Shown here one piece after another: positions 1 through 64,000 of a DNA stretch of 64,000 nucleotides. Numbering within the stretch: position 1 is the first letter of the stretch; each line of letters begins with the position of its first letter. A program made the position numbers and the translations under genes. The notes beneath the pieces are model-generated. The model was not told the DNA's origin. It did no database searches and was given only the letters and a program-made list of their open reading frames with translations. The DNA lies in the NCBI GenBank assembly GCA_963695855.1, contig CAVOHZ010000003.1:352001-416000 (forward strand), read 5' to 3'. The DNA is from an uncultured Nitrososphaerales archaeon (GTDB lineage Archaea > Thermoproteota > Nitrososphaeria > Nitrososphaerales > Nitrososphaeraceae).

Positions 1-1169
1 TTTTAGAAGACAAAGTAGATTATGCTGCGAAATTTGGAAAAATAGAATCTAAAATAATACAAAAAAGAATCCAGAATTACCTGGATCAGTTATTTCTTTA
101 TCGTTCTCGTATTTTAATTAGTGATCTCTATCTTGAAAAAATGGTATCGGAAAAGGGGAAAAGTATTCTTATTACAGGATCTCATGGCTTAATAGGATCT
201 GCACTTATTCCGTTATTAACGAATATAGGTGATCATAAGATTACTCGTCTTGTAAGAAGTACAATTAATAAAAGTAATCATTCTACTTCAAATGAAGCTA
301 ATGAAAAAATAATATACTGGGATCCTAAACATAAACAACTAAATCATCATGACCTTGAGGGGTTTGACATAGTCATTCATTTGGCAGGTGAAAATATTTT
401 TGGAAGGTGGACAAATACAAAAAAACAAAAAATATTTGATAGTCGTGTTGAGGGTACGAAACTTTTTGTTGAGGGTACGAAACTTTTGTCTGAATCTTTA
501 ACTAAACTATCAAATCCTCCATCATTATTAATATGTGCGTCAGCAATTGGATATTATGGAGATAAGCCCAACGAATATCTTACAGAGGATAACAATCCGG
601 GACAAGGATTTCTATCTGAGGTATGTCAAAAATGGGAAAATGCAACACTAGATGCATCTAAGGTAGGAATAAGAGTAGTAGATACACGTTTTGGTATCGT
701 ATTAAGTCCAAAAGGAGGAATTTTAAAAAAATAACTCACATCTTTCAAATTAGGTCTTGGCATATCAATTGGATATAAACATCAGTATATGAGCTGGGTC
801 TCAATAGAGGACGTTATAAAAATTATTTTTTATTCTATAATAAACCCATCAATCCAAGGAGCTGTTAACGTAGTATCACCAAATCCAGCTACAAATCTGG
901 AGTTTTCCAATATGCTCAAAAAATTATATAATACAAAGTTGTTAATATCAATCAATCAAAATATAACCGAACTCATTTTTGGACAAATGTCTGATGAATT
1001 ACTATCTACAATAGCTATGTCATTCCCAAAAAAGTTAGTTTCAACTGGATACAAGTTTTTTAATCCAGATTTGGAGGACACACTCAGATTCCTACTTGGA
1101 AAAATGAAATTAAATAATAATAATAGTCTTCAGAGATCAAATATGAAAAATCAAAACATGTCAAAATAA
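1..1169 (+). pseudogene. SRPBCC-domain/TIGR01777 (YfcH/SDR39U1-like) epimerase fusion, 5' end outside window, broken by an in-frame TAA
   Basis: Frame is open from nt 3 (LEDKVDY...LFLYRSRIL, SRPBCC C-terminus-like) into ILITGSHGLIG, HLAGENI, CASAIGYYG, VCQKWE. TAA at 732-734 is followed in frame by LTSFKLGLG..QYMSWVSIED (ORF 789-1169). A 21-bp tandem duplication (VEGTKLF/VEGTKLL) lies at about 447-488. Confidence 0.8.
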
Positions 1170-1496
1170 AAAAAACAAATATTAGGATAAATTATAATCT
1201 CGCTCAAATTGGTAAAACAAATGAATTAAGTCATGTAAGAATATAAGAATATCTTTTAATCCGATAGAGAGTAATTTCTCAGACCTATCTACAAATTTAG
1301 AAAAATAAGATTAGTTATGAATCAGTTTTTCTATTTCATTTCTTCATATTTATTAAATATAAATCATTATCCTAAATATTTTTTAATATCTTTTAAATTG
1401 TGTTGATGATGGTTTTAAACAAAAATAAACCTTAAAATATTTTGATTTTTGAGAAGTAAATCCATCTCCTGTATAACTATCAATAGTTAAATTATG

Positions 1497-1510
1497 CTAG
1501 TTGGCACTAT
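1497..1510 (+). promoter_or_regulatory. Palindromic motif CTAGT-TGGC-ACTAT, about 20 bp upstream of TTTTATAT box
   Basis: Matches the copies at 4757-4771 and 4918-4932 in sequence and in spacing to the TATA box. Confidence 0.5.
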
Positions 1511-1558
1511 GTTGTATATTACATCCATGTTTTTATATTATAAATCTGAATTCAGTTT

Positions 1559-2125
1559 ATGTTGAAACATGATCACAGCACGAGGAATATAATATTATAC
1601 TCTACGTTAGCAGGATTTATATCAGCTTGGGCAATTTCAGGATTATTAGTTATTGTTGATATTATATCACAAACACCAATAGGTACGTTCTTTGCAGTAA
1701 TAGGATCATCTCTTGGTTATTATGATACCTCTGTATCACAATATATTGGATTTGCACTACATATTGCAACAGGTACTGTAGCAGGTAATATTTTTGGTCA
1801 AATAGCTTTATTTTGGAACAAACTATTCCCATATAATTTCAAATTAGGAATAACTTATGGAGTAATAGTTAGTGTTTCTCTGTGGGCAATATTATTCCTA
1901 CCTCTAGCTACATTTGTAATTCAACCCAAACTCGATGCATTTGCACTATCTGCTCCAAATCAATATCTATTTATAATAGCTAACCACTTTCAAGGACTTT
2001 ATCCACTTGTCGCCATAGGATCTTTAGGATTTCACATAATATATGGAATTGTGTTGGGATTCATGATATGGAGAATGATCGATTTAAAAGTATTTGTACC
2101 AATCAACAGAGAACCAATACAATAA
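1559..2125 (+). CDS. Integral membrane protein (about 4 TM, with His residues in TM segments)
   Basis: 188-aa ORF with hydrophobic helices, ALHIATG and GFHIIYG motifs; TATA at about 1531. Confidence 0.75.
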   Translation: MLKHDHSTRNIILYSTLAGFISAWAISGLLVIVDIISQTPIGTFFAVIGSSLGYYDTSVSQYIGFALHIATGTVAGNIFGQIALFWNKLFPYNFKLGITYGVIVSVSLWAILFLPLATFVIQPKLDAFALSAPNQYLFIIANHFQGLYPLVAIGSLGFHIIYGIVLGFMIWRMIDLKVFVPINREPIQ

Positions 2126-2381
2126 TCTTTAAGATTTGGATACAGAAATATGAAAATCCTTGTTGCAACAAGCATGAAAACCCAGGAAACTACTTCACCA
2201 TTTTTTATATCTGTTATAATAAAAATGAAGATCGAAGATTTAACTAGTATCGTTGTGAGATGAAAATAAATATATAAATTATTTTATCACATTGAGGACT
2301 AATTAGAATGTTAAAAAACTATCGTTACTTTTTATAAAATGAAATTCTATTTTGAAAACAAACTATAAGTAAGAACTGTAT

Positions 2382-3755
2382 ATGTACAATAACAAAAATA
2401 AAAAACAACAAAATTTAAGAGTGCTAGTAACTGGAGCAACTGGATTTATTGGTAGTAGAATTGTTAAGAGACTTTTAGCCGATAGAAAATATTATGTTAG
2501 ATGTATGACAAGAAATCCCGATTGTATTTATGAACTTTTTAATTTAAGTGGTGATATCATAGATGTTGTAAAAGCTGATGCTTCAAATTATTTAGAATTA
2601 GTAGAAGCCCTAAAAGAGGTGGATGTGGCTTTTTATCTTATACATTCTATGGAAGGTTCATCAAAAAAATGGAAAGAATTCTCTAAAAGAGATAGAACTG
2701 CTGCTGAAAATTTTGCTAAAGCAGCCTCAATAACAAATACAAAAAGAATAATTTACCTGAGTGGTCTTATTGATACAGATCATAAGGATTTATCTGAGCA
2801 TATGAAAAGTAGAAAAGAAGTAGGAGATATTTTAAGGACTTCAAAGGCCTACGTTACAATATTTCGTGCTGCTGTTATTTTAGGTCAAGGAGGTGGTTCC
2901 TTTCAAATGTTACAATATCTAGTGGAAAGGCTTCCGATGATGGTATGTCCTAAATGGGTGTTGACTAAATCACAACCTATATCAGTAGATGATGTAGTAA
3001 CTTATTTAGTCAAGTCAATAGAAACCAAGGATACAGTTAGTCAAGATTATGATATAGGCGGACCTGAGATTCTTAGCTATGTAGATATGATGAAAAGATA
3101 TTCAAGTATTCTAAAAAAATCATTAAAAATCATTATTATTCCATTTTTGACTCCTAGGCTTTCCTCTTATTGGATTGATCTTATTACTCCTGTAAAAGCA
3201 TCACTTGCTAGACCATTAATAGATAGTTTAAAACATGAAGCAGTAGCTCATAATAATGAAATCCAAAAGTTAATTCCTATTAGACTAATGAACTTTGAAG
3301 AATCTATTAGAACTGCAATGAAAGAAGAAGTAAGAAGAACTAAGGTAACAAAAAAACAAAAAACATCAGACTCTCTTAACAGAACAATATTGTTTTTTTC
3401 ATTGATTTCTTTGGGAATAATTGGTTCAACATATTATTTTTTAGATAATAGAAGCGACATTGTAACCCCTCTCTGGATAATATTAGCCACTGTATGGTAC
3501 TTTGGAATTTTATTTGCTTTATTTTTCGTCAAAAATGGTGCAAGACTAGGTTCAATGGTAGGAGGTATTATAGGATGGATAACATTAGTATTCTGGTTAT
3601 TCAATAGCATACATTTGATAACTCATAATTTGATTGATTTCTCATCTCAAATTGTTGTGATTATGATTCGAAATTTTGTTGGAGCCATTGTAGCTGGATT
3701 GGTTATAGCTGCTTCCCATAATCTCTTCCATAAAATCAGAATATTAGGAAATTAA
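2382..3755 (+). CDS. YbjT-like NAD(P)-binding atypical SDR with C-terminal transmembrane domain
   Basis: VLVTGATGFIG, AFYLIHSM, LSEHMKSR, FRAAVILG, QPISVDDV, TPRLSSYW motifs; about 4 TM helices at the C-terminus. Confidence 0.85.
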   Translation: MYNNKNKKQQNLRVLVTGATGFIGSRIVKRLLADRKYYVRCMTRNPDCIYELFNLSGDIIDVVKADASNYLELVEALKEVDVAFYLIHSMEGSSKKWKEFSKRDRTAAENFAKAASITNTKRIIYLSGLIDTDHKDLSEHMKSRKEVGDILRTSKAYVTIFRAAVILGQGGGSFQMLQYLVERLPMMVCPKWVLTKSQPISVDDVVTYLVKSIETKDTVSQDYDIGGPEILSYVDMMKRYSSILKKSLKIIIIPFLTPRLSSYWIDLITPVKASLARPLIDSLKHEAVAHNNEIQKLIPIRLMNFEESIRTAMKEEVRRTKVTKKQKTSDSLNRTILFFSLISLGIIGSTYYFLDNRSDIVTPLWIILATVWYFGILFALFFVKNGARLGSMVGGIIGWITLVFWLFNSIHLITHNLIDFSSQIVVIMIRNFVGAIVAGLVIAASHNLFHKIRILGN

Positions 3756-3818
3756 AATAAAACAAGAAAATAAAATAAAATAATTTCTTAGAGACATATG
3801 GACATTAAGTTCCTCATT

Positions 3819-4706
3819 TCAATTATTCATTAGCGATTTCATAGTAGTAATTATATCATCAATTTTCCCGAGATCAAGATAAACCTTTTCATATTTTTCT
3901 AATAATTCAATTTGAGAGTTAGATGCTAATTTAATTGCATTACCTCCAACAACAATAGGATTATTAAAAGATTTACGAATTTCTTTTACTAATCTGGTTA
4001 CTGAACTTATATTTTCTTCTAACGTAACAGATATGATAACGAGACTGGGATTGTTATTATTCAAATACGAGTTAATAGAATTCGTTGGAAGAGGAGAGGT
4101 AATATTAAAAACTTCATAGCCTTTTTGAAGTAATAATGATTCAATGATTTTACATCCTATACTATGAAGTTCTCCTTCAGGAGTACATATTATTATTAGT
4201 TTAGGATTTAATGAATTTTTAGAAATTTTTTTATTAGCATTTTTTTGATTGATTAAATCAATTAGATTATTTACTGCATTACTGCATACATGTTCTGTTG
4301 CAACATCGATTTCTCCATTTACCCATTGATCACCTATCCTATATAATACAGGTATCAAGATTTTCTCATAAAAATCTAATAACGAATATACTGATTTTGT
4401 ATATTCATTGTATATGTTCATCAATTCATTTATTTGATACATTTTTAATCTTTCGAAAAGTGTTTCTTGTAATGTTTCATTTACTTTCATGGATTTTGAG
4501 AAATCAAGGTTATGGTGAGCCAAAAATTTTATAATTGCAGATTCATTTCGGTATTCTTCTGTAATTTTATTAATATTTATTTGAGATAGTGGACCTAAGT
4601 ATTGCTTCGTTATTTGTTGAGATGTTTGTTTTTCTTTATTCCATTTACTTTCAACAATATAAGCATAATCAATATTTTTTACTTTTTTTATTCTAATATA
4701 CACCAA
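3819..4706 (-). CDS. Cobalamin-binding (CarH/LitR-type) regulator with atypical N-terminal putative DNA-binding domain
   Basis: IGDQW-x9-EH (four-helix cap) and GELHSIG (ExHxxG) plus IISVT and VVGG Rossmann strands; N-terminus YIRIKKVKNIDYAYIVESKWNKEKQTSQQITKQYLG. Confidence 0.85.
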   Translation of the reverse strand: MVYIRIKKVKNIDYAYIVESKWNKEKQTSQQITKQYLGPLSQININKITEEYRNESAIIKFLAHHNLDFSKSMKVNETLQETLFERLKMYQINELMNIYNEYTKSVYSLLDFYEKILIPVLYRIGDQWVNGEIDVATEHVCSNAVNNLIDLINQKNANKKISKNSLNPKLIIICTPEGELHSIGCKIIESLLLQKGYEVFNITSPLPTNSINSYLNNNNPSLVIISVTLEENISSVTRLVKEIRKSFNNPIVVGGNAIKLASNSQIELLEKYEKVYLDLGKIDDIITTMKSLMNN

Positions 4707-4756
4707 TATGGTATAATTTTCAACTCTTTTATTTATATTTAGTGCATAACTGAACT

Positions 4757-4771
4757 TATAGTGCTAACTAA
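4757..4771 (-). promoter_or_regulatory. TAGT-N4-ACTA palindrome upstream of the B12-regulator promoter
   Basis: Minus strand reads TAGTTAGCACTATA, then about 19 nt, then TATAAATA; a weaker second copy CAGTTATGCACTA follows the first. Confidence 0.55.
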
Positions 4772-4917
4772 TATTTAGATAAAAGAATCCAATGTAATTT
4801 CAGAAATAATATATATAAAATAAGAAACATTGTACTAATAAATTTTAAACAGAATATTCTATAAAATAAAACTTTTATTTCTGCCATTTATTTAATAATT
4901 CAACATTTTCGTTCATA

Positions 4918-4932
4918 ATAGTTAGCACTATA
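4918..4932 (+). promoter_or_regulatory. TAGT-N4-ACTA palindrome upstream of ORF 4972
   Basis: TAGTTAGCACTATA (4919-4932) is the exact reverse complement of 4757-4770; TTTTAAATA lies about 20 nt downstream. Confidence 0.55.
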
Positions 4933-4971
4933 GAAGATAGTTTGTAGTCGTTTTAAATATTTATTTGCAAA

Positions 4972-5316
4972 TTGTACACTAGAGATATGAAACAGACTAT
5001 TGATTATCCACTAGAATTCTCTGTTAAGATGACTTTTGGCGAGAGTTACCTTGTAGGAAAAGCTTCTAGTAACGGTAGAAATTATAATATAAATATTCAG
5101 GGAGGACGAAAAGGAATAGTTTTACCTAGAGAAATGGTAAAAGCATTTGGTGAAGTTATTGTTAGCTTTTTTACTGAAAAGAAAAATGAGATAATGTTAA
5201 CTGCGAAAGTAGAGGCGGGTTTGGATTGGATCGAAATCTATGATGATTTCTTAATTTGGTCTTTGGCAAATGATCTCCCTATATCCATGATCATTGATTA
5301 TCAGAGATTGACCTAG
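4972..5316 (+). CDS. Hypothetical protein, divergent from the B12 regulator
   Basis: 114-aa ORF (ATG at 4987 is an alternative start) with normal globular composition and a TATA box upstream. Confidence 0.55.
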   Translation: MYTRDMKQTIDYPLEFSVKMTFGESYLVGKASSNGRNYNINIQGGRKGIVLPREMVKAFGEVIVSFFTEKKNEIMLTAKVEAGLDWIEIYDDFLIWSLANDLPISMIIDYQRLT

Positions 5317-5419
5317 AGTAAAGGCTTTGGTACGATCATTATTTTTATTTTAATCCTTTAACGTTTCTATCGTTTTTAATAATAAGAGCTATCCCTAATT
5401 CTCATCATATATCTTTCCT

Positions 5420-5749
5420 GAATCTATTGTGCCATGAATTAATTCTTTCTACAACCCATCGTCTTAATGGATGTTTTCTACAAAATATTTTTTCTTCTCT
5501 TTTGTGTCGGATATGTGGAATGTATGCTCTCTTGATGATTTCTGGTTCTACATTTTTGGAATGATATGCTTTGTCAAGACATAGATTCTGTTTCTGTTTA
5601 TGCTTTGGTTTGTATGATGGTTTTTTATAACTATACTATCAACTGTATCAATTGCAACAGTAACATCGTGAGTATTTGCAGATGTTATAACAGTAGATAA
5701 TGTAATACATTCTTTATCTGTAAGAATATGTCTTTTGGTCCCTAATTTA
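5420..5749 (-). pseudogene. IS5-family transposase C-terminal remnant
   Basis: Reverse complement aligns with 26440-26775 (KLGTKRHILTDK, SANTHDV, LCLDKAYHSK, RRWVVER). Confidence 0.85.
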
Positions 5750-5768
5750 GGTTCTGTTAAGTTAAGAT
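5750..5768 (+). mobile_element. Isolated IS6-like terminal inverted repeat truncating the IS5 remnant
   Basis: GGTTCTGTTAAGTTAAG, identical to the left end of the MITE at 12342. Confidence 0.6.
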
Positions 5769-6032
5769 TATTTTACCTCCAATATTGAATAGAAATTGCT
5801 TTCTGATTTTTGCATTAGATAGAAAAAATGAATAATTTGGTCCAATTGTATACATGTTGTGGATCACATTTTATATTTTTTTCTATTACATAATAATAAC
5901 TATTAAAAAATTTATTCTATATTTGGACTGATTCTATTTTCTATGTTGAAAAGAATAACTGGTCCTATTTTATAGAAGGGGAAAATTCATAGAATTATGA
6001 TGGGACCAAAATTCATGTCAAATTAGTTTCAC

Positions 6033-6049
6033 ATCCCACTGGCCCCATA
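6033..6049 (+). repeat. 17-bp direct repeat ATCCCACTGGCCCCATA (candidate attL)
   Basis: Exact copy at 18677-18693; lies 60 bp upstream of a recombinase gene. Confidence 0.7.
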
Positions 6050-6109
6050 GTGATATTAGTTCTCTAATTGGATTCACTCAAAGAAAAAGAAAGGTGAATC
6101 AAAAAAAAA

Positions 6110-6733
6110 TTGAAAATAGAACAAAAATTTGAAGAATCTAGTACATATTCACTATTCTTGTTTGCAATTAGATCAAATGTAACAAGAGACTATTATCTAA
6201 GAAGATTAAGGATTTTCTTTAATCATATTAATCTAGAACCTGATAAAACAATGGAAGAAAGATTTAATTACTTTGCTAGAAAAAGAACAAAAGATCCGAA
6301 TTGGGCATTTAATGCAGTAACAAAATTCTTGCAATTTCAAAAGGAAAGGGTTAAAATGGAAGAGATTACAGAAGCGACACTTCGTAATTTCATAAAAGCA
6401 ATAAAATTATTCTGTGAAATGTCAGATATCAAAATAGAATGGAAAAAGATAACTCGAGGATTACCAAAGATAAGAAGACATGCTGATGATAGATCACCAA
6501 CAATAGAGGAAATACAGAAAATTTGTGAATACCCTGATAGACGGATAAAAGGGATTGTCTATACAATGGCTTCATCTGGGATAAGACTTGGTGCATGGGA
6601 TTATTTATACTGGAAGGATATTCAACCAATAGAACGTCAAGGTAAAATCGTAGCAGCAAAAATTATTGTCTATGCTGGAGACGATGAAGAGTATTTTTCG
6701 TTTATAACTCCTGAAATTAGTAGTACAACCTAA
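6110..6733 (+). pseudogene. Tyrosine recombinase/integrase, C-terminally truncated
   Basis: WKKITRGLP, DRSPTIEEI, MASSGIRLGAWDYL (catalytic Arg), YFSFITPE, then ends before the HxxR and Tyr boxes; paralogue of 15953-16967. Confidence 0.85.
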
Positions 6734-6862
6734 AAAAAATTAATATATAATAGAATTCATTGTATTGTTGTTTTGCTGAAACTAGATTTAGTATTTCGAT
6801 TTGTGTCTATTAATAATGTAAAATCTCTTATTTCTTCAATAATATAGATATATTTTTTAATT

Positions 6863-8197
6863 TTATGAACCGGTTAAAATTTTTTGTTTCAACCACAATC
6901 TTTCAAAAAGTGCTATATAAGTTTGTAGATGTGTTTCTATATTAGTATGCATAGTGGTAAAAAATTCATCATTCTGTTTATCTTGTTTACCTTTTTCTAA
7001 TACCACTACTTCTTGTCTGTCTTTTATAAAAAATGAAATTTCTTCAACCTGTATACCAGGATTAACAATCTCTATCACTTCATTATCCTTCATTGAATCT
7101 ATTATCGATTTTTCAAATTTTCCTACAAATATTATTCTAATTGTTTTATTAGTTAGTGTCTTCAAATTTAAAACTATATCTTTTAATTCCTTGTAATCCA
7201 AGTATTGTGAATTTCCTAAAAAAATATCTAACTCCTCAGTAACATTCTTTATCATAGTCTTTAGAGCCGAATTAACTTGAGTACCAACTAGCTGTTCTAT
7301 AAATTCCTTGTTGGATTGTTCTTGCTGACTAGTATTTGATTGTTTATTTTTCATATATTCATCAAGTAGTACGGTATGAATTCCTCTATTTATAACGCCT
7401 AGAATTTTTATATAGTAAACAATGCTTGATAATAGGAATAAATAACTAAACGAGTAGAACATCTCCCACATCCATTCAGTATTTAGTATTAATTCGTCAC
7501 TTATTTGAGCTGCCAACGTATAACCTGCGTCTCCAATACTAAGAAATATCATGGATATTGAGAATAAGAACCAATGATAAATGTAAGGGTCTTTTTTGGA
7601 TAGACCAACTAGGTTCAGAATTGAGAGAATTAGTAATGAAATATCACCGATATAATATAATATACTATAAAGTATTTCGACCAGTTCGGTTTGAAAATCA
7701 AAATTTTGAAAATTCTGAATAAAAGGAAAAATAAGAATTAAAGGTATAATAATTGAAACAAACAAAATAATTTTTCTTTTTAATGGTTTTTTCTCTTGTA
7801 ATGTTCTAAATGAAGAATAGAGATTATAAATAAAAAATGTATATCCTATTAAAAAAATAATGTCGATATTTAATGGATACGGTACTGGATTTTTCAAGAT
7901 CAATTGATAAAATAAATATCCACCTTCTGATATTGTCCAAAATAATATTCCTAATGTGATAAACCGGATTCTTTTAAATTCGGGATTATTTCGTTTTCTA
8001 AAAAATAAGGAAATTGAAAAAATTAGACATGCTGTTAATAGTATAAAAGGAATTATATTGTTTATTTCATTTGTTCTTTTAGTATCTATCAGAAAAATTA
8101 ATACATATATAAAAAAAATAGTAACAGAAGCACCAGGAAGTATCCCAAATAAAATAAATTTAAATTCGGTATTATCTTTGATTATATATAAATCCAT
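6863..8197 (-). CDS. Multi-TM membrane sensor domain fused to cytoplasmic TrmB/PLD-like module, no kinase domain
   Basis: About 8 TM helices (LFWTISE, PYP..DIIFLIGY, SIGD) and a C-terminal FFIKDRQEVV...YIALFERLW motif. Confidence 0.75.
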   Translation of the reverse strand: MDLYIIKDNTEFKFILFGILPGASVTIFFIYVLIFLIDTKRTNEINNIIPFILLTACLIFSISLFFRKRNNPEFKRIRFITLGILFWTISEGGYLFYQLILKNPVPYPLNIDIIFLIGYTFFIYNLYSSFRTLQEKKPLKRKIILFVSIIIPLILIFPFIQNFQNFDFQTELVEILYSILYYIGDISLLILSILNLVGLSKKDPYIYHWFLFSISMIFLSIGDAGYTLAAQISDELILNTEWMWEMFYSFSYLFLLSSIVYYIKILGVINRGIHTVLLDEYMKNKQSNTSQQEQSNKEFIEQLVGTQVNSALKTMIKNVTEELDIFLGNSQYLDYKELKDIVLNLKTLTNKTIRIIFVGKFEKSIIDSMKDNEVIEIVNPGIQVEEISFFIKDRQEVVVLEKGKQDKQNDEFFTTMHTNIETHLQTYIALFERLWLKQKILTGS

Positions 8198-8602
8198 ATT
8201 GAAATTTAATCACCTGATATCCTAATATAGGTATTTATCTTAGGTATTTATCTGATAAATCTCTAATTTATAGATCCACAAAGTAATGTTACTATGGAAT
8301 GAATTTGGTTATTTGTTAGATTTCTTATTCTATTATTCTGTCTTCATACTCAATTCTATTTGTGCGTTCTACGCAAATAATTTCAATTAATAAAATTTAT
8401 TTTTTTGTTACCCTTTATCTGTAGTACTATTATCAGTTTTTTTAGATACTAAATCTTTTAGAACATTAGATATGATATGTTTTCTTTTAATATTTCATAT
8501 TCTTCCTTAGTTATCTTTCCTCCAATAAATTCATGTTTTAACATCCTTGAAATACTCATTACATTTTTAATAGAAATATCAGGTTAATCTGACAAATGAT
8601 GT

Positions 8603-9976
8603 TTAACTTACCTCCAATTTCGTTACGGTCTGGAGTAACCATAATTTTTCGAACGTTGTTATGTATATATAGGTTATCTCTTCGTTGTCAGAATAAGTTA
8701 CATCATACGCTGTATCCTTATTATAATCGATAAGATCCGTAGTCGAAACTAGTAGCAACTTATTATAGTCAGGCACTATCATGATATCATTATTCTCTAG
8801 TTTTCTTTCAAAGATCCGTACATGAGCAACCTCGCGATAACTATTAATAATTCTATCATCGACACCTAACGGGAAAAGAATTCTTACTAAAATATTTGAC
8901 CTTGTTTTTTTCTTCAAAAATTTTAGGATACTTTGTGTTTCTTTTCTTTTCAAGGTATTTATATTGCAGAACAAAATAGCGATCTCGTCTTTTGCGCCTT
9001 TTATTATTTCATCAATACCATTCTCAACCAATCTGAAATCTTGTATGTTTTCTTTATGCAATTGATCCTCTTCGGGAAGTTCACCTTTGTCCTTCACCGA
9101 AATATTATTCAGATATTTTGCCGCATAGTCTTCCATCATTGAATACTCCAAGTTTTCGCTTAGTATATGAGTTAGTTTGTAATACCAAAATAATGAGGCA
9201 AGAATACATAGATAGGAAAAAGCCCACATTGCTTCCCATATCAATTCAGTCTCTAAAAGAAATTCTTCATCAACAATCGCTATATTCAAATAGAAAAAAT
9301 CTGTGATAGTTGTTAATATCAGGAAAGAGGTAAATAATATCCAGTGATAGGTATAAGGGTTGTTTCTAGGTAACTTCGTTAGAATGAGAATCGAAAGAGA
9401 TAATAAAAAAATATCACTGTAGTTATTATTGGTACTAATCACAATATCAGGCCACTGGGATTGAAAATCTACTTCCTGGCTAAAAACTATGATAGTTGTT
9501 ATTACAGGTGATACAGATGCGAGTGTTATCACAAACGCAATCACCTTAGGTTTTATTAATCCATCTTTGTTTATAGTCTTAAATGATCTGTAGGTAAATA
9601 GAATTAGAGGTGCATAGCCTGCAACATAGAATATTTCCCCGACACCTGGGTATGGAGCATCCGTATCTAATACAATTTGATAAAATGAATATGTAAATTC
9701 ACCAAGAAACCAGAGAGTTATTCCTACGAAAAGCAGCTTAAATCTCTGAACTTCTTTTACTCTAGGATTTGAAAGTATTATAAACAAGGACATACAGGTA
9801 GATGATCCCAACAAAACTGCGGACGTTGTGCCTATGTATTTGTCGCCATCAATAACAAATAGTATTACATGTATAAACATGATAGCTATAGCTATAGTAA
9901 TTATAAATCCGAATAACAAATATCTCATTTCATCCTTAATTTTAAAAGCAGATTCAATATTTTTTGTTCTGCTCAA
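8603..9976 (-). CDS. Paralogous multi-TM sensor plus TrmB/PLD-like module
   Basis: Same architecture as 6863-8197 (LWFLGE, PYPGVGEIFYVAGY, PYTYHWILF, VRILFP, YITTFEKLW). Confidence 0.75.
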   Translation of the reverse strand: MSRTKNIESAFKIKDEMRYLLFGFIITIAIAIMFIHVILFVIDGDKYIGTTSAVLLGSSTCMSLFIILSNPRVKEVQRFKLLFVGITLWFLGEFTYSFYQIVLDTDAPYPGVGEIFYVAGYAPLILFTYRSFKTINKDGLIKPKVIAFVITLASVSPVITTIIVFSQEVDFQSQWPDIVISTNNNYSDIFLLSLSILILTKLPRNNPYTYHWILFTSFLILTTITDFFYLNIAIVDEEFLLETELIWEAMWAFSYLCILASLFWYYKLTHILSENLEYSMMEDYAAKYLNNISVKDKGELPEEDQLHKENIQDFRLVENGIDEIIKGAKDEIAILFCNINTLKRKETQSILKFLKKKTRSNILVRILFPLGVDDRIINSYREVAHVRIFERKLENNDIMIVPDYNKLLLVSTTDLIDYNKDTAYDVTYSDNEEITYIYITTFEKLWLLQTVTKLEVS

Positions 9977-10389
9977 TTAAATTCGCATCATTATGGTATA
10001 TTTTATAATATATATAGAATGACATTACAACACCAAGAACAAGAACGTTCTATAGGTTCAGATCTAGAAAAGATAACAATAAGTATTACGCATATAACGG
10101 AGCCAGTCTATGTTCTGAGTACGAGTTCCTATATAAAATATCTTCACACTCACATCTTGTAAACTCCCTTGTTTCTCTTCTAGCTGGTTTTAATCTTCAT
10201 TATAATTAGATCCTCTGCATTATTTTTCGTCGTCCATAGTGGACATAGCAATTAGTTTCACTTTGTTAACGTCTAGGTTATCACATTTACTAGATCGTTT
10301 GAGATATTCAGAAATAAAATCTCTGTACTTTAGTTTTAATTCTGTAGATAGAAACTCATAGGACCTTATGACGCGTCTACAATTCTTGT

Positions 10390-10951
10390 TTTCACAATGA
10401 CAGTGACAGTACCTCCAGTATTATCTTGACAAACAACCTCTTGAGCAACTCTCAAAGTCGTTGTTATTGGTTGAGGTCCTTCCTGTTCTTTTAACTGTTC
10501 ATTGTCATTAACATTTACACAGATATTTACGAGATTTCTGTCAAAGTTTATTCTATCTGCAAGTCCATTACCATTTTCTATGTTTGCTCAGTCTGGACCT
10601 GCTTCTTCATTTGCTGCTACTGCATCAACAGTGTCCTGGGGGTACCTCCGTAACATCTATACAGTTGATATTTAAGTTACTGTTAACACATTTTATTTTC
10701 TGGATATCAGTATGAGAACTCTCTTTTGGTTCCGAATAACTATAATAATTGCTATCGTAACCGTAATCCTTGGCGTACATTTGTGCCTGTGCATCTCCTA
10801 TTATTGATGGATTTAGAACCAATAGACCTGCTGCAACTATCAGTGCGATAAAAGCAAGAACTATCTTTTTATTATTGGTCATTACGTTGTTCAATGTGAT
10901 TTTAATATATCTATGGCTAAAAGGAACATTATCAGATTTTCTCATATTCAA
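10390..10951 (-). pseudogene. Secreted Nitrososphaeraceae-type protein, frameshifted
   Basis: Signal peptide (KKIVLAFIALIVAAG..AQA) and IQKIKCVNSNLNIN motif; homology appears to continue out of frame (LADRINFDRNLVNICVNVNDNEQ). Confidence 0.55.
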
Positions 10952-11654
10952 TCATTCTGAATTTTTGACTATGAGAAGAATAGCAATTGATCTACAGGTA
11001 CAATATGAAATATGTGTAGAAATAATAACATTATGCTAGGTATGAAGGTAATTATCCAAAATCTTCTGCGACTCATGTTATTGCGGGTAGTAACAATATC
11101 CATAGAGTATATAACGATAGAAAAACTTTATAAGATTAAAATAAAAGAAAAACAGTTTAATGAACAGCAAGAAAAAATTCTAAAGTCTATATATAGTGAC
11201 TTAAATTTTTATCCAAAAATAGTGTACAATAACAGAAAATGCATTATTGGGACATACTTTTCTGATAATCTTTACACCACTTCCAACGCTTTAACCTATT
11301 TCAGAGAATGGAATGAACATAAAAGAATCTTATCATCATATAACATCTGTCATCCCTCTAGAGGCATTCATAATATCCATACACATTATCATAATTACAA
11401 TATTGAATGAATTACTCGAGGAACATGATTTCTCTTTTACGAAGTGCCTGAATTAGATTGCTACTATTAGAGGTAATTTTTCGCCAACCATATATTAATG
11501 GATAACACGAGTACTTAAAAATATATAAAAGTTATAGTAGACCGACATATATGCCTAATAGTAACCTTTTAATAATCAATAATAAATATATTAATACCAT
11601 TATTTTGGACATATGTTCTATAACACATATTAATGATAATGTCATATTATTATT

Positions 11655-11810
11655 ATGAGAATAACTCATCGTCCTAAGATAAAAAAGGATCAGAGCAAAA
11701 AAAGGCAAAAGCTAAATAGTACATCTGAATCCTATAATAGGGCTAAGGCAATAATTGCTTCTGTCTATGGGTTAGATATTATAGAAGACGAACCTATAAG
11801 ATCTAGATAG
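11655..11810 (+). CDS. Small basic hypothetical protein (51 aa)
   Basis: ATG..TAG ORF MRITHRPKIKKDQSKKRQK...AKAIIASVYGLDIIEDEPIRSR, below the ORF-track length cutoff. Confidence 0.3.
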   Translation: MRITHRPKIKKDQSKKRQKLNSTSESYNRAKAIIASVYGLDIIEDEPIRSR

Positions 11811-12341
11811 GACAACAAATTTTAACGTTAGGATTTCTATGATTAATGGCATTTGTTTCAATGGTATATGCGTTGTTAGTTTCAAAATAACCGACAAGTA
11901 TGTGATTCAAGGGACAAAATGTCTTCTTCGGGGGTATCAGCATCAAGACATTAACAGGAACGATAATCTACAAAATTCGTCGCAGATAATGAGATGCATT
12001 TTTGAAATTCACTAAAAATTAGACAGATATATAAAATTTTGTTTTAATTTTTTTTATGGTGAACTCTATCTCGATTGACCTATTGAGTGTGACGTCTTAT
12101 TTTTAATTAAATTATTGTTATCGTGAAGATAGGCAAAATGATAATATTATTACCGTATATAGGATATATAATTCTTATAAGAAAAAAATCTCTTAAAATA
12201 GACTATAATAATAGTATTGAAAATATTATAACTGATCGAGTACTGATTGGTTGATGGTCATTAGTGGAGGAGTAAAAATCTAATTATAACCTATAAGTTA
12301 ATAGTTTTCGGAAATAGAAATGTTTATAGCTTACAATAATC

Positions 12342-12460
12342 GGTTCTGTTAAGTTAAGGAAACTTTATGAAATAAATTATAAAATACTTCTAAAATCGAG
12401 CACCGAACATAATATAAAAGCAGAACACATATAATATTTTATCCTTAAGTTAACAGCGCC
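12342..12460. mobile_element. 119-bp MITE with IS6-like TIRs
   Basis: GGTTCTGTTAAGTTAAGGA ... TCCTTAAGTTAACAGCGCC (16/19 inverted match); no ORF and no clean TSD. Confidence 0.7.
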
Positions 12461-12717
12461 TATCAATCTAATAATTTCTTCATAATTATACAAATTTATA
12501 ATTATTGCAAAATATTAAATATTTTGTATAGTTCTATGTTTGGGATTTCACTATATCTTTTAAACTATAACTTTTAATATAATATAAAAGAAAAAATAGG
12601 AAGAGAAGAGAAATAATTGTCGAATTCACTTACAAGTAACGAGAACAAGGGTAAAATTTCGTTAATTTTTATTATTACTATCATTTTTCCATTCGGCGAA
12701 GGGGTTGTTAATTATCA

Positions 12718-13794
12718 ATGAGATTTGTCGGTTCAAAAGGAATCAAATTCTCTGATATTAGTATAAATTGTTGTATTTGTTTTATTGATTTGGTCGATTC
12801 AACTAAAAACACTTTAGCGTTTTGCAATTCGAAAGATACTAGAAGATATTATGAAACCTTTATCAATTCGGTATCCGAGATAGCTAAAAAGAATAAGGCT
12901 AAAATAATAAAAAATATGGGAGATTCACTTTTATTTTACTTTCCCAAGACATCTGACAGTACAAATATCTCAGCTTTTTATGAAGCATTAGAATGTTCTT
13001 TTGAGATTCTTGACAATCGTCATAATATCAACGACAAGTTATCAAGAGAAAACTTTCCACCATTTAACTACAGAATCAGCTTGGATTATGGAGTAGTAGA
13101 AATAGCACTATCTGGAGAATATAATCAACTCGATTTGTTTGGATCAACTGTGAATTTATGTGCAAAAATTAATCAATTATCTTTACAGAATGAATTGAGG
13201 ATAGGAGATAATCTTTATAGAATATTGAACGCTTATTCTCCATTTTTTGAAAAATTATATAATTTTACCAAGTCAGAACAATATAATATCTCTTCAGATA
13301 TTAAATATTTTACATATACAATAGAAAGAAGACCATCTAAGAGTGAATATTTAAAAGATCAGGATATTTCAGATTCTAATAAAGAACAGGAAAGTCAACA
13401 AATGATTTATAGGAATTATGATCTCAGAAAAAAAGTCATTTTAGTAGATGACGATGCTGAAGTATTAACAACCATAGAATTATTTTTAATAGGACATGAC
13501 TTTTATGTTACATCCTTTATCGACCCTACTATGGCAGTAGAGTATCTGCGATCAAATCCTTTTTATCAGAATCTATTGGTAATTGCAGATATTAGAATGA
13601 GCAAATTAAATGGATTTCAACTTTATCAGCAAATCAAGAGTATAGATCCTACTATAAAGGTTCTTTTTATTACTGGTTTGTATATTGCAGATGAAATATT
13701 GACTTTGATTCCAGGATTGGACAAAGATCTCATAATAACAAAGCCTATTGATAAAGAAACATTTGTAAATAGAGTAAAAAAATTATTTTTATGA
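12718..13794 (+). CDS. Class III adenylate/guanylate cyclase domain fused to C-terminal receiver domain
   Basis: FIDLVDST, KNMGDSLLFYF, DLFGSTVNLCAKI; REC VILVDDD, IADIRM, FITG, TKP. Confidence 0.9.
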   Translation: MRFVGSKGIKFSDISINCCICFIDLVDSTKNTLAFCNSKDTRRYYETFINSVSEIAKKNKAKIIKNMGDSLLFYFPKTSDSTNISAFYEALECSFEILDNRHNINDKLSRENFPPFNYRISLDYGVVEIALSGEYNQLDLFGSTVNLCAKINQLSLQNELRIGDNLYRILNAYSPFFEKLYNFTKSEQYNISSDIKYFTYTIERRPSKSEYLKDQDISDSNKEQESQQMIYRNYDLRKKVILVDDDAEVLTTIELFLIGHDFYVTSFIDPTMAVEYLRSNPFYQNLLVIADIRMSKLNGFQLYQQIKSIDPTIKVLFITGLYIADEILTLIPGLDKDLIITKPIDKETFVNRVKKLFL

Positions 13795-13947
13795 AAGTTA
13801 CTATTAAAACTCTACATAATAAAACTGGTGAATATCATATTAGATCCTACCCGAAAAGTGATGCTGTTAAGTTAACGAAAGATCTAACTATATGTGAATA
13901 AATCCAGTAAATCCAAATCAGACAGTAAGTTGTGCTCTAGGAGTAGT

Positions 13948-14037
13948 ATGATGTATGTTGGAATGGATCTCCATAAGAATTATTTGCAAGTTGCAGTAAT
14001 GGATGAGAAAGGAAAAGTAATCAAGAATAGCATTTGA
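13948..14037 (+). pseudogene. IS110-family transposase N-terminal remnant
   Basis: MMYVGMDLHKNYLQVAVMDEKGKVIK, the DEDD/RuvC N-terminal signature of IS110. Confidence 0.8.
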
Positions 14038-14389
14038 AGGAATTCCAAATGCAGGAGGGAATTTTATAGTATCTGTAGAAAGTACCAACAAGAATCTTGA
14101 TGAACTTGTCCAAGAGCAGATGCAAGAATTTAAAGCATATGAATCAATGGGATTAAAGCAAGAAATTTTAGAAGTTACTGATATTGAATTATCAAATCAA
14201 ACGGCTAAGAAGTTCATTTACCAATATATAGACCTAAAGGAAAAAAAGACAGAGCAAAAAACGATGCAGATTATTAGTCTCTATAATAACAATATATATT
14301 CCATAGTGTATTGGATGGATAATCCTGATTTATATGAAGTACATTTACCAACGGCAGAAAAAATGATCAACTCAATGAAGTTCCCATAA
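14033..14389 (+). pseudogene. PsbP-like domain protein, 5'-truncated
   Basis: Open frame upstream of ATG 14120; KTMQII..NNNIYSIVY..YEVHLPTAEKMINSMKF resembles a PsbP-fold C-terminus. Confidence 0.6.
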
Positions 14390-14448
14390 TTAAAATAAGG
14401 ATATATTAGGAAACGTTTAATATTATGACTTTATAACTCAAACAAAAA

Positions 14449-14589
14449 ATGGAAACAAGAATAGAAATTATTTCGTTCTTGACTATTATTCTGACCATAA
14501 GCACCACCGTTTTTTTGTTCGCTAGTACACCAACACCCGATCCACACGGTTTTGACCATGATGGTGATGGTATAGGTTGTGAATCTTAG
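14449..14589 (+). CDS. 46-aa secreted/anchored micro-protein with Excalibur-like DxDGDGxxCE motif
   Basis: METRIEIISFLTIILTISTTVFLFASTPTPDPHGFDHDGDGIGCES*. Confidence 0.5.
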   Translation: METRIEIISFLTIILTISTTVFLFASTPTPDPHGFDHDGDGIGCES

Positions 14590-14669
14590 TAATCTTGCAA
14601 GTTCAAAATGTAATAATATATTATTATAAATCCAGAAAAAGAATTAATTTTATATAAATATTAATAAAT

Positions 14670-15776
14670 TTGATACTCAATAACAATATATTGGCTATTC
14701 CAAATGGACTGAAATGTAAAGATGATTCATCACTTTCTAAGAGGCTTCAATTTGTTATGCCTAAAAATGTTAGACCAATATTTGAGCTTAAATTAGTAAA
14801 ACCACAAGAATACGATGATATTGAAATAGTAAAATGGATAGATGGTAAGCCAAATAAAGAAATCAAGAAAATTATTCTTCATCCTATAGAGACAGTCCAT
14901 TTAATAGAGTTAAAAAATGTTAATAAAAATGAGATTATTGGTGGTTTCAAATTCCAATTTATTTCACGAGTTCGTATAATTGACGATGTTAAGAAAAGTT
15001 TTTTACGAGAAAAAAAAGACAAAATGTTAGGTATAACTATAACAGATGGTCACACTGAGTTAGAGATCGTTCTTAATGTTGAAGATAAAGAAGCAGATAT
15101 TATATTTAAGGATATAGAAGCTTTAAGGAATATTGATATAGTTAATTATTGGGAACCTTTCAGATTACCATACGAAAATGACGATGGTACTATAGTGTAT
15201 ACAGAAATATTTCCCAAAACTCCTTTTCTAGCAGAAAATGAAGTATTATTATGGTATAGAATAGAAACAAAAGGAGTAATTCATAAGAATATTAGGTGGA
15301 TTGAAGCAATAACGAATTATAGAGTATTTGAATACAATTTTGAGAATCATCTTGCTAACTATATTATATTAACTGGTTTAGATGATGTAGCTGTAACAAA
15401 TAGATACAGAATGTCTCAGGGACAAAACTACGGGGTTTTTACAGGTCAAAGATACAGGTCTATGGGTGGCGGATTTTATACAAGTACTGGTAATTCTAGA
15501 AGTACATCTGTTGGTGATGTGGTCTTTATGTATAATGGTAAACCATTAATTAAATTTAATCAAGTTAGTGATCCTTCAGGAGTTACTAAATTAGCACAAT
15601 CAGCTAGAAAACATCTGTTAGGTTTACAGAAAATAGTAATGAAAGAACAGAAAAAAAATGATGTGATACATTTTGATAAAATTAATTCAAATGTATGTCC
15701 TGATTGCAAATTTAATAATCCAATAGCTTCTAAATATTGTGGTCAATGTGGTTCGAAACTTAATGATCTTACCTGA
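14670..15776 (+). CDS. Hypothetical protein with PH-like region and C-terminal zinc ribbon
   Basis: AITNYRV...VGDVVFM..IKFNQVSDP (bPH-like) and CPDC..CGQCG. Confidence 0.75.
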   Translation: MILNNNILAIPNGLKCKDDSSLSKRLQFVMPKNVRPIFELKLVKPQEYDDIEIVKWIDGKPNKEIKKIILHPIETVHLIELKNVNKNEIIGGFKFQFISRVRIIDDVKKSFLREKKDKMLGITITDGHTELEIVLNVEDKEADIIFKDIEALRNIDIVNYWEPFRLPYENDDGTIVYTEIFPKTPFLAENEVLLWYRIETKGVIHKNIRWIEAITNYRVFEYNFENHLANYIILTGLDDVAVTNRYRMSQGQNYGVFTGQRYRSMGGGFYTSTGNSRSTSVGDVVFMYNGKPLIKFNQVSDPSGVTKLAQSARKHLLGLQKIVMKEQKKNDVIHFDKINSNVCPDCKFNNPIASKYCGQCGSKLNDLT

Positions 15777-15952
15777 ATTAATTTACATCCACTAATTGAG
15801 TTCGGGGTTATTGCACCCATGAAATTGGTTCTTTAGAGTAGTTAATACATAGAGATTAACTCTAGTTAAATGCTTTTTAGAACAAAAAATTTTATATCAT
15901 GTTTCCTATTAGTTATGCTAGATTATATATCTAATTTTTTAAAAATTAAATA

Positions 15953-16967
15953 ATGTGGGTTGAAAAAAAAGAGATAACTGCCGGAACCCTAAAGAACTTT
16001 GTAAAATCATTAAAAGTGTTTCGCGAAATGTCTGATATCTCTCTTCCTTGGAAAAAGATTACAAGAGGATTACCAAATGCAAGACAATCAGCAAATGACA
16101 GAGCTCCTGCTACATATGAAATACGTAAATTGGTAGAATATCCAGACAGAAGAATCAAGCCAATTGTTTATACTATGATATCATCAGGAATACGATTAGG
16201 AGCTTGGGATTACCTAAAATGGAAACATATTATTCCATTAAGAGATGATGAAGAAAAGGTAGTGGCAGCCAAGATAATTGTGTATTCTGGAGAAGATGAT
16301 GAATACTATTCCTTTATAACACCGGAGGCGTATAACTCATTGCTTGATTGGATAAAATCTAGAGAAGAATACGGTGAGAAAATTAGTGGCGAATCATGGT
16401 TAATGAGATATTTGGCAAACTACTAACGTAAACTATGGAGCTAAATGGGGATTAGCAACATGTCCTAAAAAGTTGAATAGTTATGCCATAAAGAGAATCT
16501 TAGAGAGAGGGTTATGGTCTCAAGGTTTAAGAAAAACACTTGAAAATGGAGAGAAAAGACATGAATACAAGGGAGCCCATGGCTTTCGTAAATTCTATAA
16601 AACTAGAACCGAACAGGTTATGCGTCCCTTAAATGTTGAAATTACTCTTGGTCATGATATTGGGATATCAGGCTCTTATTACAAGCCTACTGAAAAGGAA
16701 GTGTTAGAAGATTATCTAAAAGCAGTAGATTTACTCACAATCAACAATAATCAAAAAATTCTTGAAAAACAGGTTACTGAATTAAAAGAAAAAAGTAAAG
16801 ATAATGATTATATTATAAAAGCTAAGCTTCAAGAAAAAGATGAACAAATTAAAATTATTCAATCACAAATGAATGTACTAGTTGAAATAATTAGCAAATT
16901 AGATAGTGAAGAAGGAAAAAATAAGATAGCTAAGCAACTTATTGAAAATGGACTTTGTACAAAATAG
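15953..16967 (+). pseudogene. Tyrosine recombinase/integrase, 5'-truncated and frameshifted near 16410
   Basis: SSGIRLGAWDYL in ORF1; HGFRKFYKT, LGHDIG and SYYKP in ORF2; coiled-coil tail. Confidence 0.9.
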
Positions 16968-16968
16968 A

Positions 16969-17505
16969 TTAAATAATATTTTCATGAGTTAAACAAATCT
17001 CTTTTACAAGTGAGAGAATGTAAATGTCATTCTGTTTTAATAATCTTGCATTTTTTTCAATATTTTCTAAGATTTTATTCCTTGATGCTTTTAATTCTTC
17101 TATATCGTTATCATATTTTTCTTGGATTTCCTTCTCAAATTCTTCTCTATTTTGTTTCTTAAGGTCATATATTAGTGCTAATTTATGACTTAGTCTTTGT
17201 TGACCTAAGTATAATTTCATACATTCTTTATCTGCCTCAGATGATTTCTTATCGTACACTAACCTTTGAAAAGATATATTAAAATCAAATATATGTAAAA
17301 GCCAATAATCATATAAAATTTTCTTCACAGAATCATTACATATACTATATCTCATTTCTCCTGGATATATGTCTGCTATTGGTTTTATGATTTCATATTT
17401 TTTAAGCAGATGTAGAGCTTCAAGAATTTCTTCCTTAGAGAATTTAAAAATGGATATAAGGTATTTCAAGGCATTTTGACAATTCTGAGAATGGATGTGG
17501 TTCAC
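16969..17505 (-). pseudogene. Fragment of a hypothetical gene convergent on the integrase
   Basis: 178-aa ORF with weak start; a short upstream ORF (17524-17739) may be the frameshifted 5' part. Confidence 0.4.
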
Positions 17506-17719
17506 TACATTTTTGAAGGAGTTTTAAATAATCGAAAAATTCTTCATGGTTAAAGCCAGGTAAAACAATATAATAATATTTAGAAGAATTAGAAGAGTCT
17601 GTATATTCGCCAATTGATATATTATTATATGTTCTAGAGCCATTGGTAACATTGAAGGAGAGATATTCTTTTGTTCTAATTCTTTTATTTCCATTTGTTC
17701 CATATTTTCAAATTTTATT

Positions 17720-18238
17720 TCAATTTTTCTTTTTAACAAAACTCACTTGACCATTAATTTCCAAATAAGAAGATTTGATATCAGAAATATCATCAGTTCC
17801 ACTTAATCTTAAATAGGATTCTAGTTCTCTTATTGAAATTTTTGCTTTCTTCATTGATTCATCAATAATTTTACCGTCTTTTACTAACAATATTGGGTCA
17901 GATACTATGGCTTTGCTAAATTTATTATATCTTGATGCTAGATAATCATAAATCTTGAATATTGCTATTGCTATAATAACTACTGTAAATCCTTGGGGGA
18001 TAGAAGTTTGACTCGGATTTAGCATGGATTGACCTACTGCCTCTCCCAACCCTAGTATTATTATCAACTCTATAGTGCTTAATTGACCCATTCCTTTGTT
18101 TCCAAGCCATCGTATTACAAATACAATTAAAAGTGCAACAATTGCTGTACTGAAGCTAACTGCAACAAAAGTGTTAAAGTCTATATTGAATGCATTTCCT
18201 ATGATTTCAGATATTGATTCTATTGACATATAACTCAT
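17720..18238 (-). CDS. DUF421/YetF family membrane protein
   Basis: RWLGNKGMGQLS, PILLVKDGKI, LRLSG, YLEINGQVS. Confidence 0.9.
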   Translation of the reverse strand: MSYMSIESISEIIGNAFNIDFNTFVAVSFSTAIVALLIVFVIRWLGNKGMGQLSTIELIIILGLGEAVGQSMLNPSQTSIPQGFTVVIIAIAIFKIYDYLASRYNKFSKAIVSDPILLVKDGKIIDESMKKAKISIRELESYLRLSGTDDISDIKSSYLEINGQVSFVKKKN

Positions 18239-18419
18239 CTAATTAGGTTAGTTATAATTTTATAGAAAATAATTATTATTTAATTACATGGTTAGTATTT
18301 TAATTGAAAAAAATACTGTTAAAGAACAACAACCTATTAACTCTAAACATCAGGAAATAGAATATAACCTAAGCGATTCTAGTAGTATCAAAGTTATTGT
18401 CAAAATTCGCATTAATATT

Positions 18420-18602
18420 TCAATGATTATCTTGAGCTAAATACTTTGCAAAATTGATAATGCATTTCAAGTTATTAATTTGATGATTTTCTGAAGAACC
18501 ATTATTTATCATATAATCAAGAAATTCATAAACTATCTCTCTATTATCTCCATTAGGAATTACCTCAATCTTTTTTACAATTGTTGAATATTGAAATGGC
18601 AT
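18420..18602 (-). pseudogene. N-terminal (SAM-like) fragment of a second type of tyrosine recombinase
   Basis: NREIVYEFLDYMINNGSSENHQINNLKCIINFAKYL resembles integrase N-terminal helices; truncated. Confidence 0.55.
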
Positions 18603-18676
18603 TTATTATTTTGTTACTCCTCTTATTGTTATATAAAATGTCCTTGTATATGAACCCCTATACAATAAGGCAGTCA

Positions 18677-18710
18677 ATCCCACTGGCCCCATATAGTATA
18701 AGGGGTCAGT
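18677..18710 (+). repeat. Second copy of the 17-bp repeat (candidate attR), part of an inverted repeat
   Basis: ATCCCACTGGCCCCATA at 18677-18693; ACTGGCCCC-N11-GGGGTCAGT dyad. Confidence 0.7.
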
Positions 18711-18838
18711 TGAATTATTAAAGTTTTAATCCAAAGAACATTTAACAAACTATATAATACTTGTTACCTTCGTTAGCCCAAAACTAATGTAACATGATTT
18801 ATCAATTTTATATATACGATGTTGTCTTAGAAAAGTAT

Positions 18839-19309
18839 ATGTCAAATAACACTAACAATAGTCCTGCAGATGCCGAAATGGCATCATCTTCTAGTAAGGA
18901 AGAAATAATAAAAGGATTAAATGAAGACTTGGCAAGAGAATATAAAGCAATTATCCAATATGTAGTGTTCAGTTCTACATTAAAGGGAGCACAATATGGG
19001 GATATAGCTCAACAATTGAAAGAACATGCCTCCCAAGAATTAGCACATGCGTTAGAGGTAGCCAAGCAGATCGATTATCTTGGAGGAGACCCGACTATGA
19101 AAAGTGAAGATGCTGAGTATTCCCAGGATTCAAAGACAATGCTTGAAATAGACTTAAGAGCCGAACAAGAAACGATCAAGAATTATAGAGAAAGGATTCG
19201 TCAGGCTGAACGTGCTGGTGAATTTGCTTTATCTGAGACATTAAGAGGAATTATTGTACAAGAACAGGATCACGAAATAGATTTGAAAGATGCTCTAGGA
19301 TTAAGATAA
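18839..19309 (+). CDS. Ferritin-like/bacterioferritin-family di-iron protein
   Basis: LAREYKAIIQY, EHASQELAHA, QIDYLGG, DLRAE, QEQDHE; ATG 18839 fits the TATA at about 18808. Confidence 0.9.
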   Translation: MSNNTNNSPADAEMASSSSKEEIIKGLNEDLAREYKAIIQYVVFSSTLKGAQYGDIAQQLKEHASQELAHALEVAKQIDYLGGDPTMKSEDAEYSQDSKTMLEIDLRAEQETIKNYRERIRQAERAGEFALSETLRGIIVQEQDHEIDLKDALGLR

Positions 19310-19554
19310 TAAACTAATTTGCTAAATATCAATAATTATTATTTATTTTTACTCTAAAATTAGTAGTTAAATCTAATAAAATACGTAGATCCAAATGAAT
19401 AAAATGTGAAACTAATAATATTGCTTTTCTCAAACACTAGTACAAAACATTTGGCATATTGAAATAAGTTTTTTTGATAATTAAAATTTTTAATAGAAAA
19501 ATAGTGTGTAGCTTAATTCAACAATAATGTTAGTCTATTCATAAACAAATTGTG

Positions 19555-20453
19555 TTACAATGAGATAAACTTGTTATACAACATTATTTTAAGAACAGTC
19601 TCTGTTTTTTGCATACTGAATTTCTTTGACATCAAATGTTCTCCCAGTACTCGTTTTAATGATGAGAAGACTACTTCAGCAATCCATCTTTGTCCTGTGT
19701 TTTTTAGTTGTTTGTATTTTTCATATCCAATATTTTGATTCAGATGTACCTGTTCATTTCTAGATTTGCATTTTCTAGTTTTACCACTTGCATTCTTTCT
19801 GACAGATATTATAGGTTCAATATACAATTTGTCTAACAAATTGAAATTAACTGTACTATCATATGCTTTATCTGCATATGCTTTTGTAATGTTATTGTTG
19901 TTAGAAATCTCTTTTATCATAGGCACAAACCTCTTGCTATCATGAACCGTGCCTTTAGTTACTCTAAACGAGATTATCTGTTTTGATTTTATATCAACTG
20001 CAATATGTAATTTTAGATATTTCCTCGCGTTCTTTCTTCCATTTATCCTCAATGTAATTGCCTTTCTTAGATGATGTGGTAAAACCAGATGCATCAATCA
20101 ATTACCACTGTTATTGATTTACCTATTCTGTTATTGTTGTAAATATCCCTAAAATGAGTACACATTTTCTTGATGCATCTTCTCAGTTGAGTAAAGTGTA
20201 TTTCCTCAATTTTGATGTATTCTGCTAATCCTCTTACAATGCCTTGTACTGTTCTGTATGAAATAGAAAATCCAATTTTTATAAATGCTAGAAATTGTAC
20301 ATAACTATCACGATACAGAAATGGTCTACCAACTTTCTTTTTGTTCATAGTCACTAACTCCCTTCTTTGTAATTTAATAAACCCAATATCCATAAGAATA
20401 TGACCACGTTCAATTAGGGATTCATTATATGCAGACCAGTTTCTCTTGGGCAT
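19555..20453 (-). mobile_element. IS5-family (IS903-like) transposase, frameshifted
   Basis: NWSAYNESLIERG, VGRPFLY, YLKLHIAVD, HDSK, ADKAYDS, RWIAEVVFSSLKR; ends degenerate. Confidence 0.9.
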
Positions 20454-20635
20454 TAGAAGAATAATGAAATTGCAGCATAATAATGCTACAAACTATAGAA
20501 AAACAAACTGACAGATTATTTTTTTATAGAATTCATTTATCATTGGTCTTTCTAGAATACTATTAGTCAAACGTTATGCATTAGTCATTAACATTTCTAA
20601 GAAGCTAATAATAACTATATTGATAAAACTAGCTT

Positions 20636-20818
20636 GTGTTTAAACACCATGATGAACATGAATTCAAAAAAATTATTGATGAATTTATACTCTCTTCATC
20701 AGATAATGAATCAATAAAAAATATAGATGTTGAGGCTTTCAAATTAGGAATTTCATTTCATCAAATGATATTCATATTAATTCAAAAAGATGCTATTCGT
20801 AACAGAAAATCTCAATAA
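20636..20818 (+). CDS. Small hypothetical protein
   Basis: 60-aa helical ORF. Confidence 0.45.
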   Translation: MFKHHDEHEFKKIIDEFILSSSDNESIKNIDVEAFKLGISFHQMIFILIQKDAIRNRKSQ

Positions 20819-21236
20819 GATATATAGTAAATTATTAAACGGATTTTGATTTTTATATTTTAATTAAGTTTCTAATAATAAAAGCTATATACAGAATACT
20901 ACTATCTCTACATTGGACTCCCTTTTTAGAACCGCTATCGGTGTTACTCCTTTGAATATTCCTATAGAATTCAATATATTGTGGATATCTATTTTAACAT
21001 AGGTTCCTAATAATAATAAATATAACGTAGAACAATACTCTTTAGAAGATTCTAATTTCGAATAGCTAGCTGAATATTGGCAAACTATTAGTAGTCTTTC
21101 ACATACATCATGATTAGCTATTTCATTAATTAGAGAATGTTTACAAGTAATAATATCTTAATTTGCTAATAAAATAAAATATGCTATATATAAGAATCTA
21201 AAAAAATTTATAAAAAATTATTGAGTAGGTTAAATA

Positions 21237-21788
21237 TTAAAACCTAGTTGTTCTTTGACTGTCTCTATTTATTTCTGTATTGTGTCTATTAACTGATTTT
21301 ATATAATCAGTATTTGTTTTTGTGAAAGCCTTCACATTATCACGAGTCTGTTCAAGTGCTGTGTTATATACTCTCATATTTGATGCTAGAGTGTTATTTA
21401 TTAGATTGCTAGCATTTAACAGGTAACTTGTAAAGTTATTTACCATTACTGCATTGTTTTCAGCAATTCTTTGTGGATTATAAAAGTCCCAAAATGCATA
21501 GAAGTTTCCTCTATTGTTATCTACTTGTTGTGATTGAAAAGAGCTTACTACTTGTTTTTGTGCTTCAATATAATCAGAAGCAATATCTTTTACAGTTTGA
21601 ATAGTTTTTTCTTGATATTCGGTAATACGTTGTGTATATTGTGGAATTTCTCGTGTAGCTTCATCTGTACTTCTTTTTATATCATGTAAAACATTATCAA
21701 GAGTTCTATTTATTGCATCTTGTTGATTCAAAGTATTATTCAAATCTCTATTTGTTCTTTCAGTAATTTTATCTTCTTTTGTTGTCAT
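21237..21788 (-). CDS. All-helical Q/N/T-rich hypothetical protein (Nitrososphaeraceae multigene family)
   Basis: 183 aa of amphipathic helices with no Cys; TATA upstream. Confidence 0.8.
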   Translation of the reverse strand: MTTKEDKITERTNRDLNNTLNQQDAINRTLDNVLHDIKRSTDEATREIPQYTQRITEYQEKTIQTVKDIASDYIEAQKQVVSSFQSQQVDNNRGNFYAFWDFYNPQRIAENNAVMVNNFTSYLLNASNLINNTLASNMRVYNTALEQTRDNVKAFTKTNTDYIKSVNRHNTEINRDSQRTTRF

Positions 21789-22044
21789 ATTGATAATACA
21801 TTACCAAGGTATATATGATAAGGTAAAGATATCAGTGCATAATCAGGTTCTAGAGATACCAATCATTTTATAGTATATTGTATGAAAAGTAAAGTTTTTG
21901 TGATTCTACACAAACTGTAATCATCAAATTAGTTATTTTTTTAGTGTAGCTCTAATTAGCGATGGAATAAGTGCTAAATCTGATTGTATTGAAATTTCCA
22001 TACGATACTACCGAACCCGACTGAAATTATTATAGTTTTCATGA

Positions 22045-23727
22045 TTATTGTTTTTTATCAAGTTCATTGTTGGCTGGTCCATTTATTGCTTTTCCAGTGA
22101 TAGCAGAAAATCGAGACCCATGACAAGGACAATCAAAAGATTTTTCAAAATTGTTCCAAACGACCGTGCAACCTAAATGTGTACATATAGCAGAATAACG
22201 ATGTAATTCGTTGTGAAAGTCTTTATAGACAGCTATTTTTTCTTCTTCTTGCAGCATTCCCTGGTCAATATCTAAATCTTGAATGGATGTCTTTTTTATT
22301 TTAGAATCTTTATTCTTTGATGATGATGAGTCTTTTTTACTGTTATTATTTTCCTCTTTCTGTTTATTTTCAGAGCTTTGGGAATTATTAGATTTTTCTT
22401 TTGCAACTCTTGCTGGATTATAAAGAGAAACCCATGGATTATTTTTCCCAAGAATTAAATCTTTTAAGATGATTCCAGCAATAGTTCCATGTGTAATTCC
22501 ATTTCCTGAATCCCCTGTAGCAATATAAACATTCTTCTTCTCTTCATCGCCAGGATTGTAGCCTATAAATGCTATACCGTCCTTTGGTTCCAAGACTTGA
22601 CCCGACCATTGAAACTCTATGTCTTCTATAGGAAATCGATTTCTTGTCCAAGATTCAAGGTTAGTATATCTTTGTTGTACATCTCTATCATCTATTATAT
22701 TACCTGTTAAATGGTCTTCTCCTCCTACAATTAATATATCATACTTTGAATTATTTTCTTTATCACGCTGGATTCTAACATAATGATAGGGTGCAACTGT
22801 ATTCTCTGACTTTTGATTTCCGGTATCCCAATAAAGAGCCTGAGGAATTTTGTCTTTTTTGATTCTTGCTCCAATAACATATGTTCTATAAGCTTGTTGT
22901 TTATCATAAATTTTGCTGACTTTGTCAATGATTGGTGCATTAGTAGCTATTACTATATTTTTTGCAAAAACTGAATAACCATCTGAAGTTTTAACTTGAT
23001 TTAATGATGGTTGAATATCTTGAACATGAGTTTCAGTAAATATCTTTCCTCCATAACGTAATATTGCTTCTGTAACTCCCTTAAGATATTTTAATGGATG
23101 AAATTGAGCTTGATTAGGAAACAATAAGCACGGCCCGGTATCAAATGACAAATTAGGCGCTTTAGAAATGATTTCAGTGCTCATTATGCCTGCCCGATGA
23201 GTTGCTTCAAGCTCTTTATCTAATGATTCTTTCTTATCTGTAGAATCTAGAAACAAAAAACCATCTAGTTTTTCAAAATCACAGTCAATCCTTTCTTCAT
23301 TTACTATTGACTCTATCATATTTATAGCTGCAGTGTTACTTTCTGCTGCTAGGCGTGCTCCTTCATCCCCATGTAATTGTTCAAGATTATAATATCTGTC
23401 ATCTAAAGCATATGTGATGTGAGCAGTAGTACGGCCTGTCTCGCCGCTGCATATATAGCCATCTTCAAATAAAACCACTTTTTTTCCTGATTTTGAAAGT
23501 AGATATGCAGTTGATAACCCAGCAATTCCCCCACCTACAATGGCAACATCTATTAATTCAGAAGAAGAAATGTTTCTCTTCAATTTATCAAATTTCATAG
23601 GTTGTGGAACCTCATCATACCAAACTGATTCAGTAAGTCCAGATGTTTTTAGCTCAAATTCATCATTCTCATATTTTTTCTTTTGTTTCCAATTATACTT
23701 CGCAGAAATATCACTATTATTATTCAT
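22045..23727 (-). CDS. FAD-dependent oxidoreductase with C-terminal Rieske [2Fe-2S] domain (YhfW-like)
   Basis: [43 protein letters not shown]; CTHLGC...CPCHGS. Confidence 0.93.
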
Positions 23728-23860
23728 ATTAGTATTGTATGTTCTTTATATGATATTACTGTTGTAACTCTACAAGTACTTTCTTTCAATGTTAAAAAGG
23801 TGATTATGAATACAAAGTAATTCATACAATTTTTATATTAAATGTTATGCTAGTGTGAAT

Positions 23861-24131
23861 ATGTCAAGTGATTCCAATACTATATAGTAATGACTATAAT
23901 TCTGAAGACATTGTCAAAAAAGAAGCAAGGGGACTTGGAGATGATACTGATTGTGTTGAAGTGCATGAAATTTTAGGAAATTACATAATCACTCAAAAAA
24001 CCCAGGTGACCAAATATAGATTCTATATACCAAAGAATTTAGTGGAGAAGTTTGATGGCTATACTGTATATTTTAAGAAAACAAAAGACATATCTGTTTA
24101 TTATGGTGGAATATCTCTAAAAGACATATGA
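23861..24131 (+). pseudogene. Single PRC-barrel/DUF2171-like domain protein, degraded
   Basis: IVKKEARG...VHEI..NYIITQK...FYIPKNLVEKFDG is the same module as 50641-52198; ATG at 23861 is out of frame. Confidence 0.6.
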
Positions 24132-24647
24132 ACTTGTCTGGATATCTCTTTTAGTATTTTTCCTTCTACATGTCATTCTATTACTCTCTTTTCTTTTTCG
24201 AATTTGTTCAATGTAGCTCACATCACTATAATATTATTTTAAAAAAGGGCTACTTAAATGGTAAGCTATGTTTAGTTAATTACCTTTTTTACCCTTTGTT
24301 ACCATTTGATACCTATTATTTTTCTCAAGTTCAATAGAATTTCATAAATTGCATCAACTATATGGCTAGATTTTTTTTTGTTTTTTGAATCTGAATCAGT
24401 GCTAAGTAGACATTTCAATCTTGTTTCGTTAAAACACCATCATCATCATTGTCCTCCATTTTGTTCTCCTGTAGCTTTGAACTGTGGATTGGAGATTTGA
24501 GCTTTGAATACTTCAGTTTCTGCTTTTATCAAGTCCATTTGAACCTTAGCCAGCTCATCTAATGCCTTATTCATATCTGCTTTACCAATTGAGTCTTTAA
24601 TTTGTTGAATATCTTTTGTAAATGAAGGTCGATTTTGTAATACTAAT

Positions 24648-25697
24648 TGTTGTACTTACCAACATAGGTTACAATTTCATTTACCGAGATAGGTAACACT
24701 TCCTAATCTGCTAGGAAGTGTATACAAAAATAGAATTACAAACAAAATTTAATTTAATTCATGAGAAAGAGTCGACTGGAGATACTGTAACTAATATCTG
24801 TAATAGATATCATACATCTAGAAAGTCATACTACAAATGGAAGAACAGGTACCTTGAGAATGGAATAGACGGTTTACGGGATAAAAGTAGGAAACCATAT
24901 AATATACAACCTGGAAAAGTAACAAATGAGATAGAACAGGAAATATTGGATTTACGTGTAACAAAAAGATTTGGTTGCAATCGCATAAGGTTCAGGTTAA
25001 GACGACTGAATGATATCTCCTTCAGTACAAAAACCATCTACAAGATACTGAAAAGACATGGACTGAACATACTAAGATGCAAGATCAGAAATAGAAAATA
25101 CAAAAGATTTGCAATGGAAAAACCCAATCAAATGGTACAGATGGACATTTTAGGACCATTTTACCTTGAGAATTCTACTCAAAAGAACTATTTTATCAGT
25201 TGTGAAGATGACTGTTCAAGAAAGGTAACAAGTGACTGGTCTGAAAGAAAACGAAGTGTAGATGTACTACAGGTACTGGAAGACTACATAGTAGAGAATG
25301 GTAAACCTCTCAAGGTACTGCATGATAATGGTAAACAGCTTACATCCAAAATATTCAGACGTTTTCTACAACGTAACAACATTAAAGATAAATCCATACC
25401 TGCTAGATATCCACAACTACAGGGTAAAATTGAAGCATATAACAAGATAGTCAAAAATGAATTTTTGGCAATAGAAAATATTTCCAACAGAGAAGAAGGA
25501 AAGAGAAGATATTCCATGTTTGTCAAAGCATACAATGAAACAAGAGAACATGGTGGAATCAATGGTCACACACCATCTGAAATGTTTCTTATGAAAGGAA
25601 GATTAAATAGTTGTAAGAATATCAAAACAAATAAGCAGATAAAAAGTGTTACCCATGTTGGTAAGTGAATCTGTTACCTATCTGTGTAAGTACAACA
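24648..25697 (+). mobile_element. IS481-family element, apparently intact
   Basis: TGTTGTACTTAC...GTAAGTACAACA TIRs; 6-bp TSD ACTAAT at 24642-24647 and 25698-25703. Confidence 0.95.
24718..25668 (+). CDS. IS481 transposase (HTH plus rve)
   Basis: YYKWKNRY..GL.DKSRKP, QMD, DDCSR, HDNG, PQLQGKIE, YNETREH. Confidence 0.95.
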   Translation: MYTKIELQTKFNLIHEKESTGDTVTNICNRYHTSRKSYYKWKNRYLENGIDGLRDKSRKPYNIQPGKVTNEIEQEILDLRVTKRFGCNRIRFRLRRLNDISFSTKTIYKILKRHGLNILRCKIRNRKYKRFAMEKPNQMVQMDILGPFYLENSTQKNYFISCEDDCSRKVTSDWSERKRSVDVLQVLEDYIVENGKPLKVLHDNGKQLTSKIFRRFLQRNNIKDKSIPARYPQLQGKIEAYNKIVKNEFLAIENISNREEGKRRYSMFVKAYNETREHGGINGHTPSEMFLMKGRLNSCKNIKTNKQIKSVTHVGK

Positions 25698-25986
25698 ACT
25701 AATAATTGATTTTCTAGCTCAGAAATAGTTGAAGCTTCTTGAGTATTTCCATCATTAAGTGACTCTTTTGCATCCATTAGATTATCCTTCAATTCAAGTA
25801 TATTTAACGTCATCAGTGTTTGTATGTCCTTATAGTCTTATTAGCTCCAGTTGGCGTAGTTTGGTTCTGCATAGGAGCAGCTCCAGTTTGGTTCTGCATT
25901 GATGGGCTACTAAGGTTTGACATATGTGTTTGTCCTTGAATAGTATTGAGGAGGACAGATGGAATAGATAATATTTCAATTGCTAA

Positions 25987-26893
25987 GAGCCTATCCCAAA
26001 AATAGATAGGAATATAGCTCGTTGGTTTCCTATCATATATGATAATGTTTAAGAATAAAAAGTATGTTAGAACAATTATACGTATTCCAGACGATCTTTG
26101 GAATGAAATTAAAAATATTTTACCAGACGAAAAAGCAGAGAATACAATAGGCCGTCCAATTGTTCCTTATAGAAAAGTACTTGATGGCATCATGTTTATC
26201 CTGAGGACTGGATGTCAATGGAAAATGTTACCCAAAGAATATGGTTCTGGTTCTACCTGTCATAGACGATTTCAAGAATGGAGAGAATCAGGTATATTTG
26301 ATAAATTATGAAGCAGACTGTTAAAAATATACGATAACAAGAGAGGAATCAAATTGACATGGCAATCACTTGATAGCATATCCGTAAAATCACCTTTAGG
26401 GGGGCGATGACCGGAAATAATCCTACTGCTAATAGAAGTAAATTAGGGACGAAAAGACATATTCTAACAGATAAAGATGGTATTCCTCTATCTACTGTTA
26501 TAACATCTGCAAATACTCATGAGGTTACCGTTGCAATTGATACAGTTGATAGCATGGTTCTCAAAAGATCATCATATAAACTAAATGATGGAAAGAAGAA
26601 AAAGAAGACTAAAAAGCACAATCTATGTCTTGATAAAGCATATCATTCCAAAGATGTAGAACAAGAAATTATCAAGAGAGGATACATTCCGCATATACGA
26701 CACAGAAGAGAAGAACAAATATTTCGTAGAAAACATCCTGCAAGAAGATGGGTTTTAGAACGAACAAATTCATGGCATAACAGATTCAGGAAATTATTTA
26801 CACGGTATGAAAAGAAAGAGGAGAACTATCTGGGTCTTGTACAATTGGCTAATAGCATAATTATCTACAGGAGGATAATTTTGGGATAGGCTC
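25987..26893 (+). mobile_element. IS5-family (IS427/IS1031-like) element with defective transposase
   Basis: TIR GAGCCTATCCCAAAA/TTTTGGGATAGGCTC, TAA duplication; LRTGCQWKMLP, DKAY, RWVLERT; premature TGA at 26309-26311 and frame change at a G-run near 26400. Confidence 0.95.
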
Positions 26894-27014
26894 TAAGGAT
26901 GTATAGACAAGAATAGTTAATTTTTTCAACTCGACAAATGTAATACTATATTATTTATAACAATTGTTCTAATTTCTGATAATATATAATATATAATAAT
27001 TTAGAATTACAGAA

Positions 27015-27977
27015 GGCTCTGTAGAATCCATTTAATAATAATTAAATTTAGCATCCTATGAAGATTGTATGTAATACATCTGAAAGTCAATTCTCTGTTC
27101 TGCATTCAATTCTCTGTTCTGCATTCGTATTAATCTGGATTATATATGTTCTCCAAACAATCTTTTTATGACTGATACAATAGTTTCATCTTTGTTACGT
27201 TGATTGTACAGAATCTTTGAATAGCCACGTTTCATTTCTTTTCTGTATTTGCCACGAGTTTTCGATATTGGTACATCTTTTTCATATCTTGATGGTATAA
27301 CACTGAATCCGTTTAGTTTCTCTCTAACTAGTACATGATTATCCTCACTATCATATGCTTTATCAGCAACAACTACCGATAATGGTTTTATTTTTGATAT
27401 TCTTGTTGTCACTGGTCTAAAATCTATGTTATCATGTCTTGTTGGAGCTCGCCTTATCTTTATAGAACAGACTATTTGTTGTAATACATCTGCACCAATT
27501 GACAATTTAGCATATTTCTTCCTTCGTAGTTTTGCTCTGCTAGTATAGTACTCTGATGCATGTGTTATTTTGAATCCAGTCGAATCTATGCCAGTAAATA
27601 TGCGTCTTGTTCCTGTGAATAAGATAAAAGATGAGATTATCTTTCCAAGCATCACTACATTGATTCTATCTGTGAATTTCTGTAATGTTGTATAATGTGG
27701 TATTTTGGATAGTTGTAAAAACAATCTCAAATAGTATGCTTCAACAAGCCAGTCTGTAAACATTCGATAACTCTTACCTTCATACTGTCTTATTATAACA
27801 AGTACTATGTGTTGCCATACTGTGTAAATGTGGTTGCTCTTTCTATGCAAATATAATGGTATTCTGCAATGTTTGAGAATACGTAATAGTTGATCTGCTA
27901 ATCTAACATATTTTGATTGTTGTTTGTTCAATAATTAATGGTAGAATGTTGCTAGCTATGATGGTTTCTACAGAGCC
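27015..27977 (-). mobile_element. IS5/IS4-superfamily DDE element with truncated transposase
   Basis: TIR GGCTCTGTAGAA/TTCTACAGAGCC; 8-bp TSD TTACAGAA; GIDSTG, ADKAYDSE, RNKDETIVSVIKR; early TAA at 27140 and a 19-bp tandem duplication at 27087-27124. Confidence 0.93.
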
Positions 27978-28173
27978 TTACAGAACATGTAGTTTACTTT
28001 ATAATCGCTACCAATATACCCTTATCTGTCATCCTAATATTTTATTACCTATAACAATAATTCTTAAGAATAATCCATGAAAATATTTTATATTTTTCTA
28101 TGATGATATTCTTTAATGTAATTAATTTTACTTATTTATATAATTTGTTGTATTAGACTTATTGTAATCATAG

Positions 28174-29628
28174 ATGCAATCTATTAATCTTCTACATAAT
28201 TCTTCAATCGCAGAATCTAATAGCACTGGTATGGAGGACAATAACAATAACAATAACAATTATCATCCTATCACAATACTAATGGTGTCGACGGAATACC
28301 CACCTATGTACGGTGGCGTTGGAAGATACACCTACAATTTGACAAGTGCTTTACGCAAATTAGGACATACTGTTCATATAGCTTGCAATGAAAATGGTAA
28401 AGATGGTAATTTTTTTGGTTTATCCCCTTTTAATAAAAATAATTCAGAATTGTTACTAAATATAGTAAATAAAGTAAAACCAGATATTGTTCATATCCAA
28501 TTCGAGCATGGATTATATGGAGTAAAATTAGACCCAATAGAACCCAGAAATACACATACAAATATTGATTCTTTTTATGATATCTGTAAAGTTCCTATTG
28601 TAACAACATTTCATTCTGCCTATACTTTTAAACAATGGATGAAGCTAATTCCTTCAATAGGTTTAAACAATCATCATGAACATAATTCAATTTATCGAAT
28701 ACCTTTATTGATTGGATATTTATATCAAAATTGGAAACATTTTATAAATTTTTATTCTTTTCATAACTTAAATAATGAAAAGTTACTAAAAAGCAGAAGA
28801 GGAATTGTGTTATCAAATTATCTGAAAAATCGAATAATTGAAAAAATAGAAGATAACAAATATGATAGTGCAAGCAAATCAGACGTACATAATAATTATG
28901 AGTATAACAACAATTACAAAAATAAAAATGTCGTAATTTATCATGGTGCAGAACCAGCAGTATCTTATTTTTCAAATATCAAAGAAGAAGCAAGAAAACA
29001 ATTTGGTATTTATTTTAAAGACAACAAAACTAAAAGAAGAAAGAACTTGGCACTTGCTATAGGTTTTAGTAATAGTACCAAAGGATGGGATATTCTCTCT
29101 GACATTGATTTACCCGAAAATTGGTTCATTGTAGTTAATTCTTCAAAGAATCACTTTAACACAGAAAATTATAAACCAAAAACACTAAGTAAAAATTTTA
29201 AAGGTATCATTGATTTACATAGAGATTTTCTTAATGACACAGAACTTTCATTATTGTTTTATGCTTCTGACGTTGTTCTATTACCTTATAAGGTAAGTTC
29301 AGGTTCCGGCGTTATGTTTGATGCATTAGCACATGGTCTTCCCTTTATAGCAACAGATTTAGAATTTTTTAAGGAATTTGCGATAAAAGGTTTAGGCATT
29401 ACCGTCAAACGGGACCCTAAAGAATTTAAAAAAGCTTTGGAAGAAATGGAAGTTAATTATGAATATTATTGCAATTCAGTAAAGCAATTTAAATCATCTT
29501 TGAATTGGCAATCCATTGCTAACCAGCATAGTAAGTTATATAGTTCTATTTTAGCAGAAATAAAGTGTTCAAATATTACTCAGATATCACATCCTAGTAT
29601 CTTGCCAATAAACAAAATAAAGAAATAA
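28174..29628 (+). CDS. Glycosyltransferase family 4 (GT-B)
   Basis: ILMVSTEYPPMYGGVGRY, PIVTTFH, KGWD, SDVVLLPY..SGSGV..DALAHGLP; poly-Asn near the N-terminus. Confidence 0.92.
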   Translation: MQSINLLHNSSIAESNSTGMEDNNNNNNNYHPITILMVSTEYPPMYGGVGRYTYNLTSALRKLGHTVHIACNENGKDGNFFGLSPFNKNNSELLLNIVNKVKPDIVHIQFEHGLYGVKLDPIEPRNTHTNIDSFYDICKVPIVTTFHSAYTFKQWMKLIPSIGLNNHHEHNSIYRIPLLIGYLYQNWKHFINFYSFHNLNNEKLLKSRRGIVLSNYLKNRIIEKIEDNKYDSASKSDVHNNYEYNNNYKNKNVVIYHGAEPAVSYFSNIKEEARKQFGIYFKDNKTKRRKNLALAIGFSNSTKGWDILSDIDLPENWFIVVNSSKNHFNTENYKPKTLSKNFKGIIDLHRDFLNDTELSLLFYASDVVLLPYKVSSGSGVMFDALAHGLPFIATDLEFFKEFAIKGLGITVKRDPKEFKKALEEMEVNYEYYCNSVKQFKSSLNWQSIANQHSKLYSSILAEIKCSNITQISHPSILPINKIKK

Positions 29629-29699
29629 CTGAAAATTAACTAATACAGAACATTGAGTTTTTCTGTATAGAAATTGGATATAAAATTTTAATATAAAAA

Positions 29700-30612
29700 T
29701 AGAAATTAGCTGACCCCATACCGCTTTGTCTACCGATTCTGGCTTGTAACCTGATCTCTTAGCCGCACCGCTTGCAGAGTGAACAAGATCAGAGATGCTT
29801 TTGATGCCCTCTTTCTTAGCTCTTTCAATTCGTTTTACATCTGCTTCGATATCATGAAAGGTCTTTTTTGTATGAGGTAGTGCCTCGGAAGTTGGTGTGG
29901 CTTTGCCAGTATCCACTATTACTGCAGGCTCCTTCCTAGGATTGTTATGAACTTTACCCTCGGCATCTGTGTGTATTATTTGACCCTCCTTCTGAGTTAT
30001 AACATGATCCTTTTGTACATTTTTTCCCAAATCCTCCCGATTTTAGACCTTTGTATCGTAGTCGACCACATCATTTAATTTGACATCATCAGGATTTTCT
30101 CCTTCTGTTCCTGTCTTATCTATGATACCTATTGGGTTGTCTCTAACGTAGGCATACACATTGATACCATCCTTTAAACCAATCGGATCTGCACTTGTCC
30201 ATCTCCCTAACCATAGTATGTAGTATCTAACTCCCTGATAATTAAATCCGCTTTCCTCATGCCGTTCCATGCCTATATACCTATATCGCTTGAGTTTTAC
30301 CTCTGACGGGGTCCGTCCATACTGAAACGAAGTGCTTCCATATGATATATACTGTTCATATGAGATAATCTGTCCTTTTTCATCCAATTCAAGACTAACT
30401 GAACTGACATGATTACTGAATTGATAGCGAATAAGTTCTTTGGGTACATCTGGCTCTAGTTCTCCACCATGAGTACGCGTATCTATCAGAGCGATACGCT
30501 GTTTGTTGTCCATGACATGGAGTGTCTCGCGTTCTAGTTTGAGGATTCCAGATCCATTTCGTCTTCTGAATACCTCTATTGTTCCCAGATATATAGATTT
30601 TTTCTCCTTCTG
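29700..30612 (-). pseudogene. RHS repeat-associated core plus C-terminal toxin-like domain, 5'-truncated, internal TAA
   Basis: ERETLHVMD, RYQFSNH, YRYIGMER.EESG, RYY..WLGRWTSADPIGLKDGINVYAYVRDNPIGIIDKTG; TAA at 30043-30045 is in frame with ORF 29587-30030. Confidence 0.85.
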
Positions 30613-31092
30613 TAAAAACCGCGTCTCAGTATAAATATATTCTTAAATGCTGACGTAACACTGGGTGCATTTATTTTCTGTCGTCTTAATACATAATTTT
30701 CTTCGGTGAGATATGTCTTTTATGACGTAACTAGAGATGATAATTTATTGACATCAGAAAGGATGTAATTGAAAAAATTTTCCCTCATCCAGTCGATGTT
30801 CATTTATGACAATTTAGTTTTTACGTTTTGAGGTGTTATCGAGCAGGAAATCATTCGGGCCCTATACATATACTAAATTAAATATGTTTAACTCTCTCAT
30901 GTACGAAATTATTCAGTAGAATTGACCTTAAAGTTAGAACTACTTAACCAGATACAGAGAAATTATATTGTTTTTAATTTTTCCGGTATAACATCAAAAA
31001 TGAAACAAAAAAAATGGTAGAGAATTTGAAATAAATTTCTTATAATTTTGATCTGTTTAAAAGTTATCTTAAGCTTTCCTATTTATTCACAA

Positions 31093-31320
31093 TCAATTAA
31101 TCAACCTTTCTAAAAAATACTTTCCTTTGTTTGTAACTCTCATCAATCCGCTATCGTCAATAAATAAAAATTCTTTGTCTAATAAAAAATCAGAATAAAA
31201 TTTAAATTTATAATGAGATAAATCAAATTTAGTTATTATGTGAGATCTTCGATTTCCCTCGATACAAGACTCTAGAATTGAAGAAATGATATTGATATTG
31301 GTTTTATATTTATCACTCAT
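31093..31320 (-). CDS. Small winged-helix (HTH_45/ArnR-like) regulator
   Basis: IISSILESC...SHII...LS....KFY..FL...VTNKGKYFL. Confidence 0.75.
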   Translation of the reverse strand: MSDKYKTNINIISSILESCIEGNRRSHIITKFDLSHYKFKFYSDFLLDKEFLFIDDSGLMRVTNKGKYFLERLIN

Positions 31321-31415
31321 AATACTATATGTGCATAAACATTTATAATTGTTGAAATGTCAATATCATGAGGTTAAATAACAGAATTTTTTTGAGGGTT
31401 TCCCCATATAAATAG

Positions 31416-32585
31416 TATCTAAGTCAAGTGCCGTCATTAACGTCATAATACCATCTTCCAAATCTATTATCAAGATATTCTGATATTACATCTTTTTGTT
31501 CTTCTATACTGGTATAGAATCTGTTTGCACATACATCTGATTTTATACGTTGATTTACGTTTCTCTCATTTGGATTAAGGTATGGTGCTCTCTTTGGAAG
31601 ATGTATTACAGTGAGCCAGTCTTCTTTCTGTGCATTTACATATTCTCTAGTCATCTTGCTTATATGAAATGAAGCGTTATCCCATATCAGTACAATTCTT
31701 TTCCAACTATTTTTCATTACATGTATCTTGAGATTCTCAAGATGGTGTATCGCATTGGTGGAATTTGATCTGTCATAGAAATCATACAACAGGTTCTGTT
31801 CAGGCCATAACATGGATATGTACATTGAGAATTTCTCTCTACTACCATTATGTCTTATTTTTTGCTGTTCACCTTCAAAACTCATTGACTTGCGAATACA
31901 TGGTTTCTGTGTTACTATAGTTTCATCTTCAAACACCAGCATTACCATCTTTTTTTGAGAGCCGAGGCTACTTGTTTGTAGTTCTTTACTTTTTTCTTTC
32001 CCTCATCATAATCTGGTCCCTGTTCAAGTTCCAGTTTAGGTCTTTTACATCTGATACCCATACCTTTTAGTATCCTTTGAAGATGTCTGAAACTTATTGG
32101 AATATCAAGTTCTTCTGTAAGACATGTTGCCAGTGATCTTAGGCTCCAAGTGTTTCTGACATAACCAAAAATATTGGGATCGTTAAAAAGTACAGAAAGT
32201 ATAATCTCTCTATCTTCCTCTGTTATACGGGATTTTGTACTACCTGTCTTCTTTATCTCTAGTCCATCAGTTCCTGTCTGGATGTATGCTGATATCCATC
32301 TCTGGACTGATCTGATACTCACACCATGTTCCTTTGCTATGTCTGCAAAAGTTTTACCATTGCTCTTCTGGAGTACTGCCAGTAATCTGCGATAATGTCT
32401 CTTGTCTGCAGTATTTTTCATCAATCTCCTTATACTGTTCTTCTGTACGGTAGTGATGTTGAATTTAGAAGAACCACGGTACATAGAATTATGATATTCT
32501 GGATACCTTAAGCTTTACCTATTCAAGAATTTAGACCTGGTAGTTAAAAAGATATGACATCAGACGAGGCACTTGACTTATCATA
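31416..32585 (-). mobile_element. IS630-family element, two ORFs joined by -1 frameshift
   Basis: TAAGTCAAGTGCC inverted ends near TA; HTH ORF 31942-32484, DDE ORF 31424-31948 (FEDE, WDNASFH, PYLNPNE); A7G slippery run. Confidence 0.92.
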
Positions 32586-33160
32586 TTTTCCAAGTATTTG
32601 GTCAAGGAAGGAATTAACAAGTTATAATTTAATCCATATCACTAACATATAGAGCTAACATGTTCTAACTATAATTTCTCATATCAAGAACCATTTTTTT
32701 GTTCTAAAATACCAAGTCTTATTTATGAAATCTGTAAGTAACTCATAGTTGCTTTAATTAACAAACAGATCTTTTTTAGATCTATATAATTTTTTTTCAT
32801 TACCGTAAAGTATGGAGATCATGCTAGATATATAGCAACCAGATCTTTTCTATGTTTCCTTAATGCTCCGGTACTTTTCCTATGTACATATTGTTTTTGT
32901 TTATTTTAAATCGGCTACCATTTTAGATATTTCTGTGAACGTGTTTCAGATTATCCATAAATGCATTTCATCAATCGGTTAAGTCATATTGCCTAACCAG
33001 CTCTTATTTGCCTTCCAAATCTGTTTGACAAATAGAATTTACTCTGGATGATATCCAGTAATCATTACCCTGGTTCTTTCACCTTATTATTTTCTAATTA
33101 TAAAACAAATAAACAAAATCAATTATTCAATATTGGCCACAAAACAGCCGATCTTTTTAA

Positions 33161-33294
33161 CCTGCACATGAGCTAAAACGCTCCTGGCTCATGTGAACAG
33201 CCTAAAAAAGAGTGGCCTCCTGTTAACATTATTGGAATAGGACCATTGAAGAAAATCCTAGACCCGTCCTACAGAGATTACCTGGCACTAGGCA
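33161..33294. ncRNA. Candidate structured RNA/DNA element of unknown class
   Basis: GC-rich non-coding island: perfect 9-bp stem CACATGAGC/GCTCATGTG plus a long interrupted stem (GCCTA/TAGGC, AGTG/CACT, CTGT/ACAG, TAGGAC/GTCCTA). Confidence 0.4.
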
Positions 33295-33376
33295 ATAATC
33301 TTATTAAATAATGAAGACTATATTATACTACCAATCATCAAGCACCGAGTAAGTGCATACTAGTTGAGGATCGAGA

Positions 33377-35290
33377 TTATGAGTCCTCAACTTTATCTTG
33401 TGATTTTATTTCCAAAGTAAATCCAAATTCGGCGCCTTTTCCATCTTTGTTATTCACACCCCATATCCTTCCACCATGAGATTCAACAATACTTTTTGCA
33501 ATATATAATCCAAGTCCTGTCCCAGAAACTGATTTGGAAGCAAATTTCTGAAAAAGTCTAGGTAGAATATCGGAATGAATCCCTTGACCTGTATCATTTA
33601 TTCTTACAACAGCAAATTCTTTATTTTCTTCTTTGTCATATTCTTTTTCTATCGTTGTTATAATAGTTCCTTCATGTGTAAACTTCACTGCATTTGTCAA
33701 TAAATTATTGACTACTTGATAGATCCTTATCTTGTCAGCAAATACCATGATAGGTTCTTTAGGTTGCAGAAAAATAAGTCTTATTTTATTATTTCTTACT
33801 GAGTCTATACCAATGGTTACATCATTTATTACGTTATTTATTTTTTCAGTCAAGTCAAATTTAGATTTATCTAGTTTTAAAGTTCCCGCTTCAATTCTTG
33901 TAACATCTAACATATCTTCAATGAGTATAGACAATCTTTTTGCATTTCTTTTCAGTGGTTCTAGGTATTTTTTAAAATTTTCAGGAAAGGTGTCTATCAT
34001 TTCGATGAATCCCGTTATCGATTGAGTAGGTGTTCTTAACTCATGCGCTGCTATGTTAATGAACTCTTTTTGCATTTTGTCATGTTGTTTTAATTGTTCG
34101 TTGCTATTTTCTAATAATAAGATTGTACTTTTTAATTCAGCAGTTTTTTTTGCTACTTCTTTTTTCAAGGTATTATTGAACAATCCTTGCATAACGACGA
34201 CAGTAATTACTATAGCTATGGTTAAAATTAAAGATCCCATGGTAAAGTTTTGTTGTTGTGAGATGAGATCATTAACTTCATTAGCAAAAACATGTGGCAT
34301 ACTAAGTACAAGGTAAAATACATTTTGACCATTAATACTAACCGGAGCATATGATATTGTCGACATATTTCCATTTTTATCCATTAAATCTGTATTACCA
34401 TATTTTCCAGATACTATCAAGCCTTTTATTTGAGCTAAAGTTATTGAGTTACCAAGATCAAATTGACTTTGGATAAGCGTCTCGTTTCTTTTGTTATCCT
34501 TTAAAATGTCGTAAAATTTTTCGCTGGCAGAATAAATTATTTTACCATCCCTGTCAAGTATAGCTATTGATGATCTATTTTTTGATGAAAATTGGCTTTC
34601 CATTAGTTCTCCAATTTTAGATATATTTATTGCTGCATATGTTGTACCTATGTAATTTTTTTGAGAGTTTTCTTCTTTTTCTTGATGGTTTCTTACTATT
34701 TCATAAAGATTTTTGGTTGTGTAAGCAGAACTAAAATCTAATAAAGTATTATTTGTGGATGTTGAAAAAATTGGATACGAAATAAACATTGTGGGCACGT
34801 TTAATAAAGAAGATATAAAAGATGTAAAATACACTCCTGATGTGGATCTTACCTGTTCAAAATATTTGCTAAATGCCACCTTAGAACCTAAAAATTTATT
34901 GTAGTCCTTATCATCAATAAAATTAGTTGACCATTTTATATTTCCTGTTTCATCAGTCCATCCGTAGTAAGAAGTCAATTGCTTCGTAGCATCTTGTGAA
35001 GCTTCTAAGATTGTTATTGAGGTTAATTTATTTCCTTTAAGTGCAGGAGTATTGCTCAATAGATAAAGTTGGCTAGAAACATCTTCTAAGCGGTAAGTGA
35101 TAGCTTCTGCTAATTGCTTCGTCTGACTGTCTAGATTTGTTTTAATATTTTGTACTGCAATAGTGTCTATCCTAATAGCATTATTTAGAAAGAATGAATA
35201 CGTAGAAATGGATGTAAATAGCAACATCATGGTAATTACGAAAATAAGAAATCGAACAGAAGAGACAGAGTTAAAAAAAGAAAAAGCCAT
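33377..35290 (-). CDS. Membrane sensor histidine kinase with extracellular Cache-like domain
   Basis: Two TM helices; FINIAAHELRTP, NLLTNAVKF, DTGQG, GTGLGL. Confidence 0.95.
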   Translation of the reverse strand: MAFSFFNSVSSVRFLIFVITMMLLFTSISTYSFFLNNAIRIDTIAVQNIKTNLDSQTKQLAEAITYRLEDVSSQLYLLSNTPALKGNKLTSITILEASQDATKQLTSYYGWTDETGNIKWSTNFIDDKDYNKFLGSKVAFSKYFEQVRSTSGVYFTSFISSLLNVPTMFISYPIFSTSTNNTLLDFSSAYTTKNLYEIVRNHQEKEENSQKNYIGTTYAAINISKIGELMESQFSSKNRSSIAILDRDGKIIYSASEKFYDILKDNKRNETLIQSQFDLGNSITLAQIKGLIVSGKYGNTDLMDKNGNMSTISYAPVSINGQNVFYLVLSMPHVFANEVNDLISQQQNFTMGSLILTIAIVITVVVMQGLFNNTLKKEVAKKTAELKSTILLLENSNEQLKQHDKMQKEFINIAAHELRTPTQSITGFIEMIDTFPENFKKYLEPLKRNAKRLSILIEDMLDVTRIEAGTLKLDKSKFDLTEKINNVINDVTIGIDSVRNNKIRLIFLQPKEPIMVFADKIRIYQVVNNLLTNAVKFTHEGTIITTIEKEYDKEENKEFAVVRINDTGQGIHSDILPRLFQKFASKSVSGTGLGLYIAKSIVESHGGRIWGVNNKDGKGAEFGFTLEIKSQDKVEDS

Positions 35291-36488
35291 AGTAAATTTA
35301 AAAAGTTAGTATTATTAAATAGTTTGTGATATAATTTTCATCATTTTTTTCGATTATTGAGATTGAGGTAAGCAAGAAAAAATTCATGACATGATAATAA
35401 TGATTAATAATGAGTAATAGAAGTAGGTGCTTATGAATATACTGGTTGTTATTGATTTTTGAAATTTCGTTTTTATATTTTTAACAAACTAACACATTAA
35501 AATAATCACGTTCCTTTTCTAACCATGGCTTCTTATACTGCTTTAATAATAGAATATGTTATTAAACCGGTATTGCAAAATTATAGATTCAGTTCTCAGA
35601 ATTTCTATTTACAAGTATAAAAAGTATATTGAAATAGTTTTATCATTTGCTACTACCATTTGAATGAGAAATGTTAGTTTACTTAAATTCGTGTTCCTTT
35701 GTGATTATATTTTATAGATTGATTCTATTTAAATAATAATAATTATTTTCAAAACAAAGTATAGTTTTGTGTATTACTTATTTAAGAAATAAAGGCCATC
35801 ATTAAACGGATGTCTCTAAAAGAACCTATCGATCAAAGTAAATATTTCTAGAAATTTCAAAAGTAACATCAAAATATATAGAGTAGATCTATTAAAGAAT
35901 GCTTATTTTGCTATAATTGCAAATATTGGATTGATACTAATGGCGGAAAATTCATGTTGGTTGATGAAGATGATGTTTTGATGTAATGGGTAAGTTTTCC
36001 AATGTAATAGATCCTCACGGATGTTGTGCAGGATACGAAGCAGATGAGAGCAAAATACAAGATACTAAATTGCAGCAAAATTATAGTTCGAATAAACTAG
36101 TCAATTATGTTTGTGTATGAATGGAGTGTGCTTAGTTAAGGTATCACATTAGCTTGCAGAGCTTGCCAACCATTCTGATAATGCAACTCATTTATCGTAT
36201 CAACATGATAATTTAGATTATTTCAAATTCAACATGGTTAGAATTTTTTCAATTAAATTGGATCTATAAAATTAAGATTTCCTGTTAAAAATCCCAATAA
36301 TAAAAAGTCTGAGAGCGGGTCAGATATTATATGAATACAAGCATGTTTATACAAATTCTTCTATTAGCAGAAATTGGCCTTGCGCAGATTATTTTTAAAC
36401 TAAAATTGAGGAAAATTAGCTGTATACTAAAATCAATTCAATAGATAATACTTTTATGGAAGTACATCATACTATATAAGAGTTTCAA

Positions 36489-36914
36489 ATGTTTTCACCT
36501 GAAAATAAGGTTATTTTAATGGTGGATGATGAATTAGATATTTTGGAATTATTTGGGGAATGTTTGAAATCGGAAGGTTACAATGTACAACTTTTTGCTG
36601 ACCCTGCAGAACTTTTAGAATACTTATGTGATAATCCCAAATGCTCACTTGTGATAACAGATTATAAAATGCCTAAAATGGGTGGAATAGATTTGATAAA
36701 AAAAATCAGGGAGATTGAAAAAGGGTTTGAAATAAAAATAATATTAATTAGTGCGTTCTTAGAACAAGGCATCACTGACAACTATGATAGTAATGAATTA
36801 GAAAGTCTAAAGATTGATAAAATTTTAGAAAAGCCGATAAAGATTAACGAATTAACAAACATAGTAAAAAAATTGGTTGAGATTGAAGAACCAGTAATGA
36901 ATCCACTGAAGTAA
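36489..36914 (+). CDS. Single-domain response regulator
   Basis: ILMVDDE, ITDYKMPKMGG, ISA, EKP. Confidence 0.95.
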   Translation: MFSPENKVILMVDDELDILELFGECLKSEGYNVQLFADPAELLEYLCDNPKCSLVITDYKMPKMGGIDLIKKIREIEKGFEIKIILISAFLEQGITDNYDSNELESLKIDKILEKPIKINELTNIVKKLVEIEEPVMNPLK

Positions 36915-36947
36915 TAAAAATACGAGAAATGATCGTTATAACATCGA

Positions 36948-37667
36948 TTTTATTGTTTATATCTAGCTCAATTATAGGAATTTTGTTGTTTATATCTAGC
37001 TCGTTTTCAGCGGTATTTTTCGAGAAACATCAAATTTTGTTGTTTATACCTGGCTGATTTTTAGTCGTACTTTCCATCAAACACCAGTTAAAAAGCATAG
37101 GTGCAAAAGTCTAACCTCCTATCGCCTTCTACCAGAAATAGAAAGAAATAGTTGTGAGCTTTAGCTGTTATTTACTCTATATTTTTTACAGAATTAAAAA
37201 TATAATAAGCTATTATAAAAAAACATGAAAGCTTTTATTCTATTTATTATGTAAAATTATATTCATTTCATTTTTATTTTATTTATTTTGTTTGGTGTTA
37301 TACATTTAGCTATGAATGGTTAGAAATTGTCATATTTGGTCCTATATTCCTATAAAAACAAGCGTATTTTTCTCAATTACTGGTTTGTTTGCCCCGTCGT
37401 TTTAGTGAAAGTTCTCTTTCACTTTTCATATTTAAACCAGATTTATCAATATAATGCAAATCACTAAAAAATGATCCATATGAAAATCTAACTTCAATGT
37501 ACTCCAAAAAAGGAAGCGAAGATTGTATTCAATCTCTTACTTCCTATTCTAGAAAATTTAGAGTAACTAAGTACGATGGTTCTAACTCTTTCAATTTATA
37601 CGGTTTTTAATTGGTGTTTCATGGAAAGTACGACTAAAAATGAGCCAGGTATAAACAACAAAATTCC
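36948..37667. repeat. Three tandem degenerate copies plus one inverted copy of a repeat starting TTTTGTTGTTTATAYCTRGCT
   Basis: Direct copies at about 36948 (partial), 36981 and 37035; about 65-bp near-perfect inverted copy at about 37603-37667. Confidence 0.85.
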
Positions 37668-38538
37668 AACAATAACAATGAAGAAAACTTTTTTATGATT
37701 TCTGGGTAAAAACCATTTTCAAAAACATTGAAGTATACAACATCACCAAAGAATTACTAGCACTATTGTTATTGTCGCTGTCTAATCCATGTCAATGATT
37801 TGATATCAACAGATTACTGTTTCTGATAGCATAACAACTCTATCTTTTCAATGAATTATGAGCTGACTCATCCTATAATAATCATCTTCACCATGTAGTC
37901 TTTTAGTTTTAAAATTATTATCAAGAATACTAGTTTTTCCAGTTTTGTTAGACACTTTGAATACAAGATTTTATGTAAAAATGCATTGAAAAATTATCAT
38001 CTATTAACGAACTAACCATAAAGAAACGAAAATGCATAAGATTTTAAGATAAGTATACCTATTAATCGCTGCAACAGATTGACCTGAAAGTCGTATAAGA
38101 CAATAAGAAGGAATTTGTTTGATATCCATTCTTGACGATTATAGTACGTGTATGTTATAATATGCTAAATGTAATCAAGATATAACATAAAATGTTATCA
38201 ATCTGGTAAAACATGCAATTGAATAGAATTGAAAACCATTACACATAATGACTGATGATGATTCACAGTTTTACAATTGCTATTCAAAATTGAAATCAGA
38301 TTTTCATTTATTTTGAGATAAACTCATACATGGCATATTATTGATAGAACTGTAAAACCTACTACTATTTTGATATATCTAGAAACCTGATGTCGTATAT
38401 ACATCGTAAAATAGCGCTATTCGAAAGATATGATCAATTTATTAAAACCTGGAACAATAAGGGGGTACATATAATTAAACTTTATGACAACGACAACATA
38501 AGATCTCCAAAGATATCTAAAAATTCGGTGGCATAATC

Positions 38539-41427
38539 TTATAGAATGAGCGATGCTTTTTCTAAAATTTCATTCAAGTTTTGTTTATTTGCCATCAGGT
38601 CGTTCCACGGATTATATGTGTTAGTATTTAATATATCAGGAACATGGAGAAGCATAAAATTTGTTGGATCCACATCTAAAAGATCCTCCCATCTAACAGG
38701 AAAAGACACTGCAGCAGATTCTACAGGACGTGGGGAAAAAATCGATGCTATTGTTTTCCCTCTACTATTTTGATTATAATCAAAGAATACCTTACCACTC
38801 CTTTTTGACGTGTCCCATTCCGTAGTTATTTTTTTTGGGTAGCGCCTGGTCATACTCCGAGCTATTACTCGTGCAAATGATCTTGTCTGGTCATAAGTAT
38901 ACAAATTATCTATAGGAACGAAAATGTGTATTCCTGTTTTGCCCGAAGTCTTCACATATGATTTTATTTTCAGATCATCAAATAATTTTTTTAAATCTAG
39001 TGCCACCTCAGCTGTTGCTTGAAACCCTTTAAGACTATATTCAGGCTCTTTATGAATTGTAACATTACCTTGCACGTTTAAATATACATAAGGATCTAAA
39101 TCAAAAATGATAAAATCCGGAAAATTTAAACTACATTTTTCTGGGTATAACAATCCGTCATTTCCCTCTGCATATCCAAAGTCGGTGATTCTACTATACC
39201 ACGGGTGAATCTCTATACAGCCTAAATTAGCTAACCAAAGAAGAGTTTCTTTGTTGTTACACAAAACATAGTTAATAATACCACCATTTTCAGATTCAGA
39301 ATATATTTTTACTGTCCGTACAAAAGAGGGTTTATTTTGATCCCAATTTTTCTGATAAAATGATTTTCCTTTAATTCCATCAGGATATCTACTTAGGCTT
39401 AGTGGTCTGTCTATAAGATAAGGTAAAATATATTTACTAATTTTATCATAGTATTCAATCAAATCTTTTTTTGTAATTTGTCGATGAGTTGATGTTTTAT
39501 TCCAATACACTTTATTGAGATTTGAGAAATAAGAATAGGCATGATCATTAAAGACACTACGATTGTTTTTCTCCGTATTAATCCGAATGTTAGTCTTTTT
39601 ATTCTCGCTTAATCCATATTCGATCGTTGATTCTATTAGTTTTTTTGTATATCTTTCCTTTTCTATAAGACATTCTTCAGGTTTTTTATCTTCTCTAAGT
39701 CTCAAAAAGATAGGAGATTTCATTATATTATCTTTTGTCCAATCGCTAAATTTTATTTCTGCTACAATTTCTGGTTTTACCCATATAGTATCTCTGTTAG
39801 TATAAGGAACATAATCGATAGGACATCTTTCTGTTATTAGATTTTGTAGTTTTTCATATATTTGTGGCAGAGTTATAGAATCAAATCCACTTCCAGTATG
39901 TCCAACAAACTGAAATTTACCATCTGTGTGTCTAACCGCAAGTAAAAGTGATCCAAAGTATTTTTCTCGAGTCCCTTCACCCCTATTAAAACCTATAATT
40001 ACGCAATCTTGAGTTCTGATATGTTTTATTTTTAACCAATCGTGAGATCGTTTGCCTTGCATGTATTTACTTGATTTGTTTTTTGCTATCAGACCTTCCA
40101 AGCCCATACTTTTGGTAGTTTCATAAACTTCCTCACCAATTTCTTTAATAAAATCCGAAATCTTGATTCTAGTGTTTTCGCCAACAGTCTTAGACAAAAT
40201 TTTTCGTCTTTCCAAAAAAGGCATGTTCTGTAGGTTTGTTCCATTAAGATAAAGAATATCAAATAGATAATAAGTTGCTGGGATTTGTCTGGATAGGTTT
40301 TCAATATCCCTTTCATGGTCAAGATTCATTCTTTTTTGATGGTTCTGAAAATTCGGTAGTCCTGTTATGTTATCTAACACGACAATTTCACCATCAAAGA
40401 TTCCTGATTTACATCTTAAAACAGACTGTGTGACAGATTCTCTTGAAACTGGAGATTTTAATGCGCCTACTATTTCTGGATACCTATGAGTAATTATATT
40501 ACCACTTCGCGATTGTAATTGAACTATTTGGTTTGGATTGTCAATAAACATGATAGAACGTATCCCGTCCCATTTTATTTCAAAGACCCATTCTTTATTG
40601 TTAAAGGGACGATTTACCAATGTACATAACATTGGTTTAATTTTTGAAAATTTATCTAACTGATTTTTATGATCAGTTTCCATTTTTTGAGATGAAGTCC
40701 CTGATTTGACTACCGTTTTTAAAGGTAATTTTTTACTCTGAAATGTCTCTTTCAGTTGTAGTCGTCCATTCTGGTTCCTTTTATCTTGCTTGTCTCTCTC
40801 TGTTTTTAATACTCTGGACAAAACAGATCCTGATCTAGTCATAGTTGAATCTTCTTTACCTACTAACTCATCAGTGGCTTTGATTAGAAGCCAATGCCTT
40901 CCTTCTTTTTCAGTCTGTAGATTCATTCTCACTAGATAAAATTTTCCCTTTAATTTCTGACCTGATAGCACAAAAGTAATATTCCCTTTTTTGAATTGTT
41001 CTGATATATCAGATTCAGATATGAAAGTTCCGCTATCCCAAATGATAACAGACCCTGCCCCGTATTCTCCTTCGGGGATCAAGCCTTCAAAATATAAATA
41101 TTCCAGTGGATGGTCTTCTGTTAGAACTGCTAGTCTTTTTATTTTTGGGTCGAGTGAAATCTCTTTTGGTACTGCCCAGGATTTTAGTACACCTTCTTTT
41201 TTATCTTCTAATCTAAAATCATAATGCAATTTTCTAGCATTGTGTTTTTGTACCACGAACCTAGGAGCTTTATTCTGTTTTGATTTTTTTTGATTTCCTT
41301 TCGGTTCAGATGTTTTATCAAAATTTCTTTTTTTATTATATTTTTCTAATATTTTAAGATCACCATTAAACCCCAGAAAAATAGTGCCATTAAATTGCAA
41401 AAAGTAACAAAAATCAGGATGAAGCAC
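38539..41427 (-). CDS. ligD: Multifunctional NHEJ DNA ligase D (phosphoesterase-ligase-polymerase)
   Basis: PE: FVVQKHNARKLHYDFRLE, SWAVPK, EDHPLEY. LIG: EIKWDGIR, DGEIV, EGLIAK, WLKIK. POL: RYPDG, FDLDP, KTSGKTGIH, DYNQNSRGKT. Start position uncertain. Confidence 0.96.
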   Translation of the reverse strand: MLHPDFCYFLQFNGTIFLGFNGDLKILEKYNKKRNFDKTSEPKGNQKKSKQNKAPRFVVQKHNARKLHYDFRLEDKKEGVLKSWAVPKEISLDPKIKRLAVLTEDHPLEYLYFEGLIPEGEYGAGSVIIWDSGTFISESDISEQFKKGNITFVLSGQKLKGKFYLVRMNLQTEKEGRHWLLIKATDELVGKEDSTMTRSGSVLSRVLKTERDKQDKRNQNGRLQLKETFQSKKLPLKTVVKSGTSSQKMETDHKNQLDKFSKIKPMLCTLVNRPFNNKEWVFEIKWDGIRSIMFIDNPNQIVQLQSRSGNIITHRYPEIVGALKSPVSRESVTQSVLRCKSGIFDGEIVVLDNITGLPNFQNHQKRMNLDHERDIENLSRQIPATYYLFDILYLNGTNLQNMPFLERRKILSKTVGENTRIKISDFIKEIGEEVYETTKSMGLEGLIAKNKSSKYMQGKRSHDWLKIKHIRTQDCVIIGFNRGEGTREKYFGSLLLAVRHTDGKFQFVGHTGSGFDSITLPQIYEKLQNLITERCPIDYVPYTNRDTIWVKPEIVAEIKFSDWTKDNIMKSPIFLRLREDKKPEECLIEKERYTKKLIESTIEYGLSENKKTNIRINTEKNNRSVFNDHAYSYFSNLNKVYWNKTSTHRQITKKDLIEYYDKISKYILPYLIDRPLSLSRYPDGIKGKSFYQKNWDQNKPSFVRTVKIYSESENGGIINYVLCNNKETLLWLANLGCIEIHPWYSRITDFGYAEGNDGLLYPEKCSLNFPDFIIFDLDPYVYLNVQGNVTIHKEPEYSLKGFQATAEVALDLKKLFDDLKIKSYVKTSGKTGIHIFVPIDNLYTYDQTRSFARVIARSMTRRYPKKITTEWDTSKRSGKVFFDYNQNSRGKTIASIFSPRPVESAAVSFPVRWEDLLDVDPTNFMLLHVPDILNTNTYNPWNDLMANKQNLNEILEKASLIL

Positions 41428-41778
41428 AATAAATGATAAGATTTCTTATAATCGAAATAGATAGTAGTCAGATAGTGATTTCTTTTGCCAGATATGTTTT
41501 TCGAGATGAACATATTGTTAATCGATGTCACTATTCGATATCTCATTGTATCTTGAATATCTGTCAAAGATTTCACCAAATCTATCCTTCATTTCCCTCC
41601 TATTGAATTCAAAATAAAATTTTGAATGATGTGTCAATGGTATTTTTTACCTATTCCATTTGCATTATTGGAAGTTTTTTATGATTTGTTTTTGTTATCA
41701 TGCCATGTGTTTTTTTTTGCTGGTGATTCGTATTATCATTTTACAATATGTATCTTCGTTTCTAGTATTTGATTATTC

Positions 41779-42612
41779 TCATCTGGTTTTTGATTTCTGT
41801 TTTACATTGATACTGGCTTTAAGAGCCTCAAGTAAATCCGTAGTTTCTTCCAATCTTTCTTCTTTGGCAGCTTTAAATTTTTGTCCCTTTGATTTTGTTT
41901 CTATTAATTTTTCTAATTCTGCTAAGTAGGCGTCTGAATATTTTCCCATATCAAATCTCTCACTTGTGAGATTTTCGACTAGAGTTTTTCCTAAATTTAA
42001 TTCTCTTTCGTCGACTGTAGGTTGTGTATTAGCAGAAATGCCCTGAATCTCATCCATTGGCCTTATCTCGTCAAGATATTTTAGCTGATGCATAACAAGA
42101 CCTCTCTGATACGGTCTTAATGCAACAAGGTGTTCCTTATCTTTTAAAACAACCTTCCCTATCGCAATTTTATTGGTTTCATTGAGTATTTTAACAAATA
42201 AAGAGTATGCTTTATTCGTAATAGGTGGTAAATTTGACTTGTTCCTCTTATTCCTTCCATTGTCAGGACCGATGTAATAATTTTTCTCTATATATAGCGG
42301 ATCTAAATCATCTGAATTTATAAACTCGCTGATATCTATTGTATGAGTTGTTTTCAATTTAATTTTTTCCAGATCCTCCTTTTCCAAAATTACGTAATTA
42401 TCTTTAGAAATTTCATAGCCTTTTTTTATTTCGGTCCATGGAACTTCTCGTTCTTCTACAGGACACCATTTTTTGTACCTAATTCTGTGTCCCTTTTCAT
42501 CTAGTTGGTTAAAAGAGGAGTACTCTTCTTTTTGTGTAGCTACAAAAACTTGTACTGGTATATTTACTAACCCAAAGGATATACTTCCTTTCCATAAAAT
42601 TCGGCTAGCCAT
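41779..42612 (-). CDS. ku: Ku DNA end-binding protein
   Basis: LWKGSISFGLVNIPV, KGYE, YIEKNYYI, YSDAY, DLLEALKASI. Confidence 0.96.
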   Translation of the reverse strand: MASRILWKGSISFGLVNIPVQVFVATQKEEYSSFNQLDEKGHRIRYKKWCPVEEREVPWTEIKKGYEISKDNYVILEKEDLEKIKLKTTHTIDISEFINSDDLDPLYIEKNYYIGPDNGRNKRNKSNLPPITNKAYSLFVKILNETNKIAIGKVVLKDKEHLVALRPYQRGLVMHQLKYLDEIRPMDEIQGISANTQPTVDERELNLGKTLVENLTSERFDMGKYSDAYLAELEKLIETKSKGQKFKAAKEERLEETTDLLEALKASINVKQKSKTR

Positions 42613-42689
42613 TATAATTATATTTAGTCTACAAACCTTAAAAGGCTATAATTTCTCTTAAAGAGGATTCAGTGCTGACTATGATGTAT

Positions 42690-43052
42690 GTACTAGTTTT
42701 TATAGACGAAATTAACGGATTTATGCCGAAATCCTTCCATGACAGACTCAATGCAGTCTAGGAACAGATTATGAAAACATTAATTGCTGGAAAATCACGA
42801 GATACCATATTATTTTCAGGTCAGCAATTTAAGAGTCAAACCGATTACAGACTGCAAGAAAATATTGGGTTACATATAATAGCAAAACTTGGCGATTCGG
42901 AATTGTGCAAACAACCATATTCAATGATTGATAAAAGTACCAAGACAAATATCAGTAGATCAAATAAAGGAGAATTGGTTATGGTCGATTCATCCTTTAG
43001 ACATCCGATAAAAATCAGATTTCCTCCACAAATTTTTAAAAAACAATTTTAG
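42690..43052 (+). pseudogene. C-terminal remnant of a HerA-like/DUF87 ATPase
   Basis: VLVFIDEINGFMP (Walker B), TAG at 42759-42761, GKSRDTILFSGQQ, KGELVM..FRHPIKIRFP. Confidence 0.65.
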
Positions 43053-43789
43053 TTTTGAATTTACATCGAAAGTTGACGTACGGATTCGTAAGATTTCAAA
43101 GTATCAAGAATGATAAATCACTTTTCAATTATTAAAAAGATATCAATTTAAAATTTTATGTAGTAGTGTAGGAATTTATTGTATTTTAATTAGGCCTTGT
43201 AATCTTACAAGCGTAATTAAATAGTATTCACAACTAGGAAAATAAATAAAGTTTCATAAACAAAATTTATAAATTTTTAATTTAAACGATTCCGATCTAA
43301 ATAGGACAAGTACGTGATTCACAGGGTATGAAGATATATAATTTGTTTTGATTTGGGTTAGATTCTCCATATGCTAGAGAATTGATTTCTTGTAAATTTT
43401 GTTTATTGCTTTTTATGTAAATTATACGAAAGGATTGACACTGTTTTCATTTCGGACCGAAGGCAATTAATTCTATCAATATAAATTACCTATTTCAAAA
43501 AAACTGATATTGAGTACAAATAAATAAAAAATTTTATCATGAACGGTATAAAAAAAAATGTGGTTCGATTTAATAGATATTTGAATTATTTATCTTCGTG
43601 CAAAGATTCACTTTAACATTAGTTGAGTATATTTTTAAAATAAATTTCAATTATATTAATCTAATGATCCTTAAAATATTTAATTCATTTTTACTAATTA
43701 GAAAGTAACGACCACATATTCTAATTTTACCTTGTGAATTTCATTTTAGTATAGTTATACCTTAGTGTTCTAAAAGTGCCTTGAATTTG

Positions 43790-44023
43790 TCAACTTTTCT
43801 TTTCAAAACCTTTCAGTTCATTTGATATATTATTAAACCTGAAATTTTCAATACGATTTATCTCTTTGTCGAACCATTCTTCTACCTCTAAAGGATTCTC
43901 CTTAATTCTCGATTTTATATATTGCAACTCATCAATTCTATTGTTCTTCAACCCTTCTGCAAAAGGAAGATAAAAAGAAATAGCAGATTCTACCATCCTC
44001 TGCATAAATATTTTATTGAACAT
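43790..44023 (-). CDS. Small hypothetical protein
   Basis: 77-aa ORF with plausible composition. Confidence 0.4.
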   Translation of the reverse strand: MFNKIFMQRMVESAISFYLPFAEGLKNNRIDELQYIKSRIKENPLEVEEWFDKEINRIENFRFNNISNELKGFEKKS

Positions 44024-45236
44024 TTATTGGAACTCCTTTACAATCATTTGAAGTATCGTTGTATAAAATAAATGATTAGCCATAACATTATTTGTACAAC
44101 ATCATATAATAAGCTCAAAAAAAATGGAAATTTCAGTAAAGGTGTCTAGAATAAAATTTAGTAAGCTATATTATTCCAAATAGGAATCTCAGAAGTAATA
44201 CTAACACTATTATTCCGACAACAACTGATATTAGGGTCCAAATCATATAAATATATTAAGACTTCATAGAATATAATGATTTATATCCTTTTCTTGGAAA
44301 TTAATTACCTCGATTCTATTTTTGTTGATACTCGATGTAGAATTAGAATGAAAAACAGGATGAAGCAAATATGTTTACCTTCTAATGTTATGTAATCGAG
44401 CAGATAATACAAATCGAGAGATGTCGAGAAAATGTCTGTCTTTGACAGCCTTAAACCCTAATAAGGTATGATGTCTAGAATGTTTCCAACCTACCAAAAG
44501 TGGCAAGGGATACTTCAAATGTTTTTCGCAAATGGATTACCATTTGGGGTATTTATTAACTGTAATATATTGTTATAGTAAAAAATCGTATTACATAAAT
44601 AATTTTATCATCTGTATATTCTGTAGATTTTCATTTAATGGTCAATTAGTATCAAGGAATTCAAGCCTGATGTTGTCAAGGGATTATGTTACGATAAATA
44701 TCATTTACTTGCAAGCACATTTTTTGTACAAATTCCTATTGGAATCGAGGTTCGTTCTCCTACATTTACGGTTTTCGATAGTGCTTTAATTATGAATTTC
44801 CCGAGATTGGATAATCTTATTTGAGGTCTGCCAGTCGTCATGATTATCTAAAGTCTTTTTATTACTATTGTTATATTAACAATTACAGGAAGCCTTCACT
44901 ATAGTGATTAATTTTGTTATTTGTTTTATTAAATATTACATTCATATATTATACACATGTTATTGTTGTAATATTTGATTTTCCAAGTCCTGAACTCTAT
45001 TGCCTTAACCGTTAACAAATTTACATTTCCATTACATGCTTATTTACATTCAATCTCATAGCTATAACCAATGATAGTTAATATTGATTTTATGATCCGT
45101 TAACGGTTATTTTCGAGGAGTACTAATATTATTTTGCTTTACATTTTATTCCAATTCCCTTAAAGATATATCCTTGATTTGGTTTTTATAATTCTGCTGA
45201 ATATATTCCCGTTTTAAATTTGATCCCTCACTCTTG

Positions 45237-46399
45237 ATGGTAAGTTAAGTCTCTAATCTTTTATCAACATTATTCTATCCATTTATCACAAATATAGAAA
45301 TGGATTTAGCTTTGTCATTACATCTTTCAACATGTGCCAAATACCCCTGTTAGGCTTGAATTATCTACTGTACACAAAAAAAAGAACTAGTTTCATTCAT
45401 GAAGAGTACTCATGATAAAGAGGAATACAGAAGAGCGTCTGCTATAAAGCAAAAGACAGAAGGAATACCTTATAGAACAATAGCCAGAAATGTTGGTGTC
45501 AATTATCGTAATGTGTATGACTGGATTAACAATTACAGAAAACATGGTCTGGATGGAATAAGAAATAAGAGAAAGAATGGAGGTAGAAAACCAGTAATAT
45601 CTACCGACAAAAACAAAGAGATGGTAAAAGACATAGTACTAAACAAGTCTCCTAAAACATTTGGTTATCTCAAAAATACATGGAGTATTAGGCTATTGGC
45701 TACGTATCTTTCCTCACTATTAGAAATGAATGTCAGTCCAATGCAAACATGGAGGATTATTCAAGATTTAGGCATAGCATACAAACAGCCAAAACTTGAA
45801 CTAGAAAAAGGAGAGGATTATGAGGAAAAGAAAGGAAAGATAGAAGGGTACAAAAAGATATCGTCTGCTCTTTTAAAAAAAGATTCTAATGGGATTTGAA
45901 GATGAAACATGGTTACACCTGCAACCATACATAACCAGGACATACATGAGAAGAGGAGAACAGCAAAAGATACTACACAGCGGATCTAAAAGCAAGGTCA
46001 ATGTATTCATAATACTTCTTTATCCATTAAATGGAATCAAATTCAATACAAGCAAGACAAGAAATAGCAATGATTTCATAAACCATCTAAACAGCATCAA
46101 AAGATATGTAAGAAAAAGGAACATCAAGAGATTCATACTTGTAATAGACAATGCATCATTTCATGTAAGCAAAAAGACGAAACAGTTTATAGAAAAACAA
46201 TCATACTGGCTAACTGTACTATTTCTACCAACTCGTGCACCATTCCTAAATATAGTAGAAACAAAAGTAAATAGGAATCTGAAAAAAGACATATGCGCTA
46301 ATTACAACTATGAAACAGAAGAAAATCTGTTATGTACTGTAAGAAGGTATCTTAGATCTATGGATAGTTGGCCTAAATTCTGATACTTAACTTAGGATA
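45237..46399 (+). mobile_element. IS630-family element, two ORFs joined by -1 frameshift
   Basis: TAAGTTAAGT/ACTTAACTTA ends; ORFs 45399-45899 and 45889-46383 (FEDE, IDNASFH, PFLNIVE); TTTTAAAAAAAG slippery site; related to 31416-32585. Confidence 0.92.
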
Positions 46400-46620
46400 G
46401 AATCTCATATGCTTATGTACAAAGTCATTTATTTATATCACACTATACTTTGGTTATAACCCGTATCATATACCAATGACAATTTTTAATTATGCAAAAA
46501 TTAGTAGCACGGAGACTACATTTGTTTTTCATATTATTCCATAAAAGAGACACCATATAAGCTATACTCATTAAAAGTGATTCTAAAAGTATAAAAAGTA
46601 TAAGGTACATATATAATCAT

Positions 46621-46911
46621 ATGATTCCAACTAGTATTTTTTTTAGTCTTTTAATTTTAATTGCTTCCGTATTAGGTTCAAATACAATTTATGCACAATC
46701 CGATAACAGCACTTCTGAACAAATCAAAAGTACTGCAGAACAGATAAAAGATTTGGCCTCGAAGGTCGCTAATAATACCAGCAATGATATTGATACAGAA
46801 CAAGCAAAAAAAATCCTTATTCAGTTAGGAGATGCAGCAAGAAAAATAGCGTTAGGTGGAGCGGATGTCTTGTCTAATATAAGTGCCGAGATTAAGTCTG
46901 GGCTAAAATAA
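46621..46911 (+). CDS. Small secreted helical protein
   Basis: Signal peptide ending IYAQ; amphipathic helices. Confidence 0.7.
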   Translation: MIPTSIFFSLLILIASVLGSNTIYAQSDNSTSEQIKSTAEQIKDLASKVANNTSNDIDTEQAKKILIQLGDAARKIALGGADVLSNISAEIKSGLK

Positions 46912-47814
46912 ATAATTTTTTAAATTAATCTAAGAAAGACAATAAAAAAATCTTGTATTTATAAAGATTCCAATAACATTATAGGCAAGCGAGCGGACCA
47001 TATATGAATATTCCAAAAAATATAAGATCTATTTCATGTACCCAAAGATCTGTAATGACCATTTATAATCTGAAGTAAAAAACAAATTGTCCGATTTATT
47101 ATTTTGTTCTATTTGCAATATAAATATTTATTCATCGTATTTAAACCAAATCTTTAACAAGTATTTTTTCAAAACTGCTATTTTATTTTAGAGCTGATAT
47201 AATGGTATTGTGATATATTCTTTTATATTTTATGAGAAACCTCAGTATAATAAATTCTCCACATTTTGATATTCAATTTGGTAGCAAAGAGCAGATTTTT
47301 AAATTGAAGAATGAAGATTATACTCAAGGAAATTTAGTCGATGCATATCTAGACAAGAAAATCAAATGACTAATGAATAAATTGAATTCATTAAATTGAT
47401 CATCTTATAATGATTTAACATATTATAATGATTCTATGACAACATCGATAAAGATAGTACAATGAATTAAATATAAAAATGTAAATAGAACGTTATTTAG
47501 ATAACCGAAATTATACACAGTCATAATGAATTTTCAATTACTCAGAGATTGAAAAAATAATATAGAATTGATACAGATATAGTTCTTGATAATATATCCA
47601 CATGCAATGAATGAAATATCAATCTTGAATCAATTAAATAAAGGCTGGTAGTAATTTAACTTCACGGTGGTCAGGCCTCAAGTCTTAAAATGAATTTTAG
47701 AATACTTCGAGTCTTACTTGTAATTACTATATTCGTGTATATTGTGAGCATTAGAATTGTATTCATATGAATTCATTAATAAAATTTTGGAAGATAGATA
47801 GTATGGCGTTAAAT

Positions 47815-48387
47815 TCATTTCTCTACAAGAGATGAAGTGAATTTTACTGGCGCAATGACTTCATTTATCGTACTATTTGCAGGAACAATCTTGTCTACTA
47901 AAACAGTAAGATTTCCTCTATATTCATTAAAGTTGACATCATAAAATCCTCGTCCACTTAGTGCTGATTGATTGATTTTCTTCCATATCTCATTACCTTT
48001 AGAGTCGTAAATAATTATATTAAAATTTTTAATCGGAACTACTCTCTCCAATGTTGACGGAACTGACAACCCCGAACTTGCAAATGTATCTCCAGTGTTA
48101 TTTGATTCCATTGGAGATATAGTTTTTGTGGTATGTTCTGGCAGTGTTCCATTCAAAAAAGCTATTTCTATTGGAAAATTATTTATATCATGAGAAGGAG
48201 ACGATTTCAATTCAATATTAAGAATATTATCTGTTGAATTCTTTTCTAAAACCGGTGACTTTAGCTCCCACATCTCTACATTTTCTGATCCGGCAAAAGC
48301 AGAATACAAGATAAACGTAGACCACAATACAAATACACTCAAAATAGACATAAAAATATCGACCTCATGTAAATTAACATTCAACAT
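47815..48387 (-). CDS. Secreted/surface beta-rich hypothetical protein
   Basis: Hydrophobic leader ending AFA; FNIIIYDSKGNEIW...YRGNLTVLV. Confidence 0.65.
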   Translation of the reverse strand: MLNVNLHEVDIFMSILSVFVLWSTFILYSAFAGSENVEMWELKSPVLEKNSTDNILNIELKSSPSHDINNFPIEIAFLNGTLPEHTTKTISPMESNNTGDTFASSGLSVPSTLERVVPIKNFNIIIYDSKGNEIWKKINQSALSGRGFYDVNFNEYRGNLTVLVDKIVPANSTINEVIAPVKFTSSLVEK

Positions 48388-48870
48388 TCGATATAACCAT
48401 TACAGTTATTAGATAATTTTTGCCAGATATGCTCACGTATATAGATTATTACATAGCTATAAGAATATACATCTAGTATTCCAAATATTGACGGAGGCCT
48501 AAAATTGTGCATGCAAATCAATCATCATTTATGCCGGGATCGATTTCTCGATGATATTCCAATTAAATGTAAGGAAACAGTAATCCAAAATATATAAAAT
48601 TTGGAACTTTTTGTCATCTTTTTAAGAAAAAATGCGTTTTGTAATTTTAATATAATTTTTATGAGTCGCTTTTTTTAAAAAATACATATGTTTTTAGTTC
48701 TTTCGTTCTTATTTTCAGTCTTTCACATACTTGTACTAACACATTTCCAGGAATCACTTCTTTCTTGTTTTGGTTTGAATTGGGGATACCCAGAACATTT
48801 GCTTTCAAATGACCTTATTCGTAATTGTTATAACATATTTAAATGATTAGACCTAATTCAGTTTACCCAT

Positions 48871-48951
48871 AAAAATAGTCCAAGTTTTGACTCCGTTCCT
48901 TGTGACTAGGGGAGAAGGCAAGCCAAACACGGAGTTGGCTAAGGCCTTCTC
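48871..48951 (-). ncRNA. Candidate ~80-nt small RNA: two hairpins with complementary loops and a 3' T-run
   Basis: Hairpin A GAGAAGGC..AGCCAA[CTCCGTGT]TTGGCT.GCCTTCTC; hairpin B TAGTC.CAAG[GAACGGAGTCAAAA]CTTGGACTA followed by TTTTT. Confidence 0.5.
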
Positions 48952-49016
48952 TTAAAATTAAATATCTGTTCGTGAACAATTCGAAGGAATAAAACTAAAA
49001 TTTAAAATCTGCATAT

Positions 49017-50084
49017 TATACTCAATAACATTAGTTCGTAGACCTTAAGAGATATTTTGTTATGTCTAGTTGGAATCTTTTGGTTCTATAATACCTTGTT
49101 ATTGTATATTTGAGATTCTTGAAATTGGAGTAGTAATTAGATAGAATGTAATACTTACCTTGTCTCCAGCATTCTTCTACTGCATTAAATTCAGGAGAAC
49201 CAACAGGAAAATATTCCAGTCTGATGGTATCCTTATTAGTATCAAGAAATCTTCTTGTAATCTTTGAACAGTGAGGTGTAGCTCTATCAACAAATATGAT
49301 GTATTTACCAAATCTTTTCTGTACATGTTTTAGATAATCAACAAATGTATTGCTGTTAAATTTATCATATTGTTTGACTAACTGTTTACCATCGAAAGAT
49401 AGACTGCCAAAAACAATAGTTTTCTTACGAGAACCAGTAACTGTAACTATCGGTCTTTTTCCTGCAGAAATCCATTTCTTTCTTCTTATCAGATAATCAT
49501 ATACAAAGATGGATTCATCCTGTACAAGTACAGTCCAATCTGATTTTAAATTGGCTAGAATCTGTTTTACTCTTTTTTGAATTTCTTTTTATCCTTTATT
49601 GAAGCAGTATTTACAAATCTTTTTTGTGGTACTTTAGGTTGGAAGCCCCATTTGTGTAATAGACGATAAATATGTACCTCATGATATCTGACTCCAGTTT
49701 TATTGTATATTAAATCCATTACCTGTCTGAAATCCCATCCCGTATTACTATCTGTTAGTTCTTTTTGTATCTTTACCATTATCTCTTTTGGTACATCTGG
49801 AGGTCTACCACTTCTTTCCCTATCTTTCAATCCATCTAATCCATCTTCGTTATATCTTTTGTACCACTTGTAAGCCCATGCTCTGGATCTATGCAATTCT
49901 TTTGCTACATTTACGATATGTTGATTGTCTTCTACTATACGTCTAACAAGAAATATTCTTTCCTTTACATCTGCATCTTTTTCTCTATTATATGCTACAT
50001 CTAGTTTAGACGTTCTCAATTATTGAATGTCTATAGATAACAGTTAGCTAAAAGTATATCTACGAAGTTTAGTCAGTCAGTATA
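49017..50084 (-). mobile_element. IS630-family element, probably intact
   Basis: Imperfect TIR TATACT-N12-TTCGTAGA at both ends; ORFA 49567-50019; ORFB about 49031-49575 without its own start (QDES, VDRATPH, SPEFNAVE) after an AAAAAAG slippery site. Confidence 0.92.
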
Positions 50085-50253
50085 GTTTCTATCATATTAT
50101 TCTTAAAGACGGATTGGGAAACGAATTTTACTTCAAATTAGATCACAATATAATTCGAGAAGATTATAATATATTAATCGTTTTAAATCCTTTCAAGTAT
50201 AACAAATTAACAATAATGTATTTTTGAATAAAATATTAAATTAAAAAAAATGC

Positions 50254-50451
50254 TTAAACAGAATCCCTATCGGATTCTGTTTCATCTACTGTTTCAGCAG
50301 CCTCTGCTCTCAAATTCTCTGCCGGTCCAGTAGTCGAAGGATCAGACTCTGCTGCTCCTACGTCGTTTTGATCATCTTGAATCGAATCTAAATCTTCCTC
50401 TTTTTTAAATCTCTTATCCTTGTTGTTGTTTTCAGAATATATATCACTCAT
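50254..50451 (-). CDS. Small acidic hydrophilic protein
   Basis: 65 aa, D/E-rich, STTGPAENLR core, TATA upstream. Confidence 0.7.
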   Translation of the reverse strand: MSDIYSENNNKDKRFKKEEDLDSIQDDQNDVGAAESDPSTTGPAENLRAEAAETVDETESDRDSV

Positions 50452-50640
50452 TGATATTATATATGCAACAAAGGTTATAAAGTTGATATGAATATCTGAC
50501 TAAATAACCTACTAATTAATATTAGATGAAATAAATTGATGGATGAATTATTCAATCATCCATTTTTAAATAATAAATTTGTTCTAAAAAAAATAGGATA
50601 TTACATTTCTACAGAGAACGACTGAGTTAATCAATATAGA

Positions 50641-51651
50641 TTATTCATCTAACAATAATTGAAGCTCTGTAGGTGAAGGTTCCGTTTTTCTTTCGTATTT
50701 TGCTGCTAACAATGTGGATGGCAATTTTACCCAAATATAACTACCATCATAATTCTCAATATGTTTTTTTGGGATATAATACATGTGAACATTCACAACT
50801 CCATCTCTTACTACTATGACATCGTTGGCTACCCGGTCCACATCGCCTACGTCAATATCGTCACTTGCTCTCACTTTTTTATGTATAACCTCTTCCCAAG
50901 GCACATTTAACAATTCCTTCGATTTGGATTCGCTTTGTACTTCAATGCCGGGCTCTTTTGCCATAAATGGTATTAACTCGGGAGAATCACCTTTGTCATA
51001 TAACAAATCAGATTCTAGAGGAGGACTCTCTCTTTCATATTTTGATTCAATTTCATCCTTAAAAAGAGATGAGTATACATGTTGGCCATCATATTCTTTA
51101 AGATATTTTTTTGGAATAAAATACCTATTCTTGTGTACTAATCCATCTTCAACTTCAACAAAATGTTGCGCAACACTCTTGATTTTTCCGACCTTCTTAT
51201 TATCACTGGATTTTACTTCTTTATCCAATAGTTCTGCCCAACTCACACCCATCATCTCTTCTTTTGATAATGACTTTCCACTATCAGTGTTCAAATTTTC
51301 TGTTTTTTCGTAGCGTGGGTAAATTCCTTCGTTGAATTTAGGATATTTTTCATCAACATACGCCTTTCTTTCTTGGTATGAAACATCATCATTAAAGACT
51401 TCAGATGGAGGAGCTTCGTCTTGGTTTACAAATTTTTCTTTAACCTCATTCTCTGTTAAAGAAATCCAAACATCATCACCGTCATAACTGTCAAAATAAT
51501 ACTTCGGTATAAAAAAATGGTCTTTTCCCATTGTTCCCTTTTCGACCTCAACAAAATGATTTAATACATTTTTTATCTTTCCTAAATCTTTATCATCAAC
51601 AGATTTAATTTTTTTGTCTTTCGCTTTTTCCCAAGAAAGAGTGACTACCAA
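50641..51651 (-). CDS. Protein with three PRC-barrel/DUF2171-like repeats
   Basis: Three repeats of W....K.V.S.D...G.....(F/Y)(F/Y)IPK....YDG. Confidence 0.85.
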   Translation of the reverse strand: MVVTLSWEKAKDKKIKSVDDKDLGKIKNVLNHFVEVEKGTMGKDHFFIPKYYFDSYDGDDVWISLTENEVKEKFVNQDEAPPSEVFNDDVSYQERKAYVDEKYPKFNEGIYPRYEKTENLNTDSGKSLSKEEMMGVSWAELLDKEVKSSDNKKVGKIKSVAQHFVEVEDGLVHKNRYFIPKKYLKEYDGQHVYSSLFKDEIESKYERESPPLESDLLYDKGDSPELIPFMAKEPGIEVQSESKSKELLNVPWEEVIHKKVRASDDIDVGDVDRVANDVIVVRDGVVNVHMYYIPKKHIENYDGSYIWVKLPSTLLAAKYERKTEPSPTELQLLLDE

Positions 51652-51763
51652 TTTATCTGATCTTAATAATGCAACATATCATATATTAGTTTAAGAATTA
51701 GGATATTATCTTTCTCATGCATTCAATAAATTAAGCCTTATATCCTTTGTGGAACAATAAACA

Positions 51764-52198
51764 TTGTACATGAATAAAGATAATTCTGTTTCTGGTCCTA
51801 CAATATTATGGGGGGAAATAAAGGATCATAAAGTAAAATCTATAGATGGTAAAGATATGGGAAAAATTAAGGTCATTTCTCAAAATCACTTTATGGTAGA
51901 AAAAGGACTTACCAAAAAGACCAAATTCTGGATTCCAAAATTTCTGGCCGATGTATACGATGGTCAATGCCTATGGTTAAACGTAGAAAAAAAAGACATA
52001 ATTGATGCTTTTTATTATGACAAAGAACCTGAAAAAATACGACATCAAAAAGACCTATCTAGCTTCAACACAAAATATGGCTTTAATAAATCAATCGATT
52101 CAGATGAAAAGATACCTATTGGAAGAAATAAAGATTCGTCTGTTACTCAACAACGTGCATCAAAACAGCACTATAAGAATATTAGGGATCTAAAATAG
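51764..52198 (+). CDS. Single PRC-barrel/DUF2171-like domain protein
   Basis: WGEIKDHKVKSIDGKDMGKI...FWIPKFLADVYDG; divergent from its three-repeat paralogue. Confidence 0.8.
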   Translation: MYMNKDNSVSGPTILWGEIKDHKVKSIDGKDMGKIKVISQNHFMVEKGLTKKTKFWIPKFLADVYDGQCLWLNVEKKDIIDAFYYDKEPEKIRHQKDLSSFNTKYGFNKSIDSDEKIPIGRNKDSSVTQQRASKQHYKNIRDLK

Positions 52199-52436
52199 AA
52201 TTAGACATTAAAATATAATAAAATTTTGTTTGTTCTAACCTGTTGTTTTATCGTATACTAAATTTATTCATGCTAATTCATCAGTTCAATTAACTTAAAG
52301 AACATAAATTAACTTTGATTGGTTAATACGATCGTTTTGTTATTTTCTTATTTCATTGAAATATATGAATAAAATTTCTCTTTTTTAAAAAAGTCTATAC
52401 TATATAATTTAATTCGATGTTTTGTTCAATATAAAA

Positions 52437-54771
52437 TTATTTTATAATATCCTGATTATTATTTTTGAAAGGTAAAGTAAATATAAAATTTGCTCCTTTA
52501 CCATTTTCATTATTTTTACCCCATATTTTGCCTCCATGAGCTTCAACAATATTTTTAGATAAATACAATCCTAGACCAGTTCCTTTTTCAGATTTAGTTA
52601 CGAATTTTTTAAACAATCTTGGTAGTATCGTTGGATTCTATTCCCGTACCATTATCTTTGATACTGATTATTATTTGAACATTAGGACTATTTTTTATTT
52701 CAGTAGTTATTGTACCGTTCTCCGTAAACTTATAAGCGTTGCTTAATAGGTTAGATAATACTTCTTGTATTCTATTTTTGTCTGCATATAAAAATACATT
52801 ATTTCTTTCGTCTCTGTTGTAATCATTATTATTAGCAACATAAACTAATCTAAAATGATTATTATTTTTATTTCGAGATTTATTTGTAAAATCGTTTATC
52901 GTTTCTTCGATCAAATCATATATATCAAATTGTTCCTTTTCTAATTTTAAAGTATTGCTTTCGATTCGTGCTATCTCTAAAAGGAGTTCTGTTAATCGAT
53001 AAAGTCTTTCTGAATTTCTGTCTAAAGGATCCAAGTATTTTTGAAAGTTTTCTGGTCTCATTTTTATCAGTTCCATATATCCAACTATCGACTGCGTCGG
53101 AGTCCTCAGTTCATGAGCTGCTATATTTATAAACTCCTGTTGCATTTTATCATGCACTTGAAGTTGCTCAATTGCTTCTGTAAGCTTTTTATTTATTGAT
53201 GTGATTTCTTCGAGAGCTTTTTTTAGGTCTATTGTGGTATCAGAAAGTTCTTCATTTGTACTTCTTATATTTTCATATAATTTCTTTTGTCTCCAAATTG
53301 TGTCAAAAATAGAAATATATGATAGAATTGTTGATTTTGCATTTGTATATGTCGCAGATCCTATTGCCCGCCAGACCTCTTTTTGAGAATCATCTTTTGT
53401 TTCTATTGCCAAAAGTTTTTTTCTATCCACAATGAGACAAGTTGTTTTAATTTTTGTAACAGATTCAATTTTTTTAAATTCAATATTCAATTTTCGTCTG
53501 TGACTTCTATTATTTTTATTTGTCTCTAGAATATTATTTATTCGTTGATCTACGATCTTGTTAGTAGGAGTCAATACTCTAAAATAAAATTTTGTATTAA
53601 TAGCATTTCCTGTTTTTACAGTTGATCGTTTAGTTATGGTTTCCCAAATCTTCAGATTATATTCTCTAAGAAATGCATTTACAGATGGTAAAATTAATAA
53701 AACTTCAGAAGTAGCGTTGCTAATAAGCTTTAATAGCAAGTCCTGAGTCTTGTGTGTATTTTCTATTATTTCTGTGAATTCTTCCTCCTCATATTCCTCC
53801 CTACCTCTTTCCAAATAGGATTTGACATCGTTTACCCTCAGGGAACCATCCAAACCTCGCGTCCAAAGATCTTCAAACACTTTTTTATATTGCTTTATCA
53901 GATTTGCATCATTAGTGATAATAATATTTTGAGGTGATCCATTAATTATGAAAAAAGGATCCATAAAAATACTTACCATAAAGTCAGATAATATAAAATT
54001 CATTGGAGGCAGCTTATTTGAATGTTTTATCTTTATTCCATTATCAAGAAATTTTTCAGCACAACGAACATTATTCTTATTTATGGTTGAAATGTATCTA
54101 ATATTTCTACTAATTAAGCCCCCTTGGTTTCTAAGTGACCTATTCAATATATCGGAAAGATATTTATATATATTATCAAACTCAAGCTTAGGTAAATATA
54201 TATCCAATCGTTCAGGTTTATTACCATCTTTTTTAAAAAACTCTAAAGCCTGCGTTAGAGATTTTACATGTTTAAAGTAGAATTCACTTCCTTTTTGTTC
54301 TTCGATCTCTTCTTTTTCCTCTTTGATATCTTTCGCACGTGTCCATAAATTTTCAAAAATATGTTTCTGTGCTTTTGACATTTCTTTTGTGTTACTATAT
54401 AAGAATGGAGCGGAAACATCTTCAGAAGACATGGGTACAATATTATATAGAATTTCTTTCTCACTTAATACAAAAACATCAATAACGTTGGACAAATTCC
54501 TTACTTTTGAAACTGACATGAATTTTTTAATAAATAATAAATTCTCTCTTTGAATATTTGTGATGTACCTAACCTTTACGCCTCGCCTGTAAGCCTCTTT
54601 ATAACTATTCAATAAACAATTTTTATCTGAAGAATCCTGCACAATAAGAGAACTTAGACACACACCTAAGTTTTCAGATGAATTTTCTATTACTTCTTGT
54701 ACCCTTTTAAGAATATCTTCTTTTCCTTTTATAATTTCTGTTTCAAAAATATCGTTCTCGAGGTCTTTCAT
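52437..54771 (-). pseudogene. Cytoplasmic histidine kinase with three TrmB/PLD-like input modules, frameshift in HATPase
   Basis: FENLW, FEDLW, FDTIW modules; AAHELRTP; NLLSNAYKF; DNGTG, then frameshift near 52630 to ILPRLFKKFVTKSEKGTGLGL..F.FTLP with stop at 52437. Confidence 0.9.
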
Positions 54772-55244
54772 ACATCTTTTGATTATATTTGCACCTTTTA
54801 GTTAATAATGGTTTCAGACTATGACTTGTTGTATTTCGAAAGATCCTTTTCTGACCAATCAGATTTCCCTCTTCTGATTTCAATCGTATACGAATTTTGA
54901 TTTCTGCCATATAATAATAGTTGAATTTAATTTGTCTTATAGGTCCCATTTACTCATCTTTGAATTTTTATTTCTCTTTTACCGAAGCTGTGCTTGGATA
55001 ACGTTTCGTTGACTGTTTTGAAGTAACTATGGGCGTTCATAGAGTCATACCCCCGAGTATTTCTATTTGTATCTCTGATGCAGTGTCTATCTAAAATTCA
55101 TTCAATGCAACCCAGCTAATTCTTTTCTTTTTTTACGCTTTGCATCTTGTCCTATTGAATACGACTAACGACTGTTATTTTTAGGCGTGTTTTTAGGCGT
55201 TTCAACCCATTATCAATACATCTCTTTTACTCTGTGTAGCCTAT

Positions 55245-55294
55245 TACAAATTGGAAGACTCTACAAATTGGAAGATTCTATAAATTGGAAGACT
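55245..55294. repeat. Three tandem copies of a 17-bp unit CTAYAAATTGGAAGAYT
   Basis: Contiguous copies without spacers. Confidence 0.85.
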
Positions 55295-55368
55295 GGTTTT
55301 AATTAAAAATAAGAAAGACAGGAATAAAAAAATATAATGAATTGCCTGATTTCATGTCCTTCAAATCT

Positions 55369-55653
55369 TTAATCCTTTGGTATGTCATCTATCCAAATCC
55401 GTTGTATCAAATGTGTTGGGATTAATTCTCTTCTTAGAATACTATTTGAACTTTCTTTTTTATAGAAAGTAATAGTTACATAATCTGAAACGACCTGTAC
55501 GTTTATAGTTTCACATGTTTTATCGAAAGTAGAGGCATCTAATACCTTAAGTGATTCTTTTAGTGGATCTACACTCTGTTTTTCTATAAAGCATATTACT
55601 ATATTTTTTACTTCTATTCCATGAAATTTTATTTTTGCTGATATATTGCTCAA
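55369..55653 (-). CDS. Hypothetical protein
   Basis: 94-aa beta-rich ORF ending RELIPTHLIQRIWI. Confidence 0.6.
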   Translation of the reverse strand: MSNISAKIKFHGIEVKNIVICFIEKQSVDPLKESLKVLDASTFDKTCETINVQVVSDYVTITFYKKESSNSILRRELIPTHLIQRIWIDDIPKD

Positions 55654-56315
55654 TATTAGTTAATTGGTTTGCAAGGTAAAGAGAGTTTCGATATTACAAA
55701 TTAATAATCAATTTTAATACAACTAATTTAAGTTATTTATCAATTGACTATATATTTGATTATTTTTATTATAAACTGAAATCAGTTTTGTCCGTCTATT
55801 TCTTGCCTGATTTAATTATTATATCAACTTGTTCATAATCAGCACGATCTATTGTCCAATCCTTATTATGATGGAATGGTGCCTTTACGATTAACCCTAT
55901 GGTAGATAGCAAAGGCATATTAGGTTTGCATGCAGAAGTTTCTTCTATCTGATTATGCTTAATGACCTTAGATTGATATCGTTGTGATAAATTCTTATTC
56001 CAAACAGAAATATCATAGGATTTATGTATTTCAACTATATGTGTTGAAATTGTATTCTTAAGTCTAGAATGTCTTTAATTGCTCATAATTTTTTTTATTA
56101 TAAGATTCATCATAACGGGTTGAGAAGAATTTTTTTCTATGCATCGTTTTGTGTACTTATTAGTAGTTTGTATTTTTTATAACAATTTGTATATTTTGAC
56201 TTGAATTATAATATGAATTCAGATCACGACAAATATGCTAATTGTGTTGACGATTTTTCAATAACTTATCTAAATTTTAAGTTTAATATATTATGCTGTA
56301 CATAGTTAAACGGAA

Positions 56316-56549
56316 ATGACAATAAAAATAGAAATTTTTAAAACTGGAATTAACAAAATAACATTAATTACAATTAGCGTGATAGCTATAAGTGCAATAC
56401 TATTTTTAATAAATTACGATGTAGATAAATCATCCCAAGAACAAGGAATTAAATTAACCGATCCCAAAAATGTCACCAATCAGACTTTACAACATGTTCC
56501 AACCGAGGATAAAGACTTGGCTACCGGTATAGAACATAAAGATAAGTAA
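56316..56549 (+). CDS. Small single-TM protein
   Basis: N-terminal hydrophobic helix, polar tail, TATA upstream. Confidence 0.55.
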   Translation: MTIKIEIFKTGINKITLITISVIAISAILFLINYDVDKSSQEQGIKLTDPKNVTNQTLQHVPTEDKDLATGIEHKDK

Positions 56550-56999
56550 CCCCAATCCACAAATATATTACATGTAAGACATGCTATATTAAGGGAACAT
56601 GAGTTCTTTTAAGTATTATTTTCGATGTAAATATTCATAAAATTGCTAATATGATTGCCAAATAAACAAGTTGGAAGAAATAATTTCTGTAAAAGCTGTC
56701 TTTGGAATTATGAATATTAGAACCTTTTAATATAATAATAAGGTTATTCACTGAACAAACAGAATAAAATTAATTCTTGTATAATAGATATAATTAGCAA
56801 ATTTTATTAATAATTGTTAAAAAAAATATTTTTCGCTAGAAATGGGTTATAGAATAATCATATACAAATATTTGAGAATATGGTAGCTTATTTTCTAGGC
56901 ATTTTGATTATTATGTATTAAATAAAATTGTATAAAAAATTATGGAATCTGACATCTTGGACGTTACTACATATTATATTTGAAAGAAATTTGCTATAA

Positions 57000-57557
57000 T
57001 CAGCTGAATGCTGTTGCATTTATTGCTGTTGCATTTGCAATTTGTCCTCTTATTTCCCCATTAGGATAATCTACCGTATGAATATTCAAATAAGCATTCA
57101 ATTGTTTTATCTGAGCTATTACATCTTGTAGCGATTTTCCTGTGAGTGGTCCTTCCAAGTCGCTTGCGGTTATAGTTCCTTCAGTCAAGGTTCCATTAAT
57201 AAGATCAGTTGGACTGCTTGAATTAAACAATGTGGCGATCACATCACCATTTTTTCCAAAAGCACCTAAATGAATATGAGAAGCTTTAACTTTATCCAAA
57301 TTTGTTACATTTATTTGATAGTTTAAGGTGTTGTTATCATATTTTAGTACTGCAAACCCACTAGAATTTGTTGTTACTGGTGGTACTTCTTCAAAGCCTA
57401 CAAGCGGTGTAGTATAAATTTCCTCTGCATATGATACGATCAATGCTCCCGACGAAAGTATGAATAGTGATGCTAGGAATAAGCCAATGTAATAATGATC
57501 GGAAAATATCATTAGATTGATATGTTCAGCATTGTTTATAAGAATTATGTATCCCAA
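57000..57557 (-). CDS. Secreted CHRD domain protein
   Basis: LVGFEEVPPV, ASHIH.G..G.NG, YLNIHT..YPNGEIRGQI. Confidence 0.93.
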   Translation of the reverse strand: MGYIILINNAEHINLMIFSDHYYIGLFLASLFILSSGALIVSYAEEIYTTPLVGFEEVPPVTTNSSGFAVLKYDNNTLNYQINVTNLDKVKASHIHLGAFGKNGDVIATLFNSSSPTDLINGTLTEGTITASDLEGPLTGKSLQDVIAQIKQLNAYLNIHTVDYPNGEIRGQIANATAINATAFS

Positions 57558-58319
57558 TATAGTATTCGTTATTTAATAGATGAACAAGTTAGAATATCAA
57601 TTTTAGGAATTTTAGACGAGAAAAGGGATTGTTTATTATTAACCCCTACATATTAAAATCTGTTATGGCTGTTTAGTATAAAAAGATATTTTAAAATTAA
57701 TAGTAGATTGGACCGTTATATGCGGAAGTTAAATTGTCATAACTAATTATTTTGAAATAAAGATAATCCATAAACAGAAATAGTATAAATGTAAATTATA
57801 TATAATTTACGCGTAAATCAGATTTAATGAAAGAAACATGTCAAAGTTGCCGAGCTGTAAAGGATAACGCATAAAAATAACCTTAAGAAATCATCAAGAT
57901 AAATATCTCTATGACTATTGAGAAGATCAATAAAAATAAAAAATCGAGGCTCGCTTAACATTACTAAAAATATACTATGTATTCTCCCATCTAATCTATT
58001 TTGATAAATAGATTTGAAGGAGATACAATCAATTCCTAAATAATGTATTCTCGAAGTGAACAATGTAATTTTAATTATCCCAACATTAACATTAAAGTCA
58101 CACATTTTTAGACATCAATACATTAGGCAATCATAGCAACTGTCCATGTTAGTCATTTGATTTAGATTAATGTCTTCCTAGAATAGTATTGGAAAATCTG
58201 TAAAAAAGAGCCTTTGGTTTTTTAAATGTAAATAGTACATAGGCACTTCTGCACAGGTAGTGAAATATCTCCACACTGTAATACTGGCTTGTCATTGGTT
58301 AAAGAGATGTACGAAACGA

Positions 58320-59331
58320 TGGTTTGTTGCATAACTCGTTTAACCAATCGTTCTCATTATTATATAATTGATAATTATGTAACAGTTATACTTTGAAACC
58401 AGTTATACAACGATGCTTTCAACATTATCTCTCTTATCATGTTCTCTAACCTGATAGCAGTAACATATTCACCAAACATTCTCTTCATAGAGGAAAAAAC
58501 AGATTCTACCATCCATCTTTGTCCATAGCGTACACTATCTTTCCATTCTTGCAAATCATTCTTCTGCATTTTCACCATCTTGTTTCTAAGGTAATGATTG
58601 GTCTTTTTCTGCATCTAGAATTCTTTCTTACCTTTATTGCTGGTTGTATGCCTTTAAATGATAGAAACTGAAAGATCTTGTTGCTATCATAGGAACCATC
58701 CATGATAGCAGTATCTATTACCTTATTCTGTTTTATTGCTATATAATCAACCAATTTTGGAAGTACTTTTACATCATGTACTTCTTCACTAGTAACATCT
58801 AATGATAGAATTCTCTTCTTTTTTATATCGACTGCTAAATGTATCTTTAGATATCCTCTTTTTACATTCCACTTGTGTCTAATCCATTCACCCCTCTTAG
58901 ATACCTTTATACCGGTAGAATCAATTGCAATAACAAAATTATCATCATGCAAGTTAGATTTGGTTATATCATCAGAAATCTTGATATCCAGTCTATTTAT
59001 TCTTCTGCTAATGTTACTATAATCTGGAATTGATGGCAAAGTGTTTGAAGCATGTTCTCTTACTACTCCTTCAGTTTGTCTGTAGGGTAAGTGAAAGTAT
59101 GCTCTCATGTATCCCAATAACTTGACAAATGAATCTGGATATACGAATTTCCTACCTTCCTTTTCCTTATTCATCTTCTCTAGTTCAGTATTCCAGTTAT
59201 CTATAACATCAAAATCCAGTAATACCTCACCACGTTTAACAAGAGATTCGTTGTAATTTCTCCAGTTCACATAATATGACTAGAATTGGTTAGCTAAATG
59301 TGTTGAGAAGAACAAGTTGTGCAACAAGGCA
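58320..59331 (-). mobile_element. IS5-family (IS903-like) element, frameshifted transposase
   Basis: TIR TGGTTTGTTGCATAAC/GTTGTGCAACAAGGCA; TSD CGAAACGA; NWRNYNESLVKRG, IDSTGIK, DGSYDS, RWMVESVFSSMKR. Confidence 0.95.
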
Positions 59332-59563
59332 CGAAACGACACATAGAAGAACGGAATAAAAAATACACCAAAAAGTACATGGATCTATATATATTTCGGG
59401 ATTATTCAAAACATTAAAGATCCGAAAAATAAAATATTCTGATTTGTTGGAATAAAGAGTTGTGTCTAAGAAATCATCTAGTGGAATCTTACAAGTAAAG
59501 GATGCTACTTAAATTGGTATACAATATGTACGGTTTTGTCAAAAGCTTTCTTTCAACGATTAC

Positions 59564-59722
59564 CTATTCTCTTTTTTTATTCTTTTGTCTTTTTGTTTTT
59601 CCACTCATGCTTGCGTTACATACTGCATACGGATTTACCTTGTCTCCTGATTTGTTTTCCACCTTCTCGACACACCTGTCAAACTTTTTTGAATCGAGTT
59701 CCTTCTTGATACCTCGAGGCAT
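59564..59722 (-). CDS. 52-aa basic micro-protein with FDRCV..NPYAVC motif
   Basis: MPRGIKKELDSKKFDRCVEKVENKSGDKVNPYAVCNASMSGKTKRQKNKKRE*; promoter-like AT box upstream. Confidence 0.6.
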   Translation of the reverse strand: MPRGIKKELDSKKFDRCVEKVENKSGDKVNPYAVCNASMSGKTKRQKNKKRE

Positions 59723-60144
59723 ACATATAATATCACAACATCATTAATTAAGATTAAATGAAGATTTAGTATTAAGTTTCAATGACTACGTTACATTTAT
59801 GTAGATCAAGAAATTTCGACTGAGATTTATATTAAATTAAACACATTATCCAAAATAAAGAAGAATATCGTAATTCGGACTTATGGAGTTAAAAAAGTAT
59901 CCAAGTCCAAAATATATATTTTAAATGTTAAATGATATAGAATATTAATTATTGCTGTGAAAAATAAGAAATGATATCTAAAAGATAAATAACAAAATAC
60001 ACTATAAAAGACTACCAGAATTTATAACATTAAACTGTAAAGATCAATTATTTGTATGAATAAAATTATTTGTATGAATATAACAAATGAATTGTATGAC
60101 TTAAAGTATAAAATCATCATATACTTTGTTATCAATATCATAGT

Positions 60145-60738
60145 ATGAACTATGATAAAGAAATAAATGCAGTCGGAGAAGAAGTTATAAATCCAGACGG
60201 AAGTGTTATACCGACTATAGAGTCTGAAAATATATCTAAGGAGAAAGAAAAGTATGTTATTTCAAAAGACGAGATCCCTACGTTTAATAAAATTTTAGTA
60301 ACAGATGATGGCAAAGATATAACAAATAAGGCTCTGAATTATGCTATTTCATTATCCAATTCAACGAAGGCGGAAATAGTAATTTTACGTATAATAGAAG
60401 ATGTTGACCAATTAGATATTTCAGTTGAAGGTTCAAAGAATGTCACTGAAAATAAAAATCTTAACAACGAAAACTTTGAACGAACTATCAAGGGAGAAAT
60501 AATAAATTCAATGGAAGACAAAATTAAGAATTGTCGGATGGTTGGATGTAACAATAAGGTTTCATACAAATTTTTGACGGGTGATCCAATAGACGAGATA
60601 GTCAAAGAAATAAATGATAATAACTATGATTTAGTAGTTTTGACTACCACTCACATAGATTCATGGTTTCGATCATTATTTAGTGATGCAAGAAAAATAA
60701 TAAGTAATATCAGTAGCCCTGTTTTGATAATACAGTGA
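60145..60738 (+). CDS. Universal stress protein (UspA family)
   Basis: FNKILVTDDG, ALNYAISL, GDPIDEIV, YDLVVL, SPVLII. Confidence 0.9.
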   Translation: MNYDKEINAVGEEVINPDGSVIPTIESENISKEKEKYVISKDEIPTFNKILVTDDGKDITNKALNYAISLSNSTKAEIVILRIIEDVDQLDISVEGSKNVTENKNLNNENFERTIKGEIINSMEDKIKNCRMVGCNNKVSYKFLTGDPIDEIVKEINDNNYDLVVLTTTHIDSWFRSLFSDARKIISNISSPVLIIQ

Positions 60739-60889
60739 TTCTTATTTTAAAATCCGGCTATAAGTGTTCTATAGAAAATGTGTGATCAAAATTAAATCAC
60801 ATTTCATATTACTTTGAATCTAAATAGACAAATATTTTATAACATTGTCTAATAAAATTAAAATCTGCTTTGATTAAATTTATGTATGA

Positions 60890-62125
60890 TTAACTAACAA
60901 GATTCTTAATTATAGATTCATCGTATTTATTATTTCTTATCAATTGGGCCATTTGGACTGCAGCCAGTATAGTTCTCATAATATCTTTTCCCAATACTTG
61001 AATATTTTGTCCTGATTTATTTTCATGATGATATATTTTTTTATAGTTGTTACTCAGTTTCTGATTCATTTCTTCATAATTATTTTGGGTATCTTCTCCA
61101 TACCAGCCTCTACTCCATCCCACAAATGGAAATTTACCAAATATAAATCCTAGTTGTGACCAGAAAGATAGCATTTCACCAGCTACATCTTGAATATTAT
61201 CCTGTCCACCAGTAATTATAAAGGCTGCTACTTTGTCCCTAACTAAGTAATTGTTATTAGTAATTGATTGATTCTGCACACAGTTCATTCTTTCTATCAT
61301 TTTATAATATAAAGAACTGGCACTTCCCCATCTTATAGGAGTCGCAATGATAACTACATCCGACCATAATAATATTTTCCTATAGATTTCTATCATCTCA
61401 TAGTGTTCATCGCTTTCGGATATAGAGCATGGAAAAATACATGCTTTTGCATCCGTTGAATAATATCCTTCACAATGTCTAAATTCTAGGTCACGTAATT
61501 TGAGAAATATCCTGTCGGTATTTAATTGATTTTTTGCATATTCAATTGCAAAATAAAGTGCCTTATCGGATGTACTTTTCCTATAGACTACGTTATCATT
61601 TTTATTCGTTGTTGAAATCCCCAGTATTTTTAATTTAGAATAAGGCTGAGCATAAGGAGAGCTTTGATCTAACCTGCTTAACCTTTCTTGAACAGAATGA
61701 GCCAATTGTAGGTATTTGGGATGAGGAACAAATGTCATTTTGCCTCGCCTTTGTGGAACAGGATTTGCATAAATTTTATTATCAATGATTTTAATCTTGA
61801 AATTATCTACACTTCATCCTCCCACATGCGAAGACAACCCAGTACGAATATCATATTTCCATCCATGCCACGGACAAGTAATTATATTTCCATCCAATTT
61901 TCCCTTAATAAGGGGACCGCCCTTGTGAATGCACTTATTAGAGATTGCGTGAAAATTACCATTAAGATTGAACAGTACAATTTCTATTTTCTTTTTTTCA
62001 TTATTACAAATAGAAAAAACTTTTGGTTCCCCTTCCTTTATATCCGAAGTAAGACATAAAAATTGGTAGGAATCGATGCTTTTTCTGTCTTTGAGATTTT
62101 TTTTCATATTTATACCAGCGCACAA
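60890..62125 (-). pseudogene. Rieske ferredoxin-flavodoxin (FMN reductase/iron-sulfur flavoprotein-like) fusion split by an in-frame TGA
   Basis: CIHKGG..CPWHGW; TGA at 61814-61816 followed in frame by SVDNFKIKIIDNKIYANP.. into ATG 61738; CEGYYS..C..PC, IATPIRWG, ITGGQD. Confidence 0.85.
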
Positions 62126-62640
62126 AAATATTTAGTTATTTCATTTTATTCGATTGTTTAATTTATAAAAAAGAATGATTAGAGCTAAGAAACGGTCAAA
62201 TAATACCGACTTAAACAGAAGGAATATAACTTGCAATGTATTGAAGGCTTGCCTATTGGTATATGTTTTTACGTAGACATTTGGCAAACATTGAGTACGT
62301 TGAAATGATATTCTTGATTAAATTAGATGATAATAAAAACCTAAAAATAAATTTACAATTTAAATAGAAGAACATATTAAAGTCGGGACGAAATTTAGAT
62401 ATTTGTGTGAGATAGATTTAATAAAGTTTGAAAAATCCATACCTGTAAGTTTCAACCTTTTCTAATTATTTTGTTACTCATTATTATGTTATTCTAAATA
62501 TGATTCCACAGATAATATTTACGCATTAATTATATTCTTTTTTGTACGTTAAATTTTAAATCTTGCACCTATACATGATATATGTTCATCCATTTGTATA
62601 GTTTAGTGTATACATGAATATATGGTTACACAATAAGAAA

Positions 62641-62988
62641 TTATTTCTCTGGATATTTCTCTTTGATTTCCTTTATAAATTCTTCATCTTTTTCTTTGTC
62701 TAATTTTCGAATTATCCATTCTAGCATTTTATGATTTCTTTCTTCCTCCTCTTTTGATTGGGGACTACCCACAGACCATAAGATCGTTAATCCACCTACT
62801 TGCCACATCAATTGAAGAAATTATGACTGCCAATTTTCAAAAGTATCCCTCATATTTTCCTCCCAACTTTGGCCTGTGCTAAATCCATAATACCAATGAC
62901 CTATGATGGAACCAGAAAATAAAATGAAGGTAACCCATAAATAGCCATATTTTTTTGCCACAGTATTTTTTTTGTTACCACAATACAT
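62641..62988 (-). pseudogene. DUF6766-like membrane protein with nonsense codon
   Basis: TFENWQS*FLQL..VGSPQSKE; TAA at 62821-62823 sits where the family motif FENWQSEFLQ has Glu. Confidence 0.75.
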
Positions 62989-63412
62989 ATTATGCATTAT
63001 TATTAATATCGATTATAGAATGACGAGTTCGATTGTCTATTAAAAACGCCAATATTAAATGTGAAAGAATCTGATCTCATACACTTTACTGATGTTGAAT
63101 ACAATGAATTGTTACATCATTCTTTATTTGCTTTTTACATAAAAATATAGAATACAGGTATTAAATTAAGATTATAATAAAATATTTATTCACAAGTTAT
63201 TACGTTAGTATTCATATCATTAGGGTATACAATTGTGATGTTTTTATAATAATGGTTGACTCGAATGCATTTAGATATTTGATTTATTATTTGAATATTA
63301 ATATAAAATTTTGGGCTTCTGGATAATCTAAAAATAGACAATTTGGTTCGTTTCAATACAAAAAAGAGGATACAAACCACTTTGACTAACTTTTTTAGAG
63401 TTTAAATTAGTG

Positions 63413-63719
63413 CTAATATACTAGGCCTGCTTCATAGGCAATTTGAGAGATATTCAAATATTCCTTATCTTCTATTTTTTCTAATTTTTTAATTAACTCT
63501 TTATCATCGATTTTATTTTTTATAAATTTTAATACTTTATCTTTTTCTTCTGGAAATTCAAAGTCCCCTGAGAATTCGACTTAAAGTTTCTACTCTTTTA
63601 TAATTTTGCAAACTAGATTCCATTTTTAGGTTTGGAATACTTTCTTTTTTGATTGTATCCTTTATTTTGATATGTATTCCAGATTCAGGAATTTCTCCTG
63701 AACCATTTGTTGGGTTCAT
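63413..63719 (-). pseudogene. DUF2795-like small protein, frameshifted
   Basis: C-terminal frame DFEFPEEKDKVLKFI...LEKIEDKEYLNISQIAYEAGLVY* is out of frame with ATG 63719. Confidence 0.5.
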
Positions 63720-64000
63720 ATAATAATAAATACATAAAAATATATATGCATTAAAACTGCTGCTAAAAATATTTTGTGAACAAAACCAAACCTAACATAC
63801 ATGTCAACTAAATTTCATCTATTTATAAAGGTTAAAAATAACAATTTTCAAACGTAATGAAGATTTTTTATTGAAACGAATTCTTAAACCAATTTTTACT
63901 ATTCAACATACATATTGGAATATCTATGTAAATGATACTTGGGACCAATGTGAAGTGATATATCTTCACCTAAGCTAATCCTACGCAAAATTTATACCGA

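Follow-up and report, generated by a model that had tools for sequence, protein, structure and literature searches.

A candidate light- or B12-controlled gene switch beside a CarH-type cobalamin protein gene in a soil ammonia-oxidising archaeon

Which genes could a protein with a B12 module of the bacterial light-sensor type control in an archaeon, and through which DNA element? The question is raised by a locus in a 64-kb stretch of DNA (64,000 nucleotides, the window) from a soil ammonia-oxidising archaeon, in which ORF 3819-4706 had been proposed, in a sequence-only reading, as an autoregulated B12 sensor that shares an upstream operator with its neighbours. IS fragments are abundant in the window. 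The genes of the locus and the parts of the putative regulator are as follows.

141..1169 (+): TIGR01777-family oxidoreductase, conserved neighbour, broken by an in-frame TAA at 732-734
1559..2125 (+): predicted target gene (fam1), 188-aa multi-pass membrane protein, weak DUF6789 look-alike
2382..3755 (+): NmrA-like NAD(P)-binding protein with a C-terminal membrane region (fam2), conserved neighbour
3819..4706 (-): regulator gene, 295 aa, TTG start (MVYIR...)
4509-4706: regulator residues 1-66, new N-terminal beta-sheet domain
4254-4469: regulator residues 80-151, four-helix bundle with Wx9EH
3933-4196: regulator residues 171-258, Rossmann B12-binding domain with His181
4987..5316 (+): predicted target gene (fam7), 110-aa small protein of unknown family, likely start ATG 4987

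Both CarH-type cobalamin motifs that had been read from ORF 3819-4706 are present, and the Pfam, alignment and fold comparisons agree with them. Using regular expressions, Wx9EH was located at W128-x9-E138-H139, and ExHxxG-x41-SxT-x25-GG was found to span residues 179-255, which fits the CarH/LitR pattern E/DxHxxG-x41-SxV/T-x22-27-GG exactly and puts the His at the lower axial ligand position. Every one of 36 diverse family members has His181, and conservation reaches at least 90% at W128, E138 and H139. [quoted passage not shown] When the AF2 model (pLDDT 87.1) was searched with Foldseek, the best matches were dark- and light-state B12 photoreceptor domains (8jbs, TtCarH, photocobilin and LitR), which outranked methionine synthase. 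According to the accessible text of one source, the Wx9EH and ExHxxG-type motifs jointly define CarH homologues, and Wx9EH, which caps the adenosyl group, is specific to photoreceptor-type CarH and missing from MetH and CarA (PMC8156234). Judged from its sequence, the regulator combines a B12 module like that of bacterial light sensors with an N-terminal domain of unfamiliar type. The start of the protein is kept in 20 of 20 aligned homologues, and the family comprises at least 3056 clusters at 90% identity, which annotation pipelines mislabel as MerR regulator or methanogenic corrinoid protein MtbC1. With narrow scan patterns, all archaeal regulator loci found were in soil-type Nitrososphaeraceae, and the same patterns found none in the more light-exposed marine relatives.

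The DNA element consists of a distal box (R1), a proximal box (R2) and a TATA-like box, and the copies in the window are listed below; the TATA-like boxes were assigned from the sequence.

1498..1510 (+): R1 box of the membrane-protein gene, one mismatch, TTGGCAC variant, PWM 19.5 bits
1518..1529 (+): weak R2-like stretch of the membrane-protein gene, offset 18
1530..1545 (+): TATA-like box of the membrane-protein gene
4726..4740 (-): TATA-like box of the regulator promoter
4741..4750 (-): R2, proximal box (GTTATGCACT) of the regulator promoter, direct repeat of R1, abuts the TATA box
4758..4770 (-): R1, distal operator box of the regulator's own promoter, exact 13-mer, PWM 20.3 bits
4919..4931 (+): R1 box in the divergent promoter of the 110-aa gene, exact 13-mer, PWM 21.4 bits
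4941..4950 (+): weak R2-like stretch of the 110-aa gene at the expected offset, 3 mismatches to TTA[G/C]CAC
4951..4963 (+): TATA-like box of the 110-aa gene

The three R1 sites lie where they had originally been placed, and the reported 14-bp identity of two of them holds, 4758-4770 (-) and 4919-4931 (+) being exact inverted copies. They are also the only PWM matches of at least 14 bits in the window, and all are within 3.3 kb of the regulator gene. Statistics within the window are post hoc, because the pattern came from the same data: the 13-mer TAGTTAGCACTAT with at most one mismatch occurs 3 times in 64 kb against 0.11 expected (1 of 100 shuffles reaches 3), with at most two mismatches 4 times against 2.33 expected, which is not significant, and TAGT-N4-ACTA 7 times against 1.44 expected (0 of 100 shuffles reach 7). 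All three copies of TAGTTAGCACTAT stand in promoters adjoining ORF 3819-4706. The element was first described as the dyad TAGT-N4-ACTA, and its enrichment stands, but the dyad is not the best description; an oriented asymmetric box replaces it, because conservation in the PWM peaks in the supposed N4 spacer (the GCAC region) and the sites also point toward genes.

To follow the box beyond the window, we used 53 related Nitrososphaeraceae loci, each fetched by a match to the regulator gene, and in this set the proposed shared operator was recovered upstream of both orthologues and paralogues, above background. Of 42 regulator genes, 25 are preceded by TTAGCAC, where 0.42 would be expected, and 98 of 116 PWM matches of at least 11 bits are intergenic, although ORFs make up 71% of the sequence. 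Outside the training (regulator-upstream) regions, 51 of the 54 sites of at least 14 bits are intergenic, with shuffles giving about 5 in total, and about 66 of the 86 strong sites are oriented toward a called gene start. Autoregulation, as suggested earlier, is likewise supported, since the position of R1 ahead of the regulator's own gene is conserved in related loci and a site scoring 14 bits or more lies in the 120 nt upstream of 31 of 55 regulator genes. No match of this strength was found in 11 of 42 regulator-upstream regions, several of which have degenerate copies or an operon-level site; some other regulator genes stand last in operator-headed gene clusters. For the two predicted targets, a site lies within 120 nt upstream in 15 of 25 members of the membrane-protein family, at the same place in the orthologous loci L023, L024 and L049, and 7 of 8 members of the 110-aa family carry one. 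The latter gene most likely starts at ATG 4987 and not, as first read, at TTG 4972, because its orthologues (8 family members) align from there.

The position of the box relative to the core promoter is similarly regular. At the window sites, R1 is followed after 17-19 nt by the A/T-rich TATA-like box, and the start codon comes about 30 nt on. R2 is a weaker direct copy about 19 bp downstream of R1, abutting the TATA box where a BRE is expected, and the whole element (R1, R2 and TATA) takes about 45 bp. The same order, R1, about 7 nt, GTTAGGCACTA and TATA, is seen in the paralogous loci L004 and L008-L017. Of 55 distal-type sites, 43 have R2 at offset 18-20, and in 22 of the 55 it has at most one mismatch, compared with 2.9% of controls; for 55 of 85 sites, the TATA box starts 27-31 nt past the R1 core. 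Within the window, R2 is clear only at the regulator promoter; the two target promoters could be controlled by R1 alone, because R2 has 2-3 mismatches there. The regulator mRNA is probably leaderless, since its start codon follows about 20-25 nt after the end of the TATA box.

We propose, at about an even chance, that ORF 3819-4706 encodes an autoregulated repressor that is released by light. The predicted transcription factor would combine the CarH-type AdoCbl module with a new N-terminal beta-sheet DNA-binding domain. In the dark, its AdoCbl-loaded oligomer would bind R1, (A)GTTAGCACTA(K), together with the TTA[G/C]CAC-like R2, and on R2, at the BRE position against the TATA box, it would keep TFB and TBP off the promoter. 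Photolysis of the cofactor by light would break up the oligomer and lift the repression. Predicted members of the regulon in the window are the regulator gene, under negative autoregulation, the genes of the membrane protein and the 110-aa protein, and possibly that of the NmrA-like protein; related genomes would add genes for small membrane proteins, a cyclase-like protein and an FAD/NAD oxidoreductase.

The opposite sign of regulation had been preferred in the sequence-only reading, which used the distal box alone. The same protein at R1 and R2 would then recruit TFB and TBP, and the genes would be on when the cofactor-loaded form binds. Archaeal activators, for example Ptr2 and TFB-RF1, bind just upstream of BRE/TATA, and an activator would suit the distance of about 18 nt between R1 and the TATA box, the degenerate R2 at both window target promoters, and the replacement of any recognisable BRE by R2, through which the promoters could depend on a recruiting factor. 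However, in most related promoters R2 takes the BRE position and touches the TATA box, the TATA boxes are not weak (a score of 7 or 8 of 8 in 32 of 60 box-bearing promoters and in 94 of 354 other genes), and a dark-binding activator would turn stress-type genes off in the light. Repression is favoured because R2 occupies the BRE position and the TATA boxes are at least as good as elsewhere, and we regard activation as unlikely. As far as the accessible text of two sources goes, the characterised class I LitR/CarH members are repressors on direct repeats that overlap the promoter (PMC9758184, PMC8156234).

The signal that releases the proposed repressor can be considered from the gene content. 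The composition of the regulon fits a photo-oxidative stress response, and the neighbours of the regulator gene are membrane proteins and oxidoreductases. The 188-aa protein matched Pfam DUF6789 below cut-off (E=0.0021) and, in an Atlas search, only uncharacterised Nitrososphaerota clusters, and the 110-aa protein had no Pfam or NCBIfam match. The family of the NmrA-like protein (Pfam NAD_binding_10 4.3e-16, NmrA 4.6e-12) is represented in 16 loci, and one of its 17 members has a site. The gaps that separate it from adjoining cluster genes measure -17 to 73 nt in distant clades, compared with 256-293 nt in this clade; the window gene lacks its own operator, which leaves co-transcription or no regulation. 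The TIGR01777 family is found in 15 related loci, the NCBIfam model matches both pieces of the broken window gene (1.3e-46 and 1.1e-18), and no operator was found in the 140 nt available upstream. HSP20/CDC48 genes, which adjoin one paralogue class, were left out of the regulon because their own promoter has a different conserved palindrome and no operator match. Instead of light, the regulator may report cobalamin status or redox state, since B12-binding domains can serve purposes other than light sensing, the family was detected in soil-type Nitrososphaeraceae alone, and no photolyase or other classical light-response gene was found in the window or seen adjoining the regulators. Yet, in the neighbour families examined, no gene of cobalamin synthesis or transport bears the operator, and the Wx9EH adenosyl cap, photoreceptor-type-specific as far as the source describes it (PMC8156234), is conserved here. 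A sensor of this other kind is rather improbable in our judgement.

DNA binding by the regulator would fall to its N-terminal domain, which consists of three long beta-strands in the AF2 model (pLDDT >90). R5, K7, Y14, Y16, V18, W22, Q31, Y36 and G38 are invariant in 46 sequences, and the domain also occurs alone or fused to a different C-terminal domain. Pfam and NCBIfam gave no MerR or HTH family in the regulator, and a profile of the domain found no relative of known function in PDB or Pfam; a sub-threshold PDDEXK_9 match in 3 of 20 members and the top PDB profile match (E=1.4) were taken as chance. By sequence and profile searches it is a conserved three-stranded beta-sheet domain outside known families, and we infer that it is a putative new DNA-binding domain. 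Beta-sheet DNA-binding domains of several types exist, such as AbrB, ribbon-helix-helix and AP2/integrase-arm. As this role is indirectly derived and R2 lies exactly on the BRE position, an ordinary transcription factor, or one among numerous TFB paralogues that reads R2 as a special BRE, may bind the box, with the B12 protein a mere member of the regulon. Against this, a TFB would leave the additional copy 19 bp upstream unexplained, and the domain, basic and invariant, occupies the place of the DNA-binding domain in CarH. The sites also cluster within a few kb of the regulator gene, their only constant neighbour, a constancy partly built in because every locus was fetched by its match to that gene. 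We give this explanation the same low probability as a non-photic signal.

Finally, IS fragments are frequent in the window and two of the boxes are inverted relative to each other at a distance of 148 nt, but an origin by chance or from a mobile element (a MITE at 4757-4932 had been named as the refuting case) has a negligible probability, since BLAST finds a single copy of 4707-4971 in the window, related loci keep only its promoter-proximal parts, and box position and orientation are conserved across genera. No riboswitch or other Rfam family was found in the window.

In conclusion, a light-released repressor is our preferred reading, and these observations point to a candidate gene switch, governed by light or B12, of a kind as yet undescribed in archaea; our literature search found no published description of this regulator-operator system. 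More tentatively, and with somewhat less than even confidence, it may represent the first archaeal family of B12-photoreceptor transcription factors, with a CarH-type sensor and a new beta-sheet DNA-binding domain, several paralogues per genome in soil ammonia oxidisers, and a photo-oxidative regulon gated at BRE/TATA. Ammonia-oxidising archaea drive nitrification and are inhibited by light, and the literature search found no light-sensing regulator for them. If the proposal is true, B12 photoreception extends from bacteria to archaea, a bacterial-type sensor module controls an archaeal, eukaryote-like promoter, a new small DNA-binding domain is added, and ammonia-oxidising archaea have a direct transcriptional light response. 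With one protein, an element of R1, R2 and TATA, and a small conserved regulon, the system is testable.

Compared with known systems, the regulator is closest in design to CarH/class I LitR, the AdoCbl photoreceptor repressors of Thermus thermophilus, Myxococcus xanthus and Bacillus megaterium, which form an AdoCbl-bound oligomer in the dark that disassembles in light. To the best of our knowledge, the described CarH homologues are all bacterial. The four-helix-bundle and Rossmann module is the same, as is the order of DNA-binding domain (putative here) and sensor. CarH has a direct-repeat operator that overlaps the core promoter and also stands ahead of its own gene, according to the accessible text (PMC8156234), and the putative operator here would be comparable, with direct repeats R1 and R2 that reach over the BRE position and are likewise found ahead of the regulator gene. 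In contrast, the MerR winged helix is replaced here by the three-stranded beta-sheet domain, and the NCBIfam CarH model aligns with residues 57-259 only (48.5 bits, cut-off 400). The CarH/LitR operator has three or four contiguous 11-bp repeats, compared with two repeats about 19 bp apart here, and our promoter is of the archaeal BRE/TATA type, with a predicted regulon that lacks carotenoid and photolyase genes. The MerR-family B12-binding protein of Chloracidobacterium thermophilum (PDB 8jbs/8jbt) is the best match to the sensor module both in sequence (E 1.4e-11) and in fold (E 1.9e-12, TM 0.77 on target), but it is bacterial, about 20% identical, and has no counterpart to the N-terminal domain. 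The corrinoid proteins of methyltransferases (MtbC/MtaC/MttC) and the MetH cobalamin domain belong to the same B12-binding superfamily, and differ in that the regulator has the Wx9EH cap and the extra N-terminal domain; an MtbC/MtaC assignment was rejected at 34-44 bits against cut-offs of 215-420, and no partner methyltransferase genes were found among the 19 neighbour families put through Pfam. Archaeal repressors of the MDR1, LrpA and TrmB type occlude BRE/TATA, and, compared by site geometry alone, they resemble the present system in a box on the BRE against the TATA box of a leaderless-type promoter, while the sensor domain sets the regulator apart from them.

The operator is a conserved, oriented, bipartite and promoter-embedded element that goes with a large family of archaeal proteins with a CarH-type sensor, represented in the window by the regulator (ORF 3819-4706, minus strand). 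A scan of species-representative genomes gave 73 related loci, 53 of which are archaeal (labelled Nitrososphaeraceae, Nitrososphaerales, Nitrososphaera or Nitrosopolaris, plus one Thermoproteota), and the other 20 are bacterial, with a match confined to the B12 domain. Between -110 and -20, 25 of 42 regulator-upstream regions contain TTAGCAC (expected, 0.42). Using a 15-nt weight matrix trained on 35 regulator-upstream sites, 116 matches of at least 11 bits were obtained in 499 kb, 98 of them intergenic, though ORFs make up 71% of the sequence. Matches of at least 14 bits number 86, and 54 of these lie beyond the regulator-upstream training regions (51/54 intergenic); block shuffles yield about five in total. 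At this threshold, the window holds only the three sites on which the sequence-only reading was built, all present as it described:

4758-4770, minus strand: exact copy of the 13-mer TAGTTAGCACTAT
4919-4931, plus strand: exact copy of the 13-mer TAGTTAGCACTAT
1498-1510: copy of the 13-mer with one mismatch

The two exact copies form an exact inverted pair with identity over 14 bp, and downstream of each of the three sites an A/T-rich TATA-like box comes after 17-19 nt, with a start codon about 30 nt beyond it. Counts in the window are post hoc, since the pattern was taken from the same data: the 13-mer occurs three times with at most one mismatch against 0.11 expected in 64 kb (three were reached in 1 of 100 shuffles), TAGT-N4-ACTA occurs seven times against 1.44, and with at most two mismatches the 13-mer occurs four times against 2.33, where the excess is gone. 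The real test of the element is its conservation in other genomes; the observation is confirmed and stands on firmer ground than the sequence-only reading could show. An origin of the intergenic segment 4707-4971 as a MITE was ruled out, because no second copy exists in the window and related loci preserve its promoter-proximal parts only.

When all strong sites were aligned on the box, the layout proved not to be the dyad TAGT-N4-ACTA proposed earlier. The central GCAC, the supposed spacer of the dyad, is the best-conserved part of the element, and the boxes are oriented, with about 66 of 86 strong sites facing the start of a called gene and roughly another 12 facing an uncalled short ORF. 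Downstream of this strong box (R1) lies a weaker direct copy (R2; TTA[G/C]CAC-like). Among 55 distal-type sites, the offset is 18-20 nt in 43, and R2 has at most one mismatch in 22, compared with 2.9% of random controls; in 26 of 85 sites, the strong box is the proximal one. The TATA box begins within 2-4 nt after R2, and the TATA 8-mer starts 27-31 nt past the R1 core in 55/85 sites. The window has a clear R2 at 4741-4750, in the promoter of the regulator itself, and degenerate versions (2-3 mismatches) at both target promoters. Because the start codon follows the TATA start by about 30-35 nt, as derived from the site alignment and spacing, the transcripts of operator-bearing genes are probably leaderless, which would place R2 at about -40 to -34, the expected position of the BRE.

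The genes under this operator were surveyed by clustering 501 ORFs from the related loci and the first 12 kb of the window, and a site was counted if it lay at most 120 nt upstream.

Operator sites upstream of gene families (members with a site/all members)
Regulator family: 31/55
Membrane protein (window 1559-2125): 15/25
Small protein (window 4987-5316): 7/8
80-aa membrane protein: 5/5
Pyr_redox_2 oxidoreductase: 4/5
Cyclase-like protein: 4/11
NmrA-like protein (window 2382-3755): 1/17
TIGR01777: 2/16, in the opposite orientation

The gene order of the window is the same in three related loci (L023, L024 and L049). In distant clades, the small protein, the NmrA-like protein, the membrane protein and the regulator are tightly clustered in one direction, -17 to 132 nt apart, behind a single operator. 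Since a site lies either at the regulator gene or at the head of its cluster, the autoregulation suggested earlier appears to be kept, directly or via the operon. In four Nitrososphaera loci, the 6 kb before the regulator contain seven, six, six and four operators. In addition, several archaeal genomes have two or three regulator paralogues (same-genome sets of loci: L001/L010, L003/L008/L048, L005/L011, L007/L012 and L006/L019/L024), in which the N-terminal domains are nearly identical, the neighbours differ and the boxes differ slightly (TTGGCAC vs TTAGCAC); cross-regulation or mixed oligomers among them are possible. Other paralogue classes adjoin HSP20/CDC48, RTX/ABC or DUF2795 genes. The promoters of the HSP20/CDC48 genes, which adjoin one paralogue class of the regulator, have no operator and carry instead a different conserved palindrome, TTACAT-N2-TGTAA, just downstream of the TATA box and some 60 nt ahead of the HSP20 genes (L008, L010, L012-L015, L018, L025 and L026), which is possibly a heat-shock operator.

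The archaeal family linked to this operator carries a new N-terminal domain. Residues 1-40 of the regulator are modelled by AlphaFold2 as three long antiparallel beta-strands (pLDDT >90); the domain is basic, and R5, K7, Y14, Y16, V18, W22, Q31, Y36 and G38 do not vary among 46 sequences. Its profile found no relative among PDB sequences (best E 1.4) and no match in Pfam. A search of the first 75 residues against 1.84 billion cluster representatives returned 102 clusters. Most of these represent proteins of some 280-310 aa that share the B12 module; in about ten, of some 165-185 aa, the N-terminus is shared and the C-terminal part is different and unassigned. Proteins of some 120-130 aa encoded on long contigs have this domain alone (proteins of the two shorter kinds: P0202, P0205, P0206, P0208, P0209, P0213, P0215, P0219, P0221; P0223, P0330), and the domain is therefore a portable module. 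We infer that it binds DNA from where it sits in the protein, from its charge and conservation, and from the operator evidence.

For the mechanism, we give about an even chance to repression, in which CarH-like logic has been moved onto an archaeal promoter. The regulator oligomer loaded with cofactor would bind R1 and R2 in the dark and occlude BRE/TATA, and photolysis by light would free it from both. Repression is favoured because R2 sits on the BRE position against the TATA box, because TATA quality at operator promoters at least equals that of other genes (score 7 or 8 of 8 in 32/60 vs 94/354), and because LitR/CarH are described as repressors on promoter-overlapping direct repeats in PMC8156234 and PMC9758184. 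The same three points speak against the earlier proposal that the regulator may act as an activator, which we regard as unlikely. That it senses cobalamin or redox rather than light is quite unlikely, with the lack of any photolyase link found and the soil-only distribution found on its side, and it is just as doubtful that a factor other than the regulator binds the box.

Several other features of the window were recorded. The TIGR01777-family gene 141-1169 has an in-frame TAA at 732-734, beyond which the frame runs on with both pieces matching the family, and an exact 21-bp in-frame tandem duplication (446-487); a pseudogene, a sequencing error or read-through is possible. A 207-aa ORF at 6110-6733 weakly matches the N-terminal part only of an XerA-type tyrosine recombinase profile (32 bits vs a cut-off of 220) and is probably an integrase fragment beside the regulon. 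The window is an IS-rich region with many transposase genes (DDE or rve) and pieces of such genes, in several cases divided between neighbouring ORFs (19555-20453, 24718-27931, 31424-32484, 45399-46383, 49567-50019 and 58572-59270). LigD (962 aa, with ligase, primase-polymerase and phosphoesterase domains) beside Ku at 38539-42612 gives this archaeon a complete NHEJ pair of the bacterial type. At 12718-13794, a nucleotide-cyclase domain is fused to a receiver domain; the weight matrix found no operator at this gene, though a shorter cyclase-like family in Nitrososphaera loci has one.

In the 295-aa regulator, Pfam places B12-binding_2 at residues 80-151 and B12-binding at residues 171-258, with the motifs W128-x9-E138-H139 and E179-x-H181-xx-G-x41-SxT-x25-GG; according to PMC8156234, CarH homologues are defined by the two motifs together. 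Across a 36-member family alignment with identities as low as 23%, His181 never varies, and conservation of W128, E138 and H139 is at least 90%. The names given to family members by public pipelines are 'B12-binding domain-containing protein', 'MerR family, light-induced transcriptional regulator' or 'methanogenic corrinoid protein MtbC1'; the latter two labels are unsupported by domain analysis. Literature searches in a library with few subscription journals turned up no account of a CarH-like regulator from archaea or Thaumarchaeota, which is not proof that none has been published. The best structural matches of the AlphaFold2 model (pLDDT 87.1, pTM 0.73) are domains of B12 photoreceptors (8jbs, TtCarH, photocobilin and LitR), ahead of methionine synthase, and the closest solved sequences are the Chloracidobacterium MerR-family B12 domain (8jbs, E 1.4e-11) and Thermus CarH. 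Pfam and NCBIfam find no MerR or other helix-turn-helix match in the regulator, and the NCBIfam CarH model scores 48.5 bits (cut-off 400), over the sensor part only; the regulator is outside CarH/LitR as that family is defined. Two full-length members (P0147 and P0176, alignment A2) lack Wx9EH and retain the N-terminal domain, and they recall the B12-independent CarA beside CarH.

Follow-up and report, generated by a model that had tools for sequence, protein, structure and literature searches.

B12-based photoreceptor regulators are known from bacteria, where a MerR head precedes the cobalamin-binding part. One of them, Thermus thermophilus CarH (TtCarH), binds tandem direct repeats with a spacing of 11 nt. 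Transposases of the DDE class usually carry an end-binding domain in the corresponding N-terminal place. Ammonia-oxidising archaea rank among the main nitrifiers and produce B12; their inhibition by light is well documented, and we know of no described light sensor for this group. The hallmarks of the CarH module are set out in a published account (PMC9304148), which gives the lower-axial B12-binding motif as D/ExHx2G/P-x41-SxT/V-x22-27-GG and describes Wx9EH, in the four-helix bundle, as capping the upper-axial adenosyl group and as crucial for the activity of AdoCbl-specific CarH photoreceptors. Here we compare these systems with a gene found in 64,000 nt of DNA from an uncultured Nitrososphaerales archaeon (hereafter, the window).

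A candidate regulator with a CarH-type cobalamin module

The ORF list and translation place a candidate gene for a 295-aa B12-binding regulator at 3819..4706 on the reverse strand, stop codon included. Its TTG start coincides with the conserved MVYIR start of the homologues, and the protein begins MVYIRIKKVKNIDYAYIVESKWNKEKQTSQQITKQYLG; the peptide quoted in the preliminary description comprises residues 3–38 (nt 4593–4700) and so falls within the 4560–4706 given there. At E ≤ 0.001 we found 597 homologues, the best of them full-length, 71–78% identical and named Nitrososphaeraceae. Among the 120 listed of these 597, the start MVYIRxKKVKN..YAY.VES.WNKEK.TS.Q.T.QYLG is nearly invariant. Residues 1–40 are the best-conserved part of the protein, with a mean pairwise identity within the family of 64%, versus 47% overall; chance sequence would not be kept in this way. 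The combination of this N-terminal domain with a B12 module occurs in 28 of the 43 genomes of a sister family (f2), and twice in the present genome; the N-terminal domain is old in this lineage and vertically inherited. In the literature searched, which lay mostly outside subscription journals, we found no description of the protein family or of an IS1634-type head on a B12 sensor.

Two domains make up the C-terminal part. Residues 80–156 (4239..4469, reverse strand) correspond to a four-helix-bundle B12 cap domain, matched by Pfam B12-binding_2 (PF02607) over residues 80–151 with 45.5 bits (cut-off 23, E 8.6e-12). Residues 170–260 (3927..4199, reverse strand) correspond to a Rossmann-type B12-binding domain, matched by Pfam B12-binding (PF02310) over residues 171–258 with 39.9 bits (cut-off 32.1, E 4.2e-10). 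The cap domain contains W128-x9-E138-H139 (nt 4290–4325), the Wx9EH signature of CarH and class I LitR, and all three residues are invariant across 24 aligned sequences. In the same 24 sequences the columns of E179xH181xxG184-x41-S226xT228-x25-G254G255 (E179 to G184 at nt 4155–4172), which conform to the lower-axial motif of CarH and class I LitR, are invariant or nearly so. A further Pfam match, to PDDEXK_9, was set aside as noise (E 0.04; 14.3 bits against a cut-off of 25.5).

Structure and sequence searches agree on the relatives of this module. Foldseek returned light-sensing B12 domains as its top matches, namely 8jbs, 8j2w and TtCarH 5c8d (best E 3.7e-12; TtCarH at E 5e-10), and a PDB sequence search ranked the same class first: 8jbs, photocobilin 8j2w/8j2x and TtCarH 5c8d (hmmsearch E 3e-19). 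The B12-binding antirepressor AerR (7te2) was also among the sequence matches (E 2.2e-10). The module resembles that of CarH and class I LitR from T. thermophilus (5C8D/5C8E), Myxococcus xanthus and Bacillus megaterium, with four-helix bundle, Rossmann domain and motifs intact. The best-matching proteins differ from the window protein in what they join to it: the Chloracidobacterium MerR-family protein (8JBS) a MerR head, the photocobilins (8J2W) a bilin-binding globin-like domain and AerR (7TE2) no DNA-binding domain, and none of them has an IS1634-type N-terminus. Judged from its sequence, the stretch from residue 80 to 260 is a CarH-type cobalamin module with the photoreceptor motifs intact. 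A homodimer prediction with two copies of the full-length protein (alignment A3) scored 0.05, against a mark of 0.42, and weighs on neither side.

The N-terminal domain and its IS1634 relatives

The N-terminal domain (residues 1–40; 4587..4706, reverse strand) is predicted to be a three-stranded antiparallel beta-sheet, common to IS1634 transposases. AlphaFold2 places strands at residues 2–9, 12–23 and 28–39, with pLDDT >90 across residues 1–40 and a mean of 91 when the 58-residue N-terminal segment is modelled alone. The domain is basic, with 8 K+R against 3 D+E. It is followed by a linker (residues 41–79; 4470..4586, reverse strand) with short helices at 50–53 and 56–64 in the AlphaFold2 model and a mean pairwise identity of 39%; the linker includes a conserved DIPxEYR stretch, whose P49, Y52 and R53 vary little or not at all in alignments A2 and A3.

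Where CarH and class I LitR have a MerR winged helix-turn-helix, the window protein has this predicted beta-sheet domain. Residues 1–79 match nothing above the Pfam cut-off; neither Pfam nor NCBIfam yielded a MerR or HTH match at E up to 10, and the fold searches yielded none either. The NCBIfam CarH equivalog model NF052513 aligns only over positions 69–252 of its 274, to residues 57–259, and scores 48.5 bits against a cut-off of 400; since the alignment begins only at position 69, the DNA-binding part of CarH has no counterpart in the window protein. Together with the start of the B12 domains at residue 80, this bears out the preliminary description in placing the quoted peptide where CarH has its MerR head and in denying it a MerR character, and the predicted sheet agrees with its term beta-rich. 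When the N-terminal model was compared with known folds by PDB Foldseek, VIA-align wide and BFVD, no match was significant. The best Foldseek E was 0.35; the best VIA Z, 4.0, fell to ribosomal protein S16. Among three-stranded-sheet DNA-binding folds, AP2 (6sy0), the arm-binding domain of HPI integrase (3jtz) and PC4 homologues lay at Z 2.7–3.0, the first two at 2.7. A PDB sequence search with the domain profile gave E 1.4 at best, and ESM Atlas, queried with residues 1–58, returned unnamed clusters at scores of only 0.79–0.80, an uninformative outcome.

Profile comparison did point to a relative. When 1.84 billion proteins were searched with the A2 domain profile, 754 matched at E ≤ 0.001, the best 150 of which are listed. 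Among the matches is P0259, recognised at residues 1–41 with 52.8 bits and E 3.3e-9, which is an IS1634 transposase both by NF033559 (215.4 bits, cut-off 100) and by DDE_Tnp_1. Position 1 of NF033559 aligns to residue 29 of P0259, so that this model takes in no more of the domain than its last strand. In all 12 IS1634-type sequences tested, the best profile match lay in the N-terminal region, and in 8 of them it started at residue 1 or 2; scores ran from 52.8 down to 2.6 bits, and one of the sequences (L039) is an 86-aa partial ORF. When A2 was aligned by hhalign with ten IS1634 N-termini, excluding P0259 and P0272, the probability was 98.5%, E 2.7e-15 and the score 72.1, as against at most 14.4 in 200 column shuffles and 8.7 with the reversed alignment; with a narrow proteobacterial IS1634 set alone the probability was only 79%. 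A profile built from IS1634 N-termini only matched 3847 proteins at E ≤ 0.001 among 8000 scored. Of 117 proteins newly listed by it, 75 are at least 500 aa long, and the named ones are IS1634 family transposases. A word-indexed search with P0259 residues 1–45 matched only P0259 and P0272.

These results could also reflect chance or convergence among short, basic, beta-rich segments. The domain spans only about 40 residues, individual bacterial IS1634 N-termini score just 2.6–11 bits against the profile (several members fall below 12 bits singly), and there is no solved structure on either side. Such a coincidence sits badly with the E value of P0259 in 1.84 billion proteins, with the margin of the hhalign score over all 200 shuffles and with the N-terminal location of the match in 12 of 12 sequences, and we consider this reading close to refuted and scarcely credible. 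On sequence grounds, then, the N-terminus of the regulator is homologous to the N-terminal domain of IS1634 transposases (NF033559; for example ISAzo6 of Aromatoleum aromaticum). Both place a beta-sheet domain of about 40 residues at the protein start, with the common pattern h-[FY]-h-R/K-x-K...Y-x-Y/Q-L-V-x-S...YLG/LGR.

The likeness ends there. The window protein lacks the DDE_Tnp_1 catalytic domain, giving no match to NF033559 or DDE_Tnp_1 at E ≤ 10, and continues after the N-terminal domain with the B12 module; its gene is single-copy, kept together with its neighbours and not a mobile element. No IS1634 transposase above cut-off was found in this genome, and the sister family's 43 genomes gave no match to NF033559 at E ≤ 1e-10. 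The N-terminal domain is also found fused to HNH and to AbiEii, and in small proteins. In a maximum-likelihood tree of 75 domain copies (47 columns), only 7 of 72 branches were well supported and the IS1634 copies fell in at least two places, 8 of the 12 among high-GC B12 proteins; no direction of transfer can be read from the tree. The domain may have come from a transposase, or regulator and transposase may have drawn on a common pool. The preliminary description had proposed a domesticated transposase DNA-binding module coupled to a B12 sensor. The IS1634 likeness and the B12 module hold, and a transposase origin is not borne out by the directionless tree or by the other partners of the domain. 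Its suggested profile and structure check of residues 1–50 came out in favour of IS1634 by profile, while the fold searches supplied neither a MerR/HTH hit nor any significant fold.

Promoter boxes and candidate target genes

A candidate operator lies in the regulator's own promoter (4740..4767, reverse strand). Its two copies, TTAGCACTA (4759–4767) and TATGCACTA (4740–4748), stand 19 nt apart as a direct repeat. The sequence immediately following the proximal copy on its downstream side is AATATAAATA (4730..4739, reverse strand), where related loci have TTATATA or TTAAATA; we take this TATA-box-like element to be the TATA box. The repeat pair stands at about −57/−38 from the start codon in 24 of 29 archaeal loci, against a mean of 0.23 and a maximum of 2 in shuffles, the relatedness of the 29 loci meaning that such counts overstate independence. 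The strict pair is absent from the other 5, and a reverse-oriented box pair lies further upstream in 10 of the 29. These counts exclude G060, where the match falls in two frames, and the weak, partial matches of G120, G148 and G242. Across ammonia-oxidising archaea, the gene's promoter has a conserved direct-repeat pair that resembles TTAGCACTA and adjoins the TATA box. The candidate operator overlaps the core promoter and, being made of direct repeats, resembles the tandem ones bound by TtCarH; its repeats are 19 rather than 11 nt apart, and the promoter, in an archaeal host, is of the TATA/BRE type. Such a position, next to the TATA box on its upstream side, fits activation as well as repression.

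Across the 3.55-Mb genome, only two pairs have at most two mismatches in total, and they lie in the promoters of the regulator and of its paralogue. Allowing up to three mismatches gave 14 pairs versus 15 for the control, which is the noise level. The core 8-mer [AG]GCACTA[TG] occurs five times in the 10 kb from the photolyase gene to the regulator, against 0.59 expected (Poisson P 3.6e-4). Elsewhere, nine copies of this 8-mer at C10:55279-55495 proved to be a 27-nt coding-like tandem repeat unrelated to the regulator.

Several genes near the regulator are candidate targets. A third perfect TTAGCACTA box (4922..4930, forward strand), part of an 18-nt inverted repeat (4757–4774 / 4915–4932), lies upstream of a divergent small conserved ORF (4987..5316, forward strand), and is followed after about 20 nt by TTTTAAATA (4951–4959) and then by ATG 4987. 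This ORF, of 109 aa from ATG 4987 (the more likely start) or 114 aa from TTG 4972, matches no Pfam family above cut-off; a similar 116-aa ORF adjoins the regulator in one related locus (L028). On the other side, a box TTGGCACTA within GTTGGCACTATG (1501..1509, forward strand) lies about 20 nt before a TATA-like run and upstream of a gene pair on the forward strand. The first gene encodes a 188-aa membrane protein (1559..2125), and the second a 457-aa NAD(P)-binding SDR-like protein (2382..3755; Pfam NAD_binding_10, NmrA) with a C-terminal membrane domain; a weak DUF6789 match for the pair stays below cut-off. On contig C11, GTTGGCACTATG and a TATA element likewise stand before the corresponding gene pair next to the paralogue, and an SDR-membrane gene adjoins the regulator in related loci. 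Each of these other two box-bearing promoters of the window has just one well-formed half-site out of two. The regulator and a photolyase gene are 3.3 kb apart, and the boxes upstream of the photolyase gene are variants with a 1-nt insertion. In contrast to CarH, the candidate targets in the window are not carotenoid genes. No gene for cobalamin biosynthesis or transport turned up among the window's box-bearing genes. Soil metatranscriptome contigs include little of the stretch: pieces of the SDR-like gene appear in two RNA runs, and the only run covering the regulator is probably DNA.

The operator shares the 5-mer CACTA with the inner ends of the inverted repeats in two archaeal IS1634 elements, GGGCACTACA in L046 and TTATCACTACAT in L042; with a chance of roughly 0.05 for related repeats, this is only a weak hint. 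Of six further IS1634 elements, five end differently, three of them for instance in GTTCGACAGT.

A possible light switch and its alternatives

By analogy with CarH, the protein is likely an AdoCbl- and light-dependent DNA-binding regulator. We think it rather probable that it is a CarH-like AdoCbl sensor in which a basic IS1634-type beta-sheet domain of about 40 residues has replaced the MerR head, and that it acts by dark repression and light induction. In the dark, the AdoCbl-bound protein would oligomerise and its N-terminal domains would bind the repeats, blocking access of TBP/TFB. The genes held down in this way would be its own, the membrane protein and SDR-like gene pair, the small ORF and perhaps the adjacent photolyase. 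Light would cause photolysis of AdoCbl, whereupon the oligomer would fall apart and the genes would be switched on. More tentatively, and with somewhat less than even confidence, we propose a light switch of ammonia-oxidising archaea in which an AdoCbl photoreceptor reads TTAGCACTA repeats over the TATA box with a beta-sheet domain new to characterisation, one that IS1634 transposases would likewise use on their ends, and controls a photoprotection and repair regulon (photolyase, SDR-like membrane enzyme and membrane proteins).

The same domain architecture and operator would also serve if the regulator sensed cobalamin supply rather than light, with B12 as a co-repressor tuning genes to cofactor status in a B12-producing archaeon; little light reaches soil organisms, and a B12-binding motif alone is no proof of photochemistry. 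We consider this unlikely given the invariance of the Wx9EH cap motif, which the published account calls crucial for AdoCbl-specific CarH photoreceptor activity (PMC9304148), the light sensors that are the nearest solved relatives, the photolyase gene nearby with box variants upstream of it and the lack of cobalamin genes among the box-bearing genes seen in the window. Binding of DNA by the N-terminal domain is itself inferred from its position and from the conserved promoter box. Were the domain instead to make protein–protein contacts, as in AerR, or the protein to be a stand-alone B12 carrier, another factor would bind the box. The domain has no fold match to a known DNA-binding domain and is also found on AbiEii, HNH and many small proteins of unknown function, and the presence of AerR among the sequence matches of the B12 module would suit such a role. 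Against this, the domain occupies the place of the CarH DNA-binding head, where DDE transposases usually have their end-binding domain, and it is both basic and the best-conserved part of the protein. Both paralogues, moreover, and 24 of 29 loci have the box pair at the regulator gene's promoter, as is usual under autoregulation. A domain that does not bind DNA therefore appears unlikely to us.

If it is a light-dependent regulator, the window protein would bring B12 photoreceptor regulators to the archaea with a different DNA-reading module, and would offer a molecular entry point to the light sensitivity long known in ammonia-oxidising archaea. The conserved N-terminal domain of the widespread IS1634 transposase family gains a likely function, sequence-specific DNA binding. 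Should the light-switch reading be true, the CACTA core that the operator has in common with the inverted repeats of two archaeal IS1634 elements, at their inner ends, would represent a recognition specificity carried between transposase and regulator. With a concrete operator sequence and a set of target genes, the regulator becomes a testable candidate for a light-controlled gene switch.

Domain content and the B12 module

The regulator gene occupies positions 3819..4706 of the window (G+C ~29%) on the minus strand as an open frame with a TTG start, encoding 295 aa. Its translation begins MVYIRIKKVKNIDYAYIVESKWNKEKQTSQQITKQYLG; the peptide quoted in the preliminary description corresponds to residues 3–38 (nt 4593–4700). 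The closest homologues carry the source name Nitrososphaeraceae archaeon. Pfam scans placed B12-binding_2 over residues 80–151 (45.5 bits, cut-off 23) and B12-binding over residues 171–258 (39.9 bits, cut-off 32.1). Only positions 69–252 of 274 in NF052513, the NCBIfam CarH equivalog, could be aligned, to residues 57–259, scoring 48.5 bits where the cut-off is 400. From this coverage, the regulator N-terminus therefore takes the place of the MerR head of CarH; Pfam and NCBIfam scans gave it no match to any MerR or HTH family. The sole Pfam match to residues 1–79, PDDEXK_9, was sub-threshold (E 0.04) and was discarded.

In an alignment of 24 family members, W128, E138 and H139 (W-x9-EH) are invariant, as are P176, G178, E179 and H181; G184 is nearly so, and S226-x-T228 and G254-G255 follow. 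The spacing in the regulator is E-x-H-xx-G, 41 residues, S-x-T, 25 residues and GG. As described in the part of PMC9304148 that treats CarH signatures, Wx9EH is critical to the photoreceptor function of CarH and the B12 signature is D/ExHx2G/P-x41-SxT/V-x22-27-GG; the regulator carries both. The full-length AlphaFold2 model derived from the same alignment (mean pLDDT 84.2) was compared with the PDB using Foldseek, and the top matches were light-sensing B12 domains: 8jbs (E 3.7e-12), photocobilin 8j2w (E 1.8e-11), and the TtCarH cobalamin-binding domain and 5c8d (E about 5e-10). The order was the same when PDB sequences were searched with a profile. By its motifs and predicted structure, the B12 module of the regulator is of the CarH photoreceptor type.

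Conservation within the regulator is highest in the N-terminal domain (64% mean pairwise identity vs 47% overall), which has 8 K+R vs 3 D+E within 40 residues. Both in the full-length model and when residues 1–58 are modelled alone (pLDDT 91.1), it is predicted to form three antiparallel strands (2–9, 12–23 and 28–39) followed by a short helix, in agreement with the beta-rich N-terminus proposed in the preliminary description. Fold searches with the N-terminal model gave nothing significant, the best Foldseek E values being 0.35 (PDB) and 0.057 (BFVD) and the best VIA-align Z 4.0, for ribosomal protein S16; PC4-like proteins, the AP2 domain and the integrase arm-binding domain reached non-significant Z values of 2.7–3.0. 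No MerR or wHTH fold appeared among the Foldseek (PDB and BFVD) or VIA-align matches. The earlier view that the N-terminus is not MerR thus holds across Pfam, NCBIfam and fold searches, although neither Foldseek nor VIA-align offered a significant match of any other fold in its place.

The N-terminal domain in IS1634 transposases

The preliminary description had proposed a likeness to IS1634 N-termini. A profile of 17 domain N-termini (A2), searched against 1.84 billion representative proteins, matched 754 at E<=0.001. Among the 150 best of these is P0259 (526 aa), matched over residues 1–41 (52.8 bits, E 3.3e-9), an IS1634 family transposase by the NCBIfam model NF033559 (215.4 bits, cut-off 100, E 1.6e-63) in which DDE_Tnp_1 is also present. 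NF033559 begins at P0259 residue 29; the curated model therefore lacks the first two strands of the domain, and for that reason family scans of the regulator are blank for IS1634.

Ten further IS1634 sequences were added, five from the same phylum (L040, L042, L046, L052 and L039, the last a partial ORF of 86 aa from a contig of 750 nt and only a putative transposase) and five from bacterial plasmids, annotated "IS1634 family transposase" (Rhodococcus, Alicyclobacillus, Dietzia, Sulfitobacter and Aromatoleum ISAzo6). One pattern stands at the very start of all ten, as in L046, MVFIRYEKRGNKEYAYQLTSYRDKTTKQVKHQKTYLG. When P0259 and a further IS1634-type sequence, P0272, are included, the best A2 match is N-terminal in 12/12 sequences, eight of which are matched from residue 1 or 2 onwards, with scores from 52.8 down to 2.6 bits. 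Two other sequences added nothing, as L045 is without the domain and the start of L041 is unclear or truncated. Alignment of A2 with the ten added N-termini by hhalign gave a probability of 98.5% (E 2.7e-15, score 72.1, 51 columns), compared to a mean of 8.8 and a maximum of 14.4 for 200 column shuffles and 8.7 for the reversed alignment; with a narrow, mostly proteobacterial set of 42 N-termini, the probability was 79% (E 1.5e-5). The proposed likeness was correct and, judged on these profiles, reflects homology. In a reciprocal search with a profile built solely from IS1634 N-termini, 3847 of 8000 scored proteins matched at E<=0.001; 75 of 117 newly listed proteins have at least 500 aa, and those with a source name bear the label IS1634 family transposase. 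This makes the domain a general feature of the IS1634 family.

On the 750-nt contig of L039 (G242:C277), an IS1634 DDE piece lies on the minus strand (9–383) and the N-terminal-domain ORF on the plus strand (492–749), which may represent two element copies facing each other.

The domain also occurs outside transposases: B12-binding domains are carried by 44 of the 73 listed A2 matches of at least 150 aa. HNH (P0220), AbiEii (P0254, from a Diapherotrites archaeon) and DDE_Tnp_1 (P0259) each occur once, and 26 have no Pfam family, being mostly one family of 160–185 aa. Members of that family (P0217, P0226, P0234-P0235, P0240-P0252 and others) consist of the domain and then ~120 residues without a Pfam family; P0212 is a tandem double copy of the domain. 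The B12 fusion is present in Thermoplasmatota too (P0221), in 28 of 43 genomes of a sister family of ammonia-oxidising archaea, and twice in the genome of the window; within ammonia oxidisers it is old. In one sister-family genome (G060:C1:1500231-1500391, locus L038), the domain match is split over two frames, open for 34 and 101 aa, and this copy may be frameshifted or decaying. No IS1634 transposase scored above cut-off in the genome of the window, and the 43 sister-family genomes held no NF033559 match at E<=1e-10. Since the domain is widespread in bacterial and archaeal IS1634 and the range of the B12 fusion is archaeal here, recruitment from the mobile pool is plausible. Of the proposed domesticated transposase module, homology with IS1634 and coupling to a B12 module stand, but the direction of transfer is not given by a tree of 75 domain copies, in which 7/72 branches are supported.

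A candidate operator in regulator promoters

Upstream of the regulator, read in gene direction, TTAGCACTA is followed after 10 nt by TATGCACTA and then by AATATAAATA, ~24 nt before the start codon. The intergenic region (4707-4971) also holds an 18-nt inverted repeat (4757-4774 / 4915-4932). The paralogue on contig C11, 44% identical to the regulator, is preceded by a perfect pair of TTAGCACTA 19 nt apart and then TATAAATA. Of 29 loci (the two paralogues and 27 from the sister family), 24 contain two sites 17–23 nt apart, each with at most two mismatches to TTAGCACTA. In 23 of these the sites are exactly 19 nt apart; the spacer is not conserved, and relative to the start codon most loci place the pair near -57/-38. 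Mononucleotide shuffles gave a mean of 0.23 loci with a pair (maximum 2); because the loci are related, these counts are a phylogenetic footprint rather than independent trials. Of the loci without a strict pair, L014 and L034 carry, by eye, a one-base-insertion variant, TTAGGCATTA, L012 and L028 have coding-like sequence directly upstream, and L036 has nothing pair-like upstream. A reverse-oriented pair is found further upstream in 10 loci, where a divergent gene for an SDR-like protein that has a membrane domain starts. In the 3.55-Mb genome, pairs with at most two mismatches in total occur only twice, in the promoters of both paralogues (control motif, 1). The footprint is sharp and tied to the regulator gene.

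Single boxes (GTTGGCACTATG or TTAGCACTA) lie ~20 nt ahead of a TATA-like run upstream of the 1559..2125 / 2382..3755 gene pair, its C11 counterpart and a small ORF at 4987. Outside the window, ~0.6 kb ahead of its first position, lies a photolyase gene (C3:349800-351392, minus strand; PF03441, 260.6 bits); two variants of the box, GTTGGGCACTAG and ATTAGGCACTAT, stand upstream of this gene, each with a one-base insertion. The core 8-mer [AG]GCACTA[TG] was observed five times in the 10-kb photolyase–regulator stretch, with 0.59 expected (P 3.6e-4). The whole arrangement recurs at G000:C11:4002-7497 (locus L002 covers C11:5733-8879), where box and TATA accompany genes for a membrane protein of 160 aa, an SDR-like protein of 458 aa that has a membrane domain, and the convergent paralogue of 291 aa.

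At G000:C10:55279-55495 a 27-nt unit, GTACAACTGGCACTAGCCCAATAGAAG, is repeated nine times head to tail; it contains the core 8-mer by chance and is probably a coding repeat. In two archaeal IS1634 elements, the terminal inverted repeats (L046:1064-1093 / 2600-2629 and L042:1116-1146 / 2561-2591) have inner ends GGGCACTACA and TTATCACTACAT, with CACTA in common with the regulator box; of six further elements examined, four being bacterial, five differ in their terminal sequences. Upstream of the Thermoplasmatota homologue P0221 (L063:1430-1470, high-GC, a single locus), TAGTGCC and AGTGCCTAA stand ~22 nt apart, and the upstream neighbour is, by eye, a PAS histidine kinase-like ORF. In the window, an Epimerase/NAD-binding ORF (141-734, plus strand, 197 aa) and an ORF of 126 aa that matches DUF1731 below threshold (789-1169, plus strand; 24.1 bits, cut-off 27) appear to be the two halves of a single SDR-type gene, which a frameshift may have divided. 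A 207-aa ORF at 6110-6733 (plus strand) has no Pfam match at E<=0.01 and, by eye, may resemble a tyrosine integrase N-terminal region.

Proposed mode of action

With IS1634 transposases the regulator has one domain in common and is itself no transposase. Its likeness to CarH is one of mode of action, drawn by analogy; it differs in having no MerR head, which defines CarH, and so falls outside CarH membership. Full-text searches, with subscription journals largely outside their scope, found no account of the regulator family or of what the IS1634 N-terminal domain does, and no B12 photoreceptor described from ammonia-oxidising archaea.

Alongside the observed architecture, motifs, head homology and conserved box, we infer by analogy a light-dependent AdoCbl repressor. 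An alternative is that the module senses B12 without light, a reading to be set beside the conserved CarH signatures and the structural matches to light-sensing domains. The head might alternatively not bind DNA, its predicted fold having no significant match; the conserved candidate operator is new evidence, at the level of sequence, that points to DNA binding. Bound regulator could also activate in place of repressing, from the same repeats. Under the preferred repressor mechanism, oligomers formed in the dark in an AdoCbl-dependent way would bring their beta-sheet heads to the direct repeats lying over the BRE/TATA region and so repress transcription, and light would break the Co-C bond, releasing the repressor.
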